A stretch of DNA of 63,839 nt, the filler included, from Folioceros fuciformis (lineage: Eukaryota): NCBI GenBank assembly GCA_049999805.1. It is 10 parts of 10 records of this genome, joined end to end, with 100 filler letters (N's around TTAATTAATTAA, not from the genome) between each part and the next. Parts side by side here need not be neighbours in the genome. Positions count along the whole stretch, not along the records: positions 6,928 to 13,255 come from JBNGIO010001876.1; positions 13,356 to 15,053 come from JBNGIO010001878.1; 8 more parts are not named here. One strand, given 5' to 3'. Shown piece by piece: positions 1-63,839 of the stretch. Positions within the stretch are counted from its first letter, which is position 1. Each line of letters starts with the position of its first letter. Under the pieces are notes generated by a model, which was given only the letters and a program-made list of their open reading frames with translations, searched no databases and was not told where the DNA came from. A program made the translations under genes and the position numbers.

Positions 1-2743
1 TCAAAGTTTGTTCTTGCAACTAGAAGGTCCGAGTTCAACTTATTGAACTTCTTCTTGAGCTCTAGATTTTCTTGCACTAGGCGATCTCGTTCCGCAATAC
101 AACTGGTATGATCGCTCTCTTGCAGCTGGAGCCTAGCGTTCACTTCAAGATTTTCTGTCCGAGCTTCTATCAAAGCCTTCTGCATTTCTGCCAGTCTGAT
201 GTCAAAGTCATCCTTCATTTGTTGCTGTTTCTTGTCATTTTCTTCAGCATCTAGCAGAGCTTTCTCTGCATCACATTTTGCTAAATCTAGGAGGTTTTGG
301 GCTTTCTGCCTATTGTTTTGTGCTGCATCCAGCTCTTGCCTTAGGTGCACAACGTTTTCTTCCAGTGAGGCCAACTTTTGCAAGGACTCGGACGACTTGT
401 TTTTGCCAATAAGATCTGACCACATGTTTCGGAGCTGAGCTATTTCAGCCATTATGCTTGAATCGTCCTCCCAAGCCTTTTTTTTTGGAATTGTCGGAAC
501 TCTTCTGACCTACCAAAGTAGAGGTTGAGTGAGGCTGACGTATACAGAGCATGGGTTCGTACTTCACGAAACCAGTTACAAGTCGCGCAGAGCAATCCAA
601 TGAATCGAAGGTGAGAAGTCAACTATGCCGCCATCGCACTGGAGGTCTCGTCAGAATAGAAGCATATGAAGAAGCCTCGCCTGATACGAAACAACTCTTC
701 CCCATGCAAGTATGTAACATCTTCGAGATAATTATTCTAGAGGTTGGCAGTCCCTGTGGTAAACTTAAAGCACAGTAGAGGAAACTCAAGAGTGAAATTA
801 AACCTTTTCAAAACACATTCCTCTAGATCCTTTAGCGCTTCTATAGCAGCATGGTTCTCCTTGTGAAATGTGTCATTTGCGTTGTGCAGCATTTCCCTTT
901 GAGTTTGGATTTCAAATCTTAGTTGCTTTTCCAATGCATCTTTGCTTGAAGCTTCGCGGAGCACTAACTCTTTCAGCATTAAGACTTCATTCTCTGCAAA
1001 ACTAATCAAAGCTTGTCATGCTGACACTCACTATTCTCTGCCGAGGATAGTCCCAATTGCCTACCAAACACCTTGCCAAAGTACTAAGCCTTAAACAAGC
1101 ATCCCAGGTGCTAGGTATGGCATCAAACATTGGTACTACTACGACTTTTGTTCACTTGCAGTTAGAGTAAATAGCAGCCGCATGTACTAGCTAGACGTCA
1201 TTGCGCCAGTACAGACACAAACTGCATCTTGAAAAGTAATACCAGAGAGCTGGGCACGCTGCAGATGTTCCAGCGAAGTTGCAGTGATTTTTTCCAGATC
1301 TGTCTGATACGAGGCCCACAAACTTTGAGCAACCCAGACTTTCACATTCTTCTCGGCAGCAAAAACCCATAGCATCCAGTCCACCTTCACCATGGCTCTC
1401 ACATACCTGTACCACACAAAGTGGAAACGCAACAGACTTCTCATCGTATAAAGGGATCAGATCAGAGGTCAAGCGTGAGGGAAACCGACCACATGAAACA
1501 CAGATTCAATCTAAAGAGTTGCAGTACCCTCCTTGGTCTCCCAGAGTGAAAAGAAGTTGATATTGAGAGCTGTCCCACACGTTCACCATGTGATCTTGTG
1601 AAGCACTCCAAACATGGGCTCCCATCGAAACGATACTGCACACTGGACCCTTATGTGCTCGAAGCTCCTTCCGGCAAGAGAGTTCTGCTATTCCCCAGAC
1701 TCTTATCGCTCCATCTTCGCTTCCACTCCACACCATGTCTTCGCCAACCCGGCACATGTAAAACACAGCCGCATCGCGGCCTGCCAAATGTAGCACTGAA
1801 ATTATGTACAATCGACTAGCATGCAGCTTTATGTCAATGAATCCATCACCGTTCCTGCAGATGGAGACATGCAACCACTTTCTTACCATTCATCAGCATG
1901 TGGGTGTCAGATATTTCATTGTTTCCCACGTCATCAGCATGTGATGTTATAGCAATACTAGACTCGTTTGAACAACTCCAGAGTTGCATCATGGGAGGGC
2001 AATTGGCTCCCGAAACCAATAGGAGATGCCTTACGAGCGTGTGGTGAAGGCCATACTGACCCAAAGGGCGTCCGCTGAGATCCCATTTTTTTATGTTGAA
2101 ATCAGCGCCCCCTGAGTAGATACCACCCTCAGCCATCAAGCATCAAACCTTGGAACAAACTGGAATGCTAGAGATAGAGACACAAATGAATCCGAACATG
2201 TACATAGTAATCACCAGACCAAACACATGCTGTCGCCACCGCAAAGCAATTTACTCCCCCAAGGTGAGCATGCCACATACTCCTCACTGTTTTGGTTTCC
2301 ACATCAACCGCAGCAATGTCACCACTAGCTATGCCAACCAAGATTTCATGCCCATTTGTGACCTTCTCCAGGACGTTAACTGCCGAAGTAAAATCTGCAA
2401 ACCTTTGTGAGCTTGCATCCTGCACAGGTAAGCAGCCGGCATGTGAGCACCTCATTTTTTTCCGCATAAGAGAGTCCGGATCTCAACTAATGTCTGGCGT
2501 GGTTATGACAGCTATAACCTTGAGGTTAGAATACACAGAATTGCGAAGTCAAAGGGGGAGAAAGCAGACCAAGCTGTTCCACTGCAAAACTAGTCCTTTG
2601 TTGTCACCAGTGAACAATAATCCCTTGACGGCACAACCGCATCGAACATGTTCTTGAAAGCTGCCGATGCATGAAACTGTCCCGAAAGACTTCTTGCCAT
2701 CAGTTGTTCGGACTAAATTCTTGTTCAAGATGTGTTCAGCCAT
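1..2743 (-). CDS. Multi-exon WD40-repeat protein with C-terminal coiled coil (3' end runs off window; start uncertain)
   Basis: Minus-strand exonic ORF pieces carry WD-like motifs: LFTGDNKGLVLQWN, WHAHLGGVNCFAV, IYSGGADFNIKKWD, VWSGSEDGAIRVWG, AHKGPVCSIV..VWSASQDHMVNVWD. They are followed by E/K/Q-rich helical segments (737-1009 and 1-510), with GT..AG introns between. Confidence 0.7.
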
Positions 2744-3639
2744 GTAACTAACTCACAGAGTGATCACAAATGTCCCTTACCGCGCAGGTTGTGAGGTTGT
2801 GAAGCGCTGGAGGTTAGAGGTCTCAACGCTTGAACCCCCAGGCCTGCTGCTAAGGATTCGTCCTCCACAAGTGGTACGGCCTTACCTGTCGTCGAGGACC
2901 GATGTGATCGCGAGGCCTGTTTCATCTTGATTCTTGTCGTCTACCCGGCTGACATTTGAGAAACAAACAATGTAACCCAAGGGACAATCGTTGAAAGGGT
3001 TCTTAAACCGATTGCAGGCGGTTACTACTCGGACCGCGATGCCGCATTCTTTTCGAGACAAGCACAATGCCGGTGAATTCCACCGGGCTCATTGCCAGCC
3101 CTGCTAGGCGCAAGAATAGATCAATCTAATGCCAACTGTAAGGCATCTCCGAGGCTATAGCATTGTCCACCTTTGAGCTGACCAGGAAGCGTGGGGCGGT
3201 CGCGGGCGCTCTAGGAGCCAAGCCATGGGCAGAACTCACGCTCGACAGCAGAAAACGACGCCTTACTACAAATTTCAGTAACAAGGCCGGCCATGCAGCA
3301 GGGGAAAGTCGCAATGAGAGCCAACATACAGCAAGAGGGCCCAGCACAATCTCCCTTGCATTCCCTATATCGAAGTTCGGCACTCTACAGTATGCAAGGA
3401 GTGGAAAGAGAATGATTTGTACTGAGTGGTAGCTACTACAGCTAGTAATAAAGTCAAGGGGTGGCTTCTAGAGAGTCGCCGACGGAAGATGTTGAAGCAG
3501 TGAACAAATGCATCATGATGCTCCGCCGAGCACTGGGCCCAGCAGAACCTTCGAAGACATCAACGCGAAGGCACTCTAATCCCACCGGCTAAACTACTTG
3601 CGGACGTCTCGTGTCCCACGAGGCCCAGTTAAGCGACCG

Positions 3640-5787
3640 ATGGACGACGGTTTCGACAAGGAGGGTGGCAAACCACTGACGGAAGGGAAAACAACAACTG
3701 ACAATAAAAGCATAGATGAAGATGAAGGCAGTATGAGGGGCAAATCAATCGAGACAGAAGAACTTTCGCTGCCGCTAGAGGTGAATTAATTCTAACATGA
3801 TTTAACGCAGTCCCTGAACTCAGTGTGATCACGCAGCTAATGCTTCATCTTCTTCATGAGTAGCGATTGGCAGCCATGCACGTTATAGCCTTCGGCAATC
3901 CCGGAGAAAAGACTAGTGTAATGCCTCCAGTTGACAACCTTTTGCAGGTTAGGCATTTGAACACCAACCAACTCTGACAAATGAAATGGCTGGTTGTTTT
4001 GGAAATTCTGACCTGCTTACGCTACAGGAAGCAACAGTGCAAACTGTTGACCTCAGAGCTGAAAACCAGGAGCTACAGAAGCGGGTCGTCTTGTACGCAA
4101 AGCGGAGGTCATCCATCAATGCGCAGCTATTTATGGAGGGACACGACACCGAGTATCAAGCTGTAAGCCTTGTCACCTGATTATTTGTGTTCACGGTGGC
4201 TTCTCGTTTATACAGGTTGCTGTAGCTTTCTAGATCATGTAACTGAGCAAGAGTAGAGGGCAATTTCGAATAGTCTAGAATCTATTGGCTCTAACCATGA
4301 AGGTATATTATGACAATTTTTCGTTATTCTATGGGGTAGAGCTTAATCGAGTGGGCAGAAACCAAATCTAAATTAGAGCACATGCGAGCGGATTATGAGC
4401 GTAGAACCGATGTCATGCGCGAGCAACTTGGAAAGAAAGAAATCGAGGCAGAAGAAGCCCAAGCAAACTTTCAAGCCTTAAAGTGGAAGGTGTTAGTGCT
4501 AGCGGACGGCATGCTTTGCCAATTTGTCTGGGCATTAATGTAGTAAAAAAACTCATTGACACTAACAACTACATGTGTTGTAATCAATACATGTGTTCAA
4601 ACTAACTTGAAATCTATATTTCGCACCAGGTTGCACGAGAAGCGGAGCACAGTGTTTATGGAAGGATGCTCTCGAGGTCAATGTTGGACAAGGTCTTCAA
4701 TGCCCGGACCCTATGCCATATCAGCAACCATTATTGGCCTGTAATTTTATTTTCTTCTTTTCTTGATTTCTAGAGTAGTACGTTTGCTAAATCTACCTTA
4801 CAAAGTGAGGGCTGTTCAATAATTGTTTCATGTATGAGGGGCCGTAGATGCATTTAGATGACAAGGAATTAGATTTGGAAAGGGAAGCAGCAAGAATCCA
4901 AGGAAGACAATTAAAGAGCCAACTTGCAAGGTTAGAACAAGCACTCAAGCGGAAAGATCAACTTCTAGGTGGCCTACACTTGGTGGACTATGAGCAGCTA
5001 AAAATGGAGAATGAGGTCATGACGGAGAAGGTTAGTTTTCATGCAGGATGTAGAAGAGCTGAAAGTTTCTAATCTTCCTTAACGGTTTGGTTTATGCTTT
5101 TCATGCCACTTAGCTCGCAACCAAAAATGAAGAGATCTCCAAGCTCAAGAAAAAGACCACATATGTTGTTCATGTCGTGACTCATCTAAGAGAGAAGTTG
5201 CAGCAAGTACAGAAAGATGTAGAGGTGATTTTTATATAGAATGACGTGGTCTCCTACAAAAGATGCCTATAAACTAAAGATGAGGTCTTACAATTGATTG
5301 CAGGTAGAATCTGAAGCACTAGAGGCAGTGGAAAGAGATTTGTTGAAAAGGCGTGGGGATTTGCAAGAAATTAATGCTCGTTGCACTGTCTTGCGATTGA
5401 AGAAATCTAGATTACAGGTGCTGATATTGATCATACTCTTCCTTGGTTGATGCATAGTACAAGTTCATTTGCAATAGCTCATTGTTGCAGAAGAATGTGG
5501 TAAATATCACAAACCCGATGTTGCTTGATGATTTGGAGCTTCATAAAGAGGAAGCTGAAGCTTTGGAGAAGAGAATTGGAGAATTGCAAAATCATTTCAA
5601 CCTATTGCAAATGCAAATCCATGAACAAACTGCTATTTTACGTGCTTACTCTCTTATTCCAAACATTATCCAGACGAGATCAGACCATGATGTAGGTAGA
5701 CAATCAAAGAGAATTGTAAAAGATTTTTTGAGATGGGGCGTTTATAGAAAGAGACCCATCACCAAGCACTGTCCATCAGCCTACTAG
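3640..5787 (+). CDS. CCDC96: CCDC96/CFAP184-like (DUF4201) cilium/basal-body coiled-coil protein, about 8 exons
   Basis: Exon 4848-5030 encodes GLHLVDYEQLKMENEVMTEK, then LATKNEEISKLKKKTT..VVTHLREKLQ, matching the CCDC96 signature. Other exons at about 3640-3780, 4028-4162, 4340-4489, 4630-4692, 5114-5224, 5304-5417 and 5491-5787 have GT/AG boundaries. The first exon is tentative. Confidence 0.8.
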
Positions 5788-5949
5788 TTTGGCTACTATT
5801 AGAAGTAATGAGTACAACATATCAAAATAATGAGTCTCCTATCATAACAACAAAGTATGCATGAAACATGCAACTTCTAAGACGAGTGATATGAGAACTC
5901 TGCTTGCAACTTAAAAGGTAGTTATTGAAGATAGGTAGAATCTAAAAGA

Positions 5950-6583
5950 GTAACATCATGAGCCTCAATATTGAAGGAGGCTTTGCCATTGAGCATAGAG
6001 AAGCGAGTGTGGTATGCAAGTTTGAGCTATGAGAACCATGTGATTGTATAGGCTAGTGTGTAGTCATCCTTCTCATGCCTAGTCTTGTTTTATTCTTAGT
6101 AAAGACTTTGTCCATACTTTTCTAACATGCTATTAAAGCCATGTTCAAGAGCCTTGTAGATGTCTCTTGTGTATGATAGTTTAGCAGTTGTGTTAAATCT
6201 TATTACATAGTTCTTAGCTTTGTGCTTGTAAGAAATTTTGTGCAATAGTAAATCTCGTAGTCTTGTGCTTGTGAGAGTTTGTATACAATTGTATAGCTCT
6301 AAACCCTAAGTTTGTGGGAGCTTGTGTACAATTGTGAAGTCCTTGATAGTATTCCTTCTATAACAAGAGAGTAAAGTGCTAAAATTGATTAGCAAGTGAG
6401 GTGAAATGATAGATGGTATCAATTAGCATTGAGACATGTATGGTGGAGAAATTTGGAGGCAAGAACTTCACATTGTGGAAGTTGAAGATGAAAATGCTTC
6501 TCATTGATAAAGGAGTTTGGAAATTTGTCAACAAGGACCTTGAAGACATTCCCACAAAAGCAAGCATGAATAAGGATGGATAA
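5950..6583 (+). mobile_element. Degenerate copia 5' region with truncated gag start
   Basis: ATG 6413 opens MVSISIETCMVEKFGGKNFTLWKLKMKMLLIDKGVWKFV, a copia gag N-terminal motif (EKFxGxNFxLWKxKM), with a stop at 6581. The upstream AT-rich sequence holds imperfect CTTGTG..CAATTGT repeats. Confidence 0.65.
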
Positions 6584-6827
6584 AACACCATAATATGGTA
6601 TGGGTTGGAATATGGTACAAGGTTCTTTCATTGCTAATATACTTATTGCACTCCTAGCGACGGAGTCCATGCCGTCGGTCGCACCCTCCGAGATAGAATG
6701 GCAAACTGGCCAAAGTGTGGGTTCTTGACTGCACTGGAGTGACAAGCGGACCAACCGGAGCGACAAGCGTCTGGAGGTTCCTTTAGATCGACAAACACGT
6801 CGTGCCAATTAGTTGACTCTGTTAAGG

Positions 6828-6927
6828 NNNNNNNNNNNNNNNNNNNNNNNNNNNNNNNNNNNNNNNNNNNNTTAATTAATTAANNNNNNNNNNNNNNNNN
6901 NNNNNNNNNNNNNNNNNNNNNNNNNNN
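6828..6927. other. Artificial contig spacer (N44-TTAATTAATTAA-N44). Identical spacers at 13256-13355, 15054-15153, 24790-24889, 27238-27337, 29855-29954, 53504-53603, 58646-58745, 61850-61949
   Basis: All nine are exactly 100 bp with a six-frame-stop linker in the middle. Confidence 0.98.
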
Positions 6928-7555
6928 CCCTCTGCTGTCCAACCAGGGGGGTTGATGATGACGTGCTCACAAATCGAATTCCTAGTGGGACCCGTAACAA
7001 CCACATCAGCAACACAAACCTGTTCTCCCCTAGTGAAGAAAAGGTCGGCTCTAAGTGAAACCCCATTGCACAAAGTATATGGACGCTCCCTATACGGAAG
7101 AAACCCACACTCCCTAGCCATTGAGAACATAATATCTCGAACTGCATCATGAGTGGCAATGCGGTGCGCCCCAACGAGACAACGTGCCAAATGGGACCCT
7201 GTATCGACAATGGCAACTCCACAACTGCATGTAGAGAGAGAAAAAGCCAAGGGGTGGGCCAAACCTAAGCGAAATCTCATCGCGGTGGCGAAAGTTGCTG
7301 GTGCGATTCGAAACGCCTGAATGCAAGATCGAGCTAAAAGCCAAGAGCCCGCTCCTTTACCTAAACAAGATCGAATAAGAGCTCGAGAAGACCTAGGGAT
7401 GGATGAGTCTAAAAGAAGGGCTCTTAATGCTTGGCCATATTGCTTTGCTTTTCTAGGAGGGAGGCTTGAAGACCCTTTAACCCTTCCCTAGAAAAGGAAG
7501 TGAAAGGAGGTAGAGCCTCACGAGCCTCCAAAGGTAAAGAATCCCTCGCATGAAT
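6928..7555 (-). mobile_element. CRE-like non-LTR retrotransposon fragment (post-RT region, zinc knuckle, restriction-like endonuclease)
   Basis: Encodes RSCLGKGAGSWLL...MRFRLG...CSC..HLARC...THDAVRD...RADL...ADVVVTGP, the CxC/HxxxC knuckle plus the RxD..D RLE layout. Homologous to the copy at 38.3-39.8 kb. Confidence 0.75.
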
Positions 7556-7749
7556 AAGATAGATGTATTAGTCTATCTATTAGCATTTATGATTTGTTGA
7601 CATCCACTAGGCTATTGTTACTGAAAGGAACCATATCGATTGCTATTCTACTGGGCTATTATATCGATAGTATTGATGTAACATGTTTAAGTATTAAGAG
7701 AGTTAAATACCAGTAATTTAAAGTAGGAAATGACTTAAGAGAACCATAT

Positions 7750-8199
7750 TTATGAAAAGAAGTCTCGATATATGAAATTGGTAGGTTGTAGATATAGGAC
7801 TCTCTGGGTAGTGCCATAGGAAATTGAGTACTCTATGGGAATTACATACTGCCCTCGATATATAAGTTTAAGTCTATTTTCCATTATGGTGTACATATTC
7901 ATGTCATCATTGACAATTGCTAAGGCTCTCAAAGCTTGGAACATGACTATCAGATTATTGTGGATTGTTAGGATGTTGCTTGGAATAAAGGTGTTTAGAA
8001 GCACACCATCACGATGTGTAGCAGCTTGAATTTCATCGCAACAAAAACGTGTACTTTCGTTATGGGCATCAAATGCAACTAGAACTTCTTGGATTGCTCC
8101 CATGAGTCTTGTAAGTTTAGCTATTTGTTTGGGAATAGAAGTTGCTTGGTTCATCATCTCTTGGTACATATCATTCTTGTACTGTGAATGGCAAAGCAT
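7750..8199 (-). CDS. Unknown intronless ORF A, copy 1 (149 aa)
   Basis: Aligns without gaps to 10300-10776 over about 120 aa with mostly conservative changes (DGVLLNTF[I/V]PSNILTIH; RALAIV..DMNMYT). Confidence 0.6.
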   Translation of the reverse strand: MLCHSQYKNDMYQEMMNQATSIPKQIAKLTRLMGAIQEVLVAFDAHNESTRFCCDEIQAATHRDGVLLNTFIPSNILTIHNNLIVMFQALRALAIVNDDMNMYTIMENRLKLIYRGQYVIPIEYSISYGTTQRVLYLQPTNFIYRDFFS

Positions 8200-8298
8200 G
8201 CACTGTAAAGGGTAAGTTCTCGGAACCCATCATCTCCATCATTGTTACAAGTACTTTGTTTAGAATTCATGAAGTTTGGTTGTGTTGGAGTTTAGTTT

Positions 8299-8805
8299 TT
8301 ATACCTTCAAGTTGATATGTCCATTGGAGGCTCTCTCATAGTATCGATGCAAGTGTCGTAAAAGACTGGAGATCAATATAGGATACTCTTCTACTTCTGG
8401 TTCTTCACCTCTTATGAGATGTGCATAGAGTTCTGAAAAGCAATTGACAATATTTTGTATGTCACTTACCTCCTCTTCCAACTTGGTAATCGTCATTTGG
8501 ATTTCATTTCTTTGAGATATGAGCGCATTCAAATAGTTGCGCTTAAGATTTAGATGATGTAATGGAGCATTATTATGATCCATGTACGTAGTCCAGCTTG
8601 GTTTTAGAATTAGGAAAGGATACATGATATTTGAGAAAATCAATTCAATTGAGTAGGATGTGGGCTGCAAATGAATGTAGTTCTCACAACAATGACCACA
8701 AAGATCACAACAAGGATCTAGCCCTTGAGCATGGAAGGCACTTTGCTTTGCAAAACATATATAGGCTAGAATAGAACTTATAGTAGCCAATGCACTGAAA
8801 TCCAA
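8299..8805 (-). CDS. Unknown intronless ORF B, copy 1 (likely core about 95 aa from MDHNN, coiled-coil-like)
   Basis: Homologous to 10932-11219 (NY.N.L.SQRN...I..L.E.V.DI.NI.N.F.E....IRGEE....NG.I). Confidence 0.5.
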   Translation of the reverse strand: MDFSALATISSILAYICFAKQSAFHAQGLDPCCDLCGHCCENYIHLQPTSYSIELIFSNIMYPFLILKPSWTTYMDHNNAPLHHLNLKRNYLNALISQRNEIQMTITKLEEEVSDIQNIVNCFSELYAHLIRGEEPEVEEYPILISSLLRHLHRYYERASNGHINLKV

Positions 8806-9300
8806 CTTAGGTTATAGAAAGCTTTTCAAAGCACTTGAGCCAACTTAAATTATGAGAAACCTTGTAGTAATCAACACATGTTGTCCAACTTAGGTTGTTA
8901 GGACAAGCCTTTTAAAGCACTTGAGCCAACTTAGATTATGTGGAACCCTATAGTAATCAACACAGGTTGTCCAATTTAGGTTGCTAGGACAAGCTTTCTA
9001 AAACACTTGAACCAAGTCAAAATATGAAGGTCCTTGTAATACCCAATATAATACATCTGCCCGTAGGTTAGCAATAGCTTTTCAATGGCCAAGAACCTAG
9101 TTCCACGTTAGATATGAAGAATATCGCCAAGGTTCTCTGCAACCTTACTAAAGAGCACAATGAACATAGCAACTACTTCATCAAACTTAGGTTCGGATAG
9201 CTTGGTGGCCAAGCATTTGATCAGGCTTAGAAAATGAAAGAATATCACTTAGTGCCCATGAGCCTTGCTAGATAACACATGAACTTAGCTCAACCTAAGT
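8801..9300. repeat. Degenerate ~83-86 bp tandem repeat (core TCCAACTTAGGTT...AAGC(C/T)TTT..AAAGCACTTGAGCCAACTTA)
   Basis: Clear unit starts at 8801, 8884 and 8970, with weaker copies near 9060 and 9185. An equivalent block lies at about 11430-11800. Confidence 0.8.
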
Positions 9301-10299
9301 TTGGAAGAATCTTACAAACAATGCAAGGGTACTTAACTCAACTTTGTTGAGCTTGTCCTTCTTTCTATAGTAACTCCATATCCACATTGCAAAGAGCATA
9401 TTCTTTCCCTTGGCAACAAGTTGTGGGTCAAAATAGTGTAAGGATTATTTCACAATAGCCTACGACATTGATCAACGCTATCCTTCAAAATAGTCTCAGG
9501 ATTCCTTGACAATAACCCACAACATAGATCAATGCTATCATGACAATAGCATAGATATTGATTTGCGTGACTATTCCTTCCAGTGACAACAAGTTATAAG
9601 ACAACAATAGGTTAGTGGATGACAATAGACTAGTAGATAGTAATATATAGTCTAGTAGATCCGTTGTATTGACAACAAAAGGTTAGTAAATTTTAGAAAA
9701 TATTAGTTACTTAGTTTAAGTTATGTAGTACTTGTTATGTATACGGTTTGATGACTCAAAGACTTCGTTGAAAAATAACATGGAAAAACCCCATTTTCCT
9801 CAAAAAAGGGCAAATAATGCACAACGGTAACTGGATTGAAAGAGAATAGCCCCCCAAGGCTACTAAACCCTAAACCAAGACAACTTCGGCAAGCCTAGTT
9901 AAGTGGTGCCACTAAAGTAAGGAGACATGACAAAAGTGATTATCGAGCCTAAGGGGATATTGTTTATTTGAATTGTCCTCCAAGTTATATGTTGCGAATG
10001 CATATCTTGCTTTAGCAGTGGTTTCTTGCACTTCAATGACATGTGGTGATTGTTGTAGGGGGCTACTCTCAATTGGTGCACTATTATGTTAGAGGCATGT
10101 ATCAAAAATGTATATTAGTTGTTTCTTATTATTCAATAATTATAATATACATTGATGAATACCACACTTAGCAAAAAGTACTATTTTGTCTGAAGAAGTT
10201 TTAAGGTATTAAAAATCAGCAATTAATTATTAACATATATAAGTACTTAAGGACTTAAATGCTAACAATCATTTAAAGCACGAACAACACTTAGAAGAA

Positions 10300-10776
10300 C
10301 TATGTTAATAACAAGAAGCCTGGATGTATAATCTTGCCAGGTTGTAGATTTAGGACTCTCATGGCAGACCCATAGGGAATTGAATACAATATGGGTATTG
10401 AATATAGCCCTCTATTTATCATTTGAAGATGATTGTTCATTAGAGTGTACATATTCATATCTCGCTTAACGATTGCTAAGGCTCTAAAGGCTTTAAACAA
10501 AACTACCAGATGACAGTGGATTGTGAGGATATTACTTGGAACAAAGGTGTTTAGAAGCACACCGTCTTGAAGTATAGCAACTTCCATTTCGTTCAAACAA
10601 ACAAGTTTATCTTCTTCATGAGCATCTAGGGCAGCTAGAAAGTTTTGGAGTGCATGCATAATTTGAGTAAGTTTAACTAATAATCCTTGGCTAGAAGCTT
10701 TTCTTTTTATTAGCTCCAAATAAATGTCCAACTCCAAATATGCTTTATTATGGTCCTGTGAAGACAAATTGGGCAT
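10300..10776 (-). CDS. Unknown intronless ORF A, copy 2 (158 aa)
   Basis: Paralog of 7750-8199 with the frame intact. Confidence 0.6.
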   Translation of the reverse strand: MPNLSSQDHNKAYLELDIYLELIKRKASSQGLLVKLTQIMHALQNFLAALDAHEEDKLVCLNEMEVAILQDGVLLNTFVPSNILTIHCHLVVLFKAFRALAIVKRDMNMYTLMNNHLQMINRGLYSIPILYSIPYGSAMRVLNLQPGKIIHPGFLLLT

Positions 10777-10931
10777 AGAACAAGGTTAGGTACAGCCAAG
10801 CAAATGAATATGTTCTTCATGAGTTATAACATGTTAAAAGTTATGGTTCATGTTAGCCATAGAGAAATAGTTATCTCTCTATCATTGTTATAAGTACTTT
10901 GTTTTGAATTCATGAAGTTGGGCTTTAGTTC

Positions 10932-11219
10932 TTATACCTCCTCAATCTGTCCATTTCGGACTGTGTCAAAGTATTGAAACAAGTATAGACCTAGAGAGGA
11001 GAGTTGTGGACGACATGGTCTTGATTTCATTTCTTCACCTCTAATGACAAGGTCATCAACTTCAAAAAAGTAGTTCATAATATTCTTTATGTCATTTACC
11101 TTCTCTTTTAGGTAGAGAATGTTGCAATCCATTTTATTTCTTTGAGATTTGAGCCTGTTCACATAATTGTGATTAATATTGATCTGTAGATCTGTAAAAG
11201 CATGACCATCCATTTGCAT
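10932..11219 (-). CDS. Unknown intronless ORF B, copy 2 (95 aa)
   Basis: Paralog of the C-terminal part of 8299-8805. Confidence 0.5.
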   Translation of the reverse strand: MQMDGHAFTDLQININHNYVNRLKSQRNKMDCNILYLKEKVNDIKNIMNYFFEVDDLVIRGEEMKSRPCRPQLSSLGLYLFQYFDTVRNGQIEEV

Positions 11220-13551
11220 GATACATTAAGATCCAAGAACTAGGAAAGAGAGCACAATATTGGAGAAACTCAAGTTGATTGAATGGAATGTGGGATGCAA
11301 GGGAATGTACTGGTGATCACAATGCCCATAAAGGTCACAAGGACCATCCAACCCTTGAGTATGAAAGACACTTAAAACTAGCAAAGCATATAAAGGCTAC
11401 AACAAGCCTTATAGTTGTCAATGCACTTCATCCAACTTAGGTTATTGAAAGCCTTCCATGGCACTGGAGCCAACTTAGACTATGAGACATCAAGCTTGAG
11501 TGATCAATATACTTTATTCAACTTAGGTTAGGAGAAGCCTTTTAAAGTGCTTGAGCCATGTCAATCTATGAAGGTCCTTGTAATAGCCAATACACTTCAT
11601 CCAATGTGGTTTAGAAAAAACCATTTCATCACCAAGAACTTGATCGTACTTTAGATATGAAGAATATCACAAATGTTGCAACAGCGTTACTAGAGAGCCC
11701 ATGTACAATGAAGTGAGCCTAATAGTAGCTAACGACTTAAGTTCATCTAGCTTAGGTTAGGAAAGCCTTTAGAGAACCTAGCCCTTGACCCAACTTAGAG
11801 TATGAAAGAATATTACAAGGTTCTAGCAAGCCTTATCAGATAACACATGAATGTAGCTTAACCTAAGTTTGGAAGAATCTTACAAACAATGCAAGAGGAC
11901 TCAACTCAACTTTGTTGTCCTCGTTGTCCATCTACACTAATCGTTCTTCATACCCACATTACAGAGAGCATATGCTTTCCCTTGGCAATAAGTTGTGGGT
12001 GAAAATAGTGGAAGCATTCCTGAAGTGTTGCCTAGGACATGGCTCAATATTATCCTTCGAAATAGTGCAAGGATTCCTTGATAATAGCATAGAACATAGA
12101 TCAATACCGCCTGGGCAGTAATTTAGAGTATTGATTGATATGATTCTTACAATGACAAAAAGCTAAAGGACAAAAGTAGTGAACTAGTGGATGACAATAG
12201 GCTAAGTACATGGTATAGATAGTACAGTAGACCTATCTTATTGATTACCAAAGGTTAGTAGGTTCTAGAAAATAGTCATTACTTGGTATAAATTATGTAC
12301 TCAATTGATTATCAAGTTTCTTACTTGTTAAACCACATTTTATATGACAACTTTATTTTGTAGAAGAGTTGGAAACCTAACCTATGTACCGCTAAATGTA
12401 GAAGGGAACGCCCCAGTGAAGAGGACTAAAACAAAGGGGATGTTATGACATGGACTTACGGATTTGTCAATAGATATTATTCAGGCAATATTAGGTTAAT
12501 ATACAAAAAAAACAACGGGATATTCATAGCATAGATATTTAAGTATTATTTAACTAGTTGATCAAGATAAAGGGTAGCCATAGGGTATATGTGTAAGATC
12601 TAGGGACTATTTAGAACTTGAATTAGTCAATATCATCATTGTCATATAAAATATCTCATTGATAATAAAGGTAGAAATATTGTCCCACATCTTGTCCTCT
12701 TTCCCTCGCATCTTGTTAGCTTTGTTAAAATTCTAATTGGCTGTGTACGCGCTTAAGGGATGAGGAGTTTACCTAGTTCTTCTTTTAGTTTGGTGCCTTT
12801 GGTAGTTAGGCAATTAATCCTAGTTTGCAAGCTTATAAGCACAAGTTAATGTGATAAACCTATTTGCGGGCTTGTAAGCACAAGTTAAAGTGATAAGCCT
12901 ATTGTGGAGGCATAGTTTCTAAAGCTTAGTGCTTCTAAGACCAAGACCTTAGCCATAGTCAAACCTACATGTTCAAACAATTTTTAGATTCTAGCATTTT
13001 CTTACATGTTGTATCAAAAATATTTTTTATTAATTTATTTTAATAAAATTATTTTAAGAACATCAAGAATTTTAATAATTTTGCAAACTTTATATTATAA
13101 TTTTAAAAAATATAAAAATATACGATTATTATTTTAATTTTATAATCTACATCAATGAATACCACACTTAGCAAAAAGTACCATTCTGTATAGAGGAGTT
13201 TTGAAGTATAAACAATCAATCGTTAATTCTTAACATATATAAGTATGTAGGGAGTNNNNNNNNNNNNNNNNNNNNNNNNNNNNNNNNNNNNNNNNNNNNT
13301 TAATTAATTAANNNNNNNNNNNNNNNNNNNNNNNNNNNNNNNNNNNNNNNNNNNNGGCGAACGGCAGCGGCGTCGAGGGCGAAGACGAGAGCTGTTTGGG
13401 ATCCCGGCCGCAAGGTGGAATCTGATCTCAACAGAGGATTTAGGCTCAACGTATCATCCTAAATTGTGGACAGAAACGAGGGTAACAAAATCTAAATTAC
13501 ATTTCAACGATTTCTAACTAGCATTTTGGTTTATTTGCATTGATATTGAAC

Positions 13552-15053
13552 ATGGCGTCCTCAGAAAATGTCATGTTCAATATCGAAAAGTTAGATGGTA
13601 CTAACTTCTCGTTCTGGAAAGAACAAGTGTATAACGTTCTAGTACAGGAGAAGCAGATCAAGCCCATAAAGTTGCTAGGAGTGAAACCTATTAGCATGAC
13701 CCAGGATGAGTGGCAGGATCTAGATGAGCTTGCTAGGTCTACCATCATGCTAACATTGTCGAAGTCGGTCTACTTCAACGTGAAAGACAAGACCACAAGC
13801 TACGAGCTATGGCAGAAGTTGTGTGACCTGTACGAGAAGCAAAGTGCGGCTTCTCAGGTGTATTGGTTGAAACAACTGGTGGACTTGAAGATGAAGGAAG
13901 GGATGAGGATGTCCGATCATCTGAACGAGTTCAATACCATTTTCAGCCAGCTCTCATCTCAAGGTATCTCGTTCCCAGATTCCGTGAGAGCTATGTTTCT
14001 GTTGGTCACATTACTAGAGAGCTGGGACACCTTTCGTACAGCTCTGAGTAATTTCGCTCCTGCCAGTGGTCTTACCATTGTAAATGTCGAAGGTAGCCTG
14101 TTAACAGAGGAGGTAAACAGGAAGAATATGGAACCTTCGAAAGGTTCCAATGCCCTCATGGTGAGAGGAAGGTCCACTTCAAAGGGGAAGTACAAGGAGC
14201 GATGTTCTTTCCGTAGTAAATCTCGTAGTCGTAACAATGTTGAGTGTTACCATTGTCACAAGAAGGGGCACATCAGGAAGGACTGCGAGAAGTTCAAGAA
14301 GGACAAAGGAAAGGAGAAGAAGCAAAGCGACAACAAAGCAAGTCCGAGTACCAAGCCTAACGAGGTGAATTCTGTTGACGATGGAGATGTTCTTATCTCT
14401 TCTTCCTTCAATTCTGCACAACTGACGACCGTGGAGAGTCACTTATTCTCTAATTGGATAATTGACTCTGGAGCATCTTTCCATGTTACTCCGCATAGAG
14501 AGTGGTTTAGCACATATGATGCTACTAGGAAAGGATGTGTACGGCTTGGAAATAACTACGCATGCGAGATTGCAGGCGTTGGTGATGTATAGTTGAAGTT
14601 CGACAACGGATCTTCATTCGTACTGAAGGATGTTAGGCATGTTCCCAAGTTGGCTAAGAGCATGATTAGTGTAGGGCAGTTGGATGACGCTGGCTACCAT
14701 TGTTGGTTTGGAGATCGTTCTTGGAAGATCTCCAAAGGTTCTCTTGTGTTAGCTCGTGGATTGAAGTGTGGCACTTTGTAATCACTTCAGTAACCACTGT
14801 CAAGGATCATGTGATTTGTGTCACGGAACAGGAAAGTGTTCCCTTGTGGCATAGTCGGTTAGGGTATATGTCTCAAAAAGGAATGAAGATACTATCTCGT
14901 TTTGGTTACGTCCCTGCTTTTGACTTCTCCGATTTCTCCGTGTGTGAGCACTGTCTGTATGGGAAACAGACCAAGTCACCACATGGAGCAAGAGGTAAAC
15001 ACAAAAGTAAACCTCTTGAGTTGGTTCACAGTGACGTTTGTGGACCTATGCCC
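13552..15053 (+). mobile_element. Ty1/copia (Tnt1-like) gag-protease-pre-integrase fragment, disabled
   Basis: Motifs: IEKLDGTNFSFWK, CYHCHKKGHIRKDC knuckle, WIIDSGASFH protease, LWHSRLG..CEHC and LELVHSDVCGPM. Premature stops at 14590 (TAG; CAG in the paralog) and 14779 (TAA; TAC in the paralog). Confidence 0.95.
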
Positions 15054-15153
15054 NNNNNNNNNNNNNNNNNNNNNNNNNNNNNNNNNNNNNNNNNNNNTTA
15101 ATTAATTAANNNNNNNNNNNNNNNNNNNNNNNNNNNNNNNNNNNNNNNNNNNN

Positions 15154-17160
15154 TCGCCTGGCGAGGAGAAGCGGAGAGGCAGGGAGGTGGTGGAGAGCGT
15201 GCTGCTGGATCCGGAGGAGCCGGCGGTGGCGACTCCCTCTCGGGAGGAGATGAGAGCTCCCGTGTTGTCGATTGTGCAAGCCAGTGAAATTTGTGAGGTG
15301 GAAGAGGAGGAGGAGGAAGAGGAAGAGGAAGAGGAAGAGGAAGAGGATGTTTTCTTCGACGACGAGCTTAGCTTGCCTGTGGATTTCCCCCGCAGTGACA
15401 TCGATTTTAACCGCTTCTCTTTCGATGATGGCATCGGGTGCGGCAGCCGCTCTCTGGCCGGGAGGAGTGGTCGGAAATTGGAGCTGGTCTGTGTGGAGAA
15501 ACCGACGTTGGAAAAAACTGCGGCTCAGATCATGGCTGCGTTGCAGAAGACCGAGGAGGAGATCAGGAAGTTGGAGCAGATTGCTCTTGCGGAGAGTAGG
15601 ATTGCTTTCGCGGAGAGCAGGATGACGGGCGCGCCCGGGTGCGGGCTCATCCGACAGCGCTCTCATCCGGGGGGCTGGTTGGATGAGAGTCCCAGGCCGT
15701 CTGTAGTGGGGACGATGGACGACAGCTTGCTTTTCACTCCCAAGACGCCCAGCATTGAGGTGGAGCGGTCGCTGAGACGGGGCTCTGACCAGGACGGGGA
15801 GAGCCGGGCAGAGATGAACGCTTCTCTGTCCCGTCTTACCCATCGCGACCGGATGCTGCCGGCTGAAGCTGCCGGGACCAAGGAGAAAAAGTTTTACTTC
15901 AACAGCAGTTTTGTCGGCGACGAGATGGGCGGCCGAACTGGCCGTCTATCTGCAGCTGATGCTTTCGACGACGTTCCTCGGCGCCGGCATAGCGGGGACT
16001 ACGCTTCTGAGAGGGCCAAGGTGTTGAAGGCCAGCGAGCAGGCAGCCTCTCCGGAGATGAGAAGCGCTTGCTCCACTCCGGGAAGACCCAGCTTCACGCT
16101 CGACGAGAGCAGCTCTGGGCGGCTTTTCTCCATCGAGAAGCTGGACTCGGATTTCCCCAAGACTGCCTACTCGACCAGGCTGGCAGAGTCCAGGTCGCTG
16201 CATGACAGCCCGATCAGGAATCCGGCTAAGGACACCAGGAGAGTGTCGGAGCAGATGTTCGGTGGCTCTTCTCTCCAAGAACCAGCTCTGAATCCCGCTC
16301 CCCGAGTGCCCATCAAGCAGCTCGTGGAATGCTCCAACTGTAGGTGCCTGCAAGAGAAGCCATCGAGCAGCAGCAGCAGGATGCCCACCCCAGACCGGAG
16401 CGAGATATCCATGTCCAGAAGCAGCAGTAGCAAAGGTGGCCGGAGAATCTCGCAGCTGGCGAGAACAGAGAGGGGCTCTGACAGCCCTCTGCGGCACGAT
16501 AGCGACACCACTGCCCAGCCCAGGGCCGAGGGAATCAGAGATGGTCCGTCCAGGCATGACAGCCCTCTGAGGCGTGAGAAAGGAAGTGGGTCTGACAGTC
16601 CTCTCAGGAACGACAAGCCAGAGCCTCTGCAAGTGAAGCTGGCGGCCCCGCAGAGCCCACTCAGATCACAGGCTTCTCCTGCACGTCCCAGCATGTCCGG
16701 AAGCACTACTACCGGGAGGGAGTTCTCTGGCGGGGCGTCCCCTTCTCGCTCGAGACGGAGGGTCAAGGTCAAGCTCCGTCTCATGTCTCCTTTCCACTTC
16801 CTGCGCAAGCTCAAGGAGGTCTGTGCCCGCCTTATCCTTGCTGCGTCCTCCTCCGTGAAGCCGGAGTCTGTGATGGTGGACAACTGGAGTGCTGCGGCTG
16901 GCCGGGCCAGCACTAGCAGCACCTGGAGTTTCGTGAGCGCTGCTACTGCTGTGCCTGCCACTCCTGGTCGGGTGAGCGAGAGTGCGGCCGGCAACAGTCC
17001 CAGAATCAGTACCCGCAAGAGTTGCGTGGCCAAGAGCACGCGTGGTTCGCCCTACATCTGCTCGCCGGCGCTGAGCAGACACTCCTTCTACTCCGAAGCC
17101 ATCTCCGACTGCATCGAGTTCATCAAGAGGTCGTCAACGCCTGATACCAGAATTGTATGA
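15154..17160 (+). CDS. Long Ser/Pro/Arg-rich disordered protein with plant josephin-like-family C-terminal motifs (5' truncated by spacer)
   Basis: Uninterrupted GC-rich ORF of more than 657 aa with a poly-Glu tract and repeated DSPLR motifs. It ends in MSPFHFLRKLKEVCARL...SEAISDCIEFIKRSS. Confidence 0.75.
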   Translation, partial: SPGEEKRRGREVVESVLLDPEEPAVATPSREEMRAPVLSIVQASEICEVEEEEEEEEEEEEEEEDVFFDDELSLPVDFPRSDIDFNRFSFDDGIGCGSRSLAGRSGRKLELVCVEKPTLEKTAAQIMAALQKTEEEIRKLEQIALAESRIAFAESRMTGAPGCGLIRQRSHPGGWLDESPRPSVVGTMDDSLLFTPKTPSIEVERSLRRGSDQDGESRAEMNASLSRLTHRDRMLPAEAAGTKEKKFYFNSSFVGDEMGGRTGRLSAADAFDDVPRRRHSGDYASERAKVLKASEQAASPEMRSACSTPGRPSFTLDESSSGRLFSIEKLDSDFPKTAYSTRLAESRSLHDSPIRNPAKDTRRVSEQMFGGSSLQEPALNPAPRVPIKQLVECSNCRCLQEKPSSSSSRMPTPDRSEISMSRSSSSKGGRRISQLARTERGSDSPLRHDSDTTAQPRAEGIRDGPSRHDSPLRREKGSGSDSPLRNDKPEPLQVKLAAPQSPLRSQASPARPSMSGSTTTGREFSGGASPSRSRRRVKVKLRLMSPFHFLRKLKEVCARLILAASSSVKPESVMVDNWSAAAGRASTSSTWSFVSAATAVPATPGRVSESAAGNSPRISTRKSCVAKSTRGSPYICSPALSRHSFYSEAISDCIEFIKRSSTPDTRIV

Positions 17161-17550
17161 TGCCTTGTCCTCTCTCCCGTTCCTCTCGCCGTGCTGTCAA
17201 TGTTCTTTTGTCGCTCGGTTTGCAACGTGAGGTAGTAACTCGGTGAATGGAGTGCTTACTGGCTTAGTGATCCCTGCCATTCTCCTCCTGAGCCCACAGG
17301 ACCTAGATCTGATTTAAAGTAGGCCTAAATCGATGGTCTTCCTACTCGACACTACCTACTGTGTCTACAGGCTCGCCAATTTTTGCTATGGGCAGGTTGC
17401 CTTGACACCGTTGTGTACATATAATATATAGCTTTTATCGTCCCTCAGTGGTTTCTGAACGTCAAGCTTGCTCTACGTCGACCAAAAGAAGCACTTCAAC
17501 TCCCACCACCCAAATCACATAAGCTCAAGCAAAACACTGCACATTACAAG

Positions 17551-18108
17551 ATGGCAAGCGTCCGGAGAAAGCAACCGCCTCCCCTGAGGCGTTTGGGTTC
17601 CTTGTTGTTATATGCGTTTGGGCTCCTCCTTTCCCAGGCACTTGTTGCTCTTCCAAGGTTTGAGCATATAATGGCTGGCCCGAACTCCTCAGTTGATTTG
17701 GTACTGCGAAAGTTGGCTCAGCCCAGTGACAAAGAGGAATCATGTCTACACCGCAGATGCAGCACGCGATGGCATCCGACCAGGTGGACGCCCAGTTTAA
17801 CTTTTCTGCGCCAAGAGGAGTAGCACACTTCCCGCAGGCGGTTGTGAAAAGGCATCGTTTTGATGTTCATCACCAGGCAACAACTGCACCGCATGCTCGC
17901 TCACAGCAGTCTTTCTCCGAGTTAGATGTGACTGGATAGATGGGATGATTCTGATCGCTGATTGTCATGTCAGGACCGCGCCGCGGATGAAGAAGCAATG
18001 GAGGGGAGAGTATACCAAGCTATGCTTCAACTGAACGCTTCGAGTTCTGAAGCTGAAGCAAAACTAACAACGAATCCCAAAAAGAGAATCAGACCTTCTG
18101 CCAAGTGA
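17551..18108 (+). CDS. Possible small secreted protein (speculative 3-exon model)
   Basis: Basic N-terminus plus hydrophobic LGSLLLYAFGLLLSQ resembles a signal peptide. Candidate acceptors at about 17755 (CCGCAG) and about 17973 (TGTCAG) give an open frame only if GC donors are used. Confidence 0.3.
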
Positions 18109-18528
18109 GAACCAACTGTTGCACAGTGTATCTTGTCAAATGAAGAACGAGTTCTCGACACAAGCAACTGGCAGGAAAGGCGAGGAAGCTCTTACTGTAG
18201 CTCAATCGGAGAGGCTCCCAGTGAGCTGAGTGAACGTTCATGGATTGCTTAATCTTAAAAACAAGGATTTTGAGCTGACACTGGATACCACGTTTCGGTA
18301 TAGAAGGTGCCACACTGTGAGCACTTCCCTGCGAGCTCAGGACAAATCCTTCTACTTTGTGATCTACAAGGTTTCCTCCCTCCCAAGTTACGAGAAGCTT
18401 ACGAAAGGTTACAAAGAGCACAGTGACGCTCAGAAATCACCCGCAAATTCCTGCTTAGCGATGACAACATCCTCACCGATACATCTCCAATAAATTTTCC
18501 CTTGCCCTACCTGCCGCAACAAACAGTT

Positions 18529-19345
18529 TCAGGCAGATATGACAATCGGTTTCGGTCCTTCCGGTTGGGCTGGTGGAGAGTACCACCCTAGCTCAATCTC
18601 CAGAGCCCTCTTTGCTCGGGATAAGCGAGACTTCCTGTTTGCTCCCTTGTTCCTATGAATGGTCCCAACCTTCACAGACTTATCGATGATCCTAAAAGCC
18701 TCCGATATCAATTTCTCAACCGGTAGCAAATCCTCCTTCGTAGGCTGCTGTGACTTCTTCAAAGCTTCCAAGGCAACAAAAACCTGCCGGACACATTGAA
18801 CCGTCAAAGCGGGGACACCGAAACGGGATACACCAACCAGCTAAATGCAACGGGGAGTGCCAGCCGCGAAAGACACGGTCCGCAGTTAGGGTGTCCGAGG
18901 CAAGCACCTTCTTCATCCGCGTTCCAATTTCAGACTTCCTGGATTTGTTGTACATCCGCCTTTTCTCAGCTTGCCTAGCTCTCTTGGCAGCGGAGTCCGC
19001 CTTCTTCGGTGCAGGAGTAGCGGTCTTAGCAGCTCTCACGATAACGGACGGTCTGCTGAGCCGCAATGCCGCTCGGCTCGGAACCGCCAGTCTCAAACCT
19101 GCCACCGAATCCACCACGCCATGAGCAAGACATTCATCCGCACCGCTCCAGCCCTACTCCGCTCCCGACGACACCGGCCGCAGCAAGCTGAAAAAAATAC
19201 CAGCAAGGGAGGACGAGGAGAAGGACGTGGAGACCGACGCCGATGACCGCACACTCCAGTGCATGCGGCTTGGAGCCGACGACAGCGAGGTGGCGGCGAT
19301 GGAGAGAGCTCCCATGGCGGAGGTCAGGGCCACAGCCGTCGCCAT
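18529..19345 (-). CDS. PRPS20: Plastid 30S ribosomal protein S20 with transit peptide; exons 19345-19201, 19098-18908, 18783-18529
   Basis: KADSAAKRARQAEKRRMYNKSRKSEI.TRMKKV and IDKSVKVGTIHRNKGANRKSRL are bS20 signatures. The N-terminus is Ser/Ala-rich and the introns are canonical GT-AG. Confidence 0.95.
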
Positions 19346-19596
19346 TGCTGCTCCGGCAAATCTGCAGACTCGTTTCGGATGAGGCTGTCCAAGTATGTAC
19401 TGTACCTACTACTACATTCATACATTTTATTTAAGTTCACTAAAACCGAATTTTCGTCAATGGCACTGCACCAGTTGTGCACATGCGCTGCCTAACATGA
19501 GCCCGGACTCCGTTCTCAGCACAGCGGAATCCGTCCAATCCCAGCCCCGAGATTGAACATGTATATAATACTCTAATTCTTTTTTGATATTTTACG

Positions 19597-21210
19597 TTAC
19601 AGGCTTACTACCCTGGTGATCAGCTGGAGGACGTTGATGGGACTGATGTCCTGAGTGCCGCCGGTGAAGAGAGCCGGAGCCAGGAGATGGTTCACATGTT
19701 CCGTGGGGTGGAAGGCGTCCCAGAAGACGTACTCCGAGCGGTCAGGGCACACGGCTGCCCCGAGGTATGCAACGCAAGGGAGGTAGCCGCCGGCGGCACT
19801 GCAGCACGGCATGTTGGTCACGTTGAAACCTGCAGCACTCGGAATCACAAGACGTCTCAGCCACAAGACGTCTCAGAAGGGAAGCAAGCGAGTCTGCAAG
19901 CGAATCCGTGTGCCTGCGCATGCGTACCCTCGGGGGCGGGGTTGTTGATGAGATTGAGCACGAAGTCGTACGTATTGGCGTAGAGGAATGCGGCGTCCGG
20001 GAGCTGGGATCGAAGCTGCTGGAGCAGAGTTTGCAGCGCGGAGTTGAACCCGGAGGCCAGCTGGTTCACTCTGTCCACGCAGGTTCCGTTGGAGCCGTTT
20101 TGCAGCATCTGGGAGGGGATGCAGCCTAAGGGGCCCAGGCCGACGACCACGAAGTTGCGGGCTCCCAGAGAGTGTATCGTCTGCAGTGTGAAGTGACGGG
20201 GGATGAAGCCACGGCTCGTGTCAAGATTTCATGCTGCTGTGCAGGATGGGGGCTAGATTAAGTGCGTGAGTATGGATCTGACCGTGAGCTGCCTCCGGAG
20301 GTTGGTGATCAGCAGGTCCTGGTAGGCAGACGGCGAGAGGAGGCTTCTGGAACTGAAGGGCATTAAGTAGTTGTTGATGTAGTCGTTGCTGCCGATCACG
20401 ACGGCGAAGAGGGAGTTGTTTCGGAGCAGGGCTTCCGTGGAGTCGTTTCCCAGCAGCGCCTGCAGGCTCAGGGTGGTGTTACGGAAGAAGGAGATCTGCT
20501 GGTCGAAGTTGATGTTGGTGATCTGCACACGGTGAGCGGACCAGTGTGAGAAAGAAACGGATATTAATTCCTAGCCTGACGGAGCCAAGCCACCGAGTTC
20601 CAGCGGCGGATGCGAGTGGGATGGATACTCACGTAGTTCCGGCCGGTGTCGTTCAGAATGCCCGCGGCTGCGGAAGCGTAGTTCACCCCCTGGAGAATCC
20701 CGGAGCCACCTGCTTGGATGTCGGGCTGGAGGTACGGCGGCTGGCTGGTTGCGAAGCCTATGAGTTCAGCTGCATCGATCAACAAGTCCGAGCCAACAGC
20801 ACTCGCTGAGAAGTTGAAAATGAGTGCACTAGCACCGCGGACGAGCAACACAATAATTCTTCCACAACACAGACTGTACTCCACACAGCGCGTTGCGACA
20901 GGGTGGTGCTAATGTTACAGAGAATGTCCTGAACGGTTTTGCCGTTGCAGAATCGGCCTGTTGCAACGCCACCCGGGAAGTCGATCCCGTTGTAGGGGAA
21001 GTTTGCTTTGGCCAAAGTGGGGATGTAGTTGTTGTTCCCCACGTCCACCAGGGAGTCTCCGAACGTGAACATGGCTTGAGTCAGCGGAGCTGCATCAGCT
21101 CCCGGCCCCGTACCGTAGCTCATCACCACCACAGCTATCGATAACGAAATGCAGACCAATCTGGCCAGCATCCTCGCATGTACAGTGCAGCACTGCTTGG
21201 ACGTCATCAT
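19597..21210 (-). CDS. GDSL esterase/lipase, 5 exons, signal peptide
   Basis: Motifs: FTFGDSLVDVGNNNY, TGRFCNG, GVNYASAAAGI, IGSNDYINNY, GPLGCIP, FWDAFHPTE. Confidence 0.95.
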
Positions 21211-22591
21211 CGTGGCCGGGAAGGCGCTGCCTTAACACCGTCTCCGGCTCGGAGTCCTCATCTGGCAGGCACAACAGGGGCACACACTACCCTCCTGCTC
21301 TCACACAGATGCAGTATCAGACCTGCAGCCACGCCAGAAAAGGGACCCCATTTCCATCTCCATTTCCGGAAACCTTTAAGGTGAACTAACTGCAGCAGCA
21401 GCTGAGCTGCTGTACATGCTGAGGCGGTGACTTCGGCCACTACTGCACGAATTTGTGCAGTCTGCTCAGGAAGCATCCAATGCGTGCTCCCGCAAACACC
21501 GAATTCAAGTGTGCTTGCCGGTGCACAAACCAGCAAAGGAGCAGCATTCCCGGAGTGGAAGGAACACCGTCGGCCCGTCGGGAGCTGTACAACCTTACTC
21601 CCGGCACACACTCTTTCCACCGTACTATTCGGCTGAAACAAGGCATTATTGCTCCCTTTCCCAAACCCCAAACCTCATTCAAACAAAACTTTTCCCTCCT
21701 GAACACCAGCTTCTGCAGTTTCTTGCTATATCCATTCGTCCAAGGTCGGTGCGCCTTGGTAGTATTGAATGCCATGGGGCCCGTGGGATGGGTATTGCAG
21801 TTGCCAGTTTGCACCACCGTTTCAAAACATGCCTTCTCCACGTTCTTCGAGGACCTTCGGTTCCTTGGGACCTCCACACCCCCTTCCTTCACAGTCCTCA
21901 TGAAAGTATCATCAAACCGTTTCTCATAGGGTCTACTAGAAGCTTTTGCTTCCCATCCGTGGAGAAATAAGGGCATCTGCCTGTGCGTGGCTAATGCGGC
22001 CTACAAGCTGGTGAGGAGGCAAGGCGTGTGATCTTGATGTTTCACCTTTCCGCTTCCACCTTCCACCTTGGGGAAGCAGACGCGAACACGCCATGTAATT
22101 TGCGGCTTGTGCACCTACGGGAAGGCACCACGTTGTGACAGGTTAGAAAATCAGACTCCAAGTTGTCGTACCCCTCCAATCAGGCTCCCAACGTCACACC
22201 TGTTGTATGATGGGGTACGCAATCTTGTATTCCATGACCCTTCGGGTTACAAAATTTGTGCCCAGTGTCTTGTCCGGGTGGCACCACGGATGTCTACCAA
22301 AAGGAGTGATCCGCTTGAAGCAATCTTCTGCCGCAAACCGGGATACCTATGATACACGAGCTGGCAGTAGCAGGCGGGCTGACCAACGGGTTTGGGCTTG
22401 TCACCCAGCGTGCATTCCGTGGAGCGTTAATCCAGGTATTGCATCTAGAAACGCAACCGACTTCCGTGACCACGTCCCAGAAGGCTGTCATGTCTCCGAC
22501 CCTGTTTTACACTCCGGCGGAGAGAATTTGTCTTCGACAAAAGCGCCGAGCTCAAATGGATAAATTATGGGCTGCTGACCAGCCATGTCAC

Positions 22592-24789
22592 CTACCTTCG
22601 CACCCAGCCCTTGTTCTGATGAGGCTTGGGTTTTTGGGTTGGGTGGTGATGCTTAGCCCGATTAGGTCCACCCTTTGGAAGCTCGTGCAGACCCATCACT
22701 TGCACAGTCCGAGACTTCTTGGCTGCAATGGCCAGTCCGTCCCAAGGGTCACAATGAGGACTCATCTCACCAGCCTTCGGCAAGTCATTCCAGAGCGACA
22801 GAAGCCAAACAAAACATCCAATTCCTCTCTGAAGCCAAGGACACGAGAACTGTGCTAGTTGACCTACCGGCTTCGGCCTCCTCGTATCTCTCGTGCAATT
22901 TCCTTTTGGCAGCTTCAAGCCTTGCTTGAACAGACGGTTCAGGAGACCTCGCTCTCTGCAAGCAGAAAGCCAGTGTAAGCACACAGTGCCCACACGGAAA
23001 TCCAACCAGCAAGCCAAAGCGCATCTCCAGCATACTGACAACGACAACCACCACAATGGGAAATGAACTCACCACAGGCTGCACAGGTTTTAGGTTTTCC
23101 ACTCGCGGCCTGGGCACGGGTTTTAGCTCAAGCTTTTGAACCTGTGCCTCACTGCTTCGCTTCATATGTGCTCCATTGGAATCTGACCGCATGGGGGGGT
23201 CGTCATACATACCAACGTACCCATCACCCATCCTGGCCTTGCGGGAGGAAGAATTGCCGCCGAAGTCCTCATCTTCCTCCACGTACCTGGTGCCATTGCG
23301 GCTAGCAACTATTCTCTGAGGGGCATCCAACTTCTGCTGTCGGCGTTCGTCCTCTCTGGGTCGCCTGATGTCAATGGTCAAATTTGCACGTTCTCTATTT
23401 CCCCTGAACTCGGGTTCCGGTTCAGGGCTTGATGATACGGCAATCCGATTCCGTCTCTCGACTTTTTTTATCACTCTTGTGGAGGCCTGCGGAGGCGCAT
23501 CTTCACAGCGGGTCATTGAAGAAGTCTCTGCAGATGGTCGTCGATCAATCTCTTGGCCACTCATATCCCCAGAACCCGCAGCTGAAAGAGATCAGACAAA
23601 TTGGTTTAGTACATTCTTTAGAGGAATTTAAGCTAGAGAGCTTACTGCAAACAATCGACAAGGGGACAAGCCGCGTTCTTACATAATTCATCTTCCGTGA
23701 AATCCAAGAGCTGCACAAACAAAAAAATCCGAATCAGCCCACGATGGAAAGATGAGTACGAATCTCCTCCCATGACGAGAGCCACATGGTACATTCATTC
23801 ACTTACTCCATCCAGGCTTTTCCCGAAGTCAACCTCGATAGAACCTGCAGCTAGCAAGGCACCTGCATCCAGAGGGGGGGATGGTAGTCCATGATCCCCG
23901 GCATTCATCTGAGAGGGACCTGCATGGAACACCGAATGTCACACGTTTATCCACCCTCGAACAGCAGGCGCAGGCCGAAAGAACAGGAGTAAGGGGAGGG
24001 GAGGGGCGGGGGGCACTACCTGCTGACACAATGGACCTCTCGCTCTTGACAAACTCGTCAATTACTTCCTTCCAGCCACTGCATTGACCATCCAAACAGG
24101 GCAAACAGTGAGGAAGCAGACGTACTAAATCAACATCAAGAGCACAAGATAAGCCCGTGGGAAGTTACGTGACAAGCTGGCGAGCCAATGCGCGCACTTG
24201 CTTGCTTCTAGAAAACTTTCTCAAGTCCCTCACTACCTTCCCGATCTCCGTATGCTGCAAAGACAGCCCCAACACATCCATCAGCTCCATGTCGGGCCGC
24301 ACCGGTACCCCAACAGGGCAGGAAACGGAAGCCAGCGGCAACAAGAGTGCAGAGGCCGGATCACGCAGTGCAGTTTTCCACGCAATGACTGCACCCTTCC
24401 CATCCCATCCCAATCAAATCAAATCAAATCCAATCCAATCCAGAACGAGTGTGCGACGAAAGACCTTCAAAATTTCAACCGTGATAGCCACGTCCTCCAT
24501 CCTCCTCAACAGGCTGAGAATGTCGTCATCCGACTGCACAAACACAACAAGCCAGCTGAGCGTCGTCCGAACCGTTACTTTCCAAACCACAAAACCTCAT
24601 CCCAAGCCTGTCCCACCCTACCATGGCGGGATCCTGCAGCTTGGCCTTAATGTTGGCAATATCATCGAGCGCCCGCTTCTCGGCACCCAGCTCCCGGTCC
24701 AGCTCCTCCACGCCCTCATCGAAGTCGTCATACCCGAGAGGCTCGGGACTCCCAGGGTCCTGGTGCTCCGCCTCCCTGACCCGCTCCTG
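22592..24789 (-). CDS. MED26-like / TFIIS N-terminal domain protein (multi-exon, 5' truncated by spacer)
   Basis: TFIIS-N helix bundle: ITVEILK|HTEIGKVVRDLRK...VRALARQLV..WKEVID. Plant MED26-type tail: RLEAAKRKLHERYEEAE..AKKSRTVQVMGLHELPK. Confidence 0.85.
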
Positions 24790-25484
24790 NNNNNNNNNNN
24801 NNNNNNNNNNNNNNNNNNNNNNNNNNNNNNNNNTTAATTAATTAANNNNNNNNNNNNNNNNNNNNNNNNNNNNNNNNNNNNNNNNNNNNCGCCCTGCACC
24901 ACAATTCCAGTCCATTACCTGCCGGGTCGACGGAAATCGCTTCAGCGCCTCCAGCTCGTCGACCTCCTCCATCGTCCTGCCCTCCTCTGCCAGACTACCC
25001 ATTGGCGGAATGCAATGCCACAACAGCAAAAATCAAGAGGGAAGCGCAGCCTCCACACAGCCCTGTGCTACCACAGGGTTCCCTTTTTAAGGAGACGGAA
25101 ATAATTTTAATCACGACAGCATCACCCGCCTATGTTACCCGCGTATGTTCACACCAAAGGACTGTTGTGCAAGGGAAACTAGCTAAAATTCTATTTTGTG
25201 GTTACAACCATCCAATAGGCTACCAGAGGATTTGATCGAGTAGGTGGAAGAAGTGTGCGGATTCCTTACCATTGGGTAGAGTAGGGTAATTAGAGACGTT
25301 AGCCACACGTTTCTCCCGACCCCCCAGTACTTCGACACATCCTAATGCACTCTGGAATTCGCTTCTGGCACAGCCACGTGTGTACTTTGATGCTGCCCTA
25401 ATGCGCACTATCAAATTCACTGCTCGACTCGACTCAATGTGTCGTCGTCAGTACGCTCACCTTAATGCTGCCCTGCCCTGCTCT

Positions 25485-25815
25485 GCTCTTTCAGTACACT
25501 GAAGGAGACGACGAAAGGTTAGGTAGATGCTCCTTGCACTGCTCGCGCCCTAATGTGCTTTCAGTACACTGTCATATGACAAAAGGTTAGGTAGATGCTC
25601 CTTTCTCTTCCCTTCCCTTCCCTTTCCTTCCTGTGCCTTGCTAATGCACTTTCAGTACACTGTCATACGACAAAAAGGTTAGGTACATGTTCCTTGCCCT
25701 TCCTACGGACGAATTCCTTGCAACACGCAATAAGAAGAGAACCTCTTTAGATACTTCACCCCTTCTATCTACTCTACTCCTCACAAAGCACAATAAGAAG
25801 AGAACCTCTTCAATC
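25485..25815. repeat. Local imperfect repeats
   Basis: TTCAGTACACTG...AAAGGTTAGGTA(G/C)ATG(C/T)TCCTT occurs three times (about 25490, 25560, 25650). CAATAAGAAGAGAACCTCTT occurs twice (about 25728, 25791). Confidence 0.8.
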
Positions 25816-27337
25816 TACTTTGCTCTGCTTCTAAATCTTCTGCCTCACTATGCCGCTTTGAAACCACCTACTAAGTTTTGAATACATCCTAAGCACGCAC
25901 ATACCATGTGTGCCTTAGAAACAACTCTACCAAGCTTCCAGAAAGGTTCACAATGGGCCCCTTTGAGAAGCCCTAATTCAGGCATCAAGGATACCCTAAT
26001 ATCCTTTTGATATGTTGCTCTTTGTACACCATACACAGAATGAGAACATTAGATAGGTATTCATTCCAAATACATCTTTCATGTATCATATCTTAATTCA
26101 CTTTCAATAAGTTGTTATATTCATACATAGTAATATTTTGTGACTGTAAAAAAAAAAGTGACCAATTTTAACCTATCTGTCACGCATATTGCTTTATCAT
26201 AGAACGAGAAGATTCCAAGTCATTTTATTGCACATATTCAATGTGTCTCTAGAATACTCTTATCTAATTTCAAATGCAATGCGATGGGAATTTAATATTG
26301 ATGCTCATTTCAAATCTCTTCTTAAATACATATAATGGAACACAAACATTTTATGTACTGCATTATGAGGACTTATTGCATGTGAAGCATGTCATAATCA
26401 TCTTTCAACATACTAAATATATCTAATCCAAGTATTGAATAGATGTTCATAACATCACTTATTTATCACCATGATTTTATAAAGAAAAAAATCTTATGAA
26501 AAACCCATCTACTACAGGACTTTATTATGAAAACAAAATGATGCGCAAAACCCATCTGCTTCAAGACAAGGGCAACAACCTTTAAAAGGGCAAAAAATCA
26601 TGGAAACTAAACTCTTACTGCTACATAAAACAGTTCTAAGACATAAGTTGTACAAATTACTTGAAAATTTTTCTCTTCCTAAAATACTTAAGTATGCATA
26701 TATCATTTAACTCATATAAAAAAAATTGATATGCATGTATACGTATGATACTTATTATATTATGCTCCACATTCTTTTAACTTTTTATTTAATTTTATTA
26801 TATATATATTTTTTAAAAATAATCTGGTATGTAGATGATGATAGAATACTTAATCTAAATGATAGACTTAACTGGTAAAGAGTTTTTGTCCTTGTATTAA
26901 CAGACTCATAGGGAATTTAGACTTAAAAGATGTTTTTAATCTTTTTATATTAATATCCAAAAAGAGCATGTTAACATTGTGTTAAATTTAACTATCATGT
27001 ATCTAAACATCTAGTTTTTTTATATTAATATCAATTTTTTTGAATTTTTTGAATTGTAGTTTATGTCCTTAATGACCATTAGAGGTAGAATTCAAGTTTC
27101 TAAAACCACTTATGTCCTGTTTTGGATCATGTGGTTCCTTCTCATCTATTATCACTTGTTAGTACTTGTTTCCCAATCGTTGTTGACAACCTCATAGGGC
27201 CATGTAGTCTCGCCCTTCCTTGTTATATTACTTCCTANNNNNNNNNNNNNNNNNNNNNNNNNNNNNNNNNNNNNNNNNNNNTTAATTAATTAANNNNNNN
27301 NNNNNNNNNNNNNNNNNNNNNNNNNNNNNNNNNNNNN

Positions 27338-28090
27338 AGGAGAGCGCGGGCGTGCGCGTGTGTGAGAGGGAGGAGGAGCGAGTGGCCGAGTAGGTGGGGG
27401 TAAGAGAGAACAAAGCCGAGGAGACCCCGGAGGCAAGGTGTGTAATGTGTGTGGGGTGCACGAGACGTGGTGTGTATGAGTGGCTGGTCGCGATGAGACT
27501 GGAGAGACTATGAAGAAACTGAATGGAGACCGCCGGGGGCGTATCTAAGGTGGGAGATCACACGGGTGGAAGGCGTCTAACAGATTGTTGCTGTTCATGT
27601 GTGCGTGCGCTTGTTTCTGAGGTGAGTGAGACGGTTTGTGGTGAACCAAGGGAAGCGCCAAAGAGGATGCGCGGGTGGGAGGTAATCAGTCGAGTAGGAA
27701 TGACCCGGTGGAAGAGAAAATCCTAGAGAGCGGGAACTAAGAGAGAGAGAGTGGGACCCACGAGCGGTAGACCTTCAGGCGACCGTCGCTCGAAAGGCGA
27801 CAGAGGTAGCCCGGTGGGCAACCAAGGGTAGTCTAGGGGAAGGTAGCCCCTAGGGCGACCGTTTGGTTGAGGGGTTGTCCGGTGGGAAAGTAAGGGGGCT
27901 TGGTAAGGTCCAAGCACTAGACGTGTGTGCGTGGGTCAGTTGAGCTTTAAGTGCTAATTGACTTTAGAAGCTAAACTGTGTAGTTTAACACAAATCATTC
28001 CCTTGGGATCGAATTCCAGAGCTACAACAACATAGAGGGCTTGTGTGGACCTCGCGGTACCCCCGGGTACCATATTTTAACCCCACAACA
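27338..28090 (-). mobile_element. LTR-like sequence nested in the copia integrase
   Basis: The copia reading frame breaks at YKHLRV (normally followed by FGC) and switches to unrelated sequence starting TGTTGTGGGG on the minus strand. Confidence 0.5.
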
Positions 28091-29854
28091 CTCGTAGATG
28101 CTTGTATGACGGCTTCTTTCCAGACCACATCTCCTCTGGAACCTGCTCATCCACAACTCTATTAGGAGATTTGTTAATAAGATGCACCGCAGTAACCACT
28201 GCTTCTGCCCAAAATCCGTTAGGCAAACCAGAGTTTGAAAACAAACTACGCATCCTCTCTTGGATGGTCCTGTTCATCCGTTCAGCCACACCATTCTGGG
28301 GAGGAGTATACGGGGCAATCAATTTTCTCTTGATTCCCTTGGAATCATAGAATGACTGGAAAGCCTTCGAAACATACTCTCCCCCATTGTCTGTCTTTAG
28401 ACACTTCAGTCGGAGGCAAGACTAATTCTCCACAAGGGTGACGAATTTATGAAACACTGTTAGAACATCATCCTTTTTCCTCAAAGGATAAACCCACACC
28501 TTGCGTAAGAAATCATCTATGAAAGTAACAAAATAGGATGCACCACCTAACGATATAGTAGGCATTGGTCCACAAACGTCACTATGAACCAACTCAAGAG
28601 GTTTACTTTTGTGTTTACCTCTTGCTCCATGTGGTGACTTCGTCTGTTTCCCATACAAACAGTGCTCATACACGGGGAAATCGGAGAAGTCAAAAGCAGG
28701 GACGTAACCAAAATGAGATAAGATCTTCATTCCTTCTTGAGACATATGTCCTAACCGACTATGCCACAAGGAAACACTTGGCTGTTCCGTTACACAAATC
28801 ACATGATCCTTGACAGTGGTTACCTGAAGTGAGTACAAAGTGCCACACTTCGATCCACGAGCCAACACAAGAGAACCTTTGGAGATCTTTCAAGAACGAT
28901 CTCCAAACCAACAATGGTAGCCAGCGTCATCCAACTGCCCTGCGCTAATCATGCTTTTGGTCAACTTCGGAACATGCCTAACATCCTTCAGTACGAATGA
29001 AGATTTGTTGTCGAACTTCAGCTGCACATCACCAGCGCCTGCAATCTCGCATGCGTAGTTATTTCCAAGCCAAACACATCCTTTCCTAGTAGCATCGTAA
29101 GTGCTACACCACTCCCTATGCGGAGTAACATGGAAGATGCTCCAAAATCAATTATCCAATTAGAGAATAAGTGACTCTCCACGGCTGTCAGTTGTGCAAA
29201 ATCGAAGGAAGAAGAGGTAAAAACATCTCCATCATCAACATAGTTCACCTCGTCATGCTTGATACTCGAGCTTGCCTTGTTGTCACTCTACTTCTTCTCC
29301 TTTCCTTTGTCCTTCTTGAACTTCTCGCTGTCCCTTCTGATGTGACCCTTCTTGTGATAATGGTAACACTCAACATTGTTACGACTATGAGATTTACTAC
29401 GAGAAAGACTTCGCTCCTTGTACTTCCCCTTTGAAGTGGACATTCCTCTCACCATGAGGGCATAGGAACCTTTCGAAGGTTCCATGTTCTTCCTGTTCAC
29501 CTTCTCTGTTAACAGGCTACCTTCTATATTTACAATGGTAAGACCACTGGCATGAGCGGAATTACTCAGAGCTGTACGAAAGATGTCCCAGCTCTATGGT
29601 AATGTGACCAACAAAAACATAGCTCTCACGGAATTCTGGGAACGAGATACCTTGAGATGAGAGCTGGCTGAAAATGGTATTGAACTCATTCAGATGATCG
29701 GACATCATCCTCGTCCCTTCCTTCATCTTCAAGTCCACCAATTGTTTCAACCAGTACTCCTGAGAAGCCGCACTTTGCTTCTCATACAGGTCACACAACT
29801 TCTGCCATAGCTCGTAACTTGTGGTCTTGTCTTTCATGTTGAAGTAGACTGACT
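28090..29854 (-). mobile_element. Ty1/copia gag-PR-integrase fragment, same family as 13552-15053, disabled
   Basis: Near-identical nucleotide sequence to the 13.5 kb copy. It extends into the integrase core (YFVTFIDD, TDNGGEY, YTPPQNGVAERMNRT) and has frameshifts and stops. Confidence 0.95.
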
Positions 29855-30017
29855 NNNNNNNNNNNNNNNNNNNNNNNNNNNNNNNNNNNNNNNNNNNNTT
29901 AATTAATTAANNNNNNNNNNNNNNNNNNNNNNNNNNNNNNNNNNNNNNNNNNNNCTTCTAGTTGCTCTTACATAATCATGGACTCCACAAATTGGTTGCC
30001 TTCTCACTTCTCGTGGA

Positions 30018-32200
30018 TTGTCCAGGTATTGGTGTGCCTACGGGCCTGAAGATTATCGATTGACCACAGCAACTGGTGCTCAGGATTTGCCTATGCATTC
30101 TCCACAAACTAAGAGGCGGTCACGATTGAAAGCTAGAGAAAGCATCAAACATGGGTGTCAAGCTAGCTTCACTGTGAAAAGGTTGTTCTTGTGGCCATCT
30201 GTTGCTCAGATTTTGCTTTTTGAGATTAGACATAGCGATATCAAGGGTCAAGTGTGTCACGGCCCTAGTTATGCAGGCATAGTAAGAGATATAAGAGTGC
30301 TACATTTGTCAACCGAGAAGAGAGCTTGGGTGAGGCATTGTCTATATTGCAATGTATCAGTTGATGAGATTTTGCGTCGTCATCAGCAGGCTGTTATAGC
30401 TAAGTGTTGTCCGTCTACTTTATCAAATCATGAAGTTCCCTATGTAAAGGTAAGAGATGACTTCCTTTCACGGGACAATGTTTATAATATAGCCAGGGAG
30501 GTGGAGAAGATACAATGGAGGTATCATGCCGATGATAACCTTAGTGTGGGAATGTGGATGAATTTACATGCAGGGTATGTGTTCCATACATCTAGTGAAG
30601 GAGAATCTTTTTGCCTCGGCTTACAAACTTCTTTCATGTTGGAAACTTGTGTCCGACATGGGCACAATAGTTTGCTTGCAATGGACTCCTCTTTTGGGGT
30701 AAACAGGTACAAGTATCAATTATTTACTGTCATGGTATTTGACCAACACCAGAATGGGATTCCTATTGCCTGGGCTCTCACACAAGAGGCAACTACAAGA
30801 GCATTAGTTCCATGGCTTACGGCATTTCGCACAAGAGTTCTACAAGCAGCTCCACATTGGTTGCCTAGTGCCTTCTTGATTGATGATTGTGCCGCTGAAA
30901 TAGGTGCTTTACGAGAAGTTTGGTCACGTGATGTGCCAGTCTATTTATGTTTGTGGCACGTTCGCCGTGCTTGGCTACGCAATCTGCTGAAGAAGGTGAA
31001 GAAAGTGCACGATAGGCAAGCTATGTGGGCTGAGTTAGGACAAATTATGTATGTTCAAGGGGGCCAGACAAGGGAGGACTCCATTGCTATAGACAGAGAA
31101 CTTCTCCAAGCATTTTACAACAAGTGGAGCCAAGCACAACTGCAATTTGTGGATTACATTCAGCACACTTGGGAAGGCCAGCTAGGTGAGTGTGTTTTGT
31201 AAGCTTTCAGCAAAAAGTGTACAACATGGTGTTTGTGAACAACATCAAATGTGCTCATTTCAAATGATTTGCCTTGTTTCTAGATATGTTTATGAAGGCA
31301 GCTCGCACCATGCCTCATGCTGGACTGGATTGTGCCTCCTCTATTGAAGCTTGGCATAGATTCTTGAAGGAGAGGTTAGCTAACTCAAAAGTTGGCATTC
31401 ATGCTCGTCGAGTTGATTGGTTGCTGCATCAATTATGTTTTGTAGTTGCTCCTCATTTTTGGTACCAAAATCATTGCAAGGAGGGGGGTTACATTGTCAA
31501 TACTAAGCAAGAACAGTTGCACAAACATGCAGTAGCAGGTGCAAATGATATCCTTGATGATATGGTGACCCTTCCTGTGGTGCCTTACGGTGTGGCTAAG
31601 TGTATGCCTGTAGCAAATCCTTGGAAGCCAGCTTATGTGGTCACTGATCCAATGTCTATGTGGGCAACTTGCAGCTGTCCACAAGGACAACAAGGTTTTT
31701 TATGTAAGCACGTTGTGAAAGTTCAACAGATGCTTGGAGTGTTTAGTCATACGTCAGCTCTTAGTCGCAAGTTTGCAGTTAGTAACGGAAAGGAAGGGGA
31801 GGAAGTGGACACAACCTTACGGTTAAATTGGCTTCACTATACACATCACGATGAGACTACCTTCCCAGCTTCATTGGATGAGTATTCTACCCCAAACGTA
31901 CTACCTCCAGTAGAATGTCATAAGCCTAGATATCAAGAATTGAAGGAAAAGAAGCTAGTGAGTGTGGAACAAGGGTGCAAAGACATTTGGGATTGTGTGT
32001 ACATGCACGATGGTATTGTGTTTGTGAAGTAGCTCATAGCCCAAATGCAAGAGATTGGCGGATAGCCGGAATGCAGTCATTACAACCTTTTACACCAATT
32101 GAAGGACCAAGCATTGCAACTAGGTTGAGACCTTTCTTTTCCCCTCCCAAGGGGAAAGCAAGGAAAATCACTTGGAATGTAGGAGGTGGCAAAGAGAGTG
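30018..32200 (+). mobile_element. MULE transposase-domain + SWIM zinc finger gene (intron about 31186-31282)
   Basis: MULE DDE-type core: LLAMDSSFGVNRYKY.LFT.MVFD..QNGIPIAW, FLIDDCAAEI and LCLWHVRRAW. Also SIEAWHRFLK and the SWIM motif CSCPQGQQGFLCKH. Confidence 0.85.
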
Positions 32201-32769
32201 CATAGAGGCCAAAGGTAGATAATTACATGCCTTGTTTTCCAGGACAATGGCAGGGTTGCACGCCCTGGTTTTTCTCTCTGATTGAGTACCTTGGCTTCCA
32301 TGTTTTTGTTGCTTTGTGAATTTAGTTTCCATTCACTATAGTGCCTTGTTGCCTCCATGACCTTTTTACTTGCAGCCTTCATATCCATGGAGCTCAAGCT
32401 CCTGCAGCCTTCCAATCCATGGGCCTTAGATTCCTGCATAACGCGGTTCAGATGCGTGAGGGGAACGAGCGGCAGTGTGCAACAAACAAAATGAAAAACG
32501 GTTATATTTTTATCCTTGCAGGGTGTATCTATCTACAAAAGTGGTTTGTAGAACTGCTATAACTGATTATTAAACTAACCCTAATCAATCTAGGATTACC
32601 TATTCATTATTTCCTTTACTCCCTCTTAGTTGCAGTAATCAATGAATGGCAGCAAATTGATGTAAAAACTCGAACGTTCCAAAAATGGGTTTCAAACACG
32701 GGCTACTGGCGTCAATGGAACTTATCGTTACTTGCCAAACACATTCTCCATTCTTCCTCTTTGTCTCTT

Positions 32770-35699
32770 ACCCAACTTTGGCATTGTAGGTTACTAACGG
32801 TCACATGAATTTTCAGCGCTTGTCAACCTTAGTGCATAACACAGTTTTTCGAGATACCCTGTTTATCTCCTTTGACAATCATGCTTTATGTGACTCCTGC
32901 CAAGTTAGTAAAGCCATATCTCAGCCCTATATACACCTGTCTCGTGCCCCTAGTCTCCTTCACACAGTCCATAGTGACATTTTTGGCCCTATGTCCACAC
33001 TCTCTTTTGGTGGAGCTTCTTATTTCATTACCTTTCTTGACGAGTGGAGTAGATACTGTACTGTTTTCATTTTGCGTCATAAAAGTGAGGCTTTTACCTG
33101 CTTTCGAGATTATATGACAATGGCTCATCGGCAGACAAGATGCAAGCTTAAAATTCTCCGAACTGATAATGGGGGGGAGTACACTAGCCATGTTTTCTCC
33201 GACTTTTGTGTTCAAGAGGGAGTCACTCATCAGCTTACAGTTCCTTATACCCCAGCTCAGAATGCCTTTGCTGAGCGTAAGATCCGCACTCTTCAAGAAG
33301 CAGCTATGTCCAGTTTATCATTTGCAGGCCTTACGAAGGGCTATTGGGTAGAAGCTCTTGTTGCTGCGTGCTATGTGCAGAATAGACTGCCCACTAAGGA
33401 GCTTGGTTTGATCACTCCCTATGAACGTTGGACAGGCAAGAAACCACGTATTACTCACCTTCGAATATTTGGTAGCCTTGCATATGCTTTAGTTCCTTCC
33501 AATTTACGTAGTAAGTTGGATCCTAAGGCTGTAAGGCGAGTGTTTGTTGGCTATCCTGATGAAGTTCACGGCTACAAGCTTTTCGACCCCAACACTCGCC
33601 AAATCTCATATTCTCGCAGTGTTATCTTTCACGAGAATGCTTTACTTCGTCGGCATGAGAACACACTCACTCATGATTCCCCCCCAGTTTCTACTTTGAT
33701 TTTTGGTGTTGATGACCATGCTAATTTTGTTGAGGACACGGATACTGATGTCTGTATTTCTTATTTTGAAGACATTCCTGTTAGCACTTCTTCTTCAGCT
33801 TCAGGGGGGAGCACGCAGTCAAGTACACAGTCATCTTCTTCATCTGGCATTGTACCATCAGACGATTATGATCCAGATGAGTTCCCTCCTCCACTTGCCG
33901 TTGAACCTGTAGAAGATGTCCTTCTAGTATCAGTTTTTGTTAATTCTGTTCCTCCAGCTGATCCAATTGAACCTGTTGAGTCCATTGCTGACATCCCTCT
34001 TGTCCTTCGCCGGTCCACACGTCATAGGCCTCCTCGGCATGAATGGTCAGAACCACCTTACGTCGCAGGTGTAGCTTCTCAAACACATCCTGTTAGTTTT
34101 GATACGACTGAGCTTGCAACGTACCATGAAGCCATCTCTAGCCCTGAGGCTGAGCACTAGAAAAAGGCTATAGCTTCTGGATATGATTCCCTTTTAGCTA
34201 ATCACACCTGGAAGCTAGTCGATCTTCCTAAGGGACGAAAGCCAGTAGCCTGTAAATGGGTTTTCAAGAAGAAGCTTGATACAGATGGGAGTGTGGGACG
34301 TTATAAGGCAAGGTTAGTTGCCAAGGGTTACAGCCAAGTTGCTGGTCTAGATTACAACGAAACTTTTGCCCTAGTTGTTAAGTCCACCTCCATCAGGATA
34401 CTTCTTTCTTTAGCAGCCCATTATGGTCTTCTTGTTCATCAACTTGACGTCAAAACGGCTTTCCTCAATGGGTCACTTGATGAGGAAATATATATGTGCC
34501 AGCCATAAGGCTTTGAGATTGATCATGATAAGGTATGCTTGCTACTAAAGACGTTGTATGGACTGAAGCAGTCCAGCAGAGCATGGAATGAAACATTTCA
34601 TGCCTTGCTCATAGAACTTAGGTTCACATGCCTCGACGCAGATAGCAGTGTTTACATTTTATGGAAAGGAGATGATTTCCTCATTCTGACTGTATATGTG
34701 GACAACAATTTCCTCTTTTGTACTTCTGAGAAGTTGATGGCTAGGATTAAGAGTGTCCTTCTATCCCGTTTTGAGATGTCAGACCTTGGACAACTCAGAT
34801 TCTCACTAGGTGTACAGTTCCATTTTTCGGATGATCGTCATATTATTCAGATTCATCAAGAACACTTTGTTAACCAGTTACTGCAACGTTTCAACATGAT
34901 GGATGCTCGGCCTATTTCAACTCCTATGTCTATAGGCGAGAAGCTTTCCAAGGAGCAATGTCCAACTACACAGGAAGAGAAGGATGCGATGGCATCACGT
35001 CCATACAGGCAAGCTGTGGGTAGTTTAATTTATCTCGCAGCCTGGACCAGAATAGACATTTCACGAGCTGTTAGCAATGTCTCTCAGTTTCTAGAGAATC
35101 CAGGTGAGGCACACTGGATAGCAGTCAAGAGGATTCTTAGATACCTCAAGGGAACTCTGAGGTATGGTCTCTGGTATACTAAGCAGACTACAGGCCTCAA
35201 CCTTACATCCTATTGTGATGCCGACTGGGCAGGAGATCCTGACAGTCGCAGGAGTATAGCAGCATACTGTAACTTGCTTGGAAGCTCAGTTATCTCTTGG
35301 TCTAGTAAAAAACTTACCACAATATGCTTATCATCAACAGAGGTGGAATATGGTGCATTGTCCCAAGCTGCAAGAGAGATTATATGGATACGTTCCTTCC
35401 TTAGAGGCTTGCAGCAATTACCTCCTGGAGCAACAAGGCTTTGGTGTGACAATCAGTCAGCAATAGCCCTGTCCAAGAACCCAGTTTTCCATGCCAGATC
35501 CAAGCATATTGAAATTGCACACCACTTTATTCGGCAAGCTGCCGACACAGGAGAAGTAGAGGTACAATACATACCTACAGGTGAGAATGTGGCAGACTTG
35601 CTTACAAAGGCACTAGCAAAATCTTTACATAGAAAGCACACCCTATCAGCAGGTGTGTCTCCTATTACAGCATCCCTTATGAAAGGGACTGCACATTGA
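32770..35699 (+). pseudogene. Copia pol (pre-integrase, integrase, RT, RNase H) with premature stops; no gag or protease
   Basis: Motifs: LWHCRL..GH, VHSDIFGP, LRTDNGGEY, YKARLVAKGY, QLDVKTAFLNG, LYGLKQ, YVDN, YCDADWAG, LSSTEVEY, CDNQSA, RSKHI, ADLLTK. Stops at 34158 and 34506. Confidence 0.95.
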
Positions 35700-36289
35700 G
35701 CAAACAGTCGACATGGCCTCATATTCCACTGTCCAGGTATGCAGAGTCTTCAACTTTGTCCTTCAGAATTCCCAGCAAGACTCATGTATCCTTCAGGTCC
35801 TTCAGAACAGCTGCATAAGACAAGGTTTGGTTAGTGGGGCAATACCAACAGGCATGCATTGATATCTTCCTGAATGAGGTCAAGATTCTCACAGATGTGT
35901 GGAAGGGTAGGGTGGATGAAGCACAACTTACAGCTAGTCGTCCTTCCTTCCTCTTGAGGTAAGTCACTTTCAAGCACTTTTGCCTACTCACAAGCGCAGG
36001 GAGTGCTATCCCCTTTTTGGTCACCTTAGAAGCATGAAAAATGTTGGGCCTTGTCCTTCAGTCTCTGCTGCTCAGCTGTCTACTCCATGTTGATGTTTGT
36101 CCCAGGGTGCTCGCAGCTCATGTATGTACTTCTCAGCTGGAATCCATTTATGTCCACAGTGGATACACTACACCCCTGGAATTGTAGTAAGTCCGTAGTC
36201 CATTGCAAGATAATAGTGCTTACAGGACATTAGCCAGTTGAGGACAAGCGTCAAGCAAAACCAAGTGAGGAGGAGTGAGGCTAGGAGCG

Positions 36290-36391
36290 TCATCAATTTA
36301 AAGGTGGGCGCTCCGTCCTTCCTCTTACGGCCGCTACCATTGAACGGTGTACGCTCACTACCATGTCTGGCGCCCACCTTTAAACTGATGA
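36290..36391. repeat. 22-bp inverted repeat with 58-nt loop
   Basis: TCATCAATTTAAAGGTGGGCGC (36290-36311) pairs with GCGCCCACCTTTAAACTGATGA (36370-36391), with one mismatch. Confidence 0.9.
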
Positions 36392-38189
36392 GTGGCCATG
36401 GCTGATGGAGTGAGAGTCGCAGTGGCTGGTGCAAGGGTCTAAGTCGGCGGAGGAGAATTTTGAAATTGTGAGGGATTCTGGTTGAATTGCCCTCCTAAAG
36501 CACCATATGCTGCGTAGTTGATTCCTCTAGGTGCTCCGCCTCCGCCAGATGGTCCGGCAACACCTCTCAGAAGGAAACCTTGTTCCCAGTTGAGGGAATT
36601 GTTTGTAGGGCCAAAACCAAGGTTGTATGGCCACCCCTGAGGCGATGTTACAGGTGTTGTGGCCTCTACACCACCAGCTTGTGCTGGACTGGCATCAGTG
36701 CCCGAATCCACTATCCCTTCATTATCCAGGTCAAAACTTTCATCATGAGATCCATCCCGTGGATCATCCTGTCGATCTGGGAGCATGACAAAAGGTCAGT
36801 AGTGGGTCGTGCAAACACGACTTGATGATAGCGAAGCTTGTGTGCATCTTGAGCATTGTCATGGTTGCGGCAAATAAGGTGTAGCTACTTGATGCCGTTG
36901 GAGAGACTCTCAACCAAATCTTGAAGGCCACAAATTTGCGCACAAGCAGTAAGGAACTCGTTGTGTTTATCTTGCCTGCTTGGGTGTCGCCTCATAGATG
37001 TTGACCGGGGTGAGCAACATATCGGGCTCGCGCCTTGTCTGGTTGGAACGGGGCTAACCTCGCAACGTCTATGCACAGAAGGATGGCTTGCACGCTGTGG
37101 ATCTGTCGATCGTGGTGCTGTAGATCGCAAATCCTTCTCCTGACAGTCCGTGCAAAGAAAACTTGTTCGTGTAGAGGGAATCGAGCCCTGTTCAATGCGG
37201 ACAATCCTTCTGGGCGCACGCGCTAGGGTCCCGCGTTTCGGCATATTGCAGTGTCGCACATCTGCGCTCGTGTCAGGATCATATTGCAAAGAGCTCTGAT
37301 ACCATAACGCGGTTCAGATGCGCGAGGGGAACGAGCGGCAACGTGCAACAAACAAAATGAAAAACAGTTATATTTTTATCCTTGCAAGGTGTATCTATCT
37401 ACGAAAGTGGTTTGTAGAACTGCTATAACTGATTATTAAACTAACCCTAATTAATCTAGGATTACCTATTCATTATTTCCTTTACTGCAGCCTATAAATC
37501 CATGTGAGAAAAACCTCCTGCAATTTCAAATCCATGGGGCTCCGGAGTGCAGTGGCAAATCCATGGCAAACCTTGTATGCTCACGAACGCAGACACACAC
37601 TTGCTTGTCTCTGCCCGTGGAAGACGAGAGGCGAGACTTGATTCTGTTCGTGGAAGAAGAAGAAGCGGGAAGAAGCGGGACTTGGTTCTAGCCAGGCACA
37701 GTCAATATTTTATTGAAGATATATGCGTATTCGTATATTGTGTGAGTGTAATAGTGTGCACTATAGAACAAGGACAGTAGTTCGCTTGTGATCTGCATTG
37801 CTAGCCCGTTTTTCGTGGCGATAACCCACTGCTTGCAGGTGCCGCTTTATTTCACCGGTTGCCGGTGCCCTCCAAAACCATACGTAGATGCTAACCGTAT
37901 CCCTATGCACAAGCCATGGGATGTCATACATGAAGCATGGCACGGCTGCACGAGTGGATCGGTGGGGCCCAGACCTGGCCACCTAATTTTTAGGGCTAGC
38001 CCTTTAGCTTCAGCCCTGTTTGAGCCCTACGTGGGGCACATTCCAACAAATATTATAATATATATTATTTAAGTTACTGAGCCTGTAGATGTATTACGTT
38101 CAGTTTTATATCGCTTTGGTGTTCACCCCTTGTCCATTCTCTTAATTGTTTTGTAGCTTTTCATGTGAATCCCAAGACTTTATAGAAAA

Positions 38190-39790
38190 GAAAGAGATAG
38201 AAATTCCATCTACCCCATAACAAGGGGAACAACCCTCAATGAGGAAAAGCCAAGAATGGGGACCTAGCCCCCTCGTCCGCCTAGCCTATAGCTCCTATCA
38301 CCCCCTAGATGTCATATTCAGGTACAAAGTATGGCTTACTTACCACCGGGGCCATTGAAGCCGCATTCGCCGTGCTTGATGCTGTTCGAAAAATCGTATT
38401 TGCCAAGGCCTTTTGTAGCGCAATCGAAACCAGTTGCCCGAAAAATGCCACCATGCCACATAGGGGAAGCCTTGCGCCGCTCCTATTGATGTGATGGGCC
38501 TTCGCGCAAGTCTTCAAAAACCTAGAAAAATCCTCACCCATGGCCCCGTGCGTTTCAATAGCAAGGGGGATGAACAAGTGGCCCTACTACATGGGCCTAT
38601 ACTTGCAAGTCTTCCTTGTCGCACTTTCTTCTGCTACCCAACCTGAGGGGTTGATAACGACGTGCTCGCTAATGCTTGTCCGAGTGGGGTGACAACCACA
38701 TCCGGTATAGAAACCTAGTCCCCCTTGGTTAGGAAAAGGTCTGCAATGAGGGAGACGTCGTTGAGCAGGGTATATGGGCGCTCCTTGTAGAGGAAGAAAC
38801 CACCCTCTTTGGCCAAAGAAAACATAACGTCCCTCACTGCATTATGGGTGGCAATGTGCCAGGTGGCTCCCGTGGTCATTGAGAGGGACCCCACAGCTAC
38901 AAAAAGAGAGAGACCAGGCCAACGACTGGACCAAGCCAAGGTGGAACCTCATCGTGCTAGAGAAAGAAGGTAGTGCAATTTGAAAAGCCTACATGCATGG
39001 ATAGGCCAACAGCCAAGAGCCAGCGCCCTTCCCCAAACAAGATCGAAGGCATGCCCAGATCTGCTTGTCAATGGAGGAATTTAGCATGAGGGCCTGCAGC
39101 TCTTGCCCATAATGCTTTTCCATGAGGGTGGCCTGAAGCCCCCTTAATTTCAAGACGTGCTTGTCAAAGTCCCTTAATTTGCAAAGAAAATCTAGGGATG
39201 GAGGCACAGTGTGGATGAGGTACCCGGGGCATTGCGCAAAGCAAGTGAAAAGGATGTCGTAGACCACCTGTGGGTCCCCAAGCTAATGAAGGTCCTCAAT
39301 GTCTGCCAAATCCTCCGTCAAAGCTGCATCCACAAATTCGCGGATCAAGTCGTGGGGGGGCCAACAGGGACCCCCAGGACACGGATCCCCAATGGAGAAT
39401 CGATGTTCCCCTTCGGAAATTGTAGAGATGGAATGATACCAGATGGAGACCAAATCTTACACTTAGAAATCTTGACTATTAGGCCTAAGCATAAGAGCTC
39501 CTTTGAGAAAAGCTCAAAGGCCTCCCTAACCTTATCCCCTGGACCCAGGAGATGGGTGTAATCTACCACAGATGGGGTAGCCCATCTGCGACTAATGAGC
39601 TGTAAGAACACCTCACCCACTGAGATGGGGCGCACACCCGGGGTGGGTTTCTTCAAAGCAAGCAGCCTGCTAGTGCCCAGATTTAGAGCAATTCGAGGGG
39701 GAATCTCACCTTACGCCACAGCAACTGCCAAGGAAAAAAGCTCAAAGAAGACAATATGAAAGCCATGTTGCTCTAACATCCCAGGGTAAG
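38190..39790 (-). mobile_element. CRE-like non-LTR retrotransposon, 5'-truncated and internally deleted
   Basis: RT motifs KKP..GVRPISVGEVF and GL.V..SKCKIW..GIRVLGVPVG. Also GKGAGSWLL, ATHNAVRD, IADL, and the C-terminal FIPLAIETHG...SIALQK RLE tail. Confidence 0.8.
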
Positions 39791-39795
39791 CCTTC

Positions 39796-40030
39796 TTAAC
39801 CAAGCCTATGACATATAGCATTTGAAAGGTCAATGTGCCTATGTTCAAAAAGACCAATCTCAGTAATCATACGCCATAGAAGAAGTTTTTTCACCCTAAA
39901 ATTTGCTTGGCATCGATGCTTCACACTCTTCATGCACGACCTTACACTTAGCTGTATTAGCAGCACAAAGCATGCCAACCTCCTTTTGGCGAAAGTCTTT
40001 TGGACTGTAAGAACACCAATACCTTCTAGT
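39796..40030 (-). pseudogene. Second MULE-SWIM family fragment (N-terminal region), cut by the CRE-like element
   Basis: RYWCSYSPKDFR and SVKHRCQANFRVKKLLLW...HRHID...ICH match RYWCAYGPEDYR and SIKHGCQASFTVKRLFLW...IRHSD...VCH of the 30018 ORF. It is frameshifted. Confidence 0.7.
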
Positions 40031-40119
40031 TGCAACGTAAAAATATTAACACCTCCCAAAGTAATAAAACAATTTGCATACTTCAAACATTCGTACTTGA
40101 CATATGATGCAACTGTAAG

Positions 40120-40290
40120 CACTATCGGTACTACAGGATGAGGTAAACTCCCTGTGTAAGCACTGTTAGTACTATAGGACGAGGAAAACTACTTGAACCC
40201 TTAGAATCCTTCTATAACGGTACTAAGAATCCTTCTATAACGGTACTACAGGATGAGGTAAACTCCTTGGACCCTTAGAATCCTTCTTAT
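40120..40290. repeat. Short imperfect repeats
   Basis: GTACTA(C/T)AGGA(T/C)GAGG occurs three times and AGAATCCTTCT three times. Confidence 0.7.
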
Positions 40291-40771
40291 AGAAGTTTGT
40301 AAGATGGGAGCTTACACCACTCATTCCCTCCAATAAAGTCTCCTACTCTAGAAAAGGATATGTGAGCCACTCTCTCATGTTTTTCTGCCATGGTGCCCTA
40401 GAATGGTCATATTGAGAAGAAACCCATTTTAGGTCAGTATGGTTAAATAACCCTAATTTAGGAAGCTGCATCACAAAAGGTGTGTTAGTTCATAATTCTT
40501 CTAAATCACCACAAAAATTTAAATCCATATTATTATCCTTCAACCCAAAACTCTTATTTCTAATGATAAAACCCTAATCCTAATCCTAACCTAATCTCAA
40601 TCTTAAACCAACATCCCCATCCCAAATAAGAACACAAGGACGCTTCAAAAACAAGTTGCACATTCCACCCTAAACTCGCACCTAACAACATGGGAATGGC
40701 GGCATGGAAATGGCGGGAGTTTGGACACGCCCACAAGGTTGTACTTGTAACCTTAAACAAATATTATTAGT

Positions 40772-40880
40772 ACCGTGTAAACGGATAACTACTACTGTTG
40801 TAAACGGATAACAATTATCGTCGTAAAAGGATAACAACTACCGTCGTAAACGGATAACAACTACCGTCGTAAACAGATAC
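40772..40880. repeat. ~22-23 bp tandem repeat, about 5 copies
   Basis: Consensus GTAAACGGATAACAACTACCGTC. Confidence 0.85.
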
Positions 40881-41348
40881 GAACTCCAGGGTTTCTCATG
40901 TCCCGTGCTGTGAACACTTATGGCCACCTGTTCCATGCTGCATGACTTACCATGCTATGCCCATGGGCAAGAACATAAAGGTACATGTAGCCGGCGTGGG
41001 GGCTTCCCGGACACACGTGCCGGCCTTAATGGCCATCGGGTATCCATTGGCAAGCGCCCTAAACGGAGCCTGCAAATACAGTACTACGGTTGTTAGTTGC
41101 TCGCTGTGCATGGCGGGTCCGTTTGTGATTATTGTTTTAGGGTTTGGCCTGTAAGGTCTGCGGATGTCCATGTGAGCTGTTGTCAGCCGTAGCCTGCGGT
41201 GCGGGAATCGTGTGGAAATCGACCCACAACACAGATCAGATCGTGAACCAGGAGGAATTTTATGGATTGATTCTAGGGGAGTGCACAATTGTTGGATCGG
41301 TTTAAAGTTGGTGTAAGAATTGGAGTCGGCAGTACGCTTTGCGGAGGG

Positions 41349-43705
41349 ATGGCGGAACTGGCTTTGGAACAGGAGCTTCGGAACCATCTGTTAGAGCAGA
41401 GATCATCGTTAGATGACGTGGATGCTGCTCTGGCCAGCGATCAGACCAATGAGGAGCTGCTACAGGTAATCTACGCTCTGGTGACTTGCCATCGAATGTT
41501 TATTATGCCCTGCTGTGAAGACCGTCCTGGTGACGTGCTCGGGAGAGAAGATTGGCTGAAACGTCAGCAGGGTGCCATGGCTTGCTGCCGCTTCAAGAGA
41601 CTGCACACCGCTGCGGATTCTGAGATTGCAGTCAGCCTGTGCACAGATCCGGGGGGAGCTTTTCGCAGCAATTACAGCTGCAGAAGATAGCCTGCGTCAG
41701 TTGAGGCAGACGACCCCTATATTGCATGCGGTTGAGCCGCAAGCTCATCCCAGTGCTGTGGACTCCTCGCCTGATGTCGATGATGTTTCTGGAGACAAAG
41801 TTGTGACAAGAAGCGATTCGGATGGCGAGGGCTTGCATCAGGCTGAAGGGCTGACCTACTTAGCCGGATCGAAGTGTCGGTTTCGACACACAGACGGACG
41901 CTGGTATAATGGAAAGGTGATCGATGTGATCGAGCACGGAATTGCCAGAGTATCGTTTCTGACCCCAACAGCTGAGAAGATGCAGGTTTTCACACTGATC
42001 CCTTTCCTACTTGTCATGGCTTCTTGGGAGTCTTGCATGATCAAGTTTGCAAGCCTTGTGTGCCTCAGGCGGATATTTGATTTCAGCTGGCTTTTCTTTA
42101 GCTACAGCAATTGGGATGTGTCCAAGCAGTCCTGGTTCGACATGTCAGTCTGTGCTTTGACGTGTTAGTGTTTGCTTGTTGTGTCAATACTGGTTTAAGG
42201 GTGAAGCTCAAAGCTCTCTCCCCAAACTGATGAGTGGGCTGGTCCTACCTTCTAGTGTATCGAAGACTATGCAGTCTTGATGTGTCTCTTGGTGGTCGGG
42301 AGTCTTGTACCTGCTGATGCTTAAGTCGTAAGTCTGTGCTGAACGACCCAGTTTGAAACTGGTGATTGGTGATTCAGATATGGACAGAGGGAGGTGTTTT
42401 CCCAGCTGGTGGATTATGATCTAGGCAGCTTCTGCCTTGCACATCAATCTGGAATGGGCATTGCGCCAATATTGTGTGCATGATTGGTGGACTTCAATTT
42501 TGTTGGGGACGGTGGACGGAAACTAACATGGATCGGCACAAGTGCAGATCTGCAGATTCTACCTGCAGCAGCGCTGTCGGTTTGGTGGTACTTGTCGGCT
42601 GTCACATGGTATGTGCTTTCTCACCAGTTGAAGTCGCTTTTGAGGTGTGTTTCCTGGCAAGTATCGCTCGTTATTTAATGCTTCTTTTCTCTTGTCAGGG
42701 TTGGAGATCCCCCTCTCTGCATTGCGGCAATTCATTTCGCCAGACTTGGACAATGTCCCGCTTGGTTCCACAGTTCTTGCATGTGCCAACTCTGACGACA
42801 GTTCTTTGGGTCTTTGGAGACCTGCGGAGCTGGAAGCCTGGGACTCAAAACTTAAGTATGGTCGTGTGGTTTTCATCAGTAATGGACAGCGGGTGGATGT
42901 GGACTTAGAAACGCTGGCACTGTCAGAACATGCCATAAGTGATGAGGAGAGTTACAGTTCTGGCAGTGAGTCGGAGGATGATGCCTGTAAGCGTCGAACA
43001 TCTCACCTGGACTTCGTGCATGCCACCTTCAACTTGGGAGCTCTCCCCACTGGACCTCAGACAGAGACCGTCACTTTTGCTAGGTGGGAGAAGCACACAA
43101 GAGGGGTGGCCTCAAAGCTAATGGCTGGGATGGGATATCGGGAAGGCATGGGGCTTGGTAGAGATGGACAAGGTATTGTGGATCCGGTGCAGGCTAAGGT
43201 TTTCCCTCGTCATCGGTCCCTTGACTTTGCACACGATTCTGGAGCAGCTGGGAAGGAGACCGAGAGCTTGGTGAAAAAGAAAAAATCTAGGGGCGGGAAA
43301 AGGAAACGGGACAAGAAGTGGGCAGCTGCAGCTGTAGCCGGCAAAGCGGAGGAGGATAGAGGACCCGATGTCTTTGGCTTCATCAATAATCAGCTAGCTG
43401 GGAAACAAGGGAAGATAGATGCAACCTCGAAAGACATGCCCGACTCGGGTTCCGCGTCCAAGAAGGTGAGAGCAGGTCGCCCTTCACTCGTTCTCCAGGA
43501 GGAAGAGTTGAACGAACTAAGGACTAAAGTGAGCAAACTGGAGGAGATGGCGAAGAGAAACCGGAAAGAAAAGGTTGTGTTGGAGGCTGTGCTACGGAAA
43601 CTGGAAGACGCTCGGAGAGCTGTGTCGGAAGCTGAAGCAGTCCACGCCACTGCCACGCATAGTATCTACAGCAAGGAGAGAGAACAGAAGTGGCTAAGAT
43701 TCTAG
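41349..43705 (+). CDS. ZGPAT-like CCCH zinc finger + Tudor-like + G-patch protein; exons 41349-41465, 41647-41985, 42548-42608, 42699-43705
   Basis: Tudor-like [40 protein letters not shown]-patch [35 protein letters not shown]-terminal KWLRF. Splice sites are canonical. Confidence 0.92.
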
Positions 43706-44544
43706 TACCCAGGAAGGAGAAAGAGAGTAAGTGGCAAAGATTCTATTACCCGCCTGGCCTGACGGGATGGGTGTTAAACGTTTAAAGGTGTTTATGAGTT
43801 CTAAATATGCCTTACTTTGTGTAATGACATGGAACCACAGCGTCAGATACCGTCTTCTCCCTCTAAGATCGGTGAACATCTGTTTCCATTGGTAAAACAC
43901 GATATTGCAACATACCTAGTAGAGAGTAGAAACTCCTTTGAAATTCAGGAGTTGCTGTGCGCTGACAATGGAGATTTTGTTGAACTTTTTGTAAAACCCT
44001 AAATAATTTAGGGTATATAATAAAAATAATAATTAATTTCAAATTATATAATAAAAATTATGCAAAAAAGGAGAATTTTGATATGCTTCAGCACGAGGAA
44101 AATAATAGAAAAAAACAGTTTTTGGGAAAAGGGAAAGGAGAGAACTTATCCCTCCTTAAAATATACATATAGACTACAAAACAAGAAATCTAGATTAATA
44201 TAAGAAAAAAATTATATAATGATTTTGAATTTTTCTGTAAAAAACTCCTTTCTTATAAATATACATATAGACTACGGAATTAGAAATCCAGCCTTCCCAT
44301 CCATACCTGATGGCCATTAAGGCAAATACGGTCAAACTCTTGCATATGCACAACTCACAACTTGATGTACCCTACCTTCATATATACATATGCGACATAG
44401 CAATAGTAGTTCGTGTTACAGGCACAACAGCAATACCATACGCGGCTTTCCAATTCCATACCCTGCTTTCCATACCCGGGAGACAAGCTTTCTAAACCGT
44501 TGCTTTCAAACTCCAGTTTCAACTCACATTTTCAAATCGTTGCT

Positions 44545-44730
44545 CTTGTAAGAAAGCGTGCACCTGCGAACGCCTAAGCAAGAGACTTCAAAGCTTTGGT
44601 GTCACAAGAAAGCATGCGCACGTGGGGGATGCCTAAGCAGCAATGGAGATGGACAAGAAAGCGTGCGCACGCGGGCGAACGCCTAAGTCACTGTGGAGAC
44701 ATGCAATAAATCATGTGCACGCGAGCGGAT
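44545..44730. repeat. Three to four copies of AAGAAAGC(G/A)TGC.CAC...G.G.A.GCCTAAG
   Basis: Copies at about 44550, 44606 and 44655, with a weak one near 44713. Confidence 0.7.
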
Positions 44731-46179
44731 GTTATGGAATAATGGTGAACTCTTTAGTTAATACCTGCAATTACGAGCGAGCTAGAAGAATACGTAGAAT
44801 AATGGCAATAGTAAAGGCATTGACAAGAATGACGGACGGGAGTCGCGGGCCCGTCAACAATTGTTGAGAGGATGTCCTTGGGATAAATAAAGGGGCATCA
44901 GAAGGAAAGGCGGATTGCTTGATGTCTACTAAGTAAGTTAGTATACTGCCAGACGGATCCCATAGGACAACGTTCTGATTGTCACGAAGCACTAATTCTT
45001 CAGGAATGGAAGGAGCCTCAAGAAAATCCCTTTTTGCATACCAGACAACAATGGACAACGTGGTGAAATCGGGACAAAGGAAACTACGAAAAACCGAACA
45101 CAAGGGCAAACATCCTAATTTTTGAAGGATCGGAATATGGTACAAGGGTCTTTCATTGCCAATATACTTAGAAGGGTTGGCTTCATGGACATTGAATCAC
45201 CCGATTTGCCACTTTGTATATGCTCCCCACCAAAAATCATGGTCACTCGTCAATTTCAAGTCCCATGATAAAAAAACCAAACCTTACAGTCATGGACGTA
45301 GAGCTTTGCGCATTGGAAAATTATGCCTAAACAACACCCATGTCAGCTCATCCTTCCTGTTGGTAAGTAATTCTAATATTCAACTTTTTCTCAAACAAGG
45401 AGTACACGAGTATGGTTTAGTTCCGAATGCTGGGTGCCCAAACCTTGTGTAGTTAGGTGAACCATGGTCTTTAGAAAGTGGAGAACTACGGAGGGCACCA
45501 ACATGTCAGTGCCATGCCACATCTAAGCATTAATCCTATTGTCCAACTCTTACTTTTCAGTGAACTAGTATGTTCTAATGAGGGACAACAATAACGGGTA
45601 CTCACCTCGTAAGTCGTTTAGCGAATTCCTTTTTGCTAGTAGCCATAGTTGGGCATCAAAAAATGAAGTTTACAGGTAAAATCATACATGCATGCACTCT
45701 TCATCTATCTCCGTCATCACATGATACCTAACTAAAATCCAGAGGATATTGTCTTTTTCCATGAAACAAGTTCTAATCAAAACGGTCAGATTCCACAAAG
45801 CCCGTTTGGCACATTCTATCATTAGTACGATCCTAGTTTTTTATCCACTTTTTGAAAACGTTACTTGTGTGGACTTGTCTACTCTGATTATTTATCACCT
45901 TTTTTACTTATCTATACTAACCAGTGCTTCAACTCCTTAATTCAAAAATAGAAAACCAAGAAGTCTAGGTACACCAGTCTAGCGGCACACTCCTATAGTG
46001 TGGGTGCGCCAGTCTACCGGAATCAGTGGAGAATGCGTGGATGGGGGTGCCGTACGCGTCGGTGAGTTGCGTCTTCAACCATCAGCGGTTCTGTGCAATT
46101 TGTTTTTTGCTCCTCGACTGTAGATGCATCAATGGTGCAGCAGCTTTTATTTCTTTTTCTGGAATATGGTTCAACAACT

Positions 46180-47800
46180 TGATACTCTCATCCGGTGACC
46201 AATATTGATCTATGCAATACTACTTCCCTTTCATCACTGTTATTAAGCCCCAACCTCCTTGGCTCCCCCTTGTGATCTTCAACTGATTTTGGAAAGAAAT
46301 GTTGTGCAGCAGCGGAACAGCGAATACAGTCTGATAACCAGCTTTCTCTTAAGGTATAGGCCACACAAATCGCCAAAAGTCAGGCACCTCTTTCACTTTA
46401 TGCACAACTGGCATTGGTGTATAAGCGCTCTACATAATAGCAAGTAAAGTGCAAGTAAAGTCAAAGCTTCTTTTCTACCTAGAATAGTAGAAAACGGGAA
46501 AAACATCTAGTCCACTTGGTCGTGAGTGTGGCTCACTAACAGAAACCCCATTTTCACCTTCTTGAAGATTCCTTTCTCCACCAACATATTTAGACAGGAA
46601 AATAACAACACATTTTTATTTTCCCTTGCTGTGTTGTCCAACTGCAAATACAGAACCTGTGGAAGAAGTAATGTGTAATCGTGTATTGCATATTGGATAA
46701 TTGAAATCGTTAGGTTCGCATTGTTCTTGATATTACCATATTCTATGAAAAGCTCCGGAGTCATTGTACTATTGTACATCATGCATTCAACAACATGTAC
46801 ATCAAGAAGATCAATGTCCACTAAATCTTTAGGAAGATGCAGAAATGAGGAATTTGAGTTTTCTGTTGATCCATACCATCAATTGACAACCCAATATATT
46901 TTCCAGGATCACCATAACACTTCACTTGGTGCTGCATACTCTTTTCTCGTTCGGACTATCTTTGTTGATATACTCGCAAGTTTGCTTCAAATCCCTCTAT
47001 CCATAACGAAAAGCAGACTTTTATCATTGAGCAGTGACATGAAACAATTGAAAAGTAACTTAGTCTAAAAGGCTGGCAGACTCTTCTATGTTGCAACAGA
47101 AGTGCGCCTATCTACCGACGGAAGGTAACATGCAGGAAATACAGTGTGCCCGGTAGACCGACACAATCCAAAATGTAGGAACAAAAGTGCGTCGGTAGAC
47201 CGGAGCACAGCAGCAACTTTAACACTAATTTGTCATTCTTATGGAAAAAAAAATTGTCAAGCATTCGTTGTCTAGAAAACTGAAGGACATGATGTACCTT
47301 GTTTTTGTTTATCAAACTCGGAGCGAGTGTTCCTTTTCAGGTAATCGCAAGTGGTACACACAGAAAATCTGTTGTTTTTTTGGAATCCGCACTTTAGGAA
47401 AGTGGGAAGACTACAATTGACAGAAATAAGAGTACGAAATGCTGTACTGCAGGGTCTAGTAGATGCGAAGCCTGTGTGCATATGAGCCACACTGCACCGC
47501 GTCCATGATCAACTCATTGCCGAACCATGACCGAATCTCCTCATACAGAGACCTGACAGCTGGACGTTTGTCCATGGCTGCACACACATTCTCCACAATG
47601 TACCAGCATCGTGGATTCACAATCTGGACTTCTCACACAATTCGTGCGAGCTCAGCAGCCAACGAAACTCCTTCACCTTTGCCTTTGCCTACTATTGAAA
47701 ATGTCTTGCATTCTCATCCCACGATCAACATATCCACCGGACTCGACAAGGCTTGTAGCTGCCGCTTCCTCACCAGGTTCACGTTTGTGGGCAGCCTGCT
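46180..47800 (-). mobile_element. Degenerate Sola-like / DUF7869-type DDD transposase
   Basis: Motifs NRFSVCTTC, LYLQLDNTARENKN and FLLVSHTHDQVD*MFS, with multiple stops and frameshifts. It may extend to about 44770. Confidence 0.7.
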
Positions 47801-47849
47801 CTAGCAGCCTCGAATTGCTTCCTCGCTCAATAGCATTGGGTACTGCTTA

Positions 47850-48700
47850 CAAAACCTGAGAATTCGGCTCCTAGCCACAGCCCAAGCCTTCTCGTCCTTC
47901 TCCACGTAGGTATATTTGCGTACCTTGACGCCACACTACAACACCGCTTCCAGGCCACTGCTGATTCTTGAGCAGAGCTCCAACAGATGGATGCCTTCAG
48001 CACCCACCTTCCATCGTACTAGAGCATCGTTGATGTGTCGATCTCCTACCTTGGCAGGCCTCACATCTAGGATCAACCTCTCAGGATATGTGTCTGTGAG
48101 ATTCCATGGTCGATTCTCCTTCCTTCGTTGGTTTTCTCGAACCCTAGCTTCATCCAAATACTCTGAACGCACAACCTTGAGCACACTCTTCTGCTCTCTT
48201 GGCTTCGGCATCTCCAGAGAGGATAACTCCTGCGTTTCCTCCCACATCTCATGTCGACGCTCACTTTGAGCACTGTGGGCAATCATGGCGCTGCCTGTCA
48301 TTCTCATCCTGCTCTTCTCACCACTCCTGTTCATCCTCAAGAGAATTCGTGCAACATGCATGAAATCTTCATCAGGGTCAGAGAACAAAATTCTCTACTT
48401 TGTCTTGTTGGCCATGTTGGCCATCTCTTTCTTGAGCTCCTCCACCTGCCCGAGGAGAGCCTTGCGACTTGGGCCCTTGCCCTTCTCCTTCTCAGCAGAT
48501 GCAAGCTTGGGCTTCAGCTCTAGGTTGGCTTCCCAACACGCTGCCTCCATGTGACCCCATCTGCCACAAGACTGCCACATGGACCCAACATATGGACTCC
48601 ATATGTTTCAAGTATGACATGGTGAGCCAGTTGGGAAGATTTCAAGCCGGAAAAGACCACATGTAAGCGATCCCTATTCACACCTGCACTGCATGGACAT
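47850..48700 (-). mobile_element. Retroelement gag-like remnant with degenerate CCHC knuckles
   Basis: HMESICW and SCGRWGHMEAACW, followed by charged coiled segments. It is frameshifted. Confidence 0.45.
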
Positions 48701-48930
48701 TTCTTTTAGTCTAGAGGGTACCAAAAAAGAAGCCAATCGTGACCAGTGGCCACAGGGTTTTTGCAGCGTGCATGCAGCAGTTACTCAAGTATAGTCAGAG
48801 CGTTCTTGGCCGAACTGTGGGACATGCTCTGATCTTCCGGCACATCTGGTATGCACACACAATTTATGCATCTTCCAGCTACATGTCAAGCTCACCTCCT
48901 GAAGGAAGAGGGATAGGTCTTACTTAGAAA

Positions 48931-49365
48931 TTGGAAGGAGAGGTATGGTTGGCGGTATTCATCCAGGCAACCGCATCTGCCACTTTGGGTGCAGCAGTAG
49001 GAATGTCTTCAAAAACTCAGGGAGCACCAGAGGATCCTCGGTGGCAGAAGGAGCGACAGGAGCTCTTGTGGCAAGACCTTTTCTACGATCCCTGGCAGTG
49101 GTGGAAGGCAGAGCGGATGCCAGAAGGTTGAGTGCCCACCAGGTCTCCTGACTTCAGGGCCGCACAAGACCTAGAATTCGTAGCCGTAATTTCTACACGT
49201 CTAAGAGGGTGGATGAGTAGCTGGCTGGAGGGGTGCCGGAGCTTGCAATTCAGGTTCCCTTGTGCTAAGAGTGAAACCGTGACCACAAAGACACAGCAGA
49301 ATGGAGCGGTGTGCGCGGTGTTGGAGTTCCTGAGCCAGGTTCATAATGACATTTCTGCCATGTGA
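48931..49365 (+). pseudogene. Remnant with an OSB-type PDF motif
   Basis: LWQDLFYDPWQWW....*VPTRSPDFR....W...L resembles the W..F...P..WW....P..PDF[K/R] ssDNA-binding motif. In-frame TGA at 49129. Confidence 0.5.
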
Positions 49366-52167
49366 ACTACACACTATACAGCATGCCCAATCTGATTCAT
49401 CACAACCTGGTTGATTCTGGGCTGCAAGAAACTGGGCCCCCCTTCCCCTGCTCATCCTGTCTTGCCTCGCATTGAGCTTGTTGGCTTCTGGTACGCGCAC
49501 TCGTGAATGGTGCAAACTTCGTGGAATGATGATACCCATGAGCTCAAGCCCTTCCTAAGGATGGCGTTAGTTCACTGACTCTTCTGAACATTGTCACTAT
49601 CGCTGTTCTAGATCTAGCTGCAAGCTAGGTACAGGCCCAAATACCCGGTAGCGCGAGCGTGCAGCGGTTACAGGTACTGTACCCCGGCCAAGTCACCTTC
49701 AATGCGTGGGCAGCACCGTGACCGCCCCAGTGCAACCGAGTGATATTATAGCGTCTGACGCGTTGTCGGTAAGCACTCGAACTCGGAGTGTTGGGAATCC
49801 CAACTCTTGATTGCATCGACTCGTAGGCAGAACTGCTCTTGCATCACCTGGTTGCCGTGTGCGTTGCAGTTATATTTGAGGCAGGCTAGTCACGGGACTT
49901 CCAATCCGCGGAAAGTATTTCAACTCTTCAGGTACGAGCAAGTGTCGCTCGCCGCCGACCTCGCCCAGGATGTGTGCGGACGGCGTGTACCGGATCCTCA
50001 CCACCTCCGACGCCGTCACCAACCCTGTAAACCAACAGCAAACCCCGCTGGCTCTAGCTCCGGCTGTGGAGGCCAATTTGTACCTTGAAGTTGTCCAGAC
50101 GGCTCTGCCCTCTGGTGTGTTCAATTTCTTGCTAACCACCAGGACCCCGACGCAGTGATCATGGTATGGACGCCGCATTGAGACACGGTACCGTCACAAC
50201 TCCTACATTTCAGCAAACGCATGCATTGCTTCCTACCTAGCTGTGTCGCTCGATCGAGAACGTTGAGTCCGCATTTAACCGTGATCCTGGAGCATGCTTA
50301 AGCCCAGGCACAAGCACAGGACCTGTGCTTGTGCCCGTGCTTGCTGTGGACCTCCCACACCTTGCAAGTCAGTAGACACTTTTTCTGGTGACATCTAGAC
50401 TCCTCCGAAAGTGGACAACAACTTCTTTGTCTTCATCACTCACAAACCAAATATAAGGGAACTCCGTCCACAAGCACGTTTCAGTCTGCACTTTGGTATA
50501 CTTACCAACAATGGCCCATGTGCTCAAGCGCCTTGCTAGTGAGAACTTAAAATTGGACTGGAATACTGCATTATGAAACCATTTTTCTTTGTCCTCTTTT
50601 AGTGCGTTCTTCCAACTCAAGGTGTTTATGCAACTCTGAATTTATTTCTTATTGAATGTCATGGTCTTCTATCTAAATACAATTATATACTATTTCCATA
50701 TCATACAAAGTCATAGAAAATTATAAATATGGATCAAGGTATTAAAAATATATTATATAAAAGATATAGTATGTAAGACCCAACATTGGAATCAACCTTG
50801 TAGAATACCAATCCATCCTTCAGTGCAGCTCTTTGTAATTAGTATATATATGCAATCATATTATGAAATCTTTTATGCATCACGTACAGTAAATCTCATT
50901 TATATCTTGGATGTGTTTCATATGACCATTTTAGCCAAAATTGAGTCATTACACTAAATCAAATGATGATGAATTTCTTGAAAGATGATAGAAAATAGAC
51001 TAGTATCCTCTTACCTTAAACTCTAGCAAATGATTCCAAGTTTTAAGAAAGTACCTTGTACTCTCTACATAAAATTGCCCTCTAAGAAATAACTTCTACA
51101 AGTTTTATTATTAACATGAGTTAACATTAAATATCTACATATATATATATATGAGTCATAAAGTGCCTATCACCATAACTCTTTAACTAATAAAACACCC
51201 AAAGTTTTCTTATGTAAGTTACAATTCAAGAAAACAGTTAGGGTTTTCTCCAAATACTTGGTAGCCACGGTTTGTGTCATTATCCTATCCCGATTTGTGT
51301 GCAACTCAATACATAATTTAAACAAACATCCTAAATTATCTCAGTATTTCTTGGTAAAGATAGTGAGTTTATACTAAAATTCAACAAAGAAGAAGAAGAG
51401 AAAGGAATGGAGAGGAGGAGAGGAGAGGTATGTGAATTGACAAGGAAATAAAGATGTGGGTTGTTGTGAAACTGATGTGATGGGTGTAGAAGAGTAAAGA
51501 TTGCTAGTGTAAGAAGTTAGTTGTTGGGGAGTGATAGGTGACATGAAGTTAATGTGAAGAAGTCAAGAAGTGGAATCTTCATGAAACTTATTATAGGCAA
51601 TGTCATTCTAGCAATCAAAAGGATCCCAAACTAGCATTGTGTTAGAGAAAAGAACTAGGAAACGAAGACAATCAAGAGATAATGAGGCGGCAATTCATAT
51701 TCTGTCCATCTTGAGCTTACAGGGAGGCTTGAACAATGTTTTTCATTATATGTTATATAATTTTGGTTAAACTCAGAAGTGTAACCAAAATTTCAGAAGA
51801 GATGATTGAATTCCAAGATAGTAGTGTTTGTGCATGGTTTACGAAGCTTCTTACCCTAATCTTCTATCTTTGTGGGAAACAAACTTATAGGTGGGAAGTT
51901 GAAAGATTGGAGAAGTCATTGACAAGAAACAAGTGTATCATATTGCGAATGAGTGCATGTCTTTATGCATTTATATGTAAAGAAGAGGAGATGGAAAATT
52001 TCACAACTTTCAAGGTTGATGACAAACACAGTGATCAGGGAATGGAATGACTCATTCTCACACATTTTGTGATTGTTAAGGAGTTTCTTTCACCAAGAAG
52101 ACCATATTTTAATAGTAATTCTTCATCTCTTTAACTTTAAGTGGGAGTTTAGAAAAAGTTTGGTTGG

Positions 52168-53251
52168 ATGTCGGATGTCCTAAACACACAGGCAAAGCTT
52201 ACTATGAGTCTCGACGATCTTACTTCTCGAGGGTCCAATCGTCGAATGCAAAGTGGTGTAGTAAGTAAACGGGGTTCTAGGCGAAGTGCACCCTACAAAA
52301 TTTTTTCCAGAGAGAAGCTAGGTGGTGGCTTCAATAGATCATCCAGGTATTCATCCACTACACGTTGCAAAAACAAAAAACACTGTGAGTATTATGCTTT
52401 CAACTCGAATCAATGAAACATAACCACCATTGTTCTTCTCTCCTTCTTGATTCAAGTTCAGGTTTCCCAACTCTCCTTGTGTACAATGTTCATTTGTTGG
52501 TACATTACTGGAATAACTCACTTCTCATGTCTTGTAGACCTCTTTTAGAATTATGCAACAATTGTCGGCGAACAGGACACTTTGCAAGAGACTGCCCTAA
52601 TGCTGCAGTATGCAATAACTGTGGTGTCTCAGGGTACGATCTCATTAATTCTATCTTTATTCTTTAATTCTAACTCAATAGTAATACAATCTACTGATAC
52701 ATGCTAAATTGTGCATTTGCATCTACTCTGGCAGACACATTGCAGCAGTGTGCCCAACAGAGCCTCTATGTAGAAACTGCAAAAAGCCAGGGCACATTGC
52801 AAGCGAATGCCATAATGAACCAGTGTGCAATATGTGTGGAAAGTCAGGCCATATTGCAAAAGGCTGTGCATCCCAAGAAATGGGCTTACCCAAATCCAGG
52901 CTTTGTAACAACTGTTATCGACCAGGCCATGTATCAATGGATTGCCCCAATGAGAAAGCATGCAACAATTGCCGTCAACCAGGACATTTGGCGCGTGATT
53001 GTACAAACGATCCAGTTTGTAATGGATGTAGTCAGACCGGACATATTGCTAGAGACTGCCCAAATATTAATGCACCAAGAGGACCTATTGTATCAGGATT
53101 TGCTGACATAGTTTGTCGAAACTGCAAACTTCCTGGACACAAAAGTAAGGATTGCTTGCAAGTTGTTATATGCAACAATTGTGGAGGTCGAGGCCATATA
53201 GCAGTAGATTGTCCCTCAGACCCTTTATTAGCTCGAGGAATGCGACGTTGA
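52168..53251 (+). CDS. GIS2/CNBP-like protein with nine CCHC zinc knuckles; exons 52168-52346, 52538-52633, 52735-53251
   Basis: Nine Cx2Cx4Hx4C motifs appear after splicing, and the phases are consistent across two GT-AG introns. Confidence 0.9.
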
Positions 53252-53603
53252 TATTTTGTCCCATCTTAAATGACATACATACTTTTGTTTTCATCTACAT
53301 TTCAAAAAGTTTTATCATATGACAAATATAATTAAAAAAAATCACTGTGACTAGTTCCAAAGTTTATAAAGCTTATAAAGAGAACTCTCAATGTGTTGAA
53401 TGCATTGATGTTTTATGGGAAGAGAATTAAATAAATAGAGTATAATTTTTAGAAAATAAAATTTATATATACATCTATCTTCATATTCATATTGAATTTC
53501 TAANNNNNNNNNNNNNNNNNNNNNNNNNNNNNNNNNNNNNNNNNNNNTTAATTAATTAANNNNNNNNNNNNNNNNNNNNNNNNNNNNNNNNNNNNNNNNN
53601 NNN

Positions 53604-55795
53604 AGGTTTCCGTTGATGAGTTCATGCAGCTTTCTGGCCGATGGATGTCCTAGTCGTTTGTGCTAGAGTTCTGTAAGAGACTCGTCTTGTTGAGACACAC
53701 ATACAGCGTTCCGATCGGCCCTGATTGATCGGGCATCCAACATAATCAGTCCATGATCTAGGGTGCCTGACATCAGCGGTGAGCCTGGTTGTGTCTTCAA
53801 ACTCACTGTGGTAATATCATCCTCAAGTACAATTCTGTACAGCTTCAATTTCATTAAGCTGAGTGTAGACATGAGGTTTTTGGTCAATGTTGGTACATAC
53901 ATAACTAGGTACAATTGTATAGTCGCCCTAGTTATAAGCTTTAGCGTAACCTTGCCTTGTCCTAGGATTGGACAAAGACGATCATCGCCCAGAGCTACTT
54001 GTCGCGGAGGATCAAAGGGTTCAAGGTCTCCAATTACTGTTATATCGAAGTAGAAGTGATTCGACGCTCCAGAATCGAGATACCAAACTGAACCGTCCAA
54101 CTCCGCTGACAAGGTGCATGTAGCGATGAAGCAACCTGCTGATGACGTCTGTTGATTTTGAGTGGACTTATTTGTGGATATACCACGTTTTTTATCGTCA
54201 AATTTCTTCTTACGACATTCTTTCCAAAAGTGCCCCGGCTTTTTGCAGTATGACCACTTGAATCCTTGTTTGTTGAAATTTGGATTACTTGAACCAGACT
54301 ACTGGTTTTCCCTGTTCTGCTGCCAAGGTTTCCTACCCTTTTGAAACCGGCCTCTCGTAAACAAGGCACCTCCTCCCTCAGAGGTATTATTTACTCCAGT
54401 TAACTTCTTTGTATTCTCATGTTGATACATGGCTGAGATAACCATCGTTACCGTTAGATTTGCTCTGCCTTGTTGTGAGGTCATGAACACAGACCAAGAG
54501 GCTGGTAGGGAGGAAAGTAATATAACAGCAGCGTGTTCCTCAGTTACATTTGTCCCCAAGGTGGCTAGCTTGGAGCGATTCACCCTGAACTGAGTCACAT
54601 GCTTCTCGACCATATCTGCATCTGTCATTTTGAGCTGGTAAAAGTTTTGAGTTGCCATTACCAGCGATACAGTGTCTTTTGATGCATAGCTGTCCTGGAT
54701 TTGATCCCAGGCCTCCTTCGCCGTGGTTGTACTGAGCATGTGATGCATGGTTTCAGATGACAGGGCTTGCATGAGAATTGTTCTAGCTTTTCGTTCATCC
54801 TTATCCCAGGCCGTAATGTTCTGGGTTTCAGCTGTTGTGGGACGTGCAGGATCTGTGGGGACTGGTCTGGCCGTTTGACCTGTGACATGTCCCCAAATCT
54901 CTTTACCTTCTAATATAGATTTGAGCCTTGCAGCCCAAATTTCGAAGTCTTTCCCTGAGAACCTGTCCTTTTCTTTAAAATTGAAGGTTGTGTAGTTGTT
55001 ATTGACCGTCGCCATTCCTCTTCTCCTTGGTATTCTAATATAGGTATGATATAATGTGATATATATATGTGGACGTGCTCATGCGCGTCTACAATCTCAG
55101 ACTTATGTCAGGATCGGCTGAGGTAGGTGCACGCGTCTCCGACTCTAGCTTGTGATCTGATTTCGAACAGGCTCGTGTGCGGGATTCTGACGGCTTTGAT
55201 AGCTGTGATAACAGAGTGTTAATCTGTCCCAGAGATTTGCAGAAGGTGTTTCTTACGGCGTCCACAGCATCAACTAAGTCCTCGAGTTGAAGACAGAGGG
55301 TTCCGTGATGCCTGCCTTCATGAATTGCCTTGGACCTAGTCAGGTATGTCAATTCTAGCAACCGATCCACCTTGACCTCGAGCTCTTGGATTGCCTGTTG
55401 ATCTAGAGAGCCCTTGCATGACTAGAAGGACAACGCGCTCTGTATTCAGAAAGCGCCTGTGCTGCTGCTGCCGGCTCTGGGTACGGTTGAACTCTTCAGC
55501 CCGTGTGAGCCAATCAAGATCGTAAGTTCTTGGAGTTCTTCGTGATCCGTGACTTCGAGTCCAGCTAAATGTGTCGTGTGACATAATTGCGTAGCAGCAC
55601 TTATAGATGCAAGAGGTTGTCGGCGATGATAGGTATGCTAGATTCACAACATGGCCCAGATTGCCTGTTGAGGCTCTAATACCATGAGCGACAGCGCTTT
55701 CACGCGAACACACACTTCTATTGATAGAATGAATCCATTACATAGGAAGGCGGTCTGCCGTTGGATAACTAACTCGCTAAATAAATTGTTTCACA
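53604..55795 (-). mobile_element. Ty1/copia 5' half: short LTR (about 55685-55795), PBS 55673-55684, gag from 55015, knuckle, protease
   Basis: The minus strand reads ...TCA-TGGTATTAGAGCC. Gag motifs FSGKDFEIW and ILLSSLPASW, protease WYLDSGASNH, then HKRLGH. There are stops and frameshifts. Confidence 0.92.
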
Positions 55796-56549
55796 TTTCT
55801 AACAGCTAAGAAATACATAAAGCATCAACTGCTTTCACACTCCTGTCCGATGTCTCCACAACGGCCTTCGCACACCTTGGGCGTGTTCGGGCTAGTTTTG
55901 TAAGCAGCCTTTCATACAAGTTGGATAACATCACAATAAAAGACTTGTAAAAATAAGAATTGACCTACTATGCCATTAGTCGATGCAGGGTACATAATAA
56001 TGTCACAAAACATAGGCCGACTTGGCCATTGAAAAACATAGGCTGACTTGACATTGAAAAACACCCCGCTATGGCTTCCATGTAGGAGCCAGGGTGTGGG
56101 TTATTTAGCCCTTGTGAATCAGGTATAAATCGACCCTCCAATCACATGAGGCGTGCCAAGATTTATACTGAGCTTGTGAAACGGGCCTAATGAGAGGAGG
56201 GTGAGGAAGGATCTGGAGATAGCATGTAGCAAGCTTGAAGAGGAAGAGGACTATCAGGCTGACAAGGACAAGAGAGGCAAAAGGGACCCACAGGATGGAG
56301 AGGGGTGAACCATCCTCAAGTGGAGCAGCATTGACAAGGACAGATTGATCCACTGACCAGGAGACTATTTGAGCTGGAGGTGAAGGCAGCAGCATTGATG
56401 GGGCAAATTGATGCGTTGACTGGAGACTATCCGAGCTTGAGGTGAAGGCAGTACGTAACTAGGAGCCAATGAGATCACCTTCACCTGGCGGACAATTTGT
56501 TTACTATTCCACCCGCAACTAGTCAGGACATAACCATAGGGAGTGAACT

Positions 56550-57300
56550 AGGGCTCCTCGTCACTTTGTCAATCAGGTGGAAGCCTACCTACCAGTAGAC
56601 TATTGATATGTCTCCTCGTCACTCTATTAATCAGATGGAAGCCTACCTACCATGAGTCTATTAGTACTTGGATGACTCTTACCAAGTATAGGCCGTCACT
56701 GTCCTTAGTCTTTTAATAATAAAGAGTTGTTATAACCTACACATAGGATTAATAAACATTACACATAAAGACATCTATATATGCTACTTACAATATATCA
56801 TTCTAGTTCATAATAATTGGAATTATTGAATCAAGCCCTAATAATTCAACTTAATGAAATGGTATGACTTTTAAGCTAGGGCTAGACCTTTCTACTAACG
56901 GGTGTACCCCTTCACAAGGTACCCCTTATATATATATATATTTAATAATAGCCAACCCTAGTTGATTGGCAACACCTAAATTACTTATATTTCAACACTC
57001 CCACTTGTTGCCATATCTACTAGCATGTGTGTTCCTTGTGACGGCGCTTCATCTCCAACAATTGATCGCTCACGGACTGTCAGCTGTATGCTAGAGTTGT
57101 TGTTATGCCCCATGGAGAACTTGATGGAATCTCGAATGCTGCTAGAGGCCTGGTTAGCTAACCTACTAATGCTTCTTTATTTATTTGCACGTTGTGCCAA
57201 GAGTGGTTGTTGGCTTGCATACACACTAAGCATGGAGCTAGGCACTCATACTGATGCTCGTCCTAGGCAAAGGCGACTCTCGCAACGGGATGGATGCGGG
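56550..57300 (-). mobile_element. 3' end of another degenerate LTR element (PPT + LTR start)
   Basis: The minus strand reads CAAGTGGGAG-TGTTGA at 57007-56992, with a degenerate LTRPL upstream. The left LTR boundary is not determined. Confidence 0.5.
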
Positions 57301-58099
57301 AGGTTCGCGGCTAGGACAATTGCCAAGAGTACATCAACAAATAGCAGAGTTGTACGAAGGAAAAGTGAGCAAGAGAAGAAACCTTGCGGGCACCGTATAG
57401 GAATAACGAAGGTAGCACTAGCGGCGCATCAAGCTATGGAAAGAGCTGTGAAAGAAACACGACAAATGGCTGGTCTGTCTAAGCAACCTACTACCAAGAA
57501 TACAGCAGCATGCGTGACCCACTGCCTGTCTCCTGTAGGACCGGAGTACAAGTACCCTTCACCAGCAAATGTTCCATCTGTTCCTGTCTTTTTCCCTCGT
57601 GGTTTGTTGTGGAAAGAGACCAGGATATTTTCACTGGGAATTGTCTCCAATCTAAGCACACTCCTCTGGCTTAAGTGTAGGATCACAGGATTGAAGATTA
57701 TTCGTGTAAGAGTCAGAAACAATCATAAGATTGAGAATCACGTAATCAGCTTCTACTGTGAGTTCCTCGCTGTTTACTGTTTGCACTCTTGATTTTGTGT
57801 AGGGTTTTGGCCGCAATAGGGTTTTCGCCCACATTATGACTTCTATACTTGGTCCGGGTTGATATCTAACTTTGCTTGCATCCTAAGGAAGATTGCTCCT
57901 CTGTATGTGCTTGCATCGCTGTTTGTACATAATCCATCATTTGAATGTCTCTGTTGCTGCTTCTCTAGCATAGCTATTCCTATTTCATATTTCTAAGCTA
58001 GCTCCCACTAATTTTACAAGGTCTGAACAAAGGATTGACAAAGAAATGCGTTTGGAGAAAGAAGACAAACTCTCATTCGACCCCACTACCTCATAATCA

Positions 58100-58570
58100 C
58101 ATTCTAAAAAGAGGATCTAGACCCCAATGGCAAGGAATACAAGGAAGAAATTTCTGAAGGATCACCTCGTGAGCCATGTGACCATGATCTCTGGTCTGTC
58201 TAAGATTCTATAGATGAGAGTTTTTAGTGGGGGAGCTAGCATACTCCCTTAGACCTAGAGCTTTTGTAGGGTTATTAAAGCCCAATATGCTTAGACTAAT
58301 GTGTTTAATCTAAGATTAGTGTCTAGTTAAGTATCATTTGTTTAGATTAGCTTAAGCTAATCTGTGAGAAGCTTCTTGCGCAGCTTCCTGTGAGCTTCTT
58401 GTGAAGCTTCCTTGGGAGCTCTTTTAGAGGATATAAATACCCCCTTGAGCTCCCTTGCAATATTGAGACAGAGTGTGAGACCTCTCTTTCTCCTCCTTGC
58501 TTCCTCCTCTCCTCCTTCACCATGTGGCTCCCCTAGCGATCCTTCAACTGGTATCAGAGCTCTGATACCA
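58100..58570 (+). mobile_element. LTR 3' part with TATA-like box and PBS
   Basis: TATAAATACCCC at about 58432, a pyrimidine-rich tract, ..CCTTCA end at 58546, then TGGTATCAGAGC at 58549. Confidence 0.7.
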
Positions 58571-58858
58571 GGGTGCCAGGCGCGGGGCGCCAAACATGGC
58601 TACCGCGGGAGCGCCAGGCCCCCGGCCACCCTGGGGGCGCCAGACNNNNNNNNNNNNNNNNNNNNNNNNNNNNNNNNNNNNNNNNNNNNTTAATTAATTA
58701 ANNNNNNNNNNNNNNNNNNNNNNNNNNNNNNNNNNNNNNNNNNNNGTCTAGGTGCGGTGCACAGTTCATCTATTGAAGCCCAGCAGCTGGCAGCTGGCAG
58801 CTGGCAGCTGTCGTTCTCCGTCGTCGGGCAACGGGGCCGCATTACGCAGTGGTCAAGA

Positions 58859-60110
58859 ATGCAGTTGCGGGTGGTGTCGCGCAGCGGCAAGGAGGTGGTG
58901 AAGGGGGGCCTCGAAGTGGACGAAGATGTAAGTCCAGCGCGGGTTGTTGCAGCAGCTGAATTTGCGTCTTGTGTTACAAATCTGCGTCCTGTGTTTGCGT
59001 GCTTTGTTTCTTTCCTGGTGTGGAAGCAGCTTTGCAATTTGGTGGTTGGCTGGGTTGTGCAGGCCACAGTTGATGACCTCAAGAAGGTGATCCATCAGCG
59101 CAGTGAGTACCTCATGAGGCGGCCATTGTCTGAACCTGCGTGTCTGTTCTTGCCATGTGAATGCTTTTCGTGATTGTGTTTTCCCTGTGCATGCAGCGAA
59201 GAAGTTCTATCCAGCTCGCCAGCGGCTCACGCTGCCGCTTGCTGCCAACCAGACCCGACCCACGGTTTTGGAAGGCAGCAAGACGCTGGGAGAGTTCTTC
59301 ACTGGTAAGGGGGACAACACTGTGGTCTTCAAGGATCTAGGTCCACAGGTTGCGTACCAGACTCTCTTTGTTCTGGAGTACTTGGGCCCGTTGCTTCTCT
59401 ACCCCATCTTCTACTACTTCCCCAAGATATATTCCCTTGTGGGTGCCCCATCCGAAAGGAAGACACAGCCTGTCCAAACCTATGCCCTCATTGCCTGGAC
59501 CGTGCATTATGCGAAGCGGATCTTGGAGACGCTGTTCGTGCATAGGTTCTCACATGCCACCGCTTCTGTCACCAATGTGGTCCGCAACGTCACCTATTAT
59601 TCAGGCTTCGGAGCTTTTATTGCTTACTTCCTGAACCATCCATCCTACCTTTCAGTTCCGGAGAAACAAGTGTATATCGGCTTTGGTATCAGCATTATTG
59701 CTCAGCTGGCGAACTTCTACACCCATCTGATCCTCAGGAACCTGAGATCCAAGGATGGGAAGGGCGGGTACCAAATTCCGTCAGGGTTTTTGTTCAATTA
59801 CATCACCTGTGCTAACTACTTCACGGAGATAGTACAGTGGCTGGGATTCAACATTGCAACGCAGACTATAGCGGGCTATCTTTTCCTCGCAGCTGCAAGC
59901 TACATCATGACTGTATGGGCCATTCAGAAGCACAAGCGGCTCAGAAAGGTAACTCCCCTACACTCGGTGTCCCGGTTTGGGCAGCAGGCTGGCAGTATGG
60001 GTTTTAATCAGCGGAAACTTGTGTTGCGTCTGTGTTTGCAGATTTTTGATGGAAAGGATGGGCGGCCAAAGTATCCCAGACGATGGGTTATCTTTCCCCC
60101 TCTTGTTTGA
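58859..60110 (+). CDS. ECR: Very-long-chain trans-2,3-enoyl-CoA reductase; exons 58859-58927, 59063-59102, 59197-59948, 60042-60110
   Basis: Motifs: [82 protein letters not shown] (CER10/TECR family). Confidence 0.95.
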
Positions 60111-61376
60111 GCATTTCTCTTGTCCACATCGCGTAGTAAAGATGAGGATGTGAATGCTTCTGAAGGAGGCTCTTGTAAAACTGTTGAAGCCCCAAGCCAC
60201 ACGTCGTGACTAAACCGCTCCGGAACATGTTTCGTACCAACGTGCCTGCTTTATCATCTCTGCGTAAGCTGAGGTGAACTCGGGTGTGTGTCGGACTCCT
60301 TGAAGATCTAGAGTTTACACTGTAGGTAGCAAGGCCTGCAGATCAACTCCACTGATAGACTAGATCTAAACTGCAGATCTAGACTCCTAGAACCTAGTTA
60401 GGCCGCAAGTTTCCAGCAGTAGGTAGCAAGTTTCGTGGGCTGCCATACCGAGGAGTTGGAGCCCGTGGCAGGGCCCTTTAGGATGAGCGTTCGATTTTAG
60501 TCTGTGAATCCGCGTACAACTGCTAGACCAGTCATTGTAGGCATGTGGTCTATCTCCAATGTGAAATCTCAGTTTAGTGGCGGACCAAACAAAGCTCAGT
60601 TTTGTCGGTAGATGAACACTGGATATCGAGCATCCTATTTCAAAACCCCAAACCCTGAAAACCAAAGTAACATTCACAACTCTTCTAACTTAAATTTTCA
60701 CCTAAAATACTGAGTAGTACATATCAAAACTAATATTATAAAATATTTTCAGGGTTTAGGGTTGAACCCATATACAGACCCCAAACTCTAAAATTATATA
60801 TAATATTAAACCCCAAATATATTAGGGTGTAGTCATCTTTATTATTTCAATTATATCTAAATATTTATAGTAAGACTTATTTAATCCTATTTATTTATTT
60901 CAGATCTCTAATTATAATTTCAAGTTGTTTATGAATAGGAACTCTAAATAAAAACATGATGGCTATGAGAACTCCATAATAACTTCATCCACTAATTCAA
61001 TATTATTATATTAATATTTTTATTACATAATTATTTTTATTTTATATATATTTTACCATTATTTTCAGAAGCAGATTGTGTTGATAGTAATTCAATTATG
61101 TGCATTAGGTTTAACCTCATATTTGTGGAAGTATATTTTTTTATTAAAATTATGTCATCAAAATATTTTCTAAATCATAATACTTTGATGCTCTACATGT
61201 CATTTGTTGGCATCCCTTCACATTTGAAGGTTCAAAAATATTGGCAACTAAAAAGTACTCTTTTATATGGAAGAAAATTCGTGAATGAATAGCATGACTT
61301 TCTCACATTTCTTGATAATCTTTTACCAAGAATTGCAAAAAAAAAACTAAATGCTAGTACTTAGCTCTAGAAAACT

Positions 61377-61849
61377 ATGACAAGAACATACTACACAAAT
61401 CAATTGAACTCACAGCACATTGCCAAAATTTTCAAAGTAATTACAAAAAAGAATTTCTTCTCTACTTCATTACAAGTTACAAACTTTTCTAAAGTTTGCC
61501 TTAAACCAGAATGTAATATTACATCTCAGACAAACTGTAAATTTCAACAAATATATTCACTACACACAAATCATAATCCTAAATATAAAGCTCGAAAATT
61601 TCTTGTGTCCCCTGTTAATTGGGAGCCTATTAAACGAGAAAATGTGGTACCTCCAAAGACTAGCCAAATCCAAAATTTTCTCTTTCACGATTGGAAATCA
61701 AAATACCTAGAGTCTCAAGTCACAATATGGTGGGACTTTGAAAATTGTGGTGTACCTAATGGTGTTGAAGTAAATAAAGTTAGTACCAATATTGTGAATG
61801 GATTAAGGACTTTTGGATTTAAAGGTCCTGTATGTATTAATGGTTATGG
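61377..61849 (+). CDS. NYN-domain (LabA/DUF88, MARF1/MNU-like) nuclease, 5' part, truncated by spacer
   Basis: VTIWWDFENCGVP...NI...LR..G.KGP..I.GYG is the start of a plant NYN domain. The N-terminal extension could be an organellar targeting peptide. Confidence 0.85.
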
Positions 61850-63839
61850 NNNNNNNNNNNNNNNNNNNNNNNNNNNNNNNNNNNNNNNNNNNNTTAATTA
61901 ATTAANNNNNNNNNNNNNNNNNNNNNNNNNNNNNNNNNNNNNNNNNNNNTTGCGGGACAGTGATCGAAGCTTGTCACGAAGCCCTGTCGGATCCGAAGCG
62001 CCAGAGTTAAGACTGTTCTCGCGATTGACGGGCTGGTAATTGATCGACCGGGGTGAACGTTAAAAAACTCCAGCTGCCGATGCGTTCAAGCAATTCCAAT
62101 CAGTTTGAGGGTCGCCACACTTGTCACTGCTCTTGCGATAATGGTGAAGTACAACTACCCGACGTTTTGAGCCGCTACGCTTTCTGTTCCACCATGAATC
62201 AGCTTCAGGCAGCCTACGCGTCCATTCTAAAGCCGTAGAGACCAAATTTGAGAAAGAAAAAGGCTGAGTTAAAGAGGAAGGAATCTAATAAGGTATATAT
62301 ATGACAAAAGACAAATAAAAATTAATTACAATATAAAATTTATTGCAAATAAATATGGGAAATTACATCTACCTTAAAATGGGGTAGGAACAACCCCACG
62401 AGGACCCAAAGCAAAAAGGAGACTAGCCCTTTTAACGAATACTCCAGGAGTCACTCCATGGGTCATCTTATCATTGATGGCCTGCAAAAACCCTAAAAAA
62501 TATCACGCCACTAAACCTCGCAAAAAACCTAAAAACGACATTGCGAACCGCTACTCCACAGGTTTAGGTGCGACCTGGTTATCGGCAGCTTGAATCTTGA
62601 ATTCGCGCGTTTCCCTTTCCGTTTCCGTTTCCTGACTCTATGGCAGCATCAGGCGACGTCCGCCAGTCTCACATTTCTTGCATGAAAGGTGAAAGCCAAA
62701 GAACATGACGGCCCGCGCACCTGCTGTCTCGAGGTGGAATTGAGATAATCGTTCGCTTTCCTTTCTAGACCTATTCACGTATCTTGTTATGCGGATCCGT
62801 TCAATTGGGAGAGTACGTTATGGGGACTCCGGACTCTGGAGTCGAGAGAGAGGTAGCTTCCGCTGTCTGCATGTGGGTACCGGTCAATTGTGCAGATTCC
62901 GACTGTGCGCACATACGCATGACGGGTGGTGGATCTCCATGGGGTTCCTCATTTTCTGCGCTGCAAGCTTGAGGCAGCACTGTACAGGATCGCAAGGTCC
63001 CGGCCGCGATCACTCGCTCAGCGTGAACTCGTAATCAACGTATAAGTATCTTTGGATGATCGGCCAAAGAACGGTAGATGATGATAGTGAGCCCCTTGAA
63101 ATCGGGGGAACAAGCATTCCCGTGTGCCGCGCTGTTTATTCGAAAGGCCACCCTTTTTGCTTCTCACCCAGCCGTTGATTCAACGTCCTCATCTGATCCT
63201 GGCATGCTAGTCGCGCGGAACGTGTGACCATCCCGCTGGAGGTCCTGTGCGTTGATGTGGGTGAGAGCTTGAGAGTACTTAAGGAGGTTCCAGCCATGGC
63301 TCTGCAGGAAGGTGACCAGCTCGTCTGCTCATCACTGGTAGCACTTGCTACAGTTCGAGATGGCGCCTCCAGCTCGGACCAAAATGGGTATCGCTGCGTT
63401 GACGGGATTGCTCTCTCTGCTGCTGATGTCGGTCTCATTCGAATTGGCTGGTGCTGTTTCTCATGCACGAATGATGTCGGGCAATGATCCTCGCACTCTT
63501 GGCTCGTCGTCTACCCCAAAAATCGGAACGACCCAGCCCCAGCGTACCGCGACCGCAAGGGCCGCCAAAGTCCACGACGCGAGCCTGACGGGCCAGGACG
63601 GCAACACAGGCCTCCACTTCCCTTCCGACGGTCTTGCCAGCGCAGGCGACGAGGGGCCGAGCGTCGGGGATGATGGGCCGAGCGCTGGCGATCTCGTGCC
63701 GATCGTAAAAAGTTCCTTGCGGGGCGTCGATGTTCCGGTCCTGGGCCATGGCGGACTGCTGCTTGAGCTGCCGGGCACCGGCGATGGTGGACAGAAGGGC
63801 ACGGGCTATGGTGCGGGCGGCTACGGAGGCGGAAGTGGC

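Follow-up and report, generated by a model that had tools for sequence, protein, structure and literature searches.

A candidate two-exon orphan gene in a small tandem array of Folioceros fuciformis

A 6.3-kb contig of Folioceros fuciformis (positions 6928–13255) carries a tandem array of diverged units; in both complete ones, two short open reading frames, B followed by A on the minus strand, have stayed open. On balance, the array probably represents an orphan, lineage-specific nuclear protein gene of two exons rather than a mobile or viral system. Head-to-tail duplication, for which unequal crossing-over is the most likely mechanism, would have produced an array of at least three units of 2.6–3.0 kb each. 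Along the minus strand, each unit would comprise a conserved non-coding upstream stretch of ~0.9 kb that contains minisatellites, then exon 1 (ORF B, 92–93 codons from a conserved ATG, predicted to encode a long helical hairpin), a GT-AG intron in phase 0 (123 or 182 nt) and exon 2 (ORF A, 143–151 codons), and would give, if spliced and expressed as proposed, one protein of ~236–243 aa. The duplicates appear to be old (dS ~0.5), and selection would keep the frame and constrain an exon 2 core (DGVLLNTF.PSNILTIH...RALAIV..DMNMYT), with the protein outside this core changing almost as fast as silent sites.

The window, the whole stretch of 63,839 nt that was analysed, consists of 10 contigs concatenated with artificial N44-TTAATTAATTAA-N44 linkers that carry a stop in all frames, and the repeat is confined to one of these contigs. 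The initial annotation had described the array as AT-rich and unlike the GC-rich host genes. As a statement about composition this holds (GC of 36% in the repeat contig versus 37–55% in the other pieces of the window), but because the contigs are joined by artificial linkers the contrast is uninformative about neighbourhood, and composition contrasts between 'neighbouring' regions across linkers are meaningless.

Anatomy of the tandem units

A whole-window tblastn search with A and B revealed exactly two copies of each, located in two complete units that are spaced by ~2.55–2.63 kb and are 70–74% identical at the DNA level. An ORF scan placed ORF A at 7750–8199 in copy 1 (149 aa) and at 10300–10776 in copy 2 (158 aa), while ORF B occupies 8299–8805 in copy 1 (168 aa, with a core of ~93 aa) and 10932–11219 in copy 2 (95 aa). 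All four lie on the minus strand, B preceding A in each copy, and the B-to-A gaps of 99 nt in copy 1 and 155 nt in copy 2 confirm the earlier description of same-strand ORFs ~100–155 bp apart. The A proteins exhibit 53% identity and 69% positives in a gapless alignment, and the B proteins 41% identity and 63% positives. No other conserved ORF was found on the repeat contig, and coding sequence accounts for ~0.7 kb, about a quarter, of each 2.6–3.0-kb unit.

Conservation extends to the non-coding parts of the minus-strand unit. The 3′ flank of copy 1 (7679–7749), a putative 3′ UTR, is 73% identical to 10231–10299, and the upstream block of copy 1 (8812–9727) is 74% identical to its counterpart in copy 2 (11404–12299), with 12 indel events. 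A single 34-codon stretch is the only frame of at least 30 codons that is open in both copies of the upstream block. TRF located an 86-bp minisatellite (8801–9027, 2.7 copies) and a 57-bp repeat (9428–9539) in the upstream region of copy 1. The inter-unit spacer (9728–10125) and that of unit 2 could not be meaningfully aligned (37–57% identity in global alignment); the unit 2 spacer (12300–13125) is AT-rich and contains a 39-bp repeat (12815–12903).

A tail element downstream of A2 (10126–10253, minus strand) recurs with 80% identity at 13126–13253 on the same strand. This 128-nt piece, cut off by the contig end at 13255, is the sole trace of a third unit, and the genes of that unit would be located past this end; the count of at least three units given in the initial annotation thus exceeds what tblastn finds in the window. 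The tail element, contigs from the DNA runs that jump from a position in one of units 1 and 2 to the homologous position in the other (8036 to 10616 and 11822 to 9268) and a 1849-nt contig from the same kind of run that is ~83% identical to 11631–12148 together argue that more units exist. Tandem amplification of a protein-coding unit is supported by the two complete units and the tail of the third.

On its other side, the array ends at the tail of a 5′-truncated, high-copy non-LTR (LINE-like) retroelement (6928–7546, minus strand), which lies outside the repeat unit. Its open frame runs from 7487 to 6930 and off the contig end, loose ends cluster at 7546/7547, and its depth of 1860–4950 is ~400-fold above that of the units (~8–13). 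No significant Pfam family was detected in this fragment. A related LINE-like copy with 45% amino acid identity is located at 38629–39117, adjoining an ORF (39345–39710, minus strand) with an 'RPISVGE' stretch that we take to be reverse-transcriptase-like.

Open frames and selection

The stop-to-stop ORFs, homologous and on the same strand within 5.7 kb, reach 170, 161 and 159 aa, whereas only 4 of 500 composition-matched simulations produced an ORF of at least 150 aa. The 97-aa ORF of B2 is unexceptional alone, as 215 of the 500 simulations contained an ORF of at least that length. In neutral simulations with a substitution matrix taken from the unit's own non-coding parts, ~6.4–6.5 new stops were expected and B and A both remained open in 0.0008–0.0012 of runs. 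The exons exhibit two indel events in 705 aligned nt (3 and 18 nt, both multiples of three), compared with 18 events in ~1006 aligned nt of the upstream block, intron and 3′ flank, 12 of which are not multiples of three. The codon-position order GC1 > GC3 > GC2 is found in all four ORFs. Selection on the coding frame is supported by these data, and the earlier proposal that the frames are protein-coding and have been kept open is upheld, with a neutral probability of ~0.001 and no frameshifting indel in the exons.

The same data bear on the possibility, in our view highly improbable, that the ORFs arose by compositional chance in a non-coding satellite of long period or a non-autonomous transposon of low copy number. 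The tandem arrangement, the internal 86-, 57- and 39-bp minisatellites, the 2–4-fold raised depth of the upstream block and a 97-aa ORF that is alone within chance would fit such an element; the three ORFs of 159–170 aa, the conservation of both frames in copies that differ at 28–36% of sites and the lack of terminal repeats, with just two weak inverted pairs found, do not. A non-coding satellite free of coding constraint was rejected on the open-frame simulation, the indel pattern, the dN/dS of the A core and the ORF lengths.

The overall constraint on A and B is weak. The dN/dS ratio is 0.76 overall (range 0.76–0.90); A has a ratio of 0.66 by NG86 and 0.73 by maximum likelihood, and the B core 0.95 and 1.37, respectively. 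Differences are distributed 74/57/72 across the codon positions, which is not significantly non-uniform (p = 0.28), and at this ratio the description of the substitutions as mostly conservative was overstated. A 48-codon core of A has a dN/dS of 0.33 and codon-position differences of 10/5/17. Nucleotide identity of the exons (64–72%) is below that of the flanking non-coding DNA (73–77%), so something other than the protein might hold the unit together; exons that outpace non-coding DNA while their frame stays open could also indicate diversifying selection.

Weak constraint would also be expected of a decaying relic, the old and duplicated remains of a dead gene, transposable element or viral insertion whose frames survive from a coding ancestor. 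The ratios of 0.76–0.90 for A and B together and 0.95–1.37 for B point this way, as do exons no better conserved than their flanks, a stop that interrupts the upstream-extended B frame in copy 2 but not in copy 1, the lack of a homologue and the lack of a confident fold for A. However, both exons would rarely stay open under neutrality, frameshifting indels number zero in the exons but 12 in the non-coding DNA, the A core is constrained and the codon-position composition is preserved in every ORF, so that we regard a relic as unlikely.

Proposed splicing of B and A

B and A are most likely the first and second exons of a single gene, to judge from sequence features shared by both copies. B ends in AAG/GTATAA in copy 1 and GAG/GTATAA in copy 2, and A begins after a pyrimidine-rich TCACAG/ in both copies, with phase 0 at each putative junction (slash). 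These homologous, phase-compatible GT/AG pairs delimit candidate introns, GTATAA...TCACAG on the minus strand, of 123 nt in copy 1 (8182–8304, pair 8304/8182) and 182 nt in copy 2 (10756–10937, pair 10937/10756). The coding part of exon 1 would then span 8305–8583 (93 codons) and 10938–11213 (92 codons), and exon 2 would span 7750–8181 (143 codons plus the stop at 7750–7752) and 10300–10755 (151 codons plus stop). Joining B and A at the proposed sites leaves no stop in the resulting proteins of 236 and 243 aa. No GT other than that of the GTATAA donor occurs within the last 50 nt of B1, and the large indels (10, 46 and 24 nt) all fall inside the proposed intron limits. In a eukaryotic nuclear gene, a gap of 99–155 nt leaves little room for a terminator and a promoter. 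Neither GT nor AG is individually rare close to the end of an ORF, and the splice model is based on two copies that are already 70–75% identical.

The two-exon reading fits these features and would be simpler than the operon-like pair of intronless ORFs put forward in the initial annotation, where the word 'intronless' now appears doubtful given the conserved GTATAA/TCACAG pair. That annotation had set the exons of an ordinary spliced gene against its own proposal; the gene is probably spliced, while no match to an ordinary, known gene was obtained. One run, guessed to be RNA, gave no more than four short, unlike pieces.

The B frame of copy 1 is open further upstream (8584–8811, minus strand). 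An in-frame TAA in the corresponding frame of copy 2 makes it probable that this extension is 5′ UTR; the sole copy 1 ATG upstream of the conserved B ATG (at 'NIM') is without a counterpart in copy 2 ('NIV'). The best-conserved stretch of the unit is a 47-nt element within the putative intron of copy 1 (8233–8279), which is 91% identical to 10876–10922 and was not found elsewhere in the window beyond these two copies.

Both A copies retain their own in-frame ATG 5–6 codons upstream of the proposed acceptor, so that A could be translated separately. B and A might accordingly be two small proteins with their own ATGs, made from a bicistronic or from two close transcripts of a virus-derived or mobile-derived module amplified in tandem. 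A stop ends both B copies, the 47-nt element between B and A might serve for re-initiation or as an internal promoter, and AT-rich orphan ORFs resemble many viral ORFans. Against this, bicistronic nuclear genes are known to be rare in plant-like eukaryotes and the gap has a canonical, conserved GT...AG pair; moreover, the sparse coding content of the unit is unlike dense viral DNA, and viral relatives, PHROG or Pfam families and high read depth were not found. We consider separate proteins quite unlikely. A bolder version, in which B and A are separately translated partners of a fast-diversifying, self-amplifying module, such as a selfish killer/antidote or domesticated viral pair, with coding parts that outpace their own flanks and the 47-nt element driving the second protein, seems very unlikely; if true, a plant-like nuclear genome would contain a compact system of two genes that has not been described before.

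Predicted structure, homologues and likeness to known systems

The AlphaFold2 model of the B core (pLDDT 85.7) contains helices at residues 5–57 and 66–86 that are predicted to pack as two antiparallel helices in a helical hairpin, whereas A showed no confident fold (pLDDT 45.8). In this the exon 1 model resembles helical hairpins and coiled coils such as prefoldin, the seryl-tRNA synthetase arm and designed helical bundles, but Foldseek returned no match at E ≤ 0.001, the top matches being designed proteins. Profile searches with exon 1 gave weak matches to prefoldin (E = 0.0035) and further coiled coils, which are attributable to shape and composition rather than to membership. A role of exon 1 in oligomerization or as an adaptor is a guess from this model.

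Using A as the query, phmmer gave no match among 1.84 billion representative proteins, and no self-match either, so 'orphan' may mean only 'unsampled lineage', as the libraries may hold few proteins of the organism's relatives. Neither A nor B had a match in a word-indexed set of 5.8 billion proteins or a family in Pfam, PHROG or the PDB (PHROGs only at E of 0.04 or worse), the ESM Atlas gave no usable match, and the metagenome contig collections contained no relative. Among 2.9 million viral contigs, 107 pattern matches were found and none was confirmed as a relative. The earlier view of an undescribed gene family without a recognisable domain is borne out in the Pfam, PHROG, PDB and Atlas searches.

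The proposed origin of the module in a virus or transposon, by contrast, finds no backing. Copy number is low: contigs that match the window exactly have a depth of 8–12, compared with 2000–5000 for the neighbouring LINE tail, and read depth in the units is ~8–13, reaching 37 in one upstream bin and raised 2–4-fold in the upstream block (bins 9249–9459 and 11570–11991), in a survey that covers copies at least 80% alike, and the other nine contigs of the window hold no unit copies. The inverted pairs measure 31 and 27 nt, with no LTR or TIR, and no Pfam transposon domain was found in A or B. A transposable element was rejected, as the depth is not that of such an element and both domain and terminal repeats are lacking. 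An endogenous viral element was likewise rejected, since no viral homologue was detected among the viral contigs and PHROGs searched and the repeat contig contains no hallmark viral gene.

Comparison with known systems gives a similar picture. The unit resembles transposon accessory ORFs (ORF1-type, gag-like coiled-coil) in its small coiled-coil-like N-terminal part, its AT-rich DNA and its position beside a LINE fragment and minisatellites, but differs in lacking a transposon domain or termini and in its far lower depth than the LINE, whose sharp boundary at 7546 lies outside the unit. With endogenous viral insertions in plants, giant-virus-like or pararetrovirus-like, the unit shares AT-rich, closely spaced same-strand ORFs without known domains; it differs from them in its small coding share, its intron signals in the gap and the lack of a viral relative or hallmark gene. 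A review of plant orphan genes (PMC9305701) characterizes them as short and fast-evolving, with few exons and an unusual GC content, and the candidate gene is alike in these general traits, being short, of few exons, low in GC, fast-evolving, without a homologue and tandemly arrayed. Its orphan status holds against the searched libraries, which may lack close relatives.

Two features stand out: the exons have changed more rapidly than the non-coding DNA around them while keeping their frame open, and no part of the unit is as well conserved as the 47-nt element within the putative intron. If the two-exon reading is true, the array would be a further, small tandem example of a fast-evolving gene family restricted to one lineage, useful for genome annotation and as a candidate for the study of young genes, and would leave the general picture unchanged.

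Genomic setting and make-up of the A/B units

Artificial linkers, nine in number and all alike (44 N, TTAATTAATTAA, 44 N; stops in each of the six frames), at 6828–6927, 13256–13355, 15054–15153, 24790–24889, 27238–27337, 29855–29954, 53504–53603, 58646–58745 and 61850–61949 divide the window, indicating that ten unplaced contigs, each 1.7–23.5 kb long, have been strung together and that findings spanning or contrasting regions across the linker points are unsafe. The entire finding lies on one contig (6928–13255, 6328 bp, 36% GC), which is part of the same genome because the retroelement tail in its first 620 bp has a diverged copy on another contig. The initial annotation contrasted this DNA with GC-rich spliced host genes; the other contigs are indeed GC-richer (37–55%), but the host genes in question lie on them and need not be neighbours of the units. 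On contig 1, two coiled-coil-rich ORFs (4848–5072 and 5482–5787, plus strand), separated by ~400 nt, resemble exons of a spliced host gene and sit in ~38–43% GC, showing that host genes are not uniformly GC-rich. An open frame of 657 aa at 15187–17160 (plus strand; 53–62% GC, Ser/Arg/Pro-rich, with an acidic Glu run at its start) is probably a low-complexity host exon. On contig 13356–15053, the stretch 13540–14592 (plus strand) encodes a Copia-type gag (PF14223, E = 2e-32) followed by a Pol beta-barrel domain (PF22936), and these frames run on, shifted, to the contig end at 15053, which identifies an LTR retrotransposon fragment on its own small contig.

Each unit carries two minus-strand ORFs, B upstream of A: B1 (8299–8805, 168 aa) and A1 (7750–8199, 149 aa) in the first copy, and B2 (10932–11219, 95 aa) and A2 (10300–10776, 158 aa) in the second. 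A1 and A2 share 53% identity across 139 residues, gap-free, and B1 and B2 share 41% across 81 residues. The DNA of the units is 70–74% identical across ~2.05 kb (7679–9727 versus 10231–12299); the spacers separating the aligned blocks cannot be aligned with each other, apart from a 128-nt tail element. This element (10126–10253), directly downstream of A2, is 80% identical to 13126–13253 at the contig end, a stretch that, judged by this likeness, is the sole trace of a third unit on the contig. A third copy of A or B was absent from the whole window by tblastn; of the three or more units first proposed, two are complete and the third is reduced to its 128-nt tail. Minisatellites of 86 bp (8801–9027, 2.7 copies), 57 bp (9428–9539, 2 copies) and 39 bp (12815–12903, 2.3 copies) occupy the upstream block and spacer, unit 1 having one more copy of the 86-bp repeat than unit 2.

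Logan contigs from two DNA runs, which may be the source data of the assembly itself, matched this arrangement without differences, and one of 2151 nt extends from the spacer of unit 1 across A2 and B2. Other run contigs pass from one unit to the homologous position in the other (8036 to 10616 and 11822 to 9268), and one of 1849 nt is ~83% like 11631–12148. Given the unit-switching contigs and the 1849-nt contig, the genome has at least one further diverged unit.

DNA-run depth was 8–13 over the units and 30–37 in parts of the upstream block, and rose to 1860–4950 over 6928–7560, a ~400-fold excess over the adjoining DNA, with loose ends marking a sharp repeat boundary at 7546. This contrast and boundary indicate that the adjacent high-copy DNA is a separate 5′-truncated LINE-like insertion and that the A/B unit is low-copy. 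Membership of A and B in this LINE was rejected on the same ~400-fold drop and on the LINE frame at 7546, which is the C-terminal end of a long ORF. The insertion (6928–7546, minus strand) belongs to a high-copy non-LTR retroelement family with a copy at 38629–39117 (minus strand; 45% amino-acid identity). The Cys/His-rich C-terminal ORF of the retroelement tail matched no Pfam family; the 38629–39117 copy adjoins an ORF (39345–39710, minus strand) with an RPISVGE stretch, which we take to be an RT-like motif. No LTRs or TIRs were found. In one DNA run of the same sample (X3), the differences were almost all C>T or G>A, at 384 and 308 places, respectively, a pattern like that of bisulfite conversion; at 7573–7710, each of the 15 C positions listed reads T, which hints that the DNA just downstream of A1 is unmethylated.

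Constraint on the reading frames

When the 5.7-kb AT-rich part was simulated 500 times with matched composition, an ORF of at least 150 aa arose in just 4 runs, whereas the actual sequence has three (159–170 aa); ORFs of such size are not due to chance. The classic coding signal is weak. For A, the B core and both jointly, dN/dS was 0.66, 0.95 and 0.76, respectively, by NG86, and 0.73, 1.37 and 0.90 by maximum likelihood. Differences at the three codon positions (74/57/72) were not significantly uneven (p = 0.28). Nucleotide identity was 64% and 72% in the exons versus 74% in the upstream block, 77% in the gap between B and A and 73% in the 3′ flank, these non-coding figures possibly being inflated by gap placement in the alignments.

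Other features of the frames point the opposite way. When the exons were mutated in 5000 neutral simulations by a substitution matrix derived from the unit's own non-coding parts, ~6.4–6.5 new stops were expected, and B and A both stayed open in just 0.0008–0.0012 of runs. Indels in the exons numbered two events in 705 aligned nt, each a multiple of three, compared with 18 events in ~1006 nt of non-coding DNA, of which 12 were frame-shifting. All four ORFs showed GC1 > GC3 > GC2, and a 48-codon core of A (DGVLLNTF.PSNILTIH...RALAIV..DMNMYT) had a dN/dS of 0.33 with codon-position differences of 10/5/17. Taken together, these four observations speak against pure decay. We conclude that selection has preserved the frames and that the greater part of the protein can vary freely, or is driven to vary.

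One spliced gene or two proteins

Each copy of the B frame runs up to AG/GTATAA, where the TAA within the motif is the stop, and in each copy a pyrimidine-rich TCACAG precedes the point of entry into the A frame. Removal of the putative introns, bounded by homologous sites that are both in phase 0 (8304/8182, 123 nt; 10937/10756, 182 nt), joins the exons into stop-free frames of 236 aa in copy 1 and 243 aa in copy 2. The last 50 nt of B1 contain a single GT, that of GTATAA, and the gap's large indels (10, 46 and 24 nt) all fall between the donor and acceptor sites. B starts at a conserved ATG (8583 and 11213); the frame that continues upstream of it in B1 is interrupted in copy 2 by an in-frame TAA, and the one extra ATG of that frame, found in copy 1, lacks a conserved counterpart. 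For a eukaryotic nuclear genome, the simplest reading would be that A and B form one two-exon gene. Against it, each A copy has an in-frame ATG 5–6 codons ahead of the acceptor, and GT and AG near ORF termini are not rare. A and B are probably one spliced gene rather than an operon-like or mobile module, so that the initial annotation holds for a coding, tandem and unknown family and gives way on the nature of the module. That A and B are instead two proteins of a fast-diversifying selfish or virus-derived module is highly improbable. A presumed RNA run (X4) gave just four short pieces with <95% likeness and was uninformative on expression.

Further upstream exons were considered and dropped, since the long frames open in both copies are A and B only; the remaining shared open runs of at least 30 codons comprise a 50-codon extension upstream of the conserved B start, one of 34 codons within the upstream block and one of 42 codons that overlaps A out of frame. 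Conservation within the unit is highest in a 47-nt element of the putative intron (8233–8279 versus 10876–10922, minus strand; 91% identical), with no further occurrence in the window beyond the two units. That it is a promoter motif also present upstream of B was rejected, as the element has no second copy. It begins a short conserved mini-ORF (MNSKQST.NND) and may act as a splicing signal, internal promoter or uORF.

Homology, predicted structure and orphan-gene character

Pfam searches gave no family for A and, for B, only a sub-threshold PF22709 match (E = 0.009–0.023; 15–16 bits against a cut-off of 27), which we take as coiled-coil noise. PHROGs yielded nothing better than E = 0.04 for either protein. 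No match to A was found among 1.84 billion representative proteins, no match to A or B in a word-indexed set of 5.8 billion proteins, and no usable match to A in the ESM Atlas; none of the 107 pattern matches in viral contigs or the 182 in metagenome contigs was confirmed, and Rfam returned no match at E ≤ 1 on contig 6928–13255. Profile searches of the PDB reached at best E = 0.6 for A and returned generic coiled coils only for B, with a weak likeness to prefoldin (E = 0.0035) and other coiled coils.

The AF2 model of B (proposed exon 1) is confident (pLDDT 85.7) and adopts a hairpin of a 53-residue and a 21-residue helix; Foldseek gave no PDB match at E ≤ 0.001, its matches being generic or designed helical bundles only. 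The model of A (proposed exon 2), built from a two-sequence alignment, was too poor for a fold search (pLDDT 45.8), a level at which its secondary structure is nominally five helices and a C-terminal beta-hairpin. A modelled A+B complex scored 0.01, which is evidence neither way. As a guess from the B model, the protein may oligomerise or act as an adaptor via exon 1.

Plant orphan genes are characterised, in the passages of PMC9305701 drawn on here, by short proteins, a low exon number, atypical GC content and rapid evolution. The A/B gene has a trait set like that portrayed in those passages, and its lack of homologues and local tandem copies also fit the picture they give. The A/B protein family is undescribed; the phenomenon, an orphan gene, is common.
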